This document shows positions 1 to 64,000 of a DNA stretch of 64,000 nucleotides, piece after piece (the first letter of the stretch is position 1; each line of letters starts with the position of its first letter). The stretch spans positions 3,906,001-3,970,000 of the forward strand of contig CM097888.1 of NCBI GenBank assembly GCA_044892525.1, given 5' to 3'. This stretch comes from Schmidtea polychroa. Taxonomy: Eukaryota. The position numbers and the translations under genes are program-made. The notes under the pieces are model-generated. The model did no database searches. It saw only the letters and a program-made list of their open reading frames with translations, and had not been told where the DNA came from.

Positions 1-699
1 ATGTTAACAACCTTGGCAGGTACTCACCTTATCTTGAATGCCACCCATTTTGCGCACAGTATCGCATTGTTTTTGGTGTTTGGTTCGATAGGGCGAATCT
101 CTTATTTTTATATTATGCTTTAAAGGCTTTATTTCTACTTATAAAATATTTCTAAATTCGAAAATATTTCAATATTTTATATTCAATAAATTTATTACAA
201 TAATAAAATTCTCATTCCAAATTTATTTATTAAATGTAATTTATTTTCAAGTTTATTAATAAATAATAAAATAATAATTTACTTTGTTTAAATAAATATA
301 TATATTTAAAATTAAAAACAATGTACAAAGCTCAGATGGAAAAATAATTAGAGTTTAATTTTATGTAAAAAATAAGCTATTTTATGAAAGGTTTGAAAGA
401 CAATATAAATATTAAACATTCTAATGATGCTGAACGTCGTACTTTTGATTACTAATTAAGCAGCCATGATTATCTACAATTGCAATGAAATATATTTTCT
501 GTTATGGAAAAGAAACTATTATAATTCGTGATAAGCGGGGATTTATCAGGTTAGATTTTGTAGTTTGTGTAACTATTTTGGAATATGGCAAATATTCTTG
601 CAGTTAAATTATATTTTAATAACTCAATGATGATATATGATATAATTTCCAATGCGAAAAAGAATAATTGCTGAAAACTAATAGGTAAATTTAAAGATA

Positions 700-1010
700 A
701 ATTAATTGCAGTCAATTAAATGACTGATCCGTTCATCTCATTGCCAATATTTGTGAAACAAATATCTGATTGTTCCAAAATCAATCTCATAATCAATAAG
801 GACACAGTTAATCTTAGCCATTGATATCATTCGGATAAATTGTGTTTTTGATTTGCTGTTTCCCCCAGCATCAGAGCTATCTTAATATTTTATTGATTTA
901 CTTAGACAAATGCTACCATTCCTATATCGATCTCTAATCAATTGTAACTGAATATTTGAATGGCTAATTTGAAAATCCTCCATTATTTATCTATTATGTT
1001 ACATAAAATT
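700..1010 (-). pseudogene. TRAF-type MATH (TRAF-C) domain exon remnant
   Basis: Minus strand aligns by eye at nucleotide level with the MATH-coding segment at 24060-24230 (gccattcaaat...acaattga...gatcgat...atagctctgatgctggggg) and with the 28 kb copies; contains stops and frameshifts. Confidence 0.55.
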
Positions 1011-1563
1011 CTAGATTTATATTATTCTATCCGACAATACGTTTTAAAATCAATAAGCTGAAATAATGATTTGTAACAATAATTATTATATTATTAAACA
1101 AAATGATTGACCAAATGCGGTATACAAATCAAAAACATGCTAGTTTATCGTGCGACTAATTGATCGAATATTCATTAGTGCGCTTAACCCCCTGCATGAG
1201 TGATGCCTTCTCGAGGCCTTCGATGACCAATCACATTGTAAGGTGATGACACGTGGAATGAGATTGGATACCATGATGCTACGGCATTTGAGCATATGCT
1301 TTAATACTATGATTTGTCACGCAAATTATAGTATAATGGTATCAGGGGTTATTTGACCCATTATAACATGTTTAATATCGAACATTAACAGGAGGGTTAT
1401 AAATTATTAATTGGTCAAACAAATAATAAATATCATCAAATGAGTGTGTGTAACCCATTAGAATGATGTCCATGCTGAATTAGAGGAACTGGGATAGATG
1501 ATAAAATGTGTCCTCAGATCATCCCATTACAACAGCCTAAATATGGTTATGAGGAATGCAGAC

Positions 1564-1945
1564 ATTCAGTTCATTTTTACCTCACCCAGTTCATTTTTAC
1601 CTCACCCAGTTCATTTTTACCTATCCAGTTCATTTTTACTTATCCAGTTCATTTTTACCTCATCCAGTTCACTTTTTACCTCACCCAGTTCATTTTTACC
1701 TCACCCAGTTCATTTTTACCTCACCCAGTTCATTTTTACCTCACCCAGTTCATTTTTACATATCCAGTTCATTTTTACTTATCCAGTTCATTTTTTACCT
1801 ATCCAGTTCATTTTTTACCTATCCAGTTCATTTTTACTTATCCAGTTCATTTTTTACCTATCCAGTTCATTTTTTACCTATCCAGTTCATTTTTACCTAC
1901 CCAGTTCATTTTTACCTCATGCAGGTCATTTCTTACCTCATTTTG
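1564..1945 (-). repeat. 19-21 bp minisatellite (about 18 units, ctcacccagttcatttttac) derived from a heptad-coding unit
   Basis: Tandem units are directly visible. The intact 21-bp variants read E-V-K-S-E-L-D and E-V-R-N-D-L-H on the minus strand and continue the upstream frame NANIMDMLKNIQNEVRNDLHEVK. Confidence 0.85.
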
Positions 1946-2290
1946 AATATTTTTTAACATATCCATTATGTTGGCATTGTATGGATGTTCATTGTCTTCA
2001 TCAAAATGGTTTTCAGTTTCATCCCGACATCGTTGCTTATTTTCATGTTATAAAATTTATAATATAAATTTATAATATAAATTCATAAATAAAATTCTAA
2101 ATACATAAAATTATTAGAAAATATTTTTTTGGTGCCTCTTTAGGCCGGAAAAGAAAAAATATCTGTTGCAAAAGCAACATTTTATTTTCATATATTTATT
2201 AAATTCTTGAATTTCTTTTAAGTGATTAATAGTACATTAATTTGTGGTGTTTCTTTTGCATTTAATGCAGCCATGGTTGATTGCATCTCT
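1940..2290 (-). pseudogene. Zinc-finger-like plus coiled-coil exons of a multicopy gene (paralogue at 32300-32640)
   Basis: Reconstructed GCIKC..YFFFSGLKRHQK and NANIMDMLKNIQNEV. The 32.4 kb copy reads FVFSGLKRHQK|EQENPVEIPGEDNANKSTNYANIMD..KKIQEEVHELKE across a 42-nt GT-AG intron. Confidence 0.5.
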
Positions 2291-2379
2291 TAGGAAATTA
2301 ATTTCTTCGCAAATCATTTCGGACATTAGAATAAACTGATATTAAAAGTATATTTTTGAATTAAAAATCTGGGGGCTTC

Positions 2380-2950
2380 CTCACGGGTCCGTCACCGGAA
2401 GATGAAAGTATTTGTGAGTGAGGTGGATCGTTGTGCTAGGTCTAGCATGAATCCGGCAGTGATTGAGGCGTCGAAGGTACAACACATAGGGTGATTTGGC
2501 CTGAACTACTGTTTCCGAATAGATGAAGACGATATCAGTATTAAAACAAATTATAAGTAACTAAATTTCACGTGTAATGAATTCATTAACTTAGTAAAAC
2601 TAATAGAGTTGAGTTGTTGATGCTGTTGATATTCTACTTATTCTATCCCATCTCTAGTATTTTTTATTTGGTACCACTGATTTTGCTAACCAACGAAAAT
2701 AACTTCCTTCTTGTATTACCTCTAGTGTTTTCGCCATTAATCTGAGCTCTGACGCTCAATAATGAAATTTAGTAATGTATATAATAAATTTTTTAGAACA
2801 ATGACATCTAAACCATCGACCAAGATTCCTCTCATCCCATTGTATACACAACTTGATTTCTCTCTGTTCATTATCCTTATTTTTATTGATTTTTCTCCTC
2901 ATTTTTATACGTCTCTTGTTGAACCCTACAATATTAATACTTCAGAATAC
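2380..2950 (-). pseudogene. Decayed non-LTR reverse transcriptase fragment
   Basis: Broken motifs MRGILVDGLDVIVLKNLLY, RAQINGEN and NTDIVFIYSET (resembling YADD-IVL) occur in RT order across frameshifts. Confidence 0.35.
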
Positions 2951-4499
2951 TGATTAGTTCATGACTAAATAGGTTCATTAGTATATATATACATATATAG
3001 ATATAGAAGCGAAAATACCAGTCCTTTAACCTTTTTAGTATTGGTAAAGGGTACGTCCTGGATCGCAAATCTTTAATCTGGTTTACATGTTATAGAGTTT
3101 TTTGATGATGAAAAGAATTGTGGGATCCTATTCATGATAGGAGGACAATTGGTTATGCTTCCATGCGGTATAGCTGAGATTTGATAGGCATAGGATTGAA
3201 ATATCTGATTTTGGATAATCATATACTCCTGTACCCGGAGGTCCTGCGCTGAGAATTTGATAGGCATATGATTGTAGTATACGATTTTTGAGTGATAATA
3301 TTCCCCTGCGCCCAGAGGTTCTGATTTGTTTGGAAGGGCATGATCTGGTTGACCCGATGTAAATAGATCGTAAATGTTTGGATTCATTTCATGGCGCATA
3401 CATGGACTCATTAGGTTTAGGTTTCTGTCAATGTCAAGGCGTGGTCCAGTTCTTTCTTCTATATTCTATATGTGGAGTACAATGAATGTACTGAGATTAT
3501 TTACAAATTAATTCTGTCATATCTCTGTAGCAATGCGAGTAGAAATTATTTCCATGCTCGACAGATTTTATTGCTTTTAAACTGTAATCGATTTTTTATT
3601 AACCCGTTCAATAATTTGATTAACGGAGACGAGAATGAGGACTCTGGGTTTCCAGGAATGACGAAAGGCGGACACGTGTTTCACGAGGTCAACGTAACGA
3701 TTAGGCTTATGTTTAAAGTTTTTGGTATATATAATGAAATAATTCGCCGCGAAGACTATTGAGAGTATTATTGGCATTATTGTTATCAAAATTCTAGTTA
3801 TTATTATGACAATAATCACATTTTAATTTTTTGGCAAAATTGGTTATTTATAAAGTGGTCCGTTGTGTAGTTGGTTGGTATATGATGCACTTGGCATTTA
3901 GTGCATTTAATGCACCCGTGTTGCATAATATCCAAAAAAAATTGAGAATGGGAGCAATTCATAATTTAAAATGAAATTAAAAGTTGATGAATTGAAAAAT
4001 TAAAGAAATTAATTCATCTAACAATTCATCAAATCGGCATTAAAATTTTAACATTTGTAAAATTCTAAGTAAAGTTTTTTGAAAAATTATTTGAAATAAT
4101 GTTTATGAAAATTACTAATTTATAATTTTAAATAAATACAATTAATTAACATACAATTAACATATAATTAACATACAATTAATTTTATAATCTGCATTAA
4201 ATTGCCTTAATAATACTTTTAGGAAAATAGCCCATCAATATGATGATGAAGGGGGTTATCATAATTTATTGTAATTTTCTTTATGCAGTTTTATACCATT
4301 TGAATGTGGACAGGTAAGGTACAACACCAAATAAGATTTTCTCCACAATATTGCATTAGCAAAATCATTTATATTTTTGTCATAAATGAATATGACAAAT
4401 AGAACATGTGATAGTAGAAAATCAGTAATAATGGATTGTTTGCGAAAATCCATGAAAATAGATTTAATCAAAATTCAGTAAAATCGATAATAATTCAAA

Positions 4500-5830
4500 C
4501 AAAAAATTTGTAGCAAACGCGATAATAGTTCAATAAATTAAGAAAGAACAATTCAGCATCAAGGACACAATTCAATTCTGCACACGCACTAGCTAATTTC
4601 ATTGAACTACAAGTTAACACAGTTGGCCGACACATATTTTTATCTATTACTTTTGTGGCGAGTTCAATCATCATATGCCATCCTCCGTGTAAATCGGCCG
4701 TGGCACAATTTTAGATTTACTAACCTAAATAATATTGATAATGATTTCACCATAGAAATAATATACCTCTATGCACCATTGAAAATCCTAGCATGATTTC
4801 TCTGAAACATGTATCAAGCACAAGAAGCCATAAAATATTCCCTCGAATGCCTTTTTTATTTTGTTCGGTTGTCTCGAACATGAGAATGATGTTATAATCA
4901 ATTGGATTATCTTCAACTATTTTTTTTTAAATATATTTATAATGAAAATTTTTTATTTTGCGATTTTTAATTTTTTTATCTTCCATCGCACGCATCCTGG
5001 TGGTTTTTCCAGGCATGTTTTACACCTATATAATGTTGAATTTCCATATTTTTTAACAAATCATTGTTTGCAATTTTGAAAAATAAGTTTTAAACTTAAA
5101 ATCTAATTTGAATTGAATGCTGAATGCATTTTAGAGAATCATAGATAATTAAACTCAGCAAAATTGTATATGTTACTAATGCTAAATTCCTAGTAATAAG
5201 TGAAAAATCACGTAAATGTTGAATAGACTTTAATGCTTGATGAAATCTTTCACCGTGTTCATTAGTCATTTCCTATGACTTTACGGAAGAAGTGAGGAAA
5301 TGAGCATCTCTTCTGAATCTTCTCTTCTCTACTGCTCATTTCTTTTTTGACAATTTCTTGCATCGACTATCGAAGATCACTGTAATATATTTCTAATGAA
5401 TATTTTTTATTGTTGTGATCCATCTTCCATCGCACGCATTATTCGCAATGAGATCTTTAATAATTTCATCTCGCCTAAAGTTCAGAACTTCAGTTAAGGA
5501 TTTCCTTAATCCAATTTGAAATACTTCCAATCGTTCATCTTATTCCAAAATGTTGTTAGTCATTTAATTAGTATTTAAGAAGAAATTTTTGGTTTTTACG
5601 CCTGTCATTTCTTTTTTTCTGACTTATATCGAAATGTCTCAGCTTCAACTATTATTACTATATAGAATGTGTTTGTTAATCGCTGTCCATTTCTCAACAG
5701 CCATTCTTCTGCTTCTTTTGATCCACACCCATCTTCTCATTATTTTGGTAAACATTCCATCAACGATTTAGTTGCTTTTGAAACTGCGTTGATATTCTTA
5801 TTTTCCACGTGATCACCAAGATAAATTTTT
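4500..5830 (-). pseudogene. Remnants of an unidentified multicopy protein family
   Basis: Broken frames FEGIFYG, DLHGGWHMMIELATKVIDK and NACDGRW (twice); homologous to 11220-11560 (FEGIFYGLLDKITWSLIDVHGRWNMMIELATKAKDK). Confidence 0.4.
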
Positions 5831-8330
5831 AAATTACTTGATTTCCGTCATAAGTTTATTTACCACAATAAATTGTTTAAACACCAGTAATAATCAAATA
5901 TGTTATTATGATTGGTTGACGAAAAATTGGCATTTGTATTCCATCCTATGTTGATTATTTTTACTTTGTCTATTGATTATTTATTGTGTCACGTTAAAAT
6001 ATCGATATATCTAAAAAATTTAAGAAAATATTATTTTCTGTGCAATTGATTGAAATGTATAATTGTGTCTCGATAAAATTTCGTTAGGTTTCTATTAATT
6101 CCTCTAACTCGAAAATGATGTTATGATCAAATTATTTTTCTTTGCGATTGACTAGGAATTGTAGATTTTTAATCACCTCGTCAGTTTCTTTGTTCGATAG
6201 ACCAATTTTTGGTTGCGTCATTTATAAATAATGGTTAAAATGTGGGCCTAGTTATATTATCCATCTAGTAATCGCCAATATAGGAAAATCACATTAGAAC
6301 CTGGTAAAGAGGCCAATAGAAAACACCGGGGTAAAAATATTGGCGATGGTGAAAACAATCAGGGGAAAAGATAAAATAAATTTTAATTTTAAGTGAAATA
6401 GGGAAAAATACTAATCAAATTATAAAAGCATGATTTTATTTTATGTTAAATTTTTAAATGCTTTAACATTATTTTATTTAATAACGAATAATTAATTTCC
6501 AGGTTTTTTAGGATTTTTATGAAATTATTTCCATGCAATGTAAGTGAGATATAATTTCAACTATAAATTAATTAAAAGTAAATATCAAAAGAAAGTTTAT
6601 TTTATATCAATTAGACATTACCTATAAACAATGCCTCTGATATTGAGATTCTATCTTTTACAGCATGCAAATTTTCTCTTATAGATTGTAAGCTGTCTAA
6701 AATTTTAATTAAGAAAAATTTTAATTAATTAGGTTCAATGTTTGTTTCCAAGTTTTTTAAAATTCTGATGACGTCCACCGTAGCGGCTGCATTATTTTCC
6801 ACCGTGGTGGGTGGATCATTTTCTGTCGCCGTAAAATATTAAATTTATTATAAATTACATCGATTTCTCAATAAATTCATTTTATTATGAATTGATTTAT
6901 ATAAAATAATACAATTATGAATCGATTAATATAAAATAATACATTCTATTAATCTTGAATGATCTCCAACTAACCAGAAATTATATTGTTTCAAATCACG
7001 CGTGTGCGCTTCGACGTCTAACAAATTTAAAATATCTGCATGGTCATTGATGCTTGCATAAAGAATTGGTCTATATCCCTGCAATTATTCAATTATTTAT
7101 ATTTGAATATATTTATTGACAAATATTGGTATTTCTATTCCATCCTATATTGACTATTTCTACTTTCTCGATTGGTTAATATTTGTGTCGCGATAAGATT
7201 TCGCTAGGTTTCTATTATCTGTAACTCGAAAATGATGTTATGATCAAATTATTTTTCTTTGCGATTGACTAGGAATTGTAGATTTTTAATCACCTCGTCA
7301 GTTTCTTTGGTTGATAGACCAATTTTTGTTGGCGTCATTTATAAAAAATGGTTAAAATGTGGGCATATTTATATTATCCATCTACTAAAATGCCAATATA
7401 GGGAAAACACATTAGAACCTGGTAAAGAGGCCAATAGAAAACACCGGGGTAAAAATATTGGCGATGGTGAAAATAATCAGGGGAAAAGATAAAATAAATT
7501 TTAATTTTTTAAGTGAAATAGGAATAAAATACGAATCAAATTATAAAAGGATGATTTTATTTTATGTTAAATTTTTAAATGCTTTAACATTATTTTATTT
7601 AATAACGAATAATTAATTTCCAGGTTTTTTCCGTCATAAGTTTATTTACCACAATCAATTGTTTAAACACCAGTAATAATCAAATATGTTATTATTTATA
7701 TTTGAATATATTTATGATTGGTTGACGAAAAATTGGCATTTGTATTCCATCCTATATTGATTATTTTTACTTTGTCTATTGATTATTTATTGTGTCACGT
7801 TAAAATATCGATATATCTAAAAAATTTAAGAAAATATTATTTTCTGTGCAATTGATTGAAAAGTATAAATACACATAATTATGAATTGATTAATATAAAA
7901 TAAAAAATTGTTTTAACGCCAGTAATAATCAAATTTAATTATTATTTATATTTGAATATATTTATGATTGGTTGACAAAGATAGTATTTGTATTCTATAT
8001 ATTGGCATTTGTATTCCATCCTATATTGATTATTTTTACTTTGTCTATTGGTTATTTATTGTGTCACGTTAAAATATCGATATATCTAAAAAAATTTTAT
8101 AAAATATTATTTTCTGTGCAATTGATTGAAAAGTATAAATACACATAATTATGAATTGATTAATATAAAATAAAAAATTGTTTTAACGCCAGTAATAATC
8201 AAATTTAATTATTATTTATATTTGAATATATTTATGATTGGTTGACAAAGATAGGTATTTGTATTCTATATATTGATTGATTATTTTTACTTCTCGATTG
8301 GTTAATATTTTGTCTCGATAAAATATCGAT
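5826..8330. repeat. Local tandem/segmental duplications (about 270-bp block at 6105-6380, 7222-7500 and 11423-11700; further blocks at 5826-6060, 7630-7870 and 8010-8150)
   Basis: Near-identical blocks visible, e.g. aactcgaaaatgatgttatgatcaaattatttttc...caggggaaaagataaaataaa. 6430-6720 also recurs at 39780-40090. Confidence 0.85.
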
Positions 8331-8512
8331 ATGACATCTGAAAAAATGTGTTAATGGCGGCAATTATTAATTAAATGTAACAAAATACAATTATTTTGCA
8401 TTTATAAATTTTTTTACTGTCAAATGAATACAATACTGCTGAGAATTTTCAAATATTCATATAGTGTGAAAATTAAAATGGTGCTATACATAATGAGTAA
8501 AAATGCATATTA

Positions 8513-8649
8513 NNNNNNNNNNNNNNNNNNNNNNNNNNNNNNNNNNNNNNNNNNNNNNNNNNNNNNNNNNNNNNNNNNNNNNNNNNNNNNNNNNNNNNNN
8601 NNNNNNNNNNNNNNNNNNNNNNNNNNNNNNNNNNNNNNNNNNNNNNNNN
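8513..8649. other. Assembly gap
   Basis: Run of N. Confidence 1.
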
Positions 8650-11050
8650 AATATTTAACAATTGAAGATAAAATTTTACTGAATTATCAATTTTTGATCG
8701 ATAAATCTCATAAATAATGAATGAAATTTGCAATAAATTGTATTTAAAGGATTTCATTGATTTATCATGCTTGATTTACATCATGATTTGATTGGTTGGA
8801 TTGCTGTATATGTTAATAATCGAATCATTTCTGATACAAATATTGGTTAAGTAAATCATTCATGGAATTCATTCGTGTTGATTATTTCTAATATATAGTA
8901 GATTGTACGAGATAAAAATTAGGAATAGCATTATCTATGGGCCATTATTTAAAGAAAATTGATAAACAAATTTAACCAAAATATTTATATTAAATTTGTT
9001 GATATTTATATTTAACAATTGAAAATAAAATTTTCATGAATTATCAATTTTTGATCAATAAATCTCATCAATAATGCATGAATGTCAATGAATGAAATTT
9101 GCAATAAATTATATTCAAAGGATTTCATTGATATATCATGCTTAATTTACATCACGCTTTGATTGATTTGATTGCTGTATATATTAATAATCGAATCATT
9201 TCTGATACAAATATTGGTTAAGTAAATCATTCGTGGAATTCATTCGTGTTTACTATTTCTAATGTATAATAGATTACACAGTGATAGAATTAGGATTAGT
9301 ACTATTTTTGGGCAATTTTGGACAGATTTTGAATGAAGTAATTTATAATATCAATCAATGAATAGATTTAAGATTGAGAACTAAGTTAGAGATTATTTCA
9401 GTTTTTGATGCTCAACCAAAGCAATCAATCAAGTTTTCATAATTGAATTTGAAAAAGCAAAGGCACAAATTGTTTGTTTCTTCAACAGTTCTAAACTTTA
9501 ATTAATGGAGATTTACAATTATATTTAGATTTATTCTACATAATTTTAATTTATGGGCTTACTCTAAAATGTAATATAACTGATAATAAATATTTTCCAT
9601 TAAATTGTTGTGTGCACTGGTGTTACAGGCAGGGTTGCCAACTTTTGAAGATGTCATTATAGTACAATATGGACAAAATTATAGTATTTTCAAAAAAATT
9701 ATAGTACATATTTAAAAAACTACAAAAAAATGCTTTTCTATTATAAACTTTTTATTAAAATTAAATTAACAAAAATTAAAATATTTGGTTTTTCTTCAGG
9801 ACCCATTAAAAAATATACATAAAAACAATAGCAAACAAATTCATATGATAATTAAGTAATAAATTTATATGTAATAATACTTATTATATATTTATAGTTA
9901 CATATAGCATAATTCTATTTTGATTTAAGCGTCAGTCATACCCTTAATATTTAAAAAACGTACTATGTTTAGAAAAACACATGAACTTTGAATTTCAATC
10001 CAACAAAACAAATCAGATGTTAATTTTTACCATCTGCTCATATTCATTATTCATACCGAAATACGTTTTGTAAAAAATTAATATTGATTAAAGTTTTTTT
10101 TAGAAAAATTCTGATTAATTGTTTTCAGAAAATTAAAATATCGTAGTGAAAAAATGTTTTAGATAAATTTGTTAAAATTATAGTACAATTAGAACTTCCA
10201 ATAGTACATAGTACACAAGATACAAATTATGGTACAAATACTATAATTATAGTACGGTTGGCAACGCTGGTTACAGGCTGAAAATAAAGTTGAAATAAAA
10301 ATCCATGATAAATTTGATAAAGCGAGAAGAGTTTCTTAACTGTTCAATTTGTCAAATTAACAAAGTATCCGTTTTATATTTAACTTATAGGCATAAAATG
10401 ATTTGTTATTTTTGCATTATAAGTATGGAAAGCATAAGTATGAAATTTATGATGTGTAAATATTGAAGAATATCATTTATATCTAATGTTGTAAAAATAA
10501 AATGTTTAATTATTTTATAAATTAACTGATTTCTATCAGAATAACCAGAATTTTACTAATTTAATCTGCTAAAAGTTAATCATTATTGTTTGATTTTCAA
10601 TTGACTTAATATTTTATAAATTATTGATGATAAATGTTTCCATTTTCATTCCATCAATTATATTTCTAAACTCATAATAGAACCTTGCATCAGAATCTAT
10701 TGCGAGATGAATTTGTCTTTAATAACCCTTTTCTGACAACTGACACCTGTTATCAGAATCTTAGGAATGTATAAATATTTAGAAACTGATTAAAATTAGC
10801 AAAATTTATAAATATCATCTATATATCAAATAAGTTACAAGTATTACTCTTGTAATTATTACCATATCATATGAATTTGTCTATCATGATTGTGATGACT
10901 AAAATTGACATGTTTAACTATTCAGAATGACTCTTCTTTAAATTACTTATAAAATTGTTAAATAATGTTTTCCTAATTTGGCAGTATACTTCAAACAAAG
11001 TCGATAAATTGACTATAATTTAAATTAAAAATGTTTTTTAAAGGTTAACA
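8650..11050 (-). pseudogene. Decayed leucine-rich-repeat gene, including a ~360-bp tandem duplication (8650-9000 / 9008-9310)
   Basis: LRR-like pieces such as FDKLNS*ETLLALSNLSWIFISTLFS and INIYSNQINQ with many stops; interrupted by the hAT MITE. Confidence 0.35.
9630..10269. mobile_element. hAT-type MITE, 640 bp
   Basis: TIRs CAGGGTTGCCAAC / GTTGGCAACGCTG; exact 8-bp TSD GTTACAGG at 9622-9629 and 10270-10277; subterminal attatagtac repeats. Confidence 0.92.
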
Positions 11051-11219
11051 CTAACACTAATATTAATAAATTAGTCAAAAGTTACTCAAAATGTTTTACT
11101 AGAATTTAGTATGTTACTCAAATATCCATGTTTTATTAAGAATTGGTGGTTGCCCCAAATGACCATGTATTTATAACTAAACCATCTAAAAATTTGCACA
11201 TATAATAATAAATTAAAGT

Positions 11220-11560
11220 GATGCAATCGAATTCATCATTATTTAATCTTATCTATGAAACTCTTAATTCAGTGATCAGTTTCAATAAATTCTTTAGTCT
11301 TTCATATTTGACATCTTTATCTTTTGCTTTTGTAGCGAGTTCAATCATCATATTCCATCTTCCGTGGACATCAATTAGTGACCATGTGATTTTATCTAAT
11401 AATCCATAAAATATTCCTTCAAACTCGAAAATGATGTTATGATCAAATTATTTTTCTGTGCGATTGACTAGGAATTGTAGATTATTAATCACCTCGTCAG
11501 TTTCTTTGTTAGATAGAAGACCATTTTTTGTTTGCGTCATTTATAAATAATGGTTAAAAT
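11220..11560 (-). pseudogene. Second copy of the unidentified family (one in-frame stop)
   Basis: MTQTKNGLLSNKETDEVINNLQFLVNRTEK*FDHNIIFEFEGIFYGLLDKITWSLIDVHGRWNMMIELATKAKDKDVKYERLKNLLKLITELRVS*. Confidence 0.45.
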
Positions 11561-11879
11561 GTGGGCCTATTTATATTATCCATCTACTAAACTCCAATAT
11601 AGGAAAAATACATTAGAACATGGAAAAGAGGCCAATAGAATACACCGGAGTAAAATTATAGTCGATGGTGAAAATAATCAGGGGAAAAGATAAAATAAAT
11701 TTATATTTAGAATGAAATAGTAAAAAATTAAGACAAGACTTTTCTAAATTAATCAACAACCAACAGGAGACGAGCAAATATGCCTTCATCTGATTGGTTA
11801 GACAAACAGCCAAATTCGTTTATAAGGTCTCATTTGGACAGATGAAAACAAGAGTTATTTTGGTTTTTCTACACACTTA

Positions 11880-12330
11880 TTTTAAGTCTTTTGGGTCTTG
11901 AGAATTACTTGTGGGTTATACAATAACGCAAAGATGGATATATCAACTGGTTTCCAGTGCTGTGATAGTAGAGCGGAAAAATCCCTATCGCATGCTGGTT
12001 CATCAGCAGGTCCATTGGTTATCACTCAATTTTAATTCTATATCATCTAATTTTCCATTTTTTAATATATGACAAATGCATTAAAAACACAAATATTCTT
12101 ATTATTAGTTACAACCTCCGTATTATGAATAGTGGATACATCTTTTTTGTCTCCCTCTTACAAAATCAGACTTTTCCCACTTTGAAAAGTAGCAATTGAA
12201 ATTTTTAATGTAAATAACAAATAACAGACAATTCAAATTGAAGCTTATTCAAAAAATTATAATGTTTCTATCCAATTAAACAAATGTTTTTTTAATAATA
12301 GTTTTTTAAGAAATATAAAAAAAACAAAAT
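11880..12330 (-). pseudogene. LRR and LRRCT remnant
   Basis: LKKLLLKKHLFNWIE..., then LKLSDNQWTC**TSMR*GFF resembling the L.L.xNPWxCDC cap. Confidence 0.35.
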
Positions 12331-12849
12331 TCCTGTAAATTCACTACATCCACCCTTCACATTCACTGTTTTTGCTTATTACTTCGTAATGTCCCGTAGG
12401 TATCTGTGTTTCAATTATAGTGATGAATTAAAATTGTCAGTGATAATCCTTTATTTAATGATGGGTCGATAGGTATAAGTTTCTTTTACGCTACGTAATA
12501 TAGTCATTTCTAATACTGCTGTATCACTTCATAAAGATATGCGTATCATCTGCCACCTTATTGAATTTTTATTATAACATACAATAACTTAAAATTTCAT
12601 TTATTGAAATGCATCAAAATGCTTTATCTTATACTATCCCTCAATAAAAAGTTCATTTACGAAAAGAGGAATCTGGGTCTCATGAATGTCTTTCATTTTT
12701 TAATCTTCACTGTTATTTGTGTCCAAAGAAATATTCGAAATTTTTGATATGCATACCATTATTTGGATTAACATAAATTAAGAAATGATTCCCTGTTCCA
12801 TGTACAAAACCTATATACAATTAAATTATGGCCAAAAGAGTATTCGGTA

Positions 12850-13230
12850 CCACCTTTAAATATATTTGAACTGGTATCTGCTTTTCCAAACAACCTTTTT
12901 TGAGTCTCGGAAGCTCTTGCTTTGTCGTGTTTCTACTTATGTCACAAAAGGCTCTCATCAATCATCAATCATATTTTTTAAATAAAACTTCAAATCAATC
13001 ATATAATCAGAGCCATTCAACTTTATTCAAACATCGCTCAAAACATTATTTACATTGAACGGATTGTTCCAATCACTTATCTCAATGATGGTGTATATTA
13101 TTTTGAGTCCTTGTCTTACATCCACTGATCGAAATCTTCTCAACTGGTGCTAAGTGTCTTTTATTCGAATATCTAATCTTATTATCATTCACATAGCATT
13201 GATATTGGAAATCACCACTTTATACAATGA
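12850..13230 (-). pseudogene. Cadherin-repeat-like remnant (similar weak remnants near 15540-15720 +, 21800-22100 - and 37600-38150 -)
   Basis: Degenerate motifs VDVRQGLKIIYTII and NMIDD**EPF; IFIISCEDHS at 21.8 kb; heavily decayed. Confidence 0.25.
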
Positions 13231-13678
13231 TTACACAATTTACTTTATATGCCATTGATTTTCTAATATCCCATATATGATCTTGACTATCGTGGTAGTC
13301 TGTTTGCAATGCTCCTTGTGGTTGTCGCTTTTGTTTCGATTGTATTGAGCATTATTTGAATGAAAATTGATAAATTCTGTCCAGTAGCATCAAAATATTG
13401 TCGTTCAAACAATTAGTTTTACTAAGAATGTTTGTGAAGATCATGTAGCCTATTTAAAGATATCGGAATTTATTGTGACATGTCCAAAGGAAAATTTTGA
13501 ATTCAAAACCGAGTTGATCATGATGGAGCATCACATGAGAACATGCGACAAGCGGCCAATTAGCTGCCTAATCGATGCGATTGGGTGTGCAATGAATAAA
13601 GTGGTGGTTGAGGAAATGAAGGATCATCTTAAATGTTTAATGATAAAAGCATGTGTACCCGGGCACAAAGAAATATGA
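13230..13678 (+). pseudogene. TRAF-like N-terminus: RING finger plus TRAF-type zinc fingers
   Basis: NAPCGCRFCFDCIEHYL...FCP, then VTCPKEN...MEHHMRTCDKRPISCLIDAIGCAMN...MKDHLKC; frameshifted. Confidence 0.7.
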
Positions 13679-14399
13679 CGTCATACCCGAACCCCCTCCC
13701 CAATTCTCCCTGATGGTACTGTTCATTTTCCGTGACCATCTAATAATAAGTTGAATGATTGTTTGGCTAGTGGAATTATACTTCTTCCTTTTTACAAATA
13801 CTCCATCAAAGAAAAACGTTTTCTAAATAAAAACATCTAAATGATATATAATCCGTAGAAAACAATAACTTTATAAATTCTACATAATCGATTATGTAAT
13901 TTGTAACATGTTTGAATAGAGATAGCAATCAGAGATAGATTGCAGGGACTATTTTCGAATTTTTCTTAAGGGTTAAATTTTTGTTTTGCTTTTCACAATT
14001 TATATTTTACGAAAAATGAACAACTTGTTACAAATCCACCTGATAAAATGAATAAATATACCAAGGCTGTTTTTTATTTCTTTACTTTTCCAAGTATTCT
14101 CATTACACAATTGGAATAACCATTTGCATACTATTTCGAAAACAAAACGCAACACAGAAAATTAATTAATATGCATAAAAATAAACCAATGGAAACAAAA
14201 ATAAATGTTAAAATATATTTTTAAATTAAGTGTTTCTTAAGTTTCGTTTTTTTACTTGATCTGATATTATTTTTTAAAAATTAAATAACAGTGTTTACCG
14301 TATATATAATAGTATAAGTTGAAGTGACATTTTTGAGTCACTTCTTGTCATAAATTGGAAACCCGCTTATAAGTCAAAGTAAGAAACTCATCTCTAACG

Positions 14400-14990
14400 T
14401 GGTCCTCTCTGTAATCATTATCCTTAGATTGAGCCTCTACATCTGTCAGATCACCTGCATTATCTACAAAGAAAGCATCATCTTCTCATCCTTCCATAGG
14501 ATTATTGATGCCTCATTTCAGAAATAAATATTTGATCATAGATTCCGGAATTGATTTCCAAGGGTTTCTGTAAATTACATCCTTTTGTTAAAGTAGCTGA
14601 TCCTGAACTCATACATTAAGTTCAGATTTTGCAAAGTCAATCTTAAAAGGGTTTGTTGAGACAGGCATTCAGTGACTGGAGCATTGATGTGAGTCCTCTT
14701 GGACTTACAGCAAGGCCAGTTTTGAGATCAATTGCTGTTTTTTTACAACCATCAGTAAGGTGAGTTCTAAGCATGTAATATACCAACAATGATCTCTTGC
14801 TGTTGATTGATCCGGGTCTTTTGTTCCAGACATTGTGCATCCAGTATTCGTTGTCCATCCATCCGTGGTTTAAGGTGTGCCTGAACTCGTAATTTAAATA
14901 CAGATTCATAAGAATTTCGAATTCGTTTCATTTTTGCACTGCTTCTAATTTTGTTCAGTTTTTGATAAAAACAATCTGATTTGAAATAAA
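14400..14990 (-). mobile_element. pogo/Tigger-type DDE_1 transposase remnant
   Basis: HGWMDNEYW..VWNKRPG...RSLLVYYMLRTHLTD...KTGLAVSPRGLTSMLQSLNACLNKPF and a downstream WKSIPESMIK...EDDAFF segment. Confidence 0.8.
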
Positions 14991-16249
14991 ATGTACTCAA
15001 TTTTAATATTTGTTCATTAATATTGCTTGAAAATATTTTTTAATTAATTACAATTTTATTAAGAATTTGAAATTGTTTATCTAATGAAAAAAGTTACTGT
15101 ACAATTAAAAAATTAACACTACAAATTATAACAAATTTAATATTTTCGTGAAAAATTAATTTGTTTTTTTTGGCGACTTATATGCGCTATATACGGTATT
15201 TCATGTTTTTGCTCTTAATGTCTATTTCCAACTTCTAAAGCCAAATTTACCTGTTCATTTCAACTATGTTGGTAATATCAATAAATAAATATATAATTAA
15301 AATTTCAATAAATAGCAAATATTAATTCCAATAAAAATCAAATATTAATATCAATTCAGTATATAAAATATTAATTTTCCAATATTGTTTAATAAAGTTT
15401 GATAACTAAAATAAAAACGGAGTGTGAATAATTATTTTTAATTATTATATTAGTATATAATATCACACTCAGACTATTGCTTTATAATCAACACAACAGT
15501 TCGTTTTTAAAACCTTACTTTATAACTTATCGTTATAATGTTACAGCCATGAGATTATGACGACATGACAATAACGGATAAGTGCACTTTTGCAATAATC
15601 AATATTCATAGGTCATCATTACAAAAAATGGAATTATTGACGATAATTGATCTGCATCGACCTGACAAGCGATTTATTTAATGAAAGTGGCATATTTAAG
15701 GATTTCCATTTCAATATTACTAATAATATTTGTACTTAAAATGGAGAAATTACCTCACAAAAATAATTTAATTAATACAGTAACGTATCGGTTTTGACTT
15801 CCATTTCTTGGTCTTTTTAGGTATTTCTTGTTTGATAGTTGTGTTTCTATAGCAAATTTTGTTGTTTAAAATCTGTTAATTTCCAAAATTCAGTACAATT
15901 TTTGAAATACAAGGTTTCCATAATATTTGCATAAAATTGTCGCATTTAATTACAAATCTTAGTAATTTGTAGCCGAAATGGATGATGACTTGTCGGGAAA
16001 TAATTAAATGATTGATTAAATTTACAATAAGCAAAAGTGACAATATTTAGCGCGATTTGGTGGTAGTATTGAGGAAAGAGGGAAGCTCATGCAAATAACA
16101 CGAATAAAGAAAACATTTGAGTTAATGAAGATCTATATCCTTTCGGAGAGTCCTCAGTATACTTTTTAGCCAGTGACACCCGCAAAATCTCAGATTTAAA
16201 AAAAACAATTCTCATCATAGACAAACATCCAACAATAACTAAGAAAAAA

Positions 16250-16560
16250 TACACAAAGTTAAATCTCTAATCTGAATACCCGTTATTGACTCTGAGGATT
16301 CTTTTAAAATAATCTTTAAATCTTAAATTCTTATGAGAAACCAGAATATGCTAAAATTTGGGTTTTCATTCATTTACTAAGGACGTCGGGCTCACAGCCA
16401 TCAGTCCATGTTGATTTGTTACTATTACTTCCACAAAGAATTTCTAAAGTTTTACGTGTTCTTTATGATTTTTAATGAAACGTCGGTAGTTTTTCAGGCT
16501 TCTGAAAATTCCAGACGAGGCTCCTTTAAAAATATTGTTTCGGGACAGCTGGGGTGTTTG
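16250..16560 (-). pseudogene. Possible Polinton integrase remnant
   Basis: Weak FRNSLWK and NQHGLMAVSPTSLV pieces resembling rve C-terminal motifs; called mainly from context. Confidence 0.2.
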
Positions 16561-17113
16561 TATGTTATGTCTAAGACAACACTAATAAAAATAAATATTA
16601 CACTAACATAACATGAAAAAGAAACTAATTTAACTTATGCAACGTTTATTAAAAAAAAAACTATAAATATACACCTTGATATTTAAGAATTCGCAGATTT
16701 CAGGTTAGTTTCGGGTAACAATTACTTCTTTAGTATAATTCTTGATCAAGGTAATTCAAAGGGGAATCCGTGCGCGCAAATTTTGTCTTAATTTGTTTTA
16801 ATAAAGTAAAAATAATATTATTATTATATATATACTCCGAGTTTATCCGATAAAATATTTTGTCTCCCTGTGGTTAATGGTCGCAAAGGTACTACTCAAA
16901 CTCAACAACTCGCAATGGTATTATTATTATTATATAATTTCAACTTTCTATCACAAATCATGGTTAACTAAAAACATAGTCGATTATTATAAAATTTATA
17001 ACACAAAAGTTATACCATAAAATAACTAAATATTTACAAATTTTTATTCAACGTCGTATTTACACAAATATATACATAATCACAATGTTAAATAATTGGC
17101 CCAAATTATAACT

Positions 17114-17420
17114 TTAAATTATCGAGTTGAATATTTGATTGAATTGTTGATCTCGAATGACAGGATCCGTTTCAGGCATAACGATATTACCGCAACCATC
17201 TAAGTTTTTCCCTACCCAAGCTCTCTTATCGTCGTGATTATTTAAAGCTATTTTTGAGTTTTTAAAAGTAAACAGCTGATGATTCCGGGTTCCTATTCTA
17301 GTTTGAGGAACCGACATGACTTACCCACTGAATAGCAATAGATGATTTGGCCACCTACAACCACTATGGTCAAGGATTGCGGAGAGCCGAAATAAATTCG
17401 GACAATTAACAATGCCGTTT
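17114..17420 (-). pseudogene. Polinton/Maverick protein-primed DNA polymerase B C-terminal remnant
   Basis: EFISALR upstream and RNHQLFTFKNSKIALNNHDDKR, matching the HxLxTxxxxKxALxxxDDKR end of Polinton PolB. Confidence 0.65.
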
Positions 17421-17871
17421 TCATAATGGGTCTTAGTAGCATAATTTTGCTGAATAAAAGGAAAATTTTTTTTTAAAAAAGGAAACTAATGTGAAATAAC
17501 AAGTTAAACTTTTAAATAAGTTAAACAAATTCATTCGAATATGTGATTTTAATTTAATTTATGAAATTCTAATTTTTCTATTTTAATTTTGTCCACCCTT
17601 AAGCTGTTAAGCCCAATTTACCAATCTTTAATGTATGAACTTAATTTAATTTAGTAATCCGGATCTAATTTATTAAATTGGATATATGAACCAAATATGG
17701 AAATTAATTCGTAAATTAATTTACTTTACCTACAAAATCATTGTCTGTTGAATTGGTTGTGTTTTATGCTTGAATATAAATTGTAATGGGGTGTTTGGAC
17801 ATTTTGGAGTGATCGAACGTAAATAGAGGTACGAAGATTCGTTCTAATATTTTTGTTTTATCATTACAGTC

Positions 17872-18414
17872 ATGTCCAATGCTGAATTAAGAAACGTACG
17901 GGAAGACCACTCGTCGACCGACTTGAGCCTAGGAATTACCGGCGATGGGGCAGACGAAGCCCTCCGATTGAGGGAGAACGCAGAAATCGCCCGGCTACGG
18001 TCCAGATGGATCTGGTACAAGATTCATGATTGGACCTACCAGAATGTGGTCCCGGTGATTCCAAAGGTGGAGCCATATCTCAACCATTCTGCATTGGCAT
18101 TGATCGACGCATTCGACGATGCGATGGAGGCGGTGGACCGGTTGCATCGGCTCGAAATATCAGTCCTGGCCGGCGAGCTGAAAGACATCGACGGCTACGC
18201 CCGAGCCCAATGTCATCCAAAACGAACTGCGGCTCTCCAACGTGGGTTGGAATACCCAAGAAGACCTCAACGGGAACTGGAACGACTGGGAAAACGCGGA
18301 CGCCCGCGAAAAACCGCCAGCTCGACCAAGGAGAGTACGGGACCGAAGGCTAGCGGGCGCGGTACAACTAACGTCCGTGTTGTGTCAAAACGAAGAACTC
18401 GTGATAAAAACTAA
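17872..18414 (+). CDS. Orphan 180-aa protein, helical N-half and basic tail with AT-hook (KRGRPRK)
   Basis: Intact ATG-to-stop ORF, clearly GC-richer than its flanks, preceded by a 41-nt GT-AG 5'UTR intron (17829-17869). Confidence 0.65.
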   Translation: MSNAELRNVREDHSSTDLSLGITGDGADEALRLRENAEIARLRSRWIWYKIHDWTYQNVVPVIPKVEPYLNHSALALIDAFDDAMEAVDRLHRLEISVLAGELKDIDGYARAQCHPKRTAALQRGLEYPRRPQRELERLGKRGRPRKTASSTKESTGPKASGRGTTNVRVVSKRRTRDKN

Positions 18415-18826
18415 TTATTATGTGATGACCCGTTATTGGGTGTATTGTGTGATATTATGTACTGGGTTAAGCATTTTTGATCCAGGGTTCGAATATTATT
18501 CGTTAGGTCTTAATAGTTCATAATTATTTAATGTTTGTTTGTGTCTTGGTGGTCGATGATAACTTAATTTTGTGGATTGTTTGATTCTTAGTAATGTTCA
18601 TGACGTGGAGTATCATTATTGTTGACTACAATTTTCTATAGCGTTGACAGCCCTATAAGGTTGGGTAAGATACATAGGACTCGGTTTTGGGGTGCGCGTA
18701 GCGGAGGACTGCGACGAGAGGATTACCTTCAATTAGCGTTGATGCTCATAATAATGCTCGACCCTCGATGCTGAGGTGAAAATCATTGATGTTATCTCGT
18801 TTTAGTGCTAAAACTCCTGGAAGAGA

Positions 18827-19289
18827 TGCGAGCGGATAGGGAACGGGCGCAACAACAGGCAGAGGAATACCGGGCCAAGCTAGCACGAGTCAAGGCCACT
18901 GCCGGAATTTCGAATGCACCTGGTTCCCGCCAGCAGAAATGAAAAAGCGGATGGAGTTGATCACTCAACTACAACTCCAGAGTGCACAAGATCAGGTTGA
19001 GTTGCGGGCCCTCCGCCTGAGAGTGAGGGAGCTGGAGGTCAAGGTATACCAACAGGAGCTTGATCGAGAGGTCATTGCCAAGATCCGACCCATGAATGAG
19101 TTGCTCCACCAATCGAAGGAGTGCACCCCAACAACAGCAGTCCCGAGGAAGAAGATTCGGCCGGGTAAAGCGGCAAGAGCGAGAATAAGGCAAGCCAGCC
19201 AGGCCCAATTAACTCTCCAGTCTACTGGATCAGAGGCTACCCCAAGAGAATCGACCAAGAACTATAAGTTGTCCATGTTGTCCGAATAA
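18827..19289 (+). CDS. Orphan coiled-coil/basic protein (38-aa ORF overlapping by ATGA with a 116-aa ORF; possibly one frameshifted gene)
   Basis: MRADRERAQQQAEEYRAKLAR... then MKKRMELITQLQLQSAQDQVELRALRLRVRELEVK...RKKIRPGKAARARIR; acceptor ttttag at about 18804. Confidence 0.5.
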
Positions 19290-19549
19290 ATCTTTACTGG
19301 TGTATCCATGTCTGTATCTTTTGATTTTTTTTTGTTGATGATTATTGCCACGGGGACGAAAAGAAACCGGACATAGACCTTCTATCGGTAGTCCGTGAAC
19401 CCCAGTGGGTACTAGACATTTATAGTATGTTAAGCATGCTCACTTTTTGCTAGTGCCCAAACCCTTGATACAGTACCAACGTTGATTGCTCAACGGGTAT
19501 CAAGTGGTCAGCTATAAATTGTATTCTGGGTTACGCTGGAAACAGCATG

Positions 19550-19890
19550 AGGAGGTAAAGATTTTTCAGTACCTGTAACCCACCACAATGTTGACCACAT
19601 GTTTGGGTCAAAGGATTTTGAAACATAGTTTTATTATACATGATAGGTTTCCCATTGTTTTTAGTTTTGATATCAACAAAGCCGGGTAATAAAAACCCAT
19701 TGAATCGAACACGAATATATTACCAGGTTTCACATATATAGCTATCCAATGTTCTCCACCAAGATGAGACGATTGAGTATTGACGATTATTCCTTGATTA
19801 TTGCTTAAATATGGAATTTTATCAAGAGGAAAAACACCTACAAATTCATTTCCTAATATTTGTTTTCCAATTCGATTAACCTGAACAAAA
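19550..19890 (-). pseudogene. Polinton adenain-like cysteine protease
   Basis: EFVGVFPLDKIP...GIIVNTQSSHLGGEHWIAIY...FVFDSMG...(frameshift) FQNPLTQTCGQHC: His, Asp, Gln and Cys motifs in adenain order. Confidence 0.85.
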
Positions 19891-19959
19891 CTACTTTAAT
19901 AAATTAAACAGTATAAAAACAACTTACTCCATGACAACTTTCTATATTTCTGTATACAT

Positions 19960-20480
19960 TTATACTAGCACGGTTCTATTTGAAGTAATTTGAACTTCAT
20001 TTTCAAATACTCCATATATTATAACATGTACCGGTTCAGTAATGGCTTTTGCAAACTTTATATCCAGTCGTAAATTCCCATTTTGTGGTAATTGACTCTG
20101 ATTTAAATCAAAATCGGGGGCTAAAACTTCTAAATTCTTCTAGAGTTATTCCACAATTCAAATTTTTATCTAAATAGCCCAGATTTCGCACAGTAATTAT
20201 CACTTTCGAAATCTTGAGTATATGTTTCTCTATAATCAGTATTTTTCGACAAAGTCAATGATGTAGCACCAAAGATTTTGAAAATTGACTTGGAACCAGT
20301 ATATGATCCATTATGTTGTTTCACTTTGAAATGTTATCAGAATAAAATTAGGTATTCTTCTGTGACCAAATATTTGTTCTTTAATCTGAGTGGTTGATAG
20401 GCATGAGTCAAAGGTATAAAAACCCTGTAACATTTCATTTTAATCATTATTCACGATGACCAAGAAAATTTCATGCACAG
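19960..20480 (-). pseudogene. Polinton major capsid protein (PY) C-terminal remnant
   Basis: RIPNFILITF...GSYTG..., ending GNLRLDIKFAKAITEPVHVIIYGVFENEVQITSNRTVLV*, typical of the Polinton MCP C-terminus. Confidence 0.75.
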
Positions 20481-23089
20481 AAAAACCTAAAGAAATGGTA
20501 CAACCGGTTCAAATGTTCCACAACTACAAAATGTATTTTTTGAAAGAAGAAATCAATATGAAACTAAATTTCAATTCTTATCCGGCACGCTTTCAATGAT
20601 AGATGTTAAAACTATTGATAATGTTTTTAAACGGATAGATTCAAATCTAGCTTGTAATCAACATGCATGGTTCAACAACAGATATGCAAGATTTTATGAT
20701 GCGTTTGATGAAATCAGTTTCAAAGAAAATGAAAATTGGTATATAACAATTGCAATCCAAGGATATAAAGTTGATAATAATGATGTATATTCTCCTATTT
20801 AGAAAATTATGTCTGCTAGACTTACACAAATATTTTAATGTTATATTTAATAAATGTATTAGTCATATTTGTTTTTTCTCTTTATTAAAAAAGAAATTGC
20901 AACATTAATGCAAATGACATGCAAATTTAACAAAGAAAATCTATAAACAAACTTACAATATGAAGATTAATAGGATGCAGGTTGATATGCAAACCAAAGC
21001 ACTGTCTTACAAGAGTTTTCCCGACTGTATCGTTCGTTATAATAGATATGTGGAATGGGCTGTAGTAAAAGCTCTTAGAATATACCAGTATCCTAAGATT
21101 GGTGGTTTTGTATAATAAATTTTATGTATTAAGTTTTCCTTTATTTTTTTTATTGAACATTTATATTATTATATTATTTAGAGTTCTTTTAAAAATTTAT
21201 AATTTTTTCATCAAAACCTTTCTATTTGAAATTCCAAAATTCACTTATTGGCAAAAATGGGTGTTTTTATTAAATACTGAGATTGAGAACCAATCGCAAG
21301 TCTTGAATGTAATATTTCTAATTAAAATTGTGATTGATAACTTTAATTATATGAACTTATGGATTTTCAAAATATTAAATTTATCAAAGAAACTCGTAGA
21401 GAATAAGAATATCTTAATTTACATGTACGATTTCTATTATTTTGATTTCTATTGCATTACACATCACTACTGTGAATGTTACGACAATACAAAAATATCG
21501 CTTCACTTCGATATTTATCAATACAGTATTGTAATTTAACAGTTATCATATTGGAGGTTTAAATGAATTTGAACATTTTCATTATATAAATTTCTACATA
21601 TTTAAACAAATTTTTACTAAAATGAATTTAAAAAATTGAATAAATAAATTAAATATTTCTGTTTCCTAATTTAAATTTTCATAATTTAAAAAACCAAAAA
21701 ATAAAAAGTTGTTAAAACGTTAAATTATTGACAAAATATTTTCTAAATTTTCTCAATAGAACAAAATCCCAACATTTAATTTATTTAATTAATTTAAACT
21801 GTGATCCTCGCAAGATATAATAAAAATTAGGTCTCTTTGCTAAAAAGTTGGCTATAAATAAGTTAAGGCTTTAGTGGTAACTTTCTTTTTACCATCGAGG
21901 CGACTGATTACCTATCAATTTATTTTTATCACTTTTCTTGCAGACAAACTCTACCTCATTCCAAATTAAAAGATTTGGTACTGGGACGCTCAAGTCTCAT
22001 ATTATTTAATTGAATTAAATTCTAAATTCTTTTTATATGATCAAACTATTAGAGGTTCAGTGATCCTTTGATTGCAGAGGTTTTATAATTACTATCTTTG
22101 GATGGTTTGAGTTACCAAAATGACGGTATTTTGTTAATACTTAGATTGTAAGTTGTTGTTGTTGTTGTTGATCTTTAGGATGTCTAATTTTCTGTAAGAG
22201 TGACATGATTTAGCACTGCATAGCTTTCATCTCAGTCATTTCCAGGACTCCGCTTTTCCATCTCGTTACAGATTTTTGGTGATCATTTGTTGATATTTTA
22301 ATACTAAAGTAGTCAGAGATGTTCTTCCCGATATCCACACTAGGAAGACACTAGTGACCCGAAACCATTTCCTACCAGCAAGATAGAAAGACATAATTGT
22401 ATTTATTGAATTTTTACATTTTCGATGGGTTTTAAGAGGATTGACTGAATTAAACAAATAGAGAGATGACCTGAAATGGGATGAATCTTTAGTGAAATTT
22501 TCGGTTGTATATTTAAAGGGGTAGAAATATTTGGTGAGGGACCGGGTAATGTTTTGAATATTTGTATTTAAATGGACAATTTTCTGAAATTTTGCTAAAT
22601 TACCTTTTGCTAAATATTATTTTAAATGACTAAAAATGACAAAGTTAACCAATAAATAAGTCGCTCAAAATAAGAATTCGGTAAGTTACATTTAAAATAT
22701 TCCAATTATTCGTGAATTTCTGATAAATATTATCGTCCATTTCTCACAAAATTACCTAAGAATTTCTAACTGATATACATGTGCCTTAATTTACTTGTTG
22801 ACTTTGTTGAATGTGACCAGTACCCTTGCTAGCAATACCCATAGGGGGCAATATATTGTCGGATAAACTCAGAGAACTTACAATATGCTATCCAAATTGT
22901 CTTTATTGATACATCAAAATACTGTTATTTATAAATCAACTAAAAAATACTCAAAAAAAATACTATATTACCTAAGAATTCATTTACTGAATGATATCTT
23001 AAATGATCTCGTTTTTAATATATCTATGAATTGATTTCTAAAATAAATCGACAGCTCAAATGTTAGAACCAACAACATGTTGAGTATGG

Positions 23090-24318
23090 ATGCAAGATGA
23101 TACAGAAATCCCCAATGGGGTCCCTGGAGTATGACGTAATATGTCTTTGTTACTTCGTCGATGACGTCACATGTCTTTGTCCCCGGGTCCACATGTTACC
23201 CTACTGATAAAAGCTTGAAATGCTCCTTGCGGTTGTCGCTTTTGTTCCGATTGTATTCAGGATTATTTGGATGGAAATGATGGGGAAAAAATGATGCTAC
23301 CCATTCAATGCGATTGGGTGTGCAATGAATGAAGTGGAGAATGAGGAAATGAAGGATTAGATCACTCATTTATTCAATGAAATGGAATCAATGAAAAATG
23401 TAAATATTGATTTGAGACAGAAAATTGTCGATTTGAGAGGTGAAAACAGACAATTGAAAGAACAAATTGATAATATTGAGTTGGAATCAAGAATTCAACA
23501 ATTAATATGAATGTAAAATTTGATTAAGTTAATTTTATTGATATTTTTGATTTTTGGAGAAAATGTAGGATATATGGAATGGAAATTGGTGGAGAACACG
23601 AGTGAAATTGATGAATTGAATGAGGAAATGGTGGCGTTGAAGGAGGAGAATCGCTCATTGATTAGAGAGATGGAAACAAATATTGGATTAATCAATCAAG
23701 TTTGATTATTTATTTGATTTTTATTGATGTGTAAATGCAAAGCAGCTCAGGCAACATATTGATGAGGTGATTGAAACAAAATGTCAACAGCAAATTGATG
23801 AGATGAAAGAGAAATGCAAGCAGCAGATGCAACAGGAGAATGGAAAGGTGATTTATTGAAATGTTTGAATTTGAGATTCAGTTGCAGCTTGAAATGAAGA
23901 AATATGCCAATGAAATTCGGATGATTGAAACAAAATTTGAAAATGAAAAATTTATAACTTTCGGAATTTTCGAATGGCAAATTACAAGTGGTTACAAAAT
24001 GTACTTGGCTGTGAATATTGGGAATGTTGGTGGAATTTATATATATTTGTATTTATTGCGTGCAGAATCCAATGCCCAATTGGAATGGCCATTCAAATAG
24101 CTGTGACAATTGATGTGATCGATCCAGGAAATGAAAACATTGTACACCATAAATCTACCAAAAATTCTGATAGCCCTGAGGCTTTAGGGTGGAAGAAACC
24201 ATCAAATGATAGAACAGATTCAATTTGCATTTGTTATTATCGTAATTATATCCCTATTAATTCATTAACTGCTAACAATGATAAATTGCTGCTTAAATAC
24301 AAAATTGAAATTTTGTGA
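23090..24318 (+). pseudogene. TRAF-like gene: RING, partial zinc finger, coiled coil, MATH domain
   Basis: NAPCGCRFCSDCIQDYL; Glu/Asn-rich coiled-coil ORFs; GIFEWQI..GYKMYLAVN...LEWPFK / VTIDVID...GWKKPS...DKLLLKYKIEIL*; stops, frameshifts and internal deletions. Confidence 0.75.
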
Positions 24319-24930
24319 TAAATATTTGAATAATAGTTGATTTATTTGACCTATCGATCTGTTTTCGCTATTTGCTCTGCTACTGAATAAATATGTCTCG
24401 GTTTAGATATAATTGGATCCTGTTAATAAATTTTATTTATAAATTGTGCTAGATTGGATTTGATATATAATTTTTTTGGAAGTGAGAATTACAATGGATG
24501 CTGTGCACACTCATGTAGTTGAATTTCAATCAATACAACTGCAGATATTCAATATAGATTTATTGAATTCATCGGGTGCCAGTCAATTACATTGTTTATT
24601 TTCACTTGATAATTCTGATCATTCAATCGTACTATATATTCATTACAGTATCCGTTTATTGAGTGTGTCATTGTGATATGCATTGTCGGTCTGATGCATT
24701 TGCATAATCATAAACTTATTTCAAATTTATTGGTGATGTGGACCAGTTAGCGCATTTAAGATTGATATCAAATTAGATTATTTAATAAACATGAAAATAA
24801 GTTTAATTATAATCAAAAAAATTTTAAAAATTTGTGCTTCAAATGCTGATATTTTTACTCTTATTTAAGATTTATATTCAAAATATTTTTGTCGATTGAG
24901 AAAATTTTTTAATTTGTTATTTCGGCCTAG

Positions 24931-25318
24931 CATAGGGGTTCGTAAGGGGGATGGCACATGTCCCCCACTGAATTTTCCAAACCCTTCTATTTTTCGATTA
25001 ATTTAAGCACATTTTAATAGATGCGCTCAAACAATGGAGAAACCCAAGACAAAAAAAAATTAATAAAAAAATTTAATTTAAAGAGGTTTCCTGTTTTTTA
25101 TGTTATTAGTTATATCTGGAAATCAATGATTTCAAATCATTTTTTTTTGTATAAAAACTTTCAAGACTAACTGACGTTCTGGTTTTAAAAAAAGTGTTCT
25201 ATTTTGTATAATGCCCAAAATATTTATAATACAAATGCATTTTTTTTCAACTCTATTCCCCTTGGTAAAAAATATTTTTGCCCCCCCCCACAAGGAAAAA
25301 TTCCTGCGGACACACATG
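24931..25318. mobile_element. hAT-type MITE, about 390 bp
   Basis: Exact 8-bp TSD CGGCCTAG (24923-24930, 25319-25326); imperfect TIRs CATAGGGGTTCGTAAGG / CCTGCGGACACACATG. Confidence 0.75.
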
Positions 25319-25351
25319 CGGCCTAGTAGGCCAAATTTTTACATTTTATGT

Positions 25352-26043
25352 CAACGGTGGGCAAATGCGGCTCTTCGTTGAGTAAACTGCGGCTCATTGA
25401 TAATTGAATTCTTGATAATCGAATTCGATTTTATAAATCTACATTTGCATTTTTTGTGAACCCATTTATTTGTGATATTATTGAAGATGGATTTCCAATT
25501 TCTGAAGTAATACTTATTAAAAAAGCGGTTGGGGAATTGGAGTTATTAGATATGAAAGAGGACCAGGCTTTGCAAATGCACCATAAATCTACTTCTATAG
25601 TTGAATTTTGGAAACTCGTACCAGAGGCAAAATATCCACACTTAAAACAAGCTGCTTGCCGTCTAATTTCAATTTTTGGTACAACATATTGTTGTGAATC
25701 TTTGTACTCCACAATGAAGTTCGTAAAGTCGAAATATCGTTCACAGTTGACCAATCAGCATCTTACAGAATTGCTGCGAACAGCTTTAACAAAGTATACA
25801 CCAAATTTCAAAGATTTGACCAAAAGTCTTCGTTAATTCAAGAAATTTTATTACTTTTTATTTATGGATTTTTATGTTTGTTACTTAATGTTTGAAATAA
25901 TTATTTTGTTTTTTTTAATAGCGTTTAAGTCTCTTTAATCAAATTAATGAAATAAAAAAAAATATGTACTTTACTATGGTGGCTCTGTAAAAAATAAATT
26001 TTCGGAAAATGGCTCTTTTTGAACCCATGCGTGCCCACCCTTG
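25352..26043 (+). mobile_element. Internally deleted hAT (SPIN/Charlie-like) element retaining the transposase dimerisation domain (25456-25836)
   Basis: TIRs CAACGGTGGGCAAA / CGTGCCCACCCTTG; exact 8-bp TSD TTTTATGT; FWK..PEAKYPHLK..ACRLISIFGTTYCCESLYSTMKFVKSKYRSQLT. Confidence 0.92.
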
Positions 26044-26058
26044 TTTTATGTTTTCCAA

Positions 26059-27047
26059 TGTTGGGTTTTATGATACCAAAAATAAACCGTTGGTTACTCT
26101 GACTCCAAGTGTTCCAAAAATTAATAAACAAATTAATAATATATTAATAAACACAAACTCCCAACGTATATTTATTTTATAGAAATTTACAATGCTCAAT
26201 AAATAATCACAACTTTTAGTTAACCACGATTTTCTCACAATTTCCGATCGAACTCCGCTCTGGAAGGTCTCGACCCTGTACGATTTAAAAATGAGTTTCA
26301 CCTTTTTATTTGATTCCGCTCTCTGATCCGAACGCTTTTAATACTCATTTTCTAACTCTTCAGTTCCTCTTATAACTCTTTTTCTTCTTGACTTTATTCC
26401 TTGAACTACTATTGTCCGTTTCTTCTTCCCTACCTAAGTCTACTGCCGATTATGTGAATTTGGAGTTTCCTTATATACTTCCATAATCGTTGTAATTGAC
26501 CCTATTTTGACCAAATTGGTTTTGACTTCCTTAGTTATCATTCTCTAATTAGCTATTTTTATTTACCCTCGTTTATTCCGCTGTTTGGATAATTGTCCTC
26601 TGAATTCCTCGTTTGTTTATCCTTACAAACTGCCGCCCTCGGATTTCCTTCATCGCTCGGGTTCTCCATTGGCTCGGGCTTCTCATTACCTCGGGTTTCC
26701 CATTAGCCAATTAATTAATTAATATTTTGCGTTTTTTCATATTTGCCTGTTTTACGACTCATTATAAACTTTTTCTAACAATTTCTTGCTCACTGTCTTC
26801 TTCACCATCCTCTAATCTACCCTATCGTTTTCCAGCTTTAATTTCGATAACTTTTCACTTTATTCCACTTCCCATGTTTGCGCAATTTTCCATTTCGTGT
26901 CTGATTCTACTCTTTTATAGTTCTGTTTTTATCATATCTTTCTTTTCCATTACTTCTCTGCTTGATTGCCATTCAATTTCGGTTTTCATTTTAATCGGAA
27001 CTATTCGATTTGATATAATTTAATAATTTACTTTTAAAACCTCAACA
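26059..27047. mobile_element. Probable solo LTR, about 990 bp
   Basis: Inverted termini TGTTGGGTTTTA...TAAAACCTCAACA; flanks CCAA / CCAC (3 of 4 match); termini resemble those of the gypsy LTR at 55636-56731. Confidence 0.55.
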
Positions 27048-27949
27048 CCACAATACTGAAAAAGTTTGCTGTTTTCGTGATATTCAATTTTCTTATTGTG
27101 GCAGTTTCTTATCTAGAAATATTTTGGCAAAAATACAAAAATGAGCACCTGTTATAATAACTTAAAAAACCTTGGCCATGGACCACTGATTTAGAGTACT
27201 ATTTTATTCATAAAATGTTTCTAAATTCAAAAGTATTTAAAAATTTAATTTTTAATAAATTATTTACAATTCTAAATTTTCATTAAAAAATAATAGTAAT
27301 AAATGAAATATTTTTCAATGTTACAAATATAATTAACATAATATAATATTTTAAATTGTTTAAACAGTTATTTATTAAAATGTTTTAAAAATGTCAACAC
27401 ATTATAATGAGTTATTTTTCCTCGCTTAACTTAATTAGTCTTTTTCACGAAAATTATTTTTAGTTTTGAATTAAGTAGCTGTGATTGTTTACATTCGCAA
27501 TGAATAAAATCTTTTATTACGGAGAAGAAACGATTACCATTTCGAGATGCATGAACATAGACGGTTAGATTTTCTTAGGTTTTATTTGTTAAATTACGAT
27601 ACCCATAATTTTTCAATGTATAACTTTTCTATTTTAGGTTATTTATTTTAAATTAAAATTTAACAATATTAAATGATTTTTTAAAAAAACGTATTGGTTT
27701 CTCCAATGGGAACCATATTGGATAACGAAACATGATCAATATGTATTGATTTCAATTACAAGTTCAAAAGGATGTAATGATAAAGAAATGATGCAATATT
27801 AATGTAAGAGTTCCGAAGCATTTCCTTGCATACAGCAATAGGAATAATTGAATTATTCGATAAATCATCTTTATAAAAACTGAATGTCATTAAAATATTT
27901 CTTACTATAAACTGTTCCATAACCTGGTTTTACATTGATGAAAGTAATT

Positions 27950-28500
27950 TTCATAGTGTATCTTATTATTTCAAAAATGCCCACAATTATTCTCGATTGA
28001 TTGTTTCTGTCATTTGATGGTTTCATCCATCTGGGAGCATCAGAGCTATCATAATATTTTCCTAAATCGATCTAATCAATTGTTACCGAATGCTTGAATG
28101 GCGAATCCAATTGTCATCAAATCCGCTGCAGAAATAAACATTAATATCATCAATTTGATTTGTTTCAATTGATGTTGATTCCTTCTTTCATATCTTCCCA
28201 GTTCTTTTTACTGATCCTTCGATCCTGTTTCCAACCCTTATAATATTATAATAATATTTGAATTCATAAAGCGTTTACTTGTACCGCTTGCTGAAAGTGA
28301 TTTTCATAGTGCATATCTGATTGTTCTTAAATCAATGAAATCCACAATATCGTTTTGATAAACTTTTTTGATTGATTGTTTCTGTCATTTGATGGTTTCC
28401 CCCATCTGGCAGCATCAGAGCTATCATAATATTTTCCTAAATCGATCTAATCAATTGTTACCGAATGCTTGAATGGCGAATCCAATTATCATCAAATCCT
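27950..28500 (-). pseudogene. Two tandem TRAF MATH-domain remnants
   Basis: ~140-bp near-identical blocks at 27995-28130 and 28370-28500, homologous to 24075-24230. Confidence 0.65.
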
Positions 28501-28679
28501 ACGCGCATCAAACAGAAACAAACCTAAATATCACCAATAAACCTTATCATACAATTCTACTCAATAAGGTTTTATAAATAAATAAAAATCAAAATATATT
28601 ACTTACAATAATAAGTAGCTTAATTAGAAATTAATTAAAAATATCACCCTATTTGTTGAATAGCGTTATTGAGGTGCTG

Positions 28680-29090
28680 CATAAAGCTCTGAGTTCACTG
28701 TTTGGTTCCAGTCAAGCAAGTTTAGTGAATAATGCCTTTCCAGTCCCACCAAACGCATAACATCTTTCGAATCTTTTTTTTTGCTCGCGGTGTCGCTTGA
28801 TCTCTCGGCCTTAACCTTTGCACTGCTCCATTTTTCATCTCCCGTAACAAATCGTGGATCGTTCGTCTTCGTTTGCTCACCAAGAACGAGTAGCAGTCTT
28901 TGAGGTCGAAATTTCCATTTTTGAATTTGGCAAACCTTCTCCATACACTTCACAAATCTCTCGGGCAGCCTCTGCAGCATTGGCGCCTCGATTAAACGCA
29001 AAAAGAAGATGTCGAAATTGCTTATTTTTGTTGAGTTTACTCCATTTCGATGATCTGAAACTTTCGAATAACAGAAAGCATTATGCCAAT
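28680..29090 (-). mobile_element. mariner transposase remnant (internally deleted)
   Basis: FNRGANAAEAAREICEVYGEG helix-turn-helix, RFVTGDEKW, LLDWNQTVNSELY. Confidence 0.85.
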
Positions 29091-29242
29091 AAAATTTTTT
29101 TCAATAGTGCAGTCCATAAAGCGAATGAGAAAACGCGGAAATATTGGCTTTAACTCTTAATATAAAAACACTTATTATAGGCTGTAGAAAGTGTTTTGTT
29201 AGTATTTGATTGCATATCCATAGTTTCGAATGGTTATGATGA

Positions 29243-30025
29243 ATACCAAAAGATGTAATACCAAATGATGTAATACCAATTGGTGTAACACACAATGATG
29301 TAATACCTAACGATATAATATATAACGATGTAATACATAACGATGTAATACATAGTGATGTAAAACATAGTGATGTAATACCTAATGATGTGATACATAA
29401 TGTTGTAATACACAACGATGCAATACACGGTGATGCAATACACGATGATGATATTTACAATGATGTAATGCACAATGTTACAATACCCAATGGCACAATA
29501 CCAGGTGATGTAACACCCAATGATGTAACAACCAACGATGTAACGACCAATGATGTAACACCCAATGATGTAACGGCGAATGATGTAACGGCGAATGATG
29601 TAACGACCAATGATGTAACGACCAATGATGTAACAACCGAAGATGTAACAAACAAAGATGTAACAACCAAAGATGTAACAACCAAAGATGTAACAACCAA
29701 TGATGTAACAACCAAATGATGCAACAACCAATGATGTAACAACCAATGATGTAACAACCAATGATGTAACACCCAATGATGCAACACCCAATGATGTTAC
29801 ATCCAATGACGTTACACCCAATGCTGTAACACCCAATGCTGTAACACCCAATGCTGTAACACCCAATACTGTAACACCCAATACTGTAACACCCAATGAC
29901 GTAACACCCAATGATGTAAAACCCAACGATGTAACAACCAAAGATGTAACACCCAACGATGTAACACCCAATGACGTAACACACAATGATGTAATACCCA
30001 ATGATGTAATACCAAATGATGTCAT
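29243..30025. repeat. 15-bp minisatellite (about 52 units, ccaatgatgtaacac) with open pentapeptide frames
   Basis: Plus frame (NDVTP/NDVTT)n broken only by one extra A near 29715; antisense frame (GVTSL)n. Confidence 0.9.
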
Positions 30026-30747
30026 CTGATACCACTCCCAAATAGTAACTGATTGACAATTTTTTAATGTAAGTAGAATATGCTGTGGTAGATTCTCCTT
30101 TCCATCTTCCCCATCCAAATGTTCTATCGGATAATAAGCAATACCCCTCTGCCTCCTTGAAAGTGTCAGCAGCGGCTTATGCTTGATTTCCCATTGATGT
30201 GCTAGTTTATGATCGTTTTATAATCTTTTAAATAATATCACGCTTTTTCCACATGCCTGCAATTTGTTAAATAACTACAAACAAAAATATTACACTTGTA
30301 ATCAAACATGTCTTTGTATAGGCGTGCTTAATCCCACATGTAGAAATTTATCATTAATAAAAAAAATTGTTGTTATTGCTGTTATTGTTTTGATTAGTGA
30401 GTAAATAAATAAATAAACTTATCTTTAGTAAATCCTACCAATATTATTTTACGTATTATTGCACATTGATTTTGGGTTGCCCTGGGACAGTTCTGTGGCA
30501 GACGAACAGGTTAGAATTATTTAGGGTTCCAGAATGAAATTAAATAAAATATCAATATTCGCACATTTACAATTATCAGAAAAATACCTCCCAATCTGTC
30601 AATTGATTTAGCATCGCTTTACTTATTTATTTTTTTTAAATTCACAAAATTTATTTTCAAAAACACTTCTAGAACAGCAACCTTTAAAACAACTAGAAAA
30701 ATTCGATAAATTCCAGCAAAAAATATAATCTTTTAACTTACACTGCT

Positions 30748-30864
30748 CGCGTCTGTGTGCGCATACAAAAACTCCAATGTCATAGCCAAAAAACTCACAC
30801 AGACGCGAGACATGAACTGATAATTAACCCGACAAAAATGATACTGATCGCGTCTGTTTGCGCA
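30748..30864. promoter_or_regulatory. Cluster of CGCGTCTGTGTGCGCA motifs
   Basis: Copies at 30748-30763, 30796-30809 (inverted, partial) and 30849-30864; the same motif clusters at 33.7 and 45.6 kb. Function is inferred. Confidence 0.4.
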
Positions 30865-32289
30865 TACACAAACCATAACCTGATAACATATTTCTAATCA
30901 TCCACATTTAATTAATTCTACTACTCATTTAGATAACTCCGTTTAGATAATTCTCTGAATAGAATTGCCAGATTATAATAAATGCTACTGATCACCTTTG
31001 TAATTCCTAATAAGTATCTCTATTTTAATCTCTGACTACTTTAATGTCAATTTTCCTAGTTTAATTTTTCTTCGTTCACAATATTTCTCTATAGTGATTC
31101 CTAACTTCGTAATAGATTTTCTATCATTGAAAAATATGTTAAGTTTCTATTGTTAACGGCACAAAATGGTATTGATTTATTATATATTGATTGTAATTCT
31201 TTCTATTTCAACAATGCAAATTTATCTACATTCTCCTTGGCTGCCTTGAAACTGATTTTACTAGTGACTCGACTTGGCTCAACAAGTTCCTTTTTAATAA
31301 GCCCTTTTCAGTTTCGATATTTAGTTAGTTTTCCATCGTAATATGGTTTGAGAAACATAATTTTTGAACATGGTTTGAACATGGAGTTTGCCTGGATTGA
31401 TTTCTGGAGACCCTTTTTTTGGATCCGCTATAAAAAATTTAATATTTCTTAAATTGATGATTACCTATTTCATTATGTTTTAATCGATAATTACATCATC
31501 AAGTTTAATATTTTATAAGAACTTTATATATCTGCACTCTGAGATATCGGTGCTTACACCATTTGATCACGTGATTGGTCATTTATTTATTATTTTTTTA
31601 ATATTTGTCATCGGCTATTGGTTATTTAATCACATCTCGAATTATCAAGTGCTAGAAGATATTTTATTAACCGAACCCTCCCTTATCCACTTTCAGATTA
31701 TAATATAAACTCAGGACACTCAAACCTCGCGAGTTTATCAATTTTTCAACATTTGATTTTAAACAAACTACAAATATTTAAAAAAATTTAACCATATAAA
31801 TTTTATTTACTTTTATTTTGACTAAAGATCAAGAATTAATTACATGCAACTCAAATTTTCGGCATTGTCTTTATAAAGTATTAAAAAATAATAAACGGTG
31901 ATCGAAAATATAATAAATATTACTATGATGCAGTATCGATATTCACGAATTTTTTGCGCAGCCTTTTCAAAATTTCAAGAAGCAATCGTCATTTAAATCA
32001 ATTAGTTCTCTGTCACACATTTAGAAGTGCAAATATAAGTGAGCTATGTTGCCATAATTATAAACCGACATCCAAAGGATTTATTATTTATATTATTCTA
32101 AAGTGTCTTTATGATAATATGTTAAAATTACTTTATGAAAATCTTTCACAATAAAAATTATCATTAAAACTTTATACACTATCCTTGATGCGGAAGATAC
32201 AAAACCACGTATTGTATCGATACAGGTGTTAATACAAACCAGAGGCATATTGAAATACACAAATTAGCTAATAATTCTAAAATTGAATA

Positions 32290-32700
32290 TTTCGAGGTGT
32301 CTCATCATCCTGGCCTTCTTTTAACTCATGCACCTCTTCTTGAATTTTTTTAAAAAAATCCATTATGTTGGCATAATTGGTGCTTTTGTTGGCATTGTCT
32401 TCACCAGGGATTTCAACCGGATTCTCTTGTTCTAAATTTATGTTTATTAATATATAAAAATATTAAAAAATACCTTTTTGGTGCCTCTTTAGGCCCGAGA
32501 ATACAAAGAATTTTGAGGATTGTTACTATTTAAAACGTTGAATCAATTATAAAAATGTACAAAAAAAAATTAATTTTTACCTTGAATCGCCATAAATAAT
32601 TAAATAATTAAAATAATTACCCCATCAAGATGATATGAATGATTATTGACGATTATGGCTTGATCATTACGCAATTATGGAATCATTGGTACACATTATT
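32290..32700 (-). pseudogene. Zinc-finger-like plus coiled-coil exons (paralogue of 1940-2290)
   Basis: Exons ..HHLDG|, FVFSGLKRHQK| 42-nt intron |EQENPVEIPGEDNANK...QEEVHELKEGQDDE; frameshift in a T/A run. Confidence 0.5.
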
Positions 32701-33747
32701 GATTATTTGACAATATAATGTAAAGGAAATAATTCTAAAAATCAAAAGTAAGGAAAGTTGAAAATAAATGTTATGTAAAACACGGGGAGAATATTCTGAC
32801 AACAATAGCTCGAGAAATCAATCACAATACTCCCTAGTTTCTTAGTTATGAGTGCTGTCAAATTATAAAAGGTATTTTTTGACAGAACGCGATAGTGGAT
32901 GGATCCGGAAGGATTATTAAAATAGTATTTGCATAAAAATTATATATTTAAAAATATATACAGTATAAAATAAGTTAAATACAGGAAATTTTATATAAAT
33001 ATTATAGCATAGAAGTAAAGTTTTATCTTTGGCGGGTGGCTCGGATCCAAGAGCATACATGCGTTTGCGCGTTAGTATAAAATGGGCGTGAGTGTATTAG
33101 TGTTAAAAGTATACACTCTACTTGTATCGGTATTGTTGTCATAGGTTAAAATAGCGCGTTTGTAGTATTGTGGTCACCATGATGTAACTTACTAAGGAAT
33201 AGTACAGCACGACAATGGTTAAGATATGATGAAGATAGTCGTGTTAGCCTATTGACGATGATGCCACTAAAATAGCTTAGAACTCAGACATAATCCATGA
33301 TAGTGCAAAGTAGGGCTAGAGTTGTCGACATTCGTTTAGCTGATCATGATAAAAAAATTAATTTGTCAAAATAAGGGGAATTCTCTAGGTGATTTCCACT
33401 AAGTGGATGAGTCAAGAATAATAAATACGATCAAGAAAATTCATCTATCCTATGTCAGGAACCCAGGGTGTTTAATTTTTTAAAATCAATCAATAACGGT
33501 ACAAAAATTGACTGTTAATAACGGCTATCTACCCTAAATTGAACGCATAATTTCGTTTGAACTAAACTATAGCATCATGATGATCTATGATAGAAATTTG
33601 AGCAAATAAATGTCATTGAACTTTTTGATGAATTCAAATTCAAAATACCCACACAAATCACCAATTCAAACAAAAGCTTCCTCGACCTCTAAATCAAAAA
33701 AATTACTAAAAACTCTAATTAATAAAAATTGCCGCATACCTCTTGCT

Positions 33748-33885
33748 CGCGTCTGTGTGCGCACATCCATATTACCATAATTCTGCACACATACGCGAGA
33801 ACATTCAACAAAACATACTCTTCTCACTTTTCCGCGTCTGTGTGCGCACATCCAAATCAACAAAGCAAAAGCGCACACAGACGCG
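33748..33885. promoter_or_regulatory. Cluster of CGCGTCTGTGTGCGCA motifs
   Basis: Copies at 33748-33763, 33833-33848 and inverted 33871-33885. Confidence 0.4.
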
Positions 33886-36156
33886 AGCATCGACAATTAA
33901 TTATTGGTCATCATGGGAAAATAAAATATTTATTGGGAACATTATTTATGGGAAAATGGAATGTTCTCAAAATTTTATGCCAATTTAATTTTTTTGAAAT
34001 CCTTTACGAATAACTAAAATTCATTAGCATTATGAGTATACTCACGCATCTCCACCAAATTTATTTTGAATATGTAAAATGTAAAATTAATGAGTCGAGA
34101 ATCTGTTAAATTGACTTATCGCACACTAAATTACAAAATTTCCCTTAGATAAATTTTCCAATTTTCATATATATCTGATGAATTTGGAATCAATCGGTTG
34201 TTAGGAACCTCATCTTGCTTAAACTTCCTTCTAGACTGCTTAAAATTGCTTTATGATCGTAGAAAGGAAAGAGATTGTGTCTTCTATCGATACCTTGAAC
34301 CCAGGAGACTCGCGAATTTAGCAGTCCCTTGGAGTTATCTTAATTCTCAGATATCATTCATATTGCACATTATTAACGTCTCTTATGGTAGGTGCGGCAT
34401 GGTTAAATCATGTTTTTGATTGGGGTTGTGGCAGTTGACAACTGAGTTATATTAATGAAAGTATCAATTGCTTTGTGCTTGTAGGCAAAAATATGGGTAT
34501 AGGCTAACGACCACAACCCCACAGTATAAAAATTGCCCAAATTCCCTACTGTCATTTTACATTTGCTTTATTAAAAGCAAATATTCATAAACACTAACAA
34601 AAATTGCTATAAAATGTAAAAAGAAAAGATAAAAAGTAAAATTTCGATTCATTATAATAACATCCAATTACAAAAAAGCACCAAAACCATTTCGAATAAT
34701 ATAACATAATATCTAAAAAATATTTTAATTTATAATACTACATAAAATACTAAATGAAATTTTGACTTTCGACTAATGTGCCTTGAACGCGTATTATATG
34801 GAAAGTAACTGACATAAATACTTTCCAAACCTTGCTTCTCGTAGTAAGTCCCCTATTTTAATTCTATTTTTATTCTCAACACTAATATTCTGGGGCTTTT
34901 ATATCAAAATTTTAAATTAAAAATTATTTCATCTTATATCATGAGAATTCTATAATTGGTTATTTTCTGATGACGTATTTTTATTTTGAATTATTAAATT
35001 CTAGTTTCAGTCTTTACTTTATTGGCATCATCAGTCGTCATTTATTATTCTTGACGCGCTCATGATAACTATTATCTCATTTTAATATTAAGAGCTTGTA
35101 ATAACACGAGTGAGAGCCTAAAACCATTGAGATCTTGTGGCGATAAAATTGTCCGATGATTAATTTCTTGAATTTGTTACTAATAAGTAGTCAAGTTATT
35201 TTTTCCCATTTTATTACAAGCTTAGAAGTTCTTTGAAATACTTATCAATTGGCTTCCACATCATTCAATTTTCCTAGTGCTATTTTTGCGTGGTTCACTA
35301 ATCCTAATTGCTATTACACACTGGGTGTTCTTAAATATCAAATATGCCGAAAATTCATATTTATCGGATATTTATCCAGTAATAATTGTAATTTTTTTCA
35401 TACAAATAAAAGAACACCATTTTTTAAAATATATTTTTGCAATATATTTTGACAGCTCGTCGTCCGTCATCAAATAATAAAAAAATTCAACAATAACGCT
35501 TATTCCAATAGGTTTATTAGTTATTTACACGTGCAATGAGGGTGCCTGTAAATAAATTGGACGGGTTATCCAGCTGCATATAATAATATAGTTGAACTTC
35601 GTTCACACTTTGTCCCTTCGTTTATCACATGACCATATTTATCGGAAAATACTGAAATGAAGGAAAAAATGAAACAAATTTATTATTTATGCTAAATTAT
35701 TATATAATACGTTTGGTCGTTTGTCAGCGTAGATTCAGATCCATCGTGAATTAGAAATTCGATTTTATTTTCAGGTAATTGTTATATAATACGTTGCTCG
35801 CTAAAATATTTACGGAGAGATATACTTACTGGTTTTTGGATAAAATTCAAAACTGTAAACGCTAAATCAATATCGGCAAAATAATTGTAACAAACTCATC
35901 GTTTTTAACCAAAATTATATATATATAATAAAAATAATAAATATATATATATAAGCTCCAAATAAATAGATACTTTAATTCAAGATAAAACATTTGTTAT
36001 GCTTGAATTATGCATTAATATTTATCTTTATCATCCATCCTACATTAATTATCATCACTTGATACATCAAATAAAAATATATTAATATCTATCAACGTGT
36101 TTAATCTATCTTACCAAATTCCGGACATTTTAAAGATTATCATTAGACGCCTTTAA

Positions 36157-36389
36157 CCCTTTCGCACCGACTTTCCGCTAATGACACTATGCCAAATTTA
36201 TATATTGGAACTTGTTAATATTGACCTAAATATGAAATATTCTCATTTTTGTAATCGTGGCGCTTCTGAATATCCTAGAAAGTCCTGGGATAATAAGTCC
36301 CAATAGGCTTTTATGGATGCTTTGAAAATATCCCAGTAGGATCATGATGAAAGTTTCTGGGACGTATTGTCCCAATAGGGGCGAAAGGG
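36157..36389. mobile_element. piggyBac-type MITE, 233 bp
   Basis: TTAA on both sides; TIRs CCCTTTCGCACC / GGGGCGAAAGGG. Confidence 0.9.
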
Positions 36390-36799
36390 TTAAGACATCA
36401 AAACCTGAGTAAAAGCTATTTCTAACTTTATATTGATAAATTTCCTATATGAAAAGTTTTCATAAACCAAAATATGATCTGATCTTGTTCATGTGTAGTA
36501 TTAGATGAAGTATATTATTATTTAATGTTTGTAGTGTGTGAAATCTGTAGAGCCCAAACAGAGTTACCGGTAAAATATGTTTGGCATCGGTTGTGGTGAT
36601 ACAATGCTATTTAAACTGAACAATATGTATATATTAAATAGAAATTCAACTAATTAATGACAATTGAATAACCTTCCAACAATTCTATAGGTATATTATT
36701 TCTCTATGATCATCTTTTGATTCTCCAGATTCGTATTTTGAGTTTAGCTCCTGTTTTCTTTCGTTCATTAGATTTTGTAATTGGTCAATTTCATCCGAA

Positions 36800-37525
36800 T
36801 CAGCTTTTTGAACTTTGGACTCTTTAGGTTTCAGCTAGACCTGGTAAACAAGCATGTGCTTTGGTAAATTGTGTTTTGATAAATTGGTAATGTTGAAAAT
36901 GGTTCCATTTAGCTCTTCAAACGAAGTATTCAATGAAGTATTATTTCATAGGCTAATCTTTCGTCATTGGAATTCTTGTAGCTGTTTTAGACTGAAGTTA
37001 TAAAGAATCGTCTAGCATTCATAAATGTTTATTTTGATATTTCTTTTACCATATTTAGCATATATATATATATATAAATTCATTATTTACGATCACAAAT
37101 GTCAATTCAAGTGTTTTGATTAACAATTTCATTGCATAAATTTTCTTACCATCGATGGCTAAATTGAAACTAACTAATCAAAATCTAGGAGGAACAATTT
37201 AGGTGGCAACAATTCATTAGGCATATCAGAGCGGATATTAATTATATCATCGAGTAGGAATTCTATCGTTCAGGGTGGGGCGTGCCGAGAGGAGATAGAC
37301 AGCCGTGTTCATCAGCTTTTGGAACTTTGGATTCTTTAGGTTTCAGCTAGACCTGGTAAACAAGCATGTGCTTTGATAAATTGGTCATGTTGAAAATGGT
37401 TCCATTTAGCTCTTCAAACCAAGTATTCATTGAAGAATTTTTGAAGTTGTTTTTGACTGAAGTTATAAAGAATCTTCTAACATTCATAAATGTTTATTTT
37501 GATATTTCTTTTACCATATTTACCA
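36800..37525. repeat. Direct duplication of a ~230-bp block (36800-37060 / 37311-37525) from an unidentified decayed ORF
   Basis: Near-identical atcagctttt.gaactttgga.tctttaggtttcagctagacctggtaaacaagcatgtg...ttttaccatattt. Confidence 0.8.
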
Positions 37526-39164
37526 TATTTGTCTCTGTAAATTCTTATCTGTTGTGAGTGGATTTATGTAAGTTGATAAAATATTTGATTAGGTTTTATC
37601 AACCAGCAATTTAGGGGATAAATTAATGATCGTTTTTATACAAAACTGAAACAATCATCACTAATTACTCCGACCAATGATAGCTGAGCTACTATTTCTT
37701 TACGTCTAATCTTATCTACTTCAAATGTCCGTCGAATTACCTTCAGATGTTAATTCAAATTTGTTGATTAATTGTAGGAACATAAGACCAATATTTAAAA
37801 TATATTCTTAAGAAAATCTAATTATTCCTTATCCCGTATATTAGCTGATAACCTGCGTATTCTAAGATTCCCTATAATATTATATTTGCATATTTCTTGT
37901 ACCACCGTTTGCAGCTTGTACCATTCTAACCTGGTTTTTCCTGTCAATTCAGTCATTGTTGTTGATGGATGGATCCCGAATGTCATATAGAGCATTAATC
38001 CAAATAATCAAATATTGTAGTTGGAAGTATCAATCATGTCCTACTAAAATTTTACGACTTTAGATATCCCATATTTCCGTGTATTGATCACTTCGATTTC
38101 TGCTCGCTACTTAAGTAATGGATTTATGAATTGATTGTCTTTAATTGTCTTTCTGAAGTAGTTGCATTTTTAATTAAATTTTATATTCTATAAAATATGA
38201 GTTTTATAAATTTTCCTCTTTTTATCGATTTGCACTCAATTTTCTGTGTATTTCAATTTCTTTTGCACCACTCTAAACGAACCCCAACAATAGCTTTCAC
38301 CTTAAAGCCATTTGAAATAAAGTTACATCTTTTTCTTCTGAATTGCGCGCTTTGATTGGTATTTTTCTGGGTTGACAGTTTCATCTATAATTTCAAATTC
38401 AGCAAGGCAATCATATAATATGTGTTGATCCATAAATTTTGTACAAGAATGTGCACTGAATAAAATAATTCGTGGACATATCACGATGTGTTATTGTAAA
38501 TAAGTGTAAACTGGTTAACAATAGCCATAAATTAGAAGAAGGCGAGCGTGACATGTGATAGTGAAATTTCAAATATTCTTGACGCGCGAGACGATCGGGT
38601 TCAAGGGGAATAAATGTACTGAAGTATTCCGAATTATTGTTCTTTAATGTTATTGTCATTAAAAGTCGTTAAATTATTAAATTATGAAAATATTAATTAA
38701 ACAAAATACCGGAAGATCTTTCAATTTGGTAATGTATAAATGAAGAATTAAAAAACAACATCAAATAATAACATTAGTTCACAAAATGTTTATTTACATT
38801 GTCACAGGAAAACGTAATCAAACATCAATCATAATTTTTTCTTTATCTTTACGCTAAACTCTAGCCTCATCATCCAAAATAGAAAAGGTTTTCTAATGCT
38901 TGTTTTAGAATTTCAATTTGGATATTGGCGATTTTGATGAATCCGTTATTGATTGCAGGAATAAAATCGATTATTTCACTCGCAGCAAACTGAAATTATT
39001 CCGGGAATTCACAAACTAGCCGTCGCGTTTCTGTCGCATTTGAAATCAGTTTTAAAATTTGTCCTCAAATAATTCCATCAACTTTTTTTAAAAGTCCTTT
39101 CATAAAACTCCATAAATTCATTAATATTTAATAATTTAATAGATTAAATAAAATCCTGAATAGA

Positions 39165-39610
39165 TTCATTAAGATATATATTACACTTATATATTACATT
39201 GTTCTGGCTGGATAACTAGCACCACGCTCTGCTACCAGTTTGATTTAAGTAAACCCAAAAAAAGAGAATTTGTAAAGAGAATCTTTATAACAGGATGAAA
39301 ATCTTTAATTTAACACGATCTATATTCATTAAGATATATATTACACTTATAAATTACCTTGTTCTGGCTGGATAACTAGTACCACGCTCTGCTACCAGTT
39401 TGATTTGAGTAAACCAAAAATAGAGAATTTGTAAAGAGAATCTTTAGAAAAGGATGAAAATCTTTAATTTAATACGATCTATATTCATTAAGATATATAT
39501 TACACTTATATATTACCTTGTTCTGACTGGATAGCCACAACCACGCTCTGCTACCAGTTTGATTTGAGTAAACCCAAAAAAGAGAATTTGTAAAGAGAAT
39601 CTTTAGAACA
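39165..39610 (-). repeat. Three tandem ~159-bp units, each resembling exon plus intron
   Basis: Period of about 159 bp; minus strand ...AACAAG|gtaat...aag|ATTCTC... Confidence 0.8.
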
Positions 39611-42600
39611 AGAACTTCGGAAATTTTATTAAAAATGGAACAAAATAAACATCTATGTCCTGATGATATATTAAGAACAGGAACTTCAGGATTTAATTTA
39701 ATCTATTAAATATTTAATAATTTTATAGATTAAATAAATAAAAAACATTGTTAAAGATTTTAAAAAGAAATTATTTTTATTGTTTTAATTTATAATTATT
39801 TTAACGAGTAATTAATTTCAAGGTTTTTTGGTATTTTTATAAAATTATTTCCATACAATGTAAATCATATCTAATTTCAACTATAAATAAATAAAGTAAA
39901 TGCCAAAAGAAAGTAAAATTTATTATAAAGCCATTATGACATCATTATCTATCTAAGACGATGTCTTCTAATATTAAAATTCTATCTTTTATGGATACGT
40001 TATCTTCTCTATGTTCTTCAATATCTTTTCTAAGATCTTCAATATCTTCTCTAACAGCTTGAAAGCCGCATAAAATTTTAATTATGTTAATAATTTAAAT
40101 GAAAATTTTTAATTTATTACGATCCACTTTTGCAAACAAATTCTTTAAAATCCGCATTATGTAGGATCACTTACAGCTGGTGGCAATATCCTCTGCTCTA
40201 AATGATTTTAAACAATAAAATTACCCTGCTAGTGCTTCGGAAGCCGGTTATTGAATTTTTTTCCGCGCCGACTATTGTGCATAGGCGATTGAGCGCGGGA
40301 AAAAATAGAATTTCAAATGAATGGTTCATGGTGCAATCGTTTGCAGCTGGATGCACATGGAGTTGAGTTCATTTGTAAAATTTGTTGAAAGGTTTCACAA
40401 TGTGGGCAATACATTTTTAAAAAAATGAAAATAAAACAAAATTAAAAGTTGAAATTGAAAAATTAAAGATCATCTAACAATTCATCAAAACTGCATTAAA
40501 ATTTTAAGTAAAGAATTTTTGAAAAATTAATTTGAAATAATGTTTATGAAAATTAGTAATTTATAATTTAAAATTTTTAAATTTGATTATTAGAAAGAGA
40601 AGGGGGGTAGGGGTAATCTCATGTCCAGCAACAGAGGGGATGATCACATATCCATCAATATGATGAGGCTGGTGATATCACCGAGTTGCTCAGTGATTCC
40701 CAAAGTGTGGGTGATGAAAGGAAACGTGCCAAAAGCAGGTTCGGGTCTCAATCATTGCTGTACGCAGTTGGAGTATCCCTTATGAACTTTGTCAGCACAT
40801 TCACTCAACATATAACATGTAAAACGCAAAAAGAATATTTAAAATTATTGTAAAACATTAAATAAAACAAAATTAAAAATAAGTAAAACCAAAAATAATA
40901 AAATTAGGAAAAAGCAAGAAGTTGCACATGAAACACATTATAAAAAGCATTAAAACAAAGAATAAATTGCCGAAAAAAGACACAACGGCAGAAAATACCA
41001 TTCTTATCCATAGGATACCATATGATAAGAATGGTATGTAAAATCGATCAATCAGATTAAATTAAAACAAATAAAGAAATCAACCAATCAAAATTATTGG
41101 AATTTGAAATCAAAAAAGAAAATAAATCACGATCAAAAATACACATGATCGATCCTGATCGAACACAAGCACAGCAAAACTATATAAAGGGCCGTCTCAG
41201 TAGACACTTCAACACTTTTGTAAAATATTTAAAACGCTTGTAAAACTAATTTCAGTATTTCTATCGCTTTAATTAAAATTCTCAAACCGGTTTTTGTAAT
41301 AATCCAATTATTTTTTCAAACTTCGTATAACTTTAAAACGGATTGTTAAAAATTCCTTATCAGTTGTCAACTTTCAACGGAATCGTTCGATTATACGTCC
41401 AATTGTACTACTCGATGAATTTCGTATTTATACCTGGACTAGTGATTGTGTTTTCCTGAACTTTTTAAATTCTCAGATTCGGGGATTCCCGAATCTGTAA
41501 TCAATTTTGTTTCTCGAGATTAAAAATTTTATTCTCGGCGATTCTCGAAAAACTCTAATTTTAGAGAAAATTGTCTAGTCAAAGCAATACGTGTTATTAA
41601 GAAAAATAAAATTAAATGAGCCAGAATAAATCATGCAAAATGAAAACAACAAATTATATTCATTGTATTACAGGTATACAGTAGCAATATTTAGCTGTAC
41701 CTTTACTTGTTTTTATTTTGTGGAATATATTAAAATCGCTAAAAAGTTATTATAGCAACTGATGTACTACAAAGTATATAATAACTCATCATCAAATTCA
41801 AACATAGAATGACTGGATGAAATTATAACATAATACAAATTATAATTTTTTGATTTTATTTAAAATTTGAGTTTAGTTTAGGTAATAAAACAATATTAAA
41901 GAAAAATAAATTTACTTTTTTAAAATTCCAAATTCCGATTATATATCGTAAATCCCGAAATATGATTATTATTACTATGGTATACTCACTGTAAATTTTG
42001 TTATTAAAATTAAAACTTTAATCAAAAATTTTTTCATTCTCCCTTTTTGACTATACAAATTTAATTTTACTCAGGATTTTATGTATTTAGTTATGTTTTG
42101 ATGGAGGCCTCTAAACCTTTTATTGATTATCATAAATATAGTTCACTAGGTACTTATTTTTGTCAGCAAGTCGGTGAAAGCTTCATGAAAGCTCGCTGAT
42201 AAGAGAAGGTTTCGATCCTACAGCAGATGATCGTGCTGGAGTCATAATTTAGGACTACGTGCGATCATTTAGTACCACATCCTACAGCTGGGATCGAAGC
42301 TAGGTAAGGTGAAATAGGATCTAGGGAGTAACATTTCGACGCCGTGCTTGCTAGGAGTAGCAGCTTCGTATGGTTTATAGAAATTCTACTGTTATTTTCA
42401 TAATCACCAGAAAAACTCCATAGTTCCATCAAGCAAGGTCTAACCTACTATTCCACCGTACATAGTTCGATTTAATAGTAAAGCACATCCAGAAAATTTC
42501 CCGACTCATTTGCTTGATTAATCTTTGTCTTTCAAACCATAATCCCGTTATCTATTATAACAAAGGTAGAGAGTTAAGAATTTAACGTCATAAATGCCTA

Positions 42601-45600
42601 ATAGATCAGTAGTAATGCCATTCCTAAAGGGTGAAATAGTCTCCAAATAAATCAATAAAATTAGACAATGGGTTGTCTGGAGTGATAGAAAATCGGATAA
42701 AATTTTGGGTGGCGAAAATGACATATTTCGACTTATTTCAGTGCGGATAGATGATTCCACCCAGAGATAAACAGCTTAATTACTTGCGAGGATAGTGGGC
42801 GTAGTCAAGCGCGAAATAAAATAAAAATTTTCATGGTGATAGTAATCGATGGCTACCCATCTCCTATTACTATTATTGCTAGGGTTATCCTCAGTATTAT
42901 TATGATGACCAATGGGTATGATTTTCGTTTGCGTTCAGATGAGTAGTATTATTACTATCACTTATAATCTTCGTATTCGTATCCTGATGATCGATCTCTA
43001 TCCTATTTTTTCATTTTCCTTAGTTCATTTTAGCGTCGCCCGGAGTGTGGCTAAAGCTTAAATTAGTGGATTAATATTAATAACCATATCGGTACCACTC
43101 CATGAAGGAGTGTCATTAAAATAGCGCCATTAAAATAATTATAAAATTGATTTCAAGTCAAAGATATCTGAGTAGTATTATTTACGCATTTTAGCGATTT
43201 ATATATTGTTGTCGCTTGAAATCGTTGCAATATGGACATCCATTGGAGTATGTTTTTCTCATCGAGTTAGCAATTTCTAACACAAATGTTTTCTTATCTC
43301 TCTCTCAGCCATATCGTAATGCATCTCGAGAAGTTCTTCTATGTTGATCCATGCGAAGTGTAATATTTATATGCATGTAATTCTGGTAGGTAATAATCTA
43401 ATTTGTTTTTTATTCTTGGATAAGGTTCTTGTATTTTCTTTTAAATTATATCAAGGAGATAAGCTAAACAATAACTAATAAAAAACTAAAAATATAAAAA
43501 TATATATTTACCTTTTGACATTTCTAAGAATAAATAAAATTAAAACTAATTTAAACAAAATATTTATTAAATTAATTAATAAATTGATTTCTTTAGTAAT
43601 ATTTTCTACATATTGATTATAATCCAGAGATTTTATTCCGAGTATTACTATTTTCCCATTAGAGAAGATGTGATGTTCCGGTACTTAATATACAATTGAC
43701 TTATCTTAGTAATTCATATAAATTTATAAATGTTAGATATCTGATTGGATATCAATTGACTAAATAGCTATACGAAAGAACCCGTTTTATAAGATTTTAC
43801 CTAGTTGTCCTTTTATTTTTCCAAAAATTTTAGTAAGTTTATTTGAATGGTGAATGGAAAGTAACTTTTCTGAATTACTGCAATTCATTGGTTCAATATA
43901 AATTTAAAAAACTCCTGAAGAAATAAATAATTTAATATGAGTGTTGAGGTTTTACTAATTGAGATTCTCAACTTTACTGGTTCTTATATAGATCTCTCTA
44001 TATAAGTCTCTCTATAAATGTTTATTAAAATATCAAATTTATCATTGATAATCAAATCAGAAAATTGATTCTTAACACTGAAAAATTTACACCAAACAAT
44101 TATTGATTTTTTAACAAAATGCGTGCCAAATATATAACAATTGTATGTTGTATAGTTTATACTGTTATTTAATTGCGATTAATTAACATTTATGTGGAAC
44201 GTTTCTATTTGTTCCAGGGTTTTGTTTCTTCGCAAGATTTACTTTGAAAATGTTGCTTTGAATAATTTGTTGAGCGCTTTAGTTATACTAAATTTTTTCT
44301 TACTAAAATAAAATATTATTATTTACGTCTTATACGCACGGAATAGTTAACGGAATAGTTATTGCGTGCATAATATTAATTATTATATTTTTACCATATG
44401 TTTCTACTAGTAGTAACTAGATGATATTAATTATATGTTTTTACTGTGTTGCGTGCGTATATTTTAATTCATAATTAAAATATTCTACAAGTGAAATATA
44501 ATAAATTTAATTTTTATAGTAATGATTTTTTATTTTTTCAATATCACAAATTAACCATAAAATAAAATATAATTTTGTCATTGAATCAAATGTACAAATA
44601 TAAAATGAAGGAATAGTGATACACAAACAGATAACATACCCAAGATCATCATCATAACATTGGGATTAAAGAAACATATATTTACAGAGAAAGATATTGT
44701 CAGTATTAAAATTCCAAAATTATAAAATCATCATCAACAAATGTTTATTTATTCGAATATTATTGACCATTGACTGTTAGTGATGTCAAAGTTTCATTAT
44801 TGAAATTTATTTGGATTAAAATATATGAACAGGGGAAGTTGTGCAATTAGAAATGAAGAATCCAATGTACCTACCAATTTTAACAATATTCAAATCAATT
44901 TTTGTGACAATAGTGGAAAATTAATTAAATATGTTTGTAATGTCAACGTTTCATTATAAAAAATATTTGGGTTCGACATGTGTTAAATTATAAAAATCTG
45001 AAAATTAAATAATCGTTATTAAATGAAATAATGTCAATGCATTTAAAAATTTAACATAAAATAAAATCATAAACAACTGGTGGCAATATCCTATGTTCCA
45101 AATGTTTTAAATTTTTTAACAATGATTTTGTGACTTTTATTACCGTTGGTTTTTCTTTCTTGGCTTTTGGATGCCGGTAAAAGCTATTTTTCATTTATTA
45201 CTCCTAATTTATAATATGATTACCTGATAAAAATTAAATACCAACGGATATTCGAGTCATATCGATGGCAAAGAGTTTTAGTGAAAACAGGAATAGTGCC
45301 AACTGCTACAAGTCAATATCAATTTAACAATCGTCTAATAAATAAATGGACTCAAATTGAGATTGGGCAAACTTTAATCATTTGTGAATATGCGCTGTGC
45401 CTCATCCTGACAGCGTTTCTCATACTATCACTTCTGTTCTTACATCATAATTCAACCGATTTCAATTCAAAAAAAACTTCCAAAAATCCAATTTAAAACA
45501 ACAACCAAAATTTAAAACCCAAATATAATTCTACCAAAATTAATCGAATTTCTAAAACACTAAATCAAAAACTACAATTTGACAATAAAAACCTACTTCT

Positions 45601-45659
45601 CGCGTCTGTGTGCGCACACCAACAAGAATCGGTCTAACCAGACCGCGCACACAGACGCG
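45601..45659. promoter_or_regulatory. Inverted pair of CGCGTCTGTGTGCGCA motifs
   Basis: 45601-45616 and inverted 45645-45659. Confidence 0.4.
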
Positions 45660-46372
45660 ATAGAAAAAACGCATGCAACGAACTGCCAGTCAGTGGCAAT
45701 CCCCCTCTGACTGGTTGAAACAGATATTCTTACAGATTGTCAAATTTTTGTGAAAATCAATAATGAATTATGTAAGTTGTCTGTTTTGTCTGATCGAATT
45801 CTGTACGCGCAAACAATGGAAATTTTCTTCATGTGAAATCCATGGATTGTCAAAGATTGTGAAAAAAAGACATTTTCTGATTGGGTAATTTAGAATTATT
45901 ATTGCCTCAATAATATGATATAATTAATGTTATGATTTAAATCAATTTTTATAAATTTTCTAATGATTTTTATTGAAAATATCCAGTAATTTAAAATGAA
46001 AAAAATCGTTGAAATTTAATATTAACAGAAAATTAAAGTTATTCAAAATTTATGTTCATTCAATTTTCTATTATAAAACTTAATTATAAATTATCGGAAA
46101 GCTTTAACAAAAAAAATACCTAAAAAAATAAATATATAAAGTAAAATAAATATATAATTGAGTATTGAGATAAATAGAGTTCAATTGACCAATTTAATCA
46201 TAAATATGAATATAAGTAAATTTTTCATCAGATCAATAAATTCCAGATCAATAAATTCCATGCAGTATAGCAAAAAAATAAAAGTTTTAAACTTCACCTT
46301 CTCACCCTTCCAACTTGTTCCAATGTTGAAAAGAAAATTTTCTGTGAAATATTTTCTGAAATTTCTCGACAT

Positions 46373-49000
46373 TTAGAGGTGGCCCAACAATCTAGAAGTT
46401 TGGAGTACAAATATTTTAAAGTGGTTTTTATACGTTTTTGCTACTTGTACTGTGTTTGACGAAATTATGAGCAGCAAAATTATCTCATTTTTATTACAAC
46501 ATTAACTTTAGTGAAAACAGAGACATATTTGACAATAAACACACCTAACAACCGAAGCAGTTTACTAGTTTAGTTTATCACTGGGCCTATAGTCACTAGC
46601 CAGTCAAAGTCGACAAACTCAAAAGTCGAACATTACTATCAGTCACACAGTCAGTACACATTAGGGTAAAATAACAACAGTGCATGGAACATGGAAACTG
46701 AAAACATGGTGATTGAACACAGTTTTTAGTCGTAACTACTAATTAAGATCAGTCCGAGTTTGATAGTTAAGGTGTCGTTGGCGTAGATGACATGGCCATC
46801 ATGAGACCGAATTTGCTGCAGTCTGGAAACAGCCGGCGATGTTCGCTAACGACATGCAACATGAATTGAAGCTGTTCCTCATCCTTGGTTAGCTTTTTAT
46901 TGTAGTCCTGAATGAGGGCTACCCCTCTCTCAGCTCTGTCATTCACAACAGCCAATCCTTTAACAGTTCTCAGTGCACATTGGTATGTTTCATCCTCATC
47001 CCATTCTGATGGATCTTTTGACATAAATGACGTCTGTAACTGCAGAAGACGAAACATGGTCATTGAATTGGCTGTGCAGAACTGTTCGAGACCCTTGCTG
47101 TTTGTGAAGGCTGATGTTTCCACTCTGGGACGTTTAGGTGGATGCTCAGGTGCAGCATTCTCCATAGCTGCAAGCATCAGCTTCTTGGTTTCAGCTGGAA
47201 CTCTGGAGTCAAACAGAGCGACTGTTACCAGCTCTTATGAAATATACCACAGATGCAGTCCCAGCTTTTTGCTGGTTACAGATGAAATGTTTACATCGGG
47301 GTATTCAAGGAGCTGTCTCATCAACAGGAAATCATTCAATGGTGCAACAGCAGTGATTCCCTTCAGCTCACTCTGTGTCATCTTGAATTGTGCTCTGAAA
47401 AGCCACATCTTGATACTGTACAGCACTTTAGCCAACCACCTTGCTCGATGCATTGCACCTGGAGACTGAAAGTGAATCCCCCTGGAAGGAGCCTGGCCAA
47501 GGTAAATCATAGACAGTTCCAGGAACTCCCGGTAATCATCTCGTGGCTACTGCACTTCAAGTTGCATGCGAGCAAATTCCAATAATTCATTTCGACTATT
47601 AGCAATGAGATTGTCGATGAATGGATCCGTTTCTGCCGGCTGGTAGTTGTCACGATCTATGAATTTCCAGTGCTCCTTGAATCTTTTGAAGATTGATATG
47701 TCAGGGCTTGATGAACCTCGTAGCATTTGGTCAAATGCTGCACCGACAATAAGTTCCATGATGTGATGACGATGATCTTTGGCCAACATCTGTTGAATTA
47801 AGACACAAGCACCTTGCTTATCACCAGTGTTTGAACTTGTTGTGTCAAAACACAAAGCCACAACCAGCTTTTCGATGCCCCATTGCTTTATCTCGTTGAC
47901 CACGGCAGTAGCTTGGGATTCACCAGTTCCAGATGACAGTTTTGGAACTGCAAGCAGCTGTTCACAACCAACACCTGAGATGAGAATTGGTAACCTGTCG
48001 ACGTGTTCTCTAGTTGTCAAATCTTCTAATAACTTTCCATCCCAGTTGACAGTCAGATGGTTTACAGATAGAAATTCTGATTTCAGCTGTGATGCTGCAA
48101 TTGTTCTAGCTTTACACCTGGCTCGGTGGATTGAGTTCCTGCTGATGTTGAGGGAATCAACATTGTGACCAAGGCTGGATGCTGTTTCACACAACACATA
48201 AACAGCATTTCTGGAGGATGTCTGTGTTCTGTCCAGAGCTGCCATTAGCCCAGGAGTCAATACATCAGTCTTAGCTTTCTTTGGCACTGGCTTTGTGATA
48301 CAGTCAGCAGGATCTGTTGATGAGGATGCAACAGGTTTATATTCATCATCACACAAGACAATCTGCTCTTGGTCATGGTCACTGTCTTCACCAGATGATG
48401 ATTCGAGAGTTGTCAAACAAGCACTGATATTCATTTCATCTACTGACCTTTGCCGCCGCCTTGCTTCAGCTTGTTTGCGTTCACCAGCTGCTCTAGCTTT
48501 ACGTTCAGTAACTTTATCCCGGACACCAATGGATCCTGGACGCCCTTTTTCTCTCTGGCGTAACAGGAATGCCCTGTCTTCTGGGTTGCTAATGATAGTT
48601 AGTGCATCCTGATGGGCTATGTCGAACAGATCTTCAAGATGAGAAACAAATTCATGCTCATGTTTTTTGTGAGCTTCAACAGACCTCGACTTGTGTTTTT
48701 GGAGACCCTTTCATTCATAAAAGACTGATTCAAGCTTCTGAATGCAGTGCTGTTCTGCTCTTGTTGGAATGCTTGCTTTTTTCCAGAACTCCATTATCAC
48801 GTTGATTGTCAGTTTACTGGCTTCGCGAAGAGTCATTTTTTCTACTTTATGTAGGTGTAGAAAGTACCCAAATGTCTGATAATACGATGGCAGCTTTGCA
48901 CCAAGAATTTCAGGAACATATGATTTAATCAAGTAAACATTATCATTAGATCTTGTTTCCATTCTGTTAAATCTGAAACACAATAACATGGAGAGTGGAG
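46373..49000 (-). mobile_element. DNA transposon with frameshifted hATm-like DDE transposase (46767-48962)
   Basis: N-terminal EFWKKASIPTR...LEDLFDIAH; VNWDGKLL, EQLLAVPKLSSGTG, LCFDTTSSNTG, HRHHIMEL, HRARWLAKVLYSIK, KLGLHLWY, VVNDRAERGVALI. One putative terminus TTAGAGGTGGCCC at 46373; the other end was not found. Confidence 0.8.
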
Positions 49001-49990
49001 ACGATTAGGTTAAGCAAAACACTAGGCATAATTGAATGAACAACTGAATAATTTTAAATTTGCTGTATAGTACAAGAGTACATTTAACATTGTAAAATGC
49101 ATTCAACAACGATGTGTTTTTGCATGTAATTCAGCAAAGTAAAATACTGACTATTAATACATGAAGAGAACAAAGATTGCATAATTACATCTCGACTGGT
49201 GAGTAATAGCTGACTTTTTGTCTCAAAAATGAAAAACAAATATAAACATAAACAGAAGAGAATTAGCAAAGAATGTCTAATAAATTCAATAAAATACCAA
49301 TAAATAAGTAACACTTAAATAGGTTAATCATCCATACTCTCTCAGTCACTGCTATATAAGAAACCAATAACCAATTTTCTTGCCGTCGATGGCTAAATTG
49401 AAACTAACTAATCAAAATCTAGGAGGAACAATTCATTAGGCATATCAGAGCGGATATTAATTTTAAAATGCCTGAAAAATTTTTTAATAACATTCATAGC
49501 ACCGGGCAGAGCTCGGATTTGCCAGAATATCCACAAAATAGAGCATGGCCGGAGAAAATTATTATTAATATATCACATATTAAAAATTTTTTCTGCAGGA
49601 AAGGCTCGCCATCCAAGGGTATCTCACAGGATTGGACCAGCGTCAGAGCCTTCTGAAGAATCCGGACTCCAGCAATGCTGTGTACGTCAGCAAAGCCATC
49701 AGTGGTGAAGTAGGTCGCTCTACCTACATGGACAGGAGAGCCCTAGCCCTGCTGGAGAGGATGAATCAACTATGCTGGATAAAACTCTTTTATATGGATG
49801 TTGATTTAATATATAATGTATTTAATAGAACAGGAAATCCAAAAAGCACTGACGAATGCGGGAGAAGCTGGAGCCGGATAATCCGTCTCTCTGGAACCAA
49901 ACAAACTGATTCCACTAGATACATCACTAGTGTCCTGCTGGAAGCAAATGACCATAGCCAGGAAGGAAGCCCTCAAACTCCTCTCTTCAA

Positions 49991-51224
49991 TTGCCAGGAA
50001 AACAGGAGGACCTGGACATAAACAGGCGAGATTATTTAGATTTCCCTTTTATTAATTTAAATAATAATCATAATAATAACTTATATAATAAAAATTACAA
50101 TAATATAGAGCATCTTTCCTTCCAAGCCCAAAAACCAGTTAATGATGTTACCACCCCTGATCAAGACGAAAATGAATACAGGAAAATTGTTGATAGTTTT
50201 ATAAATCCTACCCTGCAATATATGCCTATTGACAGGGGAGGTAAATTTTCTAATTCAGATAAGCCCAGCTATAGGGATGCTCTCCTTGGAGCCAATTCAT
50301 CGCATAATAAGCTCCCCCAGGGAAAATCTGCCTTTATACCTTCAATAAAAAATAATAATAAACCGATAGCAAACCATCAAAGAAATACACTCAAAGACTT
50401 TGAATCCTATAATAATTCAAAAAATCTAATTCATAAAGATGCTAAAGCTACCTTCAATAACAACAATACCTATCATAAATCTCTTTCTCTACCTACGAAT
50501 ACCTTGAACTCTAAAACGAATTATTATAATAATTATACCCCAAATTTTTATCAATATAATTTAAAAGTAAATTCAAATATTTATAATTACCCAAAAACAA
50601 ATGAAATAAATAATGATAACTCATATAATNNNNNNNNNNNNNNNNNNNNNNNNNNNNNNNNNNNNNNNNNNNNNNNNNNNNNNNNNNNNNNNNNNNNNNN
50701 NNNNNNNNNNNNNNNNNNNNNNNNNNNNNNNNNNNNNNNNNNNNNNNNNNNNNNNNNNNNNNNNNNNNNNNNNNNNNNNNNNNNNNNNNNNNNNNNNNNN
50801 NNNNNNNNNNNNNNNNNNNNNNNNNNNNNNNNNNNNNNNNNNNNNNNNNATTTAAACCCTAATAATTCTAATTACTCACATTCCAATAAATTAAATGAGA
50901 ATGATCCAAACTATAATCTAAATACTATCTCTAACAATAATAACTTTAAAACCTTTAATCTAAATAATACAAATTATTATAATTCAAATTCTAAATATAA
51001 TAATTTAAATGCTAATTTTAATTACTCACAATCCAATAATTTAAATAAAGATAACACAAATTATAATTCAAATAATAATAATTTTAACTCCAAATTCAAT
51101 AAAATAAAAAATAACTATGAAATCCCTAATAATAAAATTACCTTAGACTACTTAGAAAACTTAATTAATTCCAACAATAATAAATTAATTTTAAATATTG
51201 AAAATAGCATAAATAAATATTTGT

Positions 51225-51303
<79 letters not shown>

Positions 51304-51628
51304 GACTAAGACTAATGATTCTGCCAATATCAATGATCATAAGATAATTAACTCTGATATAGAGAACTGTATACCCACCGACCCCTGCCATGAAGTATCT
51401 ATTATCCTTCCGTCTAGATGTCGACCCTCTCCTCTCGATGATACACCATCATCCTTCCATCTTATCTGTGGTCAGAGACCCGCATCCTGTGATCTTGACT
51501 GTACCCCTCGCCTGATCCTAAATAGTACTTCCAATCTTTTCTCTGATTCCCAAGCCACCCCCACCCACCCCCGCACCCCGCTCGTCGAACCCGAAACGAG
51601 TCTCAAACCTCTGACTTTGATGACATAG
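49991..51628 (+). CDS. Asn-rich low-complexity N-terminal region of the non-LTR element (spans gap 50630-50849)
   Basis: 545-codon open frame including an in-frame (AAT)n run; no recognisable domain. Confidence 0.4.
51227..51303. repeat. (AAT)n microsatellite, about 25 units
   Basis: Directly visible. Confidence 0.98.
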
Positions 51629-52069
51629 TACTCTCAGATAACTCTACCACCTCCTCTCATTCACCCATAACAACTGCCCTCCAAATCTCAACCCCAACCC
51701 CCACTGCCCCAATAAGCATCACCAAGCAAACAATAGCTCCCAATAAGGAAGATACTGCCCTTCTCGATGAGGCGCAAGGCCTCCTACGTTTGGACTCACA
51801 AATGGACGTCCAAGGAAAAATAATTAAAATTGTAACAGACCAAATCCCCCAACCCACACCAGACTTTCTCACCCCTAAACGCCTCAAAAAGCTAGTTAAA
51901 AAACGTAACACCACGACCCCAAAAACTGACTCTGAACGCCTTCAAAATTATACTACCCTATACTTCCTTGACACAGAGGCAAATGCAGATGCAGACCCAA
52001 CTTCAAAATCCCACTCTGCGTCTCAATTTCCATCTCCTTATATGATAGAGCCGCCCTAATCAGCCATGC

Positions 52070-52682
52070 CCAAGAAGTCCATAACATCATCTATGACCAA
52101 GAATCCCTGATCGACTGCTATCAATGCAGACCAAAGTTTGGAGGAATAGGAAAATTTGATATGAACCTCTTCCGCTTTAGAGATATTATTAACCATATTG
52201 ACCACTTTGACCACCAGATACAAACTGACCGTAAGCTGCTTAAACGCGTTAGTACCAGGATTGCCCCATCCAACAAAACAGTCTGCCACATCTATAACAA
52301 AACCTGTGCCAGATGTTTGATCCACCATGACCCTAACTCTTCCTTAAAGACCATCACACAACACATGGCTAAATCACACAAAAAATATACATATGACCCC
52401 AACGAAGAAATATACTGCTTCTGTGGCCTATGGATACCCTTCACGAACATCCAAGACCATATTAACTCCATGCACCCGCTCCCATACTCCCACGTCTTCA
52501 CTAAACCTCCACCGTCCGCCGAATGCAGTATTGAAATCCATGACCTGAATAACGAGAACCTTCTTGGCCCACTGCTAGAAACCCAAGAAAGCATGTTCCA
52601 CATTTCTGATAGTGAAACTACCAAACGACCACTGCCAGATGATCTACTTTTCACACCCAACATTGACAACGAATCCGCATGA
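52070..52682 (+). pseudogene. Zinc-finger region of the non-LTR polyprotein
   Basis: CYQC...HIDHFDH, CARC...HMAKSH, CFC...HINSMH. Confidence 0.7.
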
Positions 52683-53130
52683 TGGTCACAACATGCAATT
52701 AAAGCATACATCTTCTCTTTTGCCATGAAAAAATCAACTATCTTCGTTGACCCTTTCATCGGAAACGCCCTCATCCAACATAACTATAAAACTTTCTTCT
52801 CAACCTTCCCCTTCCTTGAATTCGCAGAGTGGAATGAAATCATCATACCCATGTCCAATGGACAAAATAACTGGTTCTTCTTCTTCCTCGATAAAAAAAC
52901 AAAAACTTGCAGTACTTATCGACCCATTAATTGACACCAGCCTTCTGACACACTCAAAACTCGCCAATAGCCTACTTGAAACCATCCTCGACCTTCAGAA
53001 AATTGTTTTACCCATATCCATCGACTTGAAAGAACCCGAATACCCTCGTTGCAGTGCCCCTGCAGACTCAGCTTTCTTCATCTGTCACTTCATTGAACAC
53101 CTCATCACACGACACCCCCTCACCACACCC
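52683..53130 (+). pseudogene. Ulp1/SENP-like (C48) cysteine protease domain with substituted catalytic His and Cys
   Basis: WSQHAIKAY...VDPF...EIIIPMSNGQNNWFFFFLD...(frameshift) IDPL...YPRCSAPADSAFFICHFIEHL, against the consensus WLxDxxIxxY...IIIPI..G.HW.L..ID...YDSL...QxNxxDCGxFxC. Confidence 0.65.
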
Positions 53131-53299
53131 CACATTCCTTCTATGACCCTTGAACTTAAAACAATTATTAATAATTATATTAAAAATAAAATACCAAATA
53201 ATGATATACGTAAATATAAACAGTTTATAAAGAATATAATTTTTAATCTCATCGAAAACAAAACTGACGCCGACTCTGCTATCTCCGAAATGGAAAAAA

Positions 53300-55635
53300 T
53301 AAATGCAAACATTCACCCTTTAAAATATATCACCAAAAAGCCCTCTGACATAATACATAAAAAAACCGTAATGAGAATGAATTACTTTTCATTAAAAGGA
53401 AAAAATACACCATTAACCCAAAGGAGGAAGTCGCCAAGATCCTGAGAAATACCCCATCCTTCCAGAGACCGACTATGGATAATATTCTGAAACTCTTTGC
53501 TGGAACACTCACAAGTTGCTCACCTAATCCTTTGATCAAACTACCCTCACTTCCCGAAACTCTTTCATGTGACCCCTTTGACACTGATGAAATTAAGGCA
53601 ATCTTCAAGCAACTCAGCAATACGGTCCCAGGTATGGATGGCATCTCTTTATCTGACTGGAGAATTCTATCACCTGACTTCGAATTCCTCCTATCCTTGT
53701 TTAACAACCTACTGCACACAACTACTTGCCCTATGTCCTGGAAAACTTTTCGCTCCAAACTAATTCTAAAAGCTGGAAAGGCCGAGACTAGCCACGAAGC
53801 TAGCTCCTAGAGACCCATATCTATCATGAACACCTCATACCGTATATTCTCCTCACTTCTTAACAACCGCCTTCTGAACTGGATAAAACTCGGCAACCTA
53901 CTGTCTAACAACCAAAGAGCTATATGTGCACCCGATGGATGTGCTGAACACAATTTCACCTTACACCTTGTCAAAGATGCTGCAATCCGCAATAAAACTG
54001 ACCTCCATATCATATGGCTCGATATCTCAGATGCTTTTGGATCTTTACCTCACTCTCTTATATGGCACACTCTTACCAATATGGGACTCAACCCAAATAC
54101 AATCAAACTTATAAATGACATGTATAACGATGTGCAAACTATTTTTGAATGTGAAGGAGAACGTTCCCCATCTGTCCCCATTGTAAAAGGAGTTAAGCAA
54201 GGCTGCCCCTTATCTATGACAATCTTTTGCCTATGTATAGACTTCATACTTCAACATGTCCTATTCCATGGGCACAACATTAGCATCCTTGCCTATGCCG
54301 ATGATATTGTACTAATTTCGGACTCGTACTACTCAATAAACCTTGCACTTTGCGAAACGACACAACTGGCTTCACAAGTTAACCTTCGATTTAAGCTTTC
54401 GAAATCTGGATACTTTCATATCAACCATGATGACAATTATAGCCCAATCCGCCTTTATGACGAACTCCTCCCAGAATTGATGACTCTAACCTCTACCGAT
54501 ACCTTGGAGTTGATTTCACGTATAAGGTAAGACACAACATTGAGGAGAGACTTGAAAATGCCCTAACTGATACCAAAACAATTCTGGCCTCCCATCAGCA
54601 CCCTGCCCAAAAACTTAATGCCTACAAAATATTAATATATTCTCGCCTTACCTATATCTACCGCAACTGCGAGATCCACCACAGTATACTCGAATCCGAA
54701 AGAAACCTGAAAAATAATGCAGGTTTACCCCATAGGGGCGCCACCCAAAGACTAAAAACCATAATCAAAAATGCCATTGGCGATAAAATTTGTGAGCTCA
54801 ACAACAACTTCCTATATGCATCTATCAAACTTGGAGGACTGGGTTTAACATCCCTCATTGATGAATACCTTATCCAGGGAATTGTCCACCTCATACATGC
54901 CCTCAACTCAACTGACACTGATTTTCGCAACCTCGTCTTATCCGAACTCAGTCACGCCAGAGGAAATGGCAACATCAACTCTGCAATCTCGTGGTTAAAT
55001 GGCGACTCCACTAAAACCTTTCCATTCAAATCTCTCTTCTCAAAATTCAGGAAATCATCCATAAGACTGCGACTCAAATATGGGATCTCTACTAAAATAG
55101 TCTTCCTCAAAAATTCCTACCAATTAGAAATTAAATACAAAGACCGAATTAATTACTTCACATCCTCCAACCTTAAAGATACCTCATCTGAAATACACTC
55201 TATTATTAGCCTCATTTATGCCGATAGATGGTCCGAAATGAAATGCCAAGGACATATAGCCAAAAGCATCGGTAGCAGTAGCATTGCTAGTTTTTTCTTT
55301 AAAACGGACATTCTAACTGACCCGCGATTTATCTTCCTGATCCGAGCGCGCAACAACATCCTAAAATTAAACTATACACCCCGTCGAAATAAATCTAAGA
55401 AATCTACCCTATGTAGGCACTGTCACGCTCATCCTGAAACACAAGCACACATTTAACCACTGCCCTGCTAAATCCAATGCCCGCCGAAACAAACATAGAA
55501 ATGTCCTCCAAGCTGTCTCTGACTTCCTCCTCGAACATAAATACGATATAGACATCGAACAAACCCCAATGGGCATCAACACCACCCTCATCCCTTACCT
55601 CCTTATCAAAACCCCGCGGAATAAATTGATACATA
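53300..55635 (+). pseudogene. RT, CCHC knuckle and partial restriction-like endonuclease
   Basis: Motifs as listed for the element; several stops and frameshifts; ends abruptly at the gypsy LTR. Confidence 0.88.
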
Positions 55636-56731
55636 TGTTAGGTTCGATGGGTAGGTAGTCGAACTAACACAAAAACGTTCTATCTGACTCCAATAAATAC
55701 TTTATGCGTATAGGTAATAAATAAGAAATATGTTTTAAATATTTATTTATCAATAAAAAGTTAGTTACACGTTTAAATATAGTTACACCACGCTGCCTTT
55801 TTCTAAGTAAAGAAAACGGTTATTCAAACCGCCCTGAAGAATATTTCTACGAATCAAGGCTGGCCCTAAATGCGCCAACAGCCCGATATAGGTGTAAGTA
55901 AAAGAAGCAGGGTAGTTCACCAAATTTTACGCTATAGAGTCAACCCAGAAATTGGTTAACTCTTTAAATTATATTTGAAACGAAACAGCTACAAAAAATA
56001 TGTGCTGACGTTGCAATCCCTTTTAATATTAATTTAAATAAATGAAATTATTTATATGTATATATATATTTCAAATCAAAAATACTAACTAATTAATTAT
56101 TCCAACAAGGGCCAGATAAACCACAGATTGGTTGTCGAACTGGCTACTAATATTTCTTCCTTTTGCTTTAATTAATACTCCAATAGATATTGGAGTTACG
56201 ATATTATATAGATGATGCGAAAAATCCTGATAAAAATATCCTTTGGTTCCGAAGAATTTCGTGATAAATATAATTCCAGTAATTAATTTCTTGGTCGATA
56301 TTCCTAAGGAAATTTCTTGATTCAATAGACAAAATGAAATTTCCCAAAATTTTAGGTTAAATTCTAAATGTCAAGAATGCCGAATTAAAATGATCTGATC
56401 GTATCTATTTATAACTATGGGGATTCTCTTCTGATTTTTCTTGTCTCTAATTTCTTCTCCTCCCGTAATCTAATTTTTAACTAGTATTTATATAAATTTT
56501 ATTTCCATAATTCTATTAATAGTAATTGTTTAATTACTATTTTTATTATATATTTTAAATAATTTCTATAGTTCTATTTTTAGTAATTATTTATTACTAA
56601 TTATATTTTAGTTTTAATTTTAGTATTTAATTTCTATTTTCGGTAATTTTTTATTACTATTTTTGTTATACTTCTAATTAATTATTATTTAATTTCGAAC
56701 CTTCAATTCCGGTTCCTACTGAACCCCAACA
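55636..56731 (-). repeat. 3' LTR of the gypsy element, about 1.1 kb
   Basis: Minus strand starts TGTTGGGGTTC directly after the polypurine tract TTAGGGGGAAGACA (56732-56745) and ends GAACCTAACA, giving inverted termini. Confidence 0.85.
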
Positions 56732-57031
56732 TGTCTTCCCCCTAACAAGATTTTCGTCCCGAAAATTAAAGCGGTAAAGATAAGACAATTGCAGCCAATA
56801 CATAAAATTAAAAAATATAAAAATAAAATAAAACAACTGAATAAAATGTATATACATAAAGTAATCAAAGTCAAACTCAAAGATGGTTAAACAAAATTAA
56901 AAATCAGATTTATCAAATGTTGTTCATAATGTCTATCAATTTGAATATCTGGATTGGATTGAGTTGTCGAAGGTGTTGGGATTGAGGACGTATAGCAAAT
57001 TGCTAGGTCCATTGAACACATAGCCGAATTG

Positions 57032-59098
57032 CTAGTATTTTCTCCTTTTCATGACCTTGGCACTTTCGTTACGGATCCTTTGTTCTACAATGTCAGGTCT
57101 GTAACTGACCACCAAAGTCTCCCGTGTACTTACCTCTTTGTACACAATTGAGGAGATAATGTACAAGCCCTCATTAGCCTCCAATACTCCGTAATCGGGG
57201 AAATTGGATACGGCTACTTCATGGATTGGGCCTCCGTCGTATTCCTTGATACGCGGTTTCCATTTGCTGTCGGGTCTCTGCCACCAACTAGGATCTTCTC
57301 TGTCGAGATCTTCCCGTATTTTAATTGAATTGCCCCTTCCGACGAACTCGCCTTCCTTTATGATAATAGGCTCTCCTGAAATCGTGGGTTCACTCTTTGT
57401 TGCCAATATCTTGGTCAACGCAGGATCTGGTGGCTGATAGTGGGTTTCTAGGAGATCGTCATCCTCATCTTGGATGGATATCCTAGGCATCTTCTTTTTC
57501 GTGCTCTTAGGAATCTCCGTTTTCCTCTTTGTAGAGGTAGGAACATTTTTCTCCTTGTCCTCTTTCTGGGGGGGTTTCTCCGTTGGTCTCTTTTTAAACT
57601 TCAAGTCTTGTAGCTTGAGTAATGGTGCCACCGCTTGGGGTAATGTTCCCCCTTCAGCTCCTTGTTTGGGTTCACCCAACGGGGCCAATGCTTTCAGGAT
57701 CTTGGTGACCCGTTCAACTAACTTTTCTGCTGGCTGGGGTTTTTCTACTTCCATTTTAGCCGAATTCACCACTCTACCGTCATTGGTAAGGGTGACTTGG
57801 AGGCAGTTATCGTCTGCACTCTCACAAGTGGCATAGTCGTCTTCATCAGCGATTGAAATGGCTGGCGGCGACAAGGAATCTTCTTCCACTATTTTCAACA
57901 ACTTCGTCCTGGGGATATCTTCTTTCACATAGCTCTCCATAGCTAGTGGTTTCTGCCTGCTTGAGGTACCGGGTTCCACCTCTTTCCGGGTGTCCGGTGA
58001 AATGTCGTCGACCCAGATGTCCCGTAGATTATCGTAAATCTCCTTGATGGTAGTTACATCATTCTCCGTTTGAAGATCCGAGAAGTGATGTGCTTCTTTA
58101 CCGGTGACTGCCTTTGCCAAATATGCCAAACGGTAATACCCGTTGCATTTCTTTAGGTCCCTACTTTCGAGACATTTAGCTGCGCCTAACTCACGGATTC
58201 CGAGAGCGCGCTGCATTGGGAATCTAATAACTTCTAGTAGGTCCTTAACTAGCAATCCCACGATGATTTTCCCATCGCAGATTTTCCTGATTCGTTCGGC
58301 ACAGTCTTCTCCGTCGAACTGTCCTATTATTTCTTTCTCGGTCATACCATGCGCATGCGATTGGTAATGTTTGACCTGTGCTCTGGGGGTGACTCTCGTG
58401 TTGAGTATCAAATCGCCATTGAAATGTAAGATTGAAATGGCCACGATTGCCGGTTTCAGGAATTGTCGTAGTGTAGCATAGTGAGCTGCTACGAAAATGG
58501 TGAGGTTATCCTCTTGTCTAGGGTCCAAACGCTGTCTAACACAGGACTTAAATGTTTTAATGTCGTTATCGTTGACATTATATGTCCAGTTTGGGTCATT
58601 AACCCATCTTGTTTGTGCTTCTCTGTGGGGTTCCAGGATTTCCATTGCTATGATGGTATCTATACCTTCACATAACAGTGAGATGTTCTTTTCCCTTCCG
58701 TCCCCGTTTTCTATTTCGAGGGTAGTGTGCTTTTGTAGCAAAATAGGGTTTGTGGCGCCAGGAACGTAAACCGTAATTGGTTTGTTAATGGCGTGTATCC
58801 ACAGGTGGTTGGTCAGACTATGTCTACCAAACTCAGGCATGACCTCGGTAAGCCTAATACTACCGTTATGCTTACCCGGGATTCTGGAGATAATCATTTG
58901 ACACTTTGGAGCCTCGTCAAATTTGAAATTATTGGGTATGCCTGAACAATGACCGTAAAACCAGTGCCTTTGGCCTTTTCTACCTAGCTCCATAACCTGC
59001 TTCTCCAGGTTCTTGTAAATGAGTTTTTCTTTTAGTAAGGTTGTAGCACGTATAATGCTATGCCTTCCTTGGTATTGGGATATTGGATGGCTCTGCAT
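57032..59098 (-). CDS. Gypsy ORF3: REX4/ISG20-like DEDDh exonuclease-fold domain (catalytically altered), disordered charged region with a basic NLS-like patch, small C-terminal domain
   Basis: IVAISILHFNGDLILNTRVTP..QVKHYQSHAHGMTEKEI...IRKICDGKIIVGLLVKDLL...GIRELG...YRLAYLAKAVTG...ENDVTTIKEIY...W at about 58012-58505. The likely start is ATG 59098 after the acceptor tttttatttcag; the ORF track starts at 59170. Confidence 0.7.
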   Translation of the reverse strand: MQSHPISQYQGRHSIIRATTLLKEKLIYKNLEKQVMELGRKGQRHWFYGHCSGIPNNFKFDEAPKCQMIISRIPGKHNGSIRLTEVMPEFGRHSLTNHLWIHAINKPITVYVPGATNPILLQKHTTLEIENGDGREKNISLLCEGIDTIIAMEILEPHREAQTRWVNDPNWTYNVNDNDIKTFKSCVRQRLDPRQEDNLTIFVAAHYATLRQFLKPAIVAISILHFNGDLILNTRVTPRAQVKHYQSHAHGMTEKEIIGQFDGEDCAERIRKICDGKIIVGLLVKDLLEVIRFPMQRALGIRELGAAKCLESRDLKKCNGYYRLAYLAKAVTGKEAHHFSDLQTENDVTTIKEIYDNLRDIWVDDISPDTRKEVEPGTSSRQKPLAMESYVKEDIPRTKLLKIVEEDSLSPPAISIADEDDYATCESADDNCLQVTLTNDGRVVNSAKMEVEKPQPAEKLVERVTKILKALAPLGEPKQGAEGGTLPQAVAPLLKLQDLKFKKRPTEKPPQKEDKEKNVPTSTKRKTEIPKSTKKKMPRISIQDEDDDLLETHYQPPDPALTKILATKSEPTISGEPIIIKEGEFVGRGNSIKIREDLDREDPSWWQRPDSKWKPRIKEYDGGPIHEVAVSNFPDYGVLEANEGLYIISSIVYKEVSTRETLVVSYRPDIVEQRIRNESAKVMKRRKY

Positions 59099-59296
59099 TC
59101 CTGAAATAAAAATCATTAACCATAATATCAGATATACTGATATGCCATAATAGGCTAAAAAGATATGCATAAGTCTTATAATAAAAGATCTACATATGCT
59201 GAATTTTAATGCTACCTGGAGCTCTACGTAAATATAGATTTTAAGATATATATAAATGGTTATATATGATTTTTCCCTCGGGGGAGTCTGTAATTG

Positions 59297-62068
59297 TCAT
59301 AATTGCGACATCAGTACTCCATCGTAAACCCTTATGGCTTGTCTAAAATATAGCTTGGTCCAAATACCCATAGCTATCAATGTAGTTATTAGTGATAATA
59401 CAGCCGATACCGTAATCCATACCCCTACGGGTATTTTCAGGATATATCCTGCATTGAAGTTTGTGATGGCATTACAATCACAACAGTTTGTCATGTTTGG
59501 GGGCGTTTGACAAGATATTTGTTTAATGGGTGACAACTGTTTAAGATGTTGCCACATTGCGGGATGTATCACCATGTTCTCCCTGACTACTTTTGGTGGT
59601 GTTTCTGTTACAACTGGGTGTTTCAGAGGTAATATCTCCTCAAATACCTCGAACCACCTATCGTCCTGTCGTTTCCTCGGATAATAGTATATAACATGAA
59701 CCGAATATTCTACTGACTGATTTAGATACATTTCTTGGGAGGGAGAGTTCTGGTCTAACCATAATGTTCCTCTCGTGGTTGATCCGTCTCGAATGCTGAT
59801 TTTCACTTTCTCCTCCCTGTTAATTTGCTGGCTAAATTTTACTTTCTCCTTCTCATAGGATATCGATATGCGATTTGTGAAATCTGCCGTCCGTAGGATC
59901 CAATTTGATACGTGATAGGTATACCAACCATTCCGATATAACCGTGACGCTGCGACATGCAGTTTATAATCCGTCTCGGCTTTTAAATCATATAAATCCC
60001 ACTCTTTTTCTTCTGAATCGAGTTGGCGGATCCGCAAGTACCTGTTGTAGAAATGTAAATTGAACTTTGTAACATTATCGCACGTCGTGAGTATGCTAAT
60101 TCCGTGGTATGTCCTTATAAAATGTAAATACTCTACTTGCATCGCCATAGGCTGAAAATATGCCTTTCTATCCCTTTTTGCCATTGCTAAAGTCATCATA
60201 CAGCTTATTATCAACAAAAAGGTTACCGATTTTGGAACACCCCGTGATCTCAATGGGTATCGGTGCTCTTGTGGTTCTTCGGTAGTGTTTAGTTTCACTT
60301 GTTTCTCTGGTGCTTTTACTTTTGAATCTCCCGTGGTTCCTTTTGTTGAGATTTCGCACCTTTTACACCGATTAGCATGCACCATTATTGGTTCTGCTTT
60401 TCTGTTGGCTATTAGTTGTAATATGAGGTTTGTATCTGTGGTTCTCAATACCTCGTATGGCCCTTTGAAATTTCGCATGAGTTTTGGTGATAAGCCTTTC
60501 TTGTTATAATGACTTTCCAACATCACCTGGTCTCCAACCAATATGCCATGATCCTTGGCTTTTCGGTCATGATAATCTTTGGATGCCTCCTGATTATATT
60601 TTATACTGAGACCTGCTCTAGCCCATGCTTCCTGCATTCTTTCCCTCATTTCCATTAGATAATCTTCCTGATCTAAATACTGTATTGCTTTAGGGAAAAA
60701 CAACAGATCTACTGGCATTTTACTTTGCCTTAGGTACATTAGGTAAAATGGCGTTTCACCTGTTCCCTCGTGTACTGCATTCCTGTATGCAAATAAACAG
60801 GATGGAATGTGGATGTCCCAATCCGTTTGCCCTGAATTTATATATGATGCTAACATATTAGCTAATGTTCCATTAAATCGCTCTACTAGGCCATCTGTCT
60901 GTGGGTGATATGGGGAAGTGTTCAACTTTAGAACTCCGAAATAATCATTTATTCCTTTGAGCAAATTACTCATGAAATCAGCTCCTCGATCTGTTAATAG
61001 CTTCGTAGGTACTCCATACCTAAAGACAATTTGTTCAACGAAAATTCTAGCTATTGTATCAGCTTTGTGGTTAGGCATCGGGTAGGCCTCTGGCCACTTA
61101 GTCAAGTAGTCGCAGAAAACTAATATGTACTTGTTTCCGCTATTAGATTCTTTGAATGGCCCCAACACGTCCATTACCGTCATTTCCATAGGTGTAGATG
61201 GTACTGGCATCGGCTTCATCGGTACGTGTGGTTTCTTTCCGGTATTTCTTCTGGTGATACAGATCTTACATGTCTGACACCAGGTTTTAACATCTTGTTT
61301 CATACCGGGCCAAAAATATTTTTGTTTTAACCTCGACAATGTTTTTCTAGATGACAGGTGGCCTCCTAAGGCTCCATCGTGATACTGCAACATGAGTGCT
61401 TCACGGTATTTCTTAGGAACCATTATAACGTTATCTCGTATATCTGAATATTTAACTAATCCCTCTTCCAGCACAAATTTATCTTTATTCTTTTCCCAGT
61501 ATTTCGTGAATTCTGTGGGCACGTATTTCGCTTCTAAGGCTTGTCGAATGGCATTGATTTCTTCATCAGCTTTTTGTGCCTCCATTAAATCAGCTAGCCG
61601 GTTGGCTTCTCGAGTCAGTGTGAAGATAGTCCCTTCGAGACGTCCTTCCTTCACATCTTCTGCTTCCTCCTCCTGGTCCATTCTCGATAAAGCGTCTGCA
61701 TTTCCATTATGATCTCCTTTTCTATAATGGATTTCTATGTCATATGGCTGTAAAATTAATGCCCATCTGACCAGTTTTGATGTATCCATTGTGTGTTTCG
61801 TCAGCCACTGTAATGGTCTATGATCGGTATACACTATGATCTTTCGACCCCATAGATAGGTCCTAAACTGGGTTATAGCATATACAATTGCTAAAGCCTC
61901 TAGTTCTATCACTGCGTAGTTTCTCTCGTGTGGTTTTAGCCCTCTGCTAGCGTACGCAATTGCATACTCATCTCCTAGGTCATCTCTCTGACCTAGCACA
62001 GCACCTATGCCCCGAGTGCTGGCATCTGTCATAACCAAAAATTGTCTCTCAAAATCTGGGAATCGCAA
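59297..62068 (-). CDS. pol: Gypsy RNase H plus integrase fused in frame to a signal peptide, FN3-like ectodomain and TM helix
   Basis: TDAS, ELEALA, TDHRPL, NADALSR; HHCC, MDVLGP, TDRG, ERFN, GPY; then RYPLRSR, VTFLLIISCMMTLAMA, WDLYDLKAETDYKLHVAA, VWITVSAVLSLITTLIAMGIW. Confidence 0.9.
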   Translation of the reverse strand: MRFPDFERQFLVMTDASTRGIGAVLGQRDDLGDEYAIAYASRGLKPHERNYAVIELEALAIVYAITQFRTYLWGRKIIVYTDHRPLQWLTKHTMDTSKLVRWALILQPYDIEIHYRKGDHNGNADALSRMDQEEEAEDVKEGRLEGTIFTLTREANRLADLMEAQKADEEINAIRQALEAKYVPTEFTKYWEKNKDKFVLEEGLVKYSDIRDNVIMVPKKYREALMLQYHDGALGGHLSSRKTLSRLKQKYFWPGMKQDVKTWCQTCKICITRRNTGKKPHVPMKPMPVPSTPMEMTVMDVLGPFKESNSGNKYILVFCDYLTKWPEAYPMPNHKADTIARIFVEQIVFRYGVPTKLLTDRGADFMSNLLKGINDYFGVLKLNTSPYHPQTDGLVERFNGTLANMLASYINSGQTDWDIHIPSCLFAYRNAVHEGTGETPFYLMYLRQSKMPVDLLFFPKAIQYLDQEDYLMEMRERMQEAWARAGLSIKYNQEASKDYHDRKAKDHGILVGDQVMLESHYNKKGLSPKLMRNFKGPYEVLRTTDTNLILQLIANRKAEPIMVHANRCKRCEISTKGTTGDSKVKAPEKQVKLNTTEEPQEHRYPLRSRGVPKSVTFLLIISCMMTLAMAKRDRKAYFQPMAMQVEYLHFIRTYHGISILTTCDNVTKFNLHFYNRYLRIRQLDSEEKEWDLYDLKAETDYKLHVAASRLYRNGWYTYHVSNWILRTADFTNRISISYEKEKVKFSQQINREEKVKISIRDGSTTRGTLWLDQNSPSQEMYLNQSVEYSVHVIYYYPRKRQDDRWFEVFEEILPLKHPVVTETPPKVVRENMVIHPAMWQHLKQLSPIKQISCQTPPNMTNCCDCNAITNFNAGYILKIPVGVWITVSAVLSLITTLIAMGIWTKLYFRQAIRVYDGVLMSQL

Positions 62069-62086
62069 TATAGGTGGCTTGATGAG

Positions 62087-62803
62087 TCATTCCTTGAGCA
62101 TATCAAATGCTTCTTGCTGTTCTGTTCCCCACACAAATTTGACATTTTTGCCTTCTAACTGCGTGAGTGGGAAAGCTATAACCGAAAAGTTTCTAATGAA
62201 TTTTCTGTAGTATCCAACTAGACCTAAAAACCCTTTGATATGTTTAACGGTTTTAGGCTCCGGAAAATTCTTAACCTTTTCAACATTAGCTGGATCGGGT
62301 TTAACCCCGTCTCGTGATATGATATGGCCAACATATACCAATTCTGGTTCAGCCCATTTACATTTGGTTGGTTTCACTTTCATGTTGGCATTGATCAACC
62401 TCTTGAACACATCTTCCAAATGTTCCAAGTGTTTTTCCAAATCTGGCGAGAATACTATGACGTCGTCAATGTATACCATCGCATGATGTACATCCATGAG
62501 CATCAAATTCATTGCTCTTTGAAATGTGGCTGGAGCTCCGGTGAGTCCAAATGGCATTACGTTATATTCGTAATGGCCCATACTCGTAGAAAATGCTGTT
62601 ATTGGTATAGTCTCATCTTTTAGCTTAATTTGATAAAATCCCTTTTGAGCGTCCATTACTGAGAAGAACCTAGCATTCCTCATGCGTCCATAGATATAAT
62701 CTAACAATGGCAATGGATGGCTATCTTTGCATGTTGCTTCGTTAACCATGCGATAGTCGTTACATAATCGTACTGATCCATCCTTCTTGGCCACCACTAT
62801 CAT
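62087..62803 (-). pseudogene. pol: Gypsy reverse transcriptase (in frame with RNase H across one TGA; frameshifted from protease)
   Basis: KKDGSVRLCNDYR, DSHPLP, GHYEYNVMPFGL, VYIDDVIVF, GFLGLVGYYRKFI. Confidence 0.95.
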
Positions 62804-63963
62804 TGGTGACTGACATGGTGATTTACTATGTCTGATGATAACATCAATTTCACCTGTTTATCTACTGATTCCTCCAGACTGAATGGAATACGGTATGGTC
62901 TCAACTTTATAGGTTTTGTATTGGTGAGAACAATCTCATGTTCTAACAGGTTTGTTTTTCCCAGATCGTATTCATGTTTCGCGAATACCTGGTCATATTT
63001 CCTCAACAGCATATTTACTTGAATGTTCTCCTTTCTGGTTAGCACTTTGCTATTTGCTGTAGGAGCATCATAGTACTCAATGTCTGGATCTCTTTCTTCT
63101 GCCTTTACAGTGAGTATCGACCCTTCTCTCGTGGCTTGTGGTTCGTTTTGTTTCCAGATTCTGCCCACTCTGGTATCTGGATATAAGTATAGTGGTTTAA
63201 TGTCCAGATTGGCTACCCTGATTGGTATTCTACCATTGACTATTAAACCCACGCTATGCGTAACTGGTATATTGTATTTCTCCGAAAATCTTTCGTCTGG
63301 TTCGAATACAACTTCCCCTTCCCAATTATTGCTTGTAGCTACAAAGCATACTGTTTCTGCTCTGGGTGGTATGATAGTTGTATGATCTATATAAGCTGTA
63401 TCATCGTTGTAAATTTTTCTCTTTTTACCTCGTGCTCGGATTAACAATCCAGATGCACAATCGAATACTACTCCTCGTAGTCTTTTTAGAACGTCCATAC
63501 CCAATAGACATTCGGCTGGGAGACTTCTCATCACTATGATGTCGTGATGGAGCTCCTGGTCACATAGCTTAATCTGGCAGGATAATGACCCTATTACGTT
63601 TAATGATGATCCGTTTGCTCCTGTTAATTTTACTCCTGCCGGTTTTAGCGACTGCAGTTCATGATGGTTTAACAATTTAGCTTCTATTATGGTACCGTCT
63701 GCTCCTGAGTCTATCACCGCATTAACTGTATGTCGGTTCACTCTTATTTTTATCATTGGCTTTTTATCCAAGTTCACTGGGTTGTTGACCATCAAGATAG
63801 TATCGTGCGAGATACCGATTGTATTTGCTCTCGTTTGTTCTGCTTCCAGTAATTCAGGATCACTCAGTTGAGGATTATACTCTTTAAATTTTGCTTTAAT
63901 TGACTCTAACGCTTCCTTTGGATAGTGCACTTTAGGTAATTCTGGCAATGTTGAGCATGTCAA
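62800..63963 (-). CDS. Gag C-terminal region plus aspartic protease and RT N-terminus (continues beyond the window)
   Basis: AVIDSGADGT, CLLGMDVL, dUTPase-like/spacer region, DLGKT..LEHEI...PIKLRPYRIP. Confidence 0.9.
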   Translation of the reverse strand: MTCSTLPELPKVHYPKEALESIKAKFKEYNPQLSDPELLEAEQTRANTIGISHDTILMVNNPVNLDKKPMIKIRVNRHTVNAVIDSGADGTIIEAKLLNHHELQSLKPAGVKLTGANGSSLNVIGSLSCQIKLCDQELHHDIIVMRSLPAECLLGMDVLKRLRGVVFDCASGLLIRARGKKRKIYNDDTAYIDHTTIIPPRAETVCFVATSNNWEGEVVFEPDERFSEKYNIPVTHSVGLIVNGRIPIRVANLDIKPLYLYPDTRVGRIWKQNEPQATREGSILTVKAEERDPDIEYYDAPTANSKVLTRKENIQVNMLLRKYDQVFAKHEYDLGKTNLLEHEIVLTNTKPIKLRPYRIPFSLEESVDKQVKLMLSSDIVNHHVSHQ

Positions 63964-64000
63964 ATTATTAAATATGGTATCTTCACCGATTTTCCATTGG

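Follow-up and report, generated by a model that had tools for sequence, protein, structure and literature searches.

A Ty3/gypsy retrotransposon of Schmidtea polychroa raises the question of what protein is specified by a reading frame that runs on, uninterrupted, beyond the end of its integrase, and whether that protein takes the place of an envelope glycoprotein or accompanies one. The earlier note on the window (the whole 64,000-nucleotide stretch of DNA that was analysed) chose the first answer, describing a fibronectin type III (FN3)-like membrane protein fused to integrase "instead of a classical env". The element in its entirety gives the second.

The element is a 14.9-kb LTR retrotransposon with the PR-RT-RNase H-IN order, an LTR pair, a target-site duplication, a PBS and a PPT. 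Its features within the window are all on the minus strand. The 3' LTR (55636..56731) and the 5' LTR, which lies beyond the window (L031:5441-6537 of the flanking stretch), match at 99.8% identity over 1097 bases, and the target-site duplication is of 4 bases. In the window copy, Pol (60263..64000; protease, RT, RNase H and integrase by Pfam) carries two lesions, a frameshift near 62800-62857 and a stop codon at 62089-62087. Its protease frame continues past the window's end into Env, a mononegavirus/gB-type fusion glycoprotein located 0-2.4 kb farther on (L031:3-2402 of the flanking stretch, minus strand). This Env, between Gag and protease, matches Pfam PF24664 at E 5.7e-88 and PF06208 at E 0.0017, and has signal-like and transmembrane (TM) segments of its own at ORF1 residues ~1032 and ~1600. 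(PDB sequence searches gave no match for Env or for the Gag-Env spacer.) Env had been thought absent because the window cuts the element off before it. Since the element possesses a full fusogen, the extension is a second surface protein beside Env.

Gag, Env, Pol and extension constitute a single frame of 3366-3369 codons in unbroken copies. In the window copy the RNase H-integrase-extension part is a 929-aa open reading frame (62086-59297). The integrase ends at an RYPLRSR motif (60242..60262), which has counterparts at the equivalent position in families A2, B and E (the window element being of family A), and 314 open codons follow in the same frame, in agreement with the roughly 310 estimated earlier. 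The extension (P0001) opens with a predicted internal signal peptide (residues 13-28; 60179..60226), a hydrophobic segment whose Kyte-Doolittle mean peaks at 2.35 over residues 13-27. It is likely to be used from inside the polyprotein, because the linker ahead of the hydrophobic core contains no Met. There follow a predicted FN3 domain 1 (residues 29-125; 59888..60178), a predicted Ig-like/FN3 β-sandwich, domain 2 (residues 126-213; 59624..59887), a Pro/Thr stalk (59423..59623) with a membrane-proximal four-Cys cluster (59512-59474) of which three cysteines align in family A2, a predicted TM helix (residues 281-301; 59360..59422) and a 20-residue cytoplasmic tail (59300..59359) that is conserved in family A2. 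The TM hydropathy peak begins at residue 279 (mean 2.06), and AlphaFold2 also models a helix there (block pLDDT 63-86). These coordinates were derived by hand from the window translation and landmarks. Sequons are located at N63, N181 and N256, and cysteines at positions 21, 61, 251, 260, 261 and 263. The earlier note's signal-like stretch, internal to a frame shared with integrase, and its stalk, Cys cluster, TM segment, tail and three sequons were all found where it had placed them. Hydropathy, sequons and conservation are all consistent with the prediction of a type I membrane glycoprotein. The hydrophobic segments of ORF1 at residues 1032, 1600, 3061 and 3331 are consistent with a two-pass topology. 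ORF1 has further hydrophobic segments, a weak one at residue 1638 (past the Env TM segment) and one at residue 642, which could alter the topology.

Several lines of evidence, each of them weak, converge on the assignment of the extension to the FN3 fold. For domain 1, the top matches in the ESM Atlas (which compares language-model features) are fn3 at 0.95 (recognition 2551), and a multi-family profile finds PDB 9y2f_C at E 0.038, with monobodies next. Domain 1 also carries the strand E-F Leu/Tyr signature of FN3, and that Leu and Tyr are the sole invariant columns across all seven domain 1 rows, from five families. On the other hand, the score of domain 1 against Pfam fn3 (PF00041) is 12.1 bits (E 0.24) and that of the family E module 13.3-14.9 bits, both below the curated 25-bit cut-off; AlphaFold2 leaves domain 1 unfolded (pLDDT <50); and the strand-B tryptophan is absent in family A (by eye, it is present in families B and C). 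Domain 2 is modelled by AlphaFold2 as a sandwich (block pLDDT 52-89). FN3 ranks first for this model in Foldseek (an FN3 monobody, E 1.6e-3) and in VIA (fibronectin, Z 8.7, rmsd 2.4, 80 aligned), but glycosidase Ig domains (Z 8.3-8.4 in VIA) and C2 domains are on a par with it. The AlphaFold2 model of the family B ectodomain has a pLDDT of 39. On balance the FN3/Ig-like module proposed earlier is supported, as a predicted fold.

The Atlas look-alikes of the extension are cytokine-receptor-type and small FN3-TM proteins (IL11RA, FNDC5), names that reflect shared fold only. At E<=0.001 the extension has no sequence homologue among database proteins of similar length, among longer ones or among 1.84 billion representatives, and the family E module has none in its protein-database search. 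PDB sequence searches yielded one irrelevant Fab match for the extension and nothing useful for the family E module or for domain 2 of families B and C. In keeping with the view that the extension is not itself a known fusogen, a Pfam scan finds no fusogen match; the viral fold search gave poor matches (query TM <0.25; one bunyavirus glycoprotein row at rmsd 30.9), but rests on a half-folded model. Capture of the module from a host receptor is plausible. The genome carries ordinary fn3 exons (90 matches listed), searches of it with the extension find only apparent element copies among the matches listed, and no host donor was found among these genome matches or in the protein databases.

The open frame of the extension is not a matter of chance, because the genome holds at least 137 matches to it, most of them full-length and 88-97% identical. 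From integrase core to extension stop, 22 of the 39 copies examined are free of indels and stops. The three sequons, C61, C251, C263 and the FN3-position residues L93 and Y99 are invariant in 41/41 rows. Shared variants in the extension (66 N:101 S) give a pN/pS of 0.17 (p 1.7e-28 against neutrality), so that the extension is under purifying selection, and the earlier expectation that sister copies would keep it, and keep it non-neutrally, was borne out. By segment, pN/pS is 0.12 for domain 1 and 0.22 for both domain 2 and the stalk; constraint is tightest on TM helix and tail (1 N:10 S). Integrase and Env are at 0.03-0.04, and Env, at 14 N:104 S, is under stronger selection; the extension evolves faster than the fusogen (0.17 vs 0.04, Fisher p 2e-7). 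Since its pN/pS is well below 1, this faster change may reflect relaxed constraint and not an arms race. Between families A and A2 the extension is 41-43% identical, RNase H-integrase 85%, three pieces of Env 71-80% and two other, frame-broken Env pieces 47-48%. ORF2 (considered below), at 38-54%, has diverged as much as the extension, and the 3' block may for that reason have been swapped by recombination.

In each of the seven env-bearing families sampled, Pol terminates in a signal-ectodomain-TM module, signal-like segment included, and the architecture is kept across families that are 46-88% identical in integrase. Module searches in three families returned >100 matches each. The module looks FN3-like in five of the seven families, with one to three domains (by eye, one in family E, two in A and A2, three in B and C). 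Homology of the family A module to those of B and C is marginal (by hhalign, domain 1 has P 0.3 and domain 2 has P 0.013), and none of six pairings of window domain 1 with B/C domains reached p<0.05 against shuffles. The integrases of three other gypsy families end without a hydrophobic segment (19 rows of 30 loci, counted where the frame runs 200 or more residues from the integrase core; the comparison covered the integrase ends). The seven env-bearing families form one integrase clade (support 100/99), and the coupling of Env with the module is consequently a single evolutionary observation. To the same clade belong the Burro-like families of this genome, which carry IAP, TRAF and ankyrin modules and whose ORF1 ends in signal, ectodomain and TM segment after the ankyrin repeats.

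Downstream of the extension, the ORF1 stop (59291..59299) is a candidate for leaky termination, in that it conforms to the TMV-type readthrough consensus stop-CAR-YYA (as given in PMC2194720). The same nine letters recur in 40/40 distinct copies and in the two copies of A2; this TMV/SIRE1-type context, with an in-frame ORF beyond it, occurs in families A and A2 only. The 198-nt spacer between ORF1 and ORF2 (59099..59296) is open and in frame, ending in a splice-acceptor-like site. It is open in 35/40 distinct copies and in 13/3000 dinucleotide shuffles, but its pN/pS is 1.15 on 9 N:2 S. ORF2 (57032..59098; 688 aa from its ATG, pN/pS 0.10) contains an ISG20-like DEDDh-fold segment (phmmer match to ISG20L2, E 0.009) that by eye is without the first catalytic motif, and has homologues in families A2, C and E. 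Element sequence is present in four contig runs (two of them presumed RNA), in which no splice joint was discernible.

The reading that we favour, with a probability of about one half, is that the extension is a second protein, predicted to be an FN3-type membrane glycoprotein, that would be released by signal peptidase and serve Env as a partner in attachment or tropism. One polyprotein would cross the ER membrane twice and generate a fusogen and a fast-evolving accessory glycoprotein. In order, Gag would be cytosolic, signal 1 would lead the Env ectodomain into the lumen, and the Env TM segment would return Pol to the cytosol; beyond Pol, signal 2 would place the FN3 domains in the lumen, followed by TM segment and tail. 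Signal peptidase would free both glycoproteins, in equal amounts, and a protease of the element or an intramembrane protease would separate integrase from the signal remnant. At the surface of the particle or of the producer cell, the FN3 protein would bind a host surface molecule and Env would execute fusion. Variable domain number is the usual pattern for receptor-binding or host-facing proteins, and herpesvirus gB requires separate receptor-binding partners. Rhabdovirus G and baculovirus GP64, also class III fusogens, bind receptors without a partner, which counts against an attachment partner. A predicted complex of the Env and extension ectodomains (median 0.31 vs a mark of 0.34, controls 0.00) is evidence neither way. 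More tentatively, these families, as a clade of planarian-type endogenous retroviruses, might have a two-component entry machinery of the kind known in herpes- and paramyxoviruses, in which an ancient gB-type fusogen and an FN3 attachment protein of cellular origin, acquired separately, are both cut from one multi-pass Gag-Env-Pol-FN3 polyprotein, each family tuning its target cell through FN3 number and sequence; in family A, leaky termination may append the ISG20-like pseudo-nuclease to the tail.

The same protein might instead modulate the host, displayed on the expressing cell as a decoy or mimic that absorbs or imitates a signalling or immune ligand and has no part in entry. We give this about half the weight of the attachment partner. 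The IL11RA and FNDC5 look-alikes suggest it, were it not that these names denote shared fold only; the IAP, TRAF and ankyrin modules of the Burro-like relatives and the ISG20-like ORF2 of this family would fit an anti-host toolkit, and fast change of the extension is equally compatible with it. The 20-residue tail, however, has no evident signalling motif, and fusion into the Env-Pol frame links the module to particle production. Distinctly less probable is an assembly anchor that tethers Pol/integrase to the membrane and routes the polyprotein to where particles bud, with the ectodomain as spacer or Env chaperone: constraint is indeed tightest on TM segment and tail, and by eye the family A TM segment resembles that of Burro-like 1, but the Env TM segment already tethers Pol, and predicted folded domains with invariant sequons exceed what an anchor needs. 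A superinfection block, in which the protein occupies or removes a receptor on element-expressing cells and bars re-entry by kin, is improbable. Ectodomains are family-specific and diverge fast among co-resident families, and retroviral Env is known to cause receptor interference; the mechanism overlaps with that of the attachment partner. A functionless captured passenger in an open frame, which the want of a protein-database homologue and the sub-threshold Pfam scores might suggest, is rejected on selection (66 N:101 S), invariant sequons and cysteines, and architecture kept across families. Least credible of all, an FN3 protein serving as sole surface protein accords with the window, where no env is visible, and is refuted by the full, more strongly selected PF24664 fusogen of the same element.

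To our knowledge, descriptions of LTR retroelements usually include no more than one envelope gene. If the attachment reading (or that of a host decoy) is correct, a retroelement has split fusion from attachment or from decoy function, and a second, cell-type surface glycoprotein is kept clade-wide, in a multi-pass polyprotein that resembles those of flaviviruses and has Pol at its centre. At its end, Burro-type ORF1 also appears to specify a membrane protein that had gone unreported, which extends its annotation. In planarians, de-repression of gypsy elements, Burro1 among them, proceeds tissue by tissue (PMC8532177), and the ectodomain might therefore provide a small soluble probe for target cells (stem cells, germline) and cell-to-cell spread.

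No post-integrase signal-ectodomain-TM module was found in the papers searched. Cellular FN3 type I proteins (ELFN/LRR-TM proteins with a juxtamembrane FN3, FNDC5, cytokine receptors) are alike in predicted fold and architecture, but none is a sequence homologue at E<=0.001, and family A is without the strand-B Trp. Small non-Env membrane proteins of gypsy elements include the sORF2/FAST-like proteins of the Drosophila MDG1 group (PMC11952523), and rotifer LTR elements (PMC5408684) have TM-bearing ORF3s as well as DEDD exonuclease ORFs comparable with window ORF2; in the accessible portions of these two papers, sORF2 and ORF3 are separate ORFs replacing Env, with no folded FN3 ectodomain reported. 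The gag-env-pol layout itself is already on record for Burro elements of planarians and for errantiviruses (PMC6431247, PMC13524379). Burro/GYPSM1 (Arkhipova and Yushenova, PMC6431247, section 7) likewise has one huge ORF1, whose gag, env and pol follow in that order in a single frame, but exceeds 30 kb, with a ~4900-aa ORF1 bearing ankyrin, BIR and MATH/TRAF modules; the window element is half that size, has no ankyrin, IAP/BIR or MATH/TRAF match in Pfam and, unlike Burro/GYPSM1, has an ISG20-like ORF2. PMC6431247 names no FN3 and no C-terminal membrane protein. The element is accordingly not a Burro, on size, ORF1 length and module content, and is a relative by integrase tree. Platyhelminth errantiviruses with an HSV/gB-type Env (Chary and Hayashi, PMC13524379) share gag-env-pol order, gB/chuvirus-type Env and a length of ~15 kb. 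By eye, the window Env resembles the Platyhelminthes C1a rows of that paper and, among its segments, is nearest to Smed_errantivirus_4 (similar, not identical), six S. mediterranea elements being listed. That paper describes no second surface protein: the text and seven supplements do not contain "fibronectin", nor the supplements "FN3", and Pol C-termini are, in the portions available, examined for chromodomains only. Atlas virus, a hookworm belpaovirus (bioRxiv 10.1101/2021.11.23.469668), likewise specifies, in its polyprotein, a fusion protein together with a glycoprotein partner, and phlebovirus Gn is the receptor-binding and more variable partner (same source). In Atlas virus a phlebovirus-like, class II Gn-Gc pair lies adjacent, after Pol; in the window element Pol lies between a class III-type Env upstream and a cell-type FN3 protein downstream.

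The reverse-strand frame at 62086-59297 codes for RNase H and integrase, and then for 314 more codons past the RYPLRSR motif (about 310 in the earlier note, which had also described a signal-like segment, two beta-rich segments, a stalk, a Cys cluster, a TM segment, a tail and three sequons, all of them found in place). This extension has at least 137 matches in the genome (781 Mb searched; 133 of 325 candidates scored) and is under selection as protein. Its shared variants (those present in at least two of 41 distinct aligned copies) divide into 66 N and 101 S, for a pN/pS of 0.17 (p = 1.7e-28 against neutrality), the copies being related, so that variants are not fully independent, and the set (5 whole copies, 18 ten-kb stretches mostly picked for long frames, 18 short best-hit loci) being biased to young, intact members. 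Within the extension, pN/pS is 0.12 for domain 1, 0.22 for domain 2, 0.22 for the stalk and 0.03 for the TM segment and tail; elsewhere in the element it is 0.01 for RT, 0.03 for the integrase core, 0.04 for the Env ectodomain and 0.10 for ORF2, the second open reading frame. With 0.17 set against 0.03-0.04, constraint is about five times looser than on Env (Fisher p = 2e-7) and integrase (7e-8). On the sister-copy comparison with RT that the earlier note had proposed (0.17 against 0.01), the extension is kept and is not neutral. The frame from integrase to stop is free of indels and stops in 22 of 39 copies examined, and sequons and key residues are unchanged in 41 of 41.

Protein-database searches with the extension and the family E module found no homologue outside the genome by sequence. 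Domain 1 is very probably FN3: it matches fn3 clusters in the ESM Atlas (0.93-0.95, recognition 2551, with 0.95 attained by about 1 in 100 shuffles), as does, weakly, the whole protein (0.91, recognition 2199), the two results counting as one source of evidence. A domain 1 profile (seven rows, four families) matches PDB 9y2f_C at E 0.038, followed by monobodies. We take 9y2f_C to be ELFN2 and the matched stretch to be its FN3, and an Fn3_ELFN match of the family E module (E 0.069) fits this identity. Domain 2, as modelled by AlphaFold2 without an alignment, is in all likelihood an Ig-like sandwich; FN3 ranks first in Foldseek (E 1.6e-3) and in VIA (Z 8.7, rmsd 2.4, 80 residues), other Ig-like domains being tied in the latter. 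The Pfam fn3 match of domain 1 (E 0.24) is under the cut-off, and the same modelling left this domain unfolded. A fold search with that model gave only poor matches to viral structures.

LTRs of 99.8% identity, flanked by a 4-base target-site duplication, bound the element, which spans ~14.9 kb and is covered by the window together with the stretch directly beyond the window's end (L031). Three lesions disrupt the window copy: the Gag and Env frames are separated by a stop, a frameshift lies at ~62800-62857 and another stop at 62089-62087. Other copies have a single frame, ORF1, of 3366-3369 codons, plus ORF2. The proposal that the extension replaces a classical env fails, because 800 codons between Gag and protease, directly past the window end, match PF24664, a mononegavirus fusion glycoprotein family (E 5.7e-88). 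The ~650 residues between Gag and Env (L031:2406-4400, reverse strand) are also under selection (34 N:60 S); they have no PDB match, and in Pfam only ATP-cone, under the cut-off. Their last part, by eye, we take to be like a Bcl-2 BH1 motif, and it occupies the place of the reported BCL2-like domain in Burro. The primer-binding site (L031:5421-5440, reverse strand) is presumably that of tRNA-Trp. A broken non-LTR-type retroelement (49958-55456, forward strand; an Asn-rich ORF and, by eye, RT-like ORFs) adjoins the 3' LTR, and the window also holds tandem arrays of 15-base (29229-30084), 20-base (1547-1957) and 159-base (39092-39613) units.

Hydrophobic peaks in one natural unbroken ORF1 lie at residues 642, 1032, 1600, 1638, 3061 and 3331. 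If there are internal signals at 1032 and 3061, and stop-transfer helices at 1600 and 3331, then Gag and Pol would be cytosolic, and Env and the FN3 domains lumenal. We infer that signal peptidase would free Env and the FN3 protein as type I glycoproteins and in equal amounts, much as glycoproteins are released from flavi- and bunyavirus polyproteins, and that a signal remnant would stay on integrase until cut off. (We take the integrase-end motif, 60242-60262, reverse strand, to be similar to the nucleosome-binding motif of foamy-virus Gag; it may serve as a chromatin tether.) We favor the FN3 protein as an attachment partner of Env, at a probability of about one half, since it is made together with Env, changes faster and varies in its number of domains; no single one of these points is decisive. 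On the same grounds a host decoy ranks lower and is rather unlikely, an assembly anchor is improbable, and a superinfection block more improbable still.

Genome searches with the extension and Env, and reading downstream, found six further env-bearing families; in one set of 20 stretches, 3 yielded no integrase, several are interrupted by stops and 9 show the full module. A2 has the same two domains as the window's family, A (41-43% identical); by eye, three beta domains are present in both B (at least 108 scored matches) and C; E (at least 150 scored matches) has one (Pfam fn3 E 0.03-0.1); and in two Burro-like families a signal-ectodomain-TM end follows ankyrins and gives no Pfam fn3 match. 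All seven env-bearing families group in an integrase-core tree (support 100/99 with five outgroup rows; 99/98 with five of the seven; subject to long-branch warnings). Nineteen of 30 other integrase loci, with at least 200 residues of frame, represent three families with no hydrophobic segment at the integrase end, a comparison that covers integrase ends alone, whatever those families' env status. The case for homology between the A and B/C modules is marginal: an A/A2 profile scores 9.2 bits on B (a score reached by 1 of 500 shuffles) and 7.9 on C (0 of 500), pairwise domain comparisons reach p < 0.05 in 8 of 24, and hhalign gives P 0.3 for domain 1 and 0.013 for domain 2. Common descent is likely, not proven. 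A2 is a sister family that is older and decayed (85% identity in Pol, only ~40-50% in the extension and ORF2); identity between A and A2 falls sharply just past integrase, which may reflect exchange of the 3' module. ORF1 of the Burro-like families (L060:6480-8000, reverse strand; L193:7360-8403, forward strand) runs through ankyrin repeats and closes with a signal-like stretch, beta-rich repeats that contain Cys, and a TM helix; two of the repeats in the second family have an FN3-like pattern by eye, without a Pfam fn3 match, and TRAF-like and IAP-like ORFs follow in L060.

ORF2 (57032-59098, reverse strand) is predicted to be expressed by recoding, splicing or both. A CAR-YYA readthrough context follows the ORF1 stop in all 40 distinct A copies (52 rows less 12 duplicates, with one further copy without an acceptor match) and in A2, and the TMV-type context is perfect in both families (59299-57032, reverse strand); the CAR-YYA consensus and the in-frame stop of SIRE1 are described in PMC2194720. 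In 35 of the 40, an open frame continuous with that of ORF2 runs through the spacer between ORF1 stop and ORF2; families A and A2 and two copies of E have no stop in it (matched by 13-23 of 3000 shuffles each). The spacer DNA is 71% conserved, against 57-58% for the FN3 domains, and its pN/pS of 1.15 on few variants (9 N:2 S) argues against protein-level constraint. The frame of ORF2 in family E is open from 48 codons upstream of the ORF1 stop and is shifted by one. An acceptor-like site lies upstream of the ORF2 ATG. The product, which is under selection, has an ISG20/ISG20L2-like DEDDh-fold segment (E 0.009 for ISG20L2) in which, by eye, the first catalytic motif is missing; it is a possible antiviral-nuclease mimic.

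The element is of known kind, and its second surface glycoprotein is apparently undescribed: neither FN3 nor a second surface protein in gypsy elements was found in a literature search that included the accessible portions of PMC6431247, PMC13524379 with supplements, PMC5408684 and PMC6338049; FN3 did come up there for domain III of Atlas Gc, in a passage on its topology (bioRxiv 10.1101/2021.11.23.469668). The gag-env-pol order of the window element is shared with planarian Burro (PMC6431247) and with flatworm, nematode and bryozoan errantiviruses bearing a gB-type Env (PMC13524379), and its ISG20L2-like ORF2 has a counterpart in the DEDD exonuclease ORFs of rotifer elements (PMC5408684).
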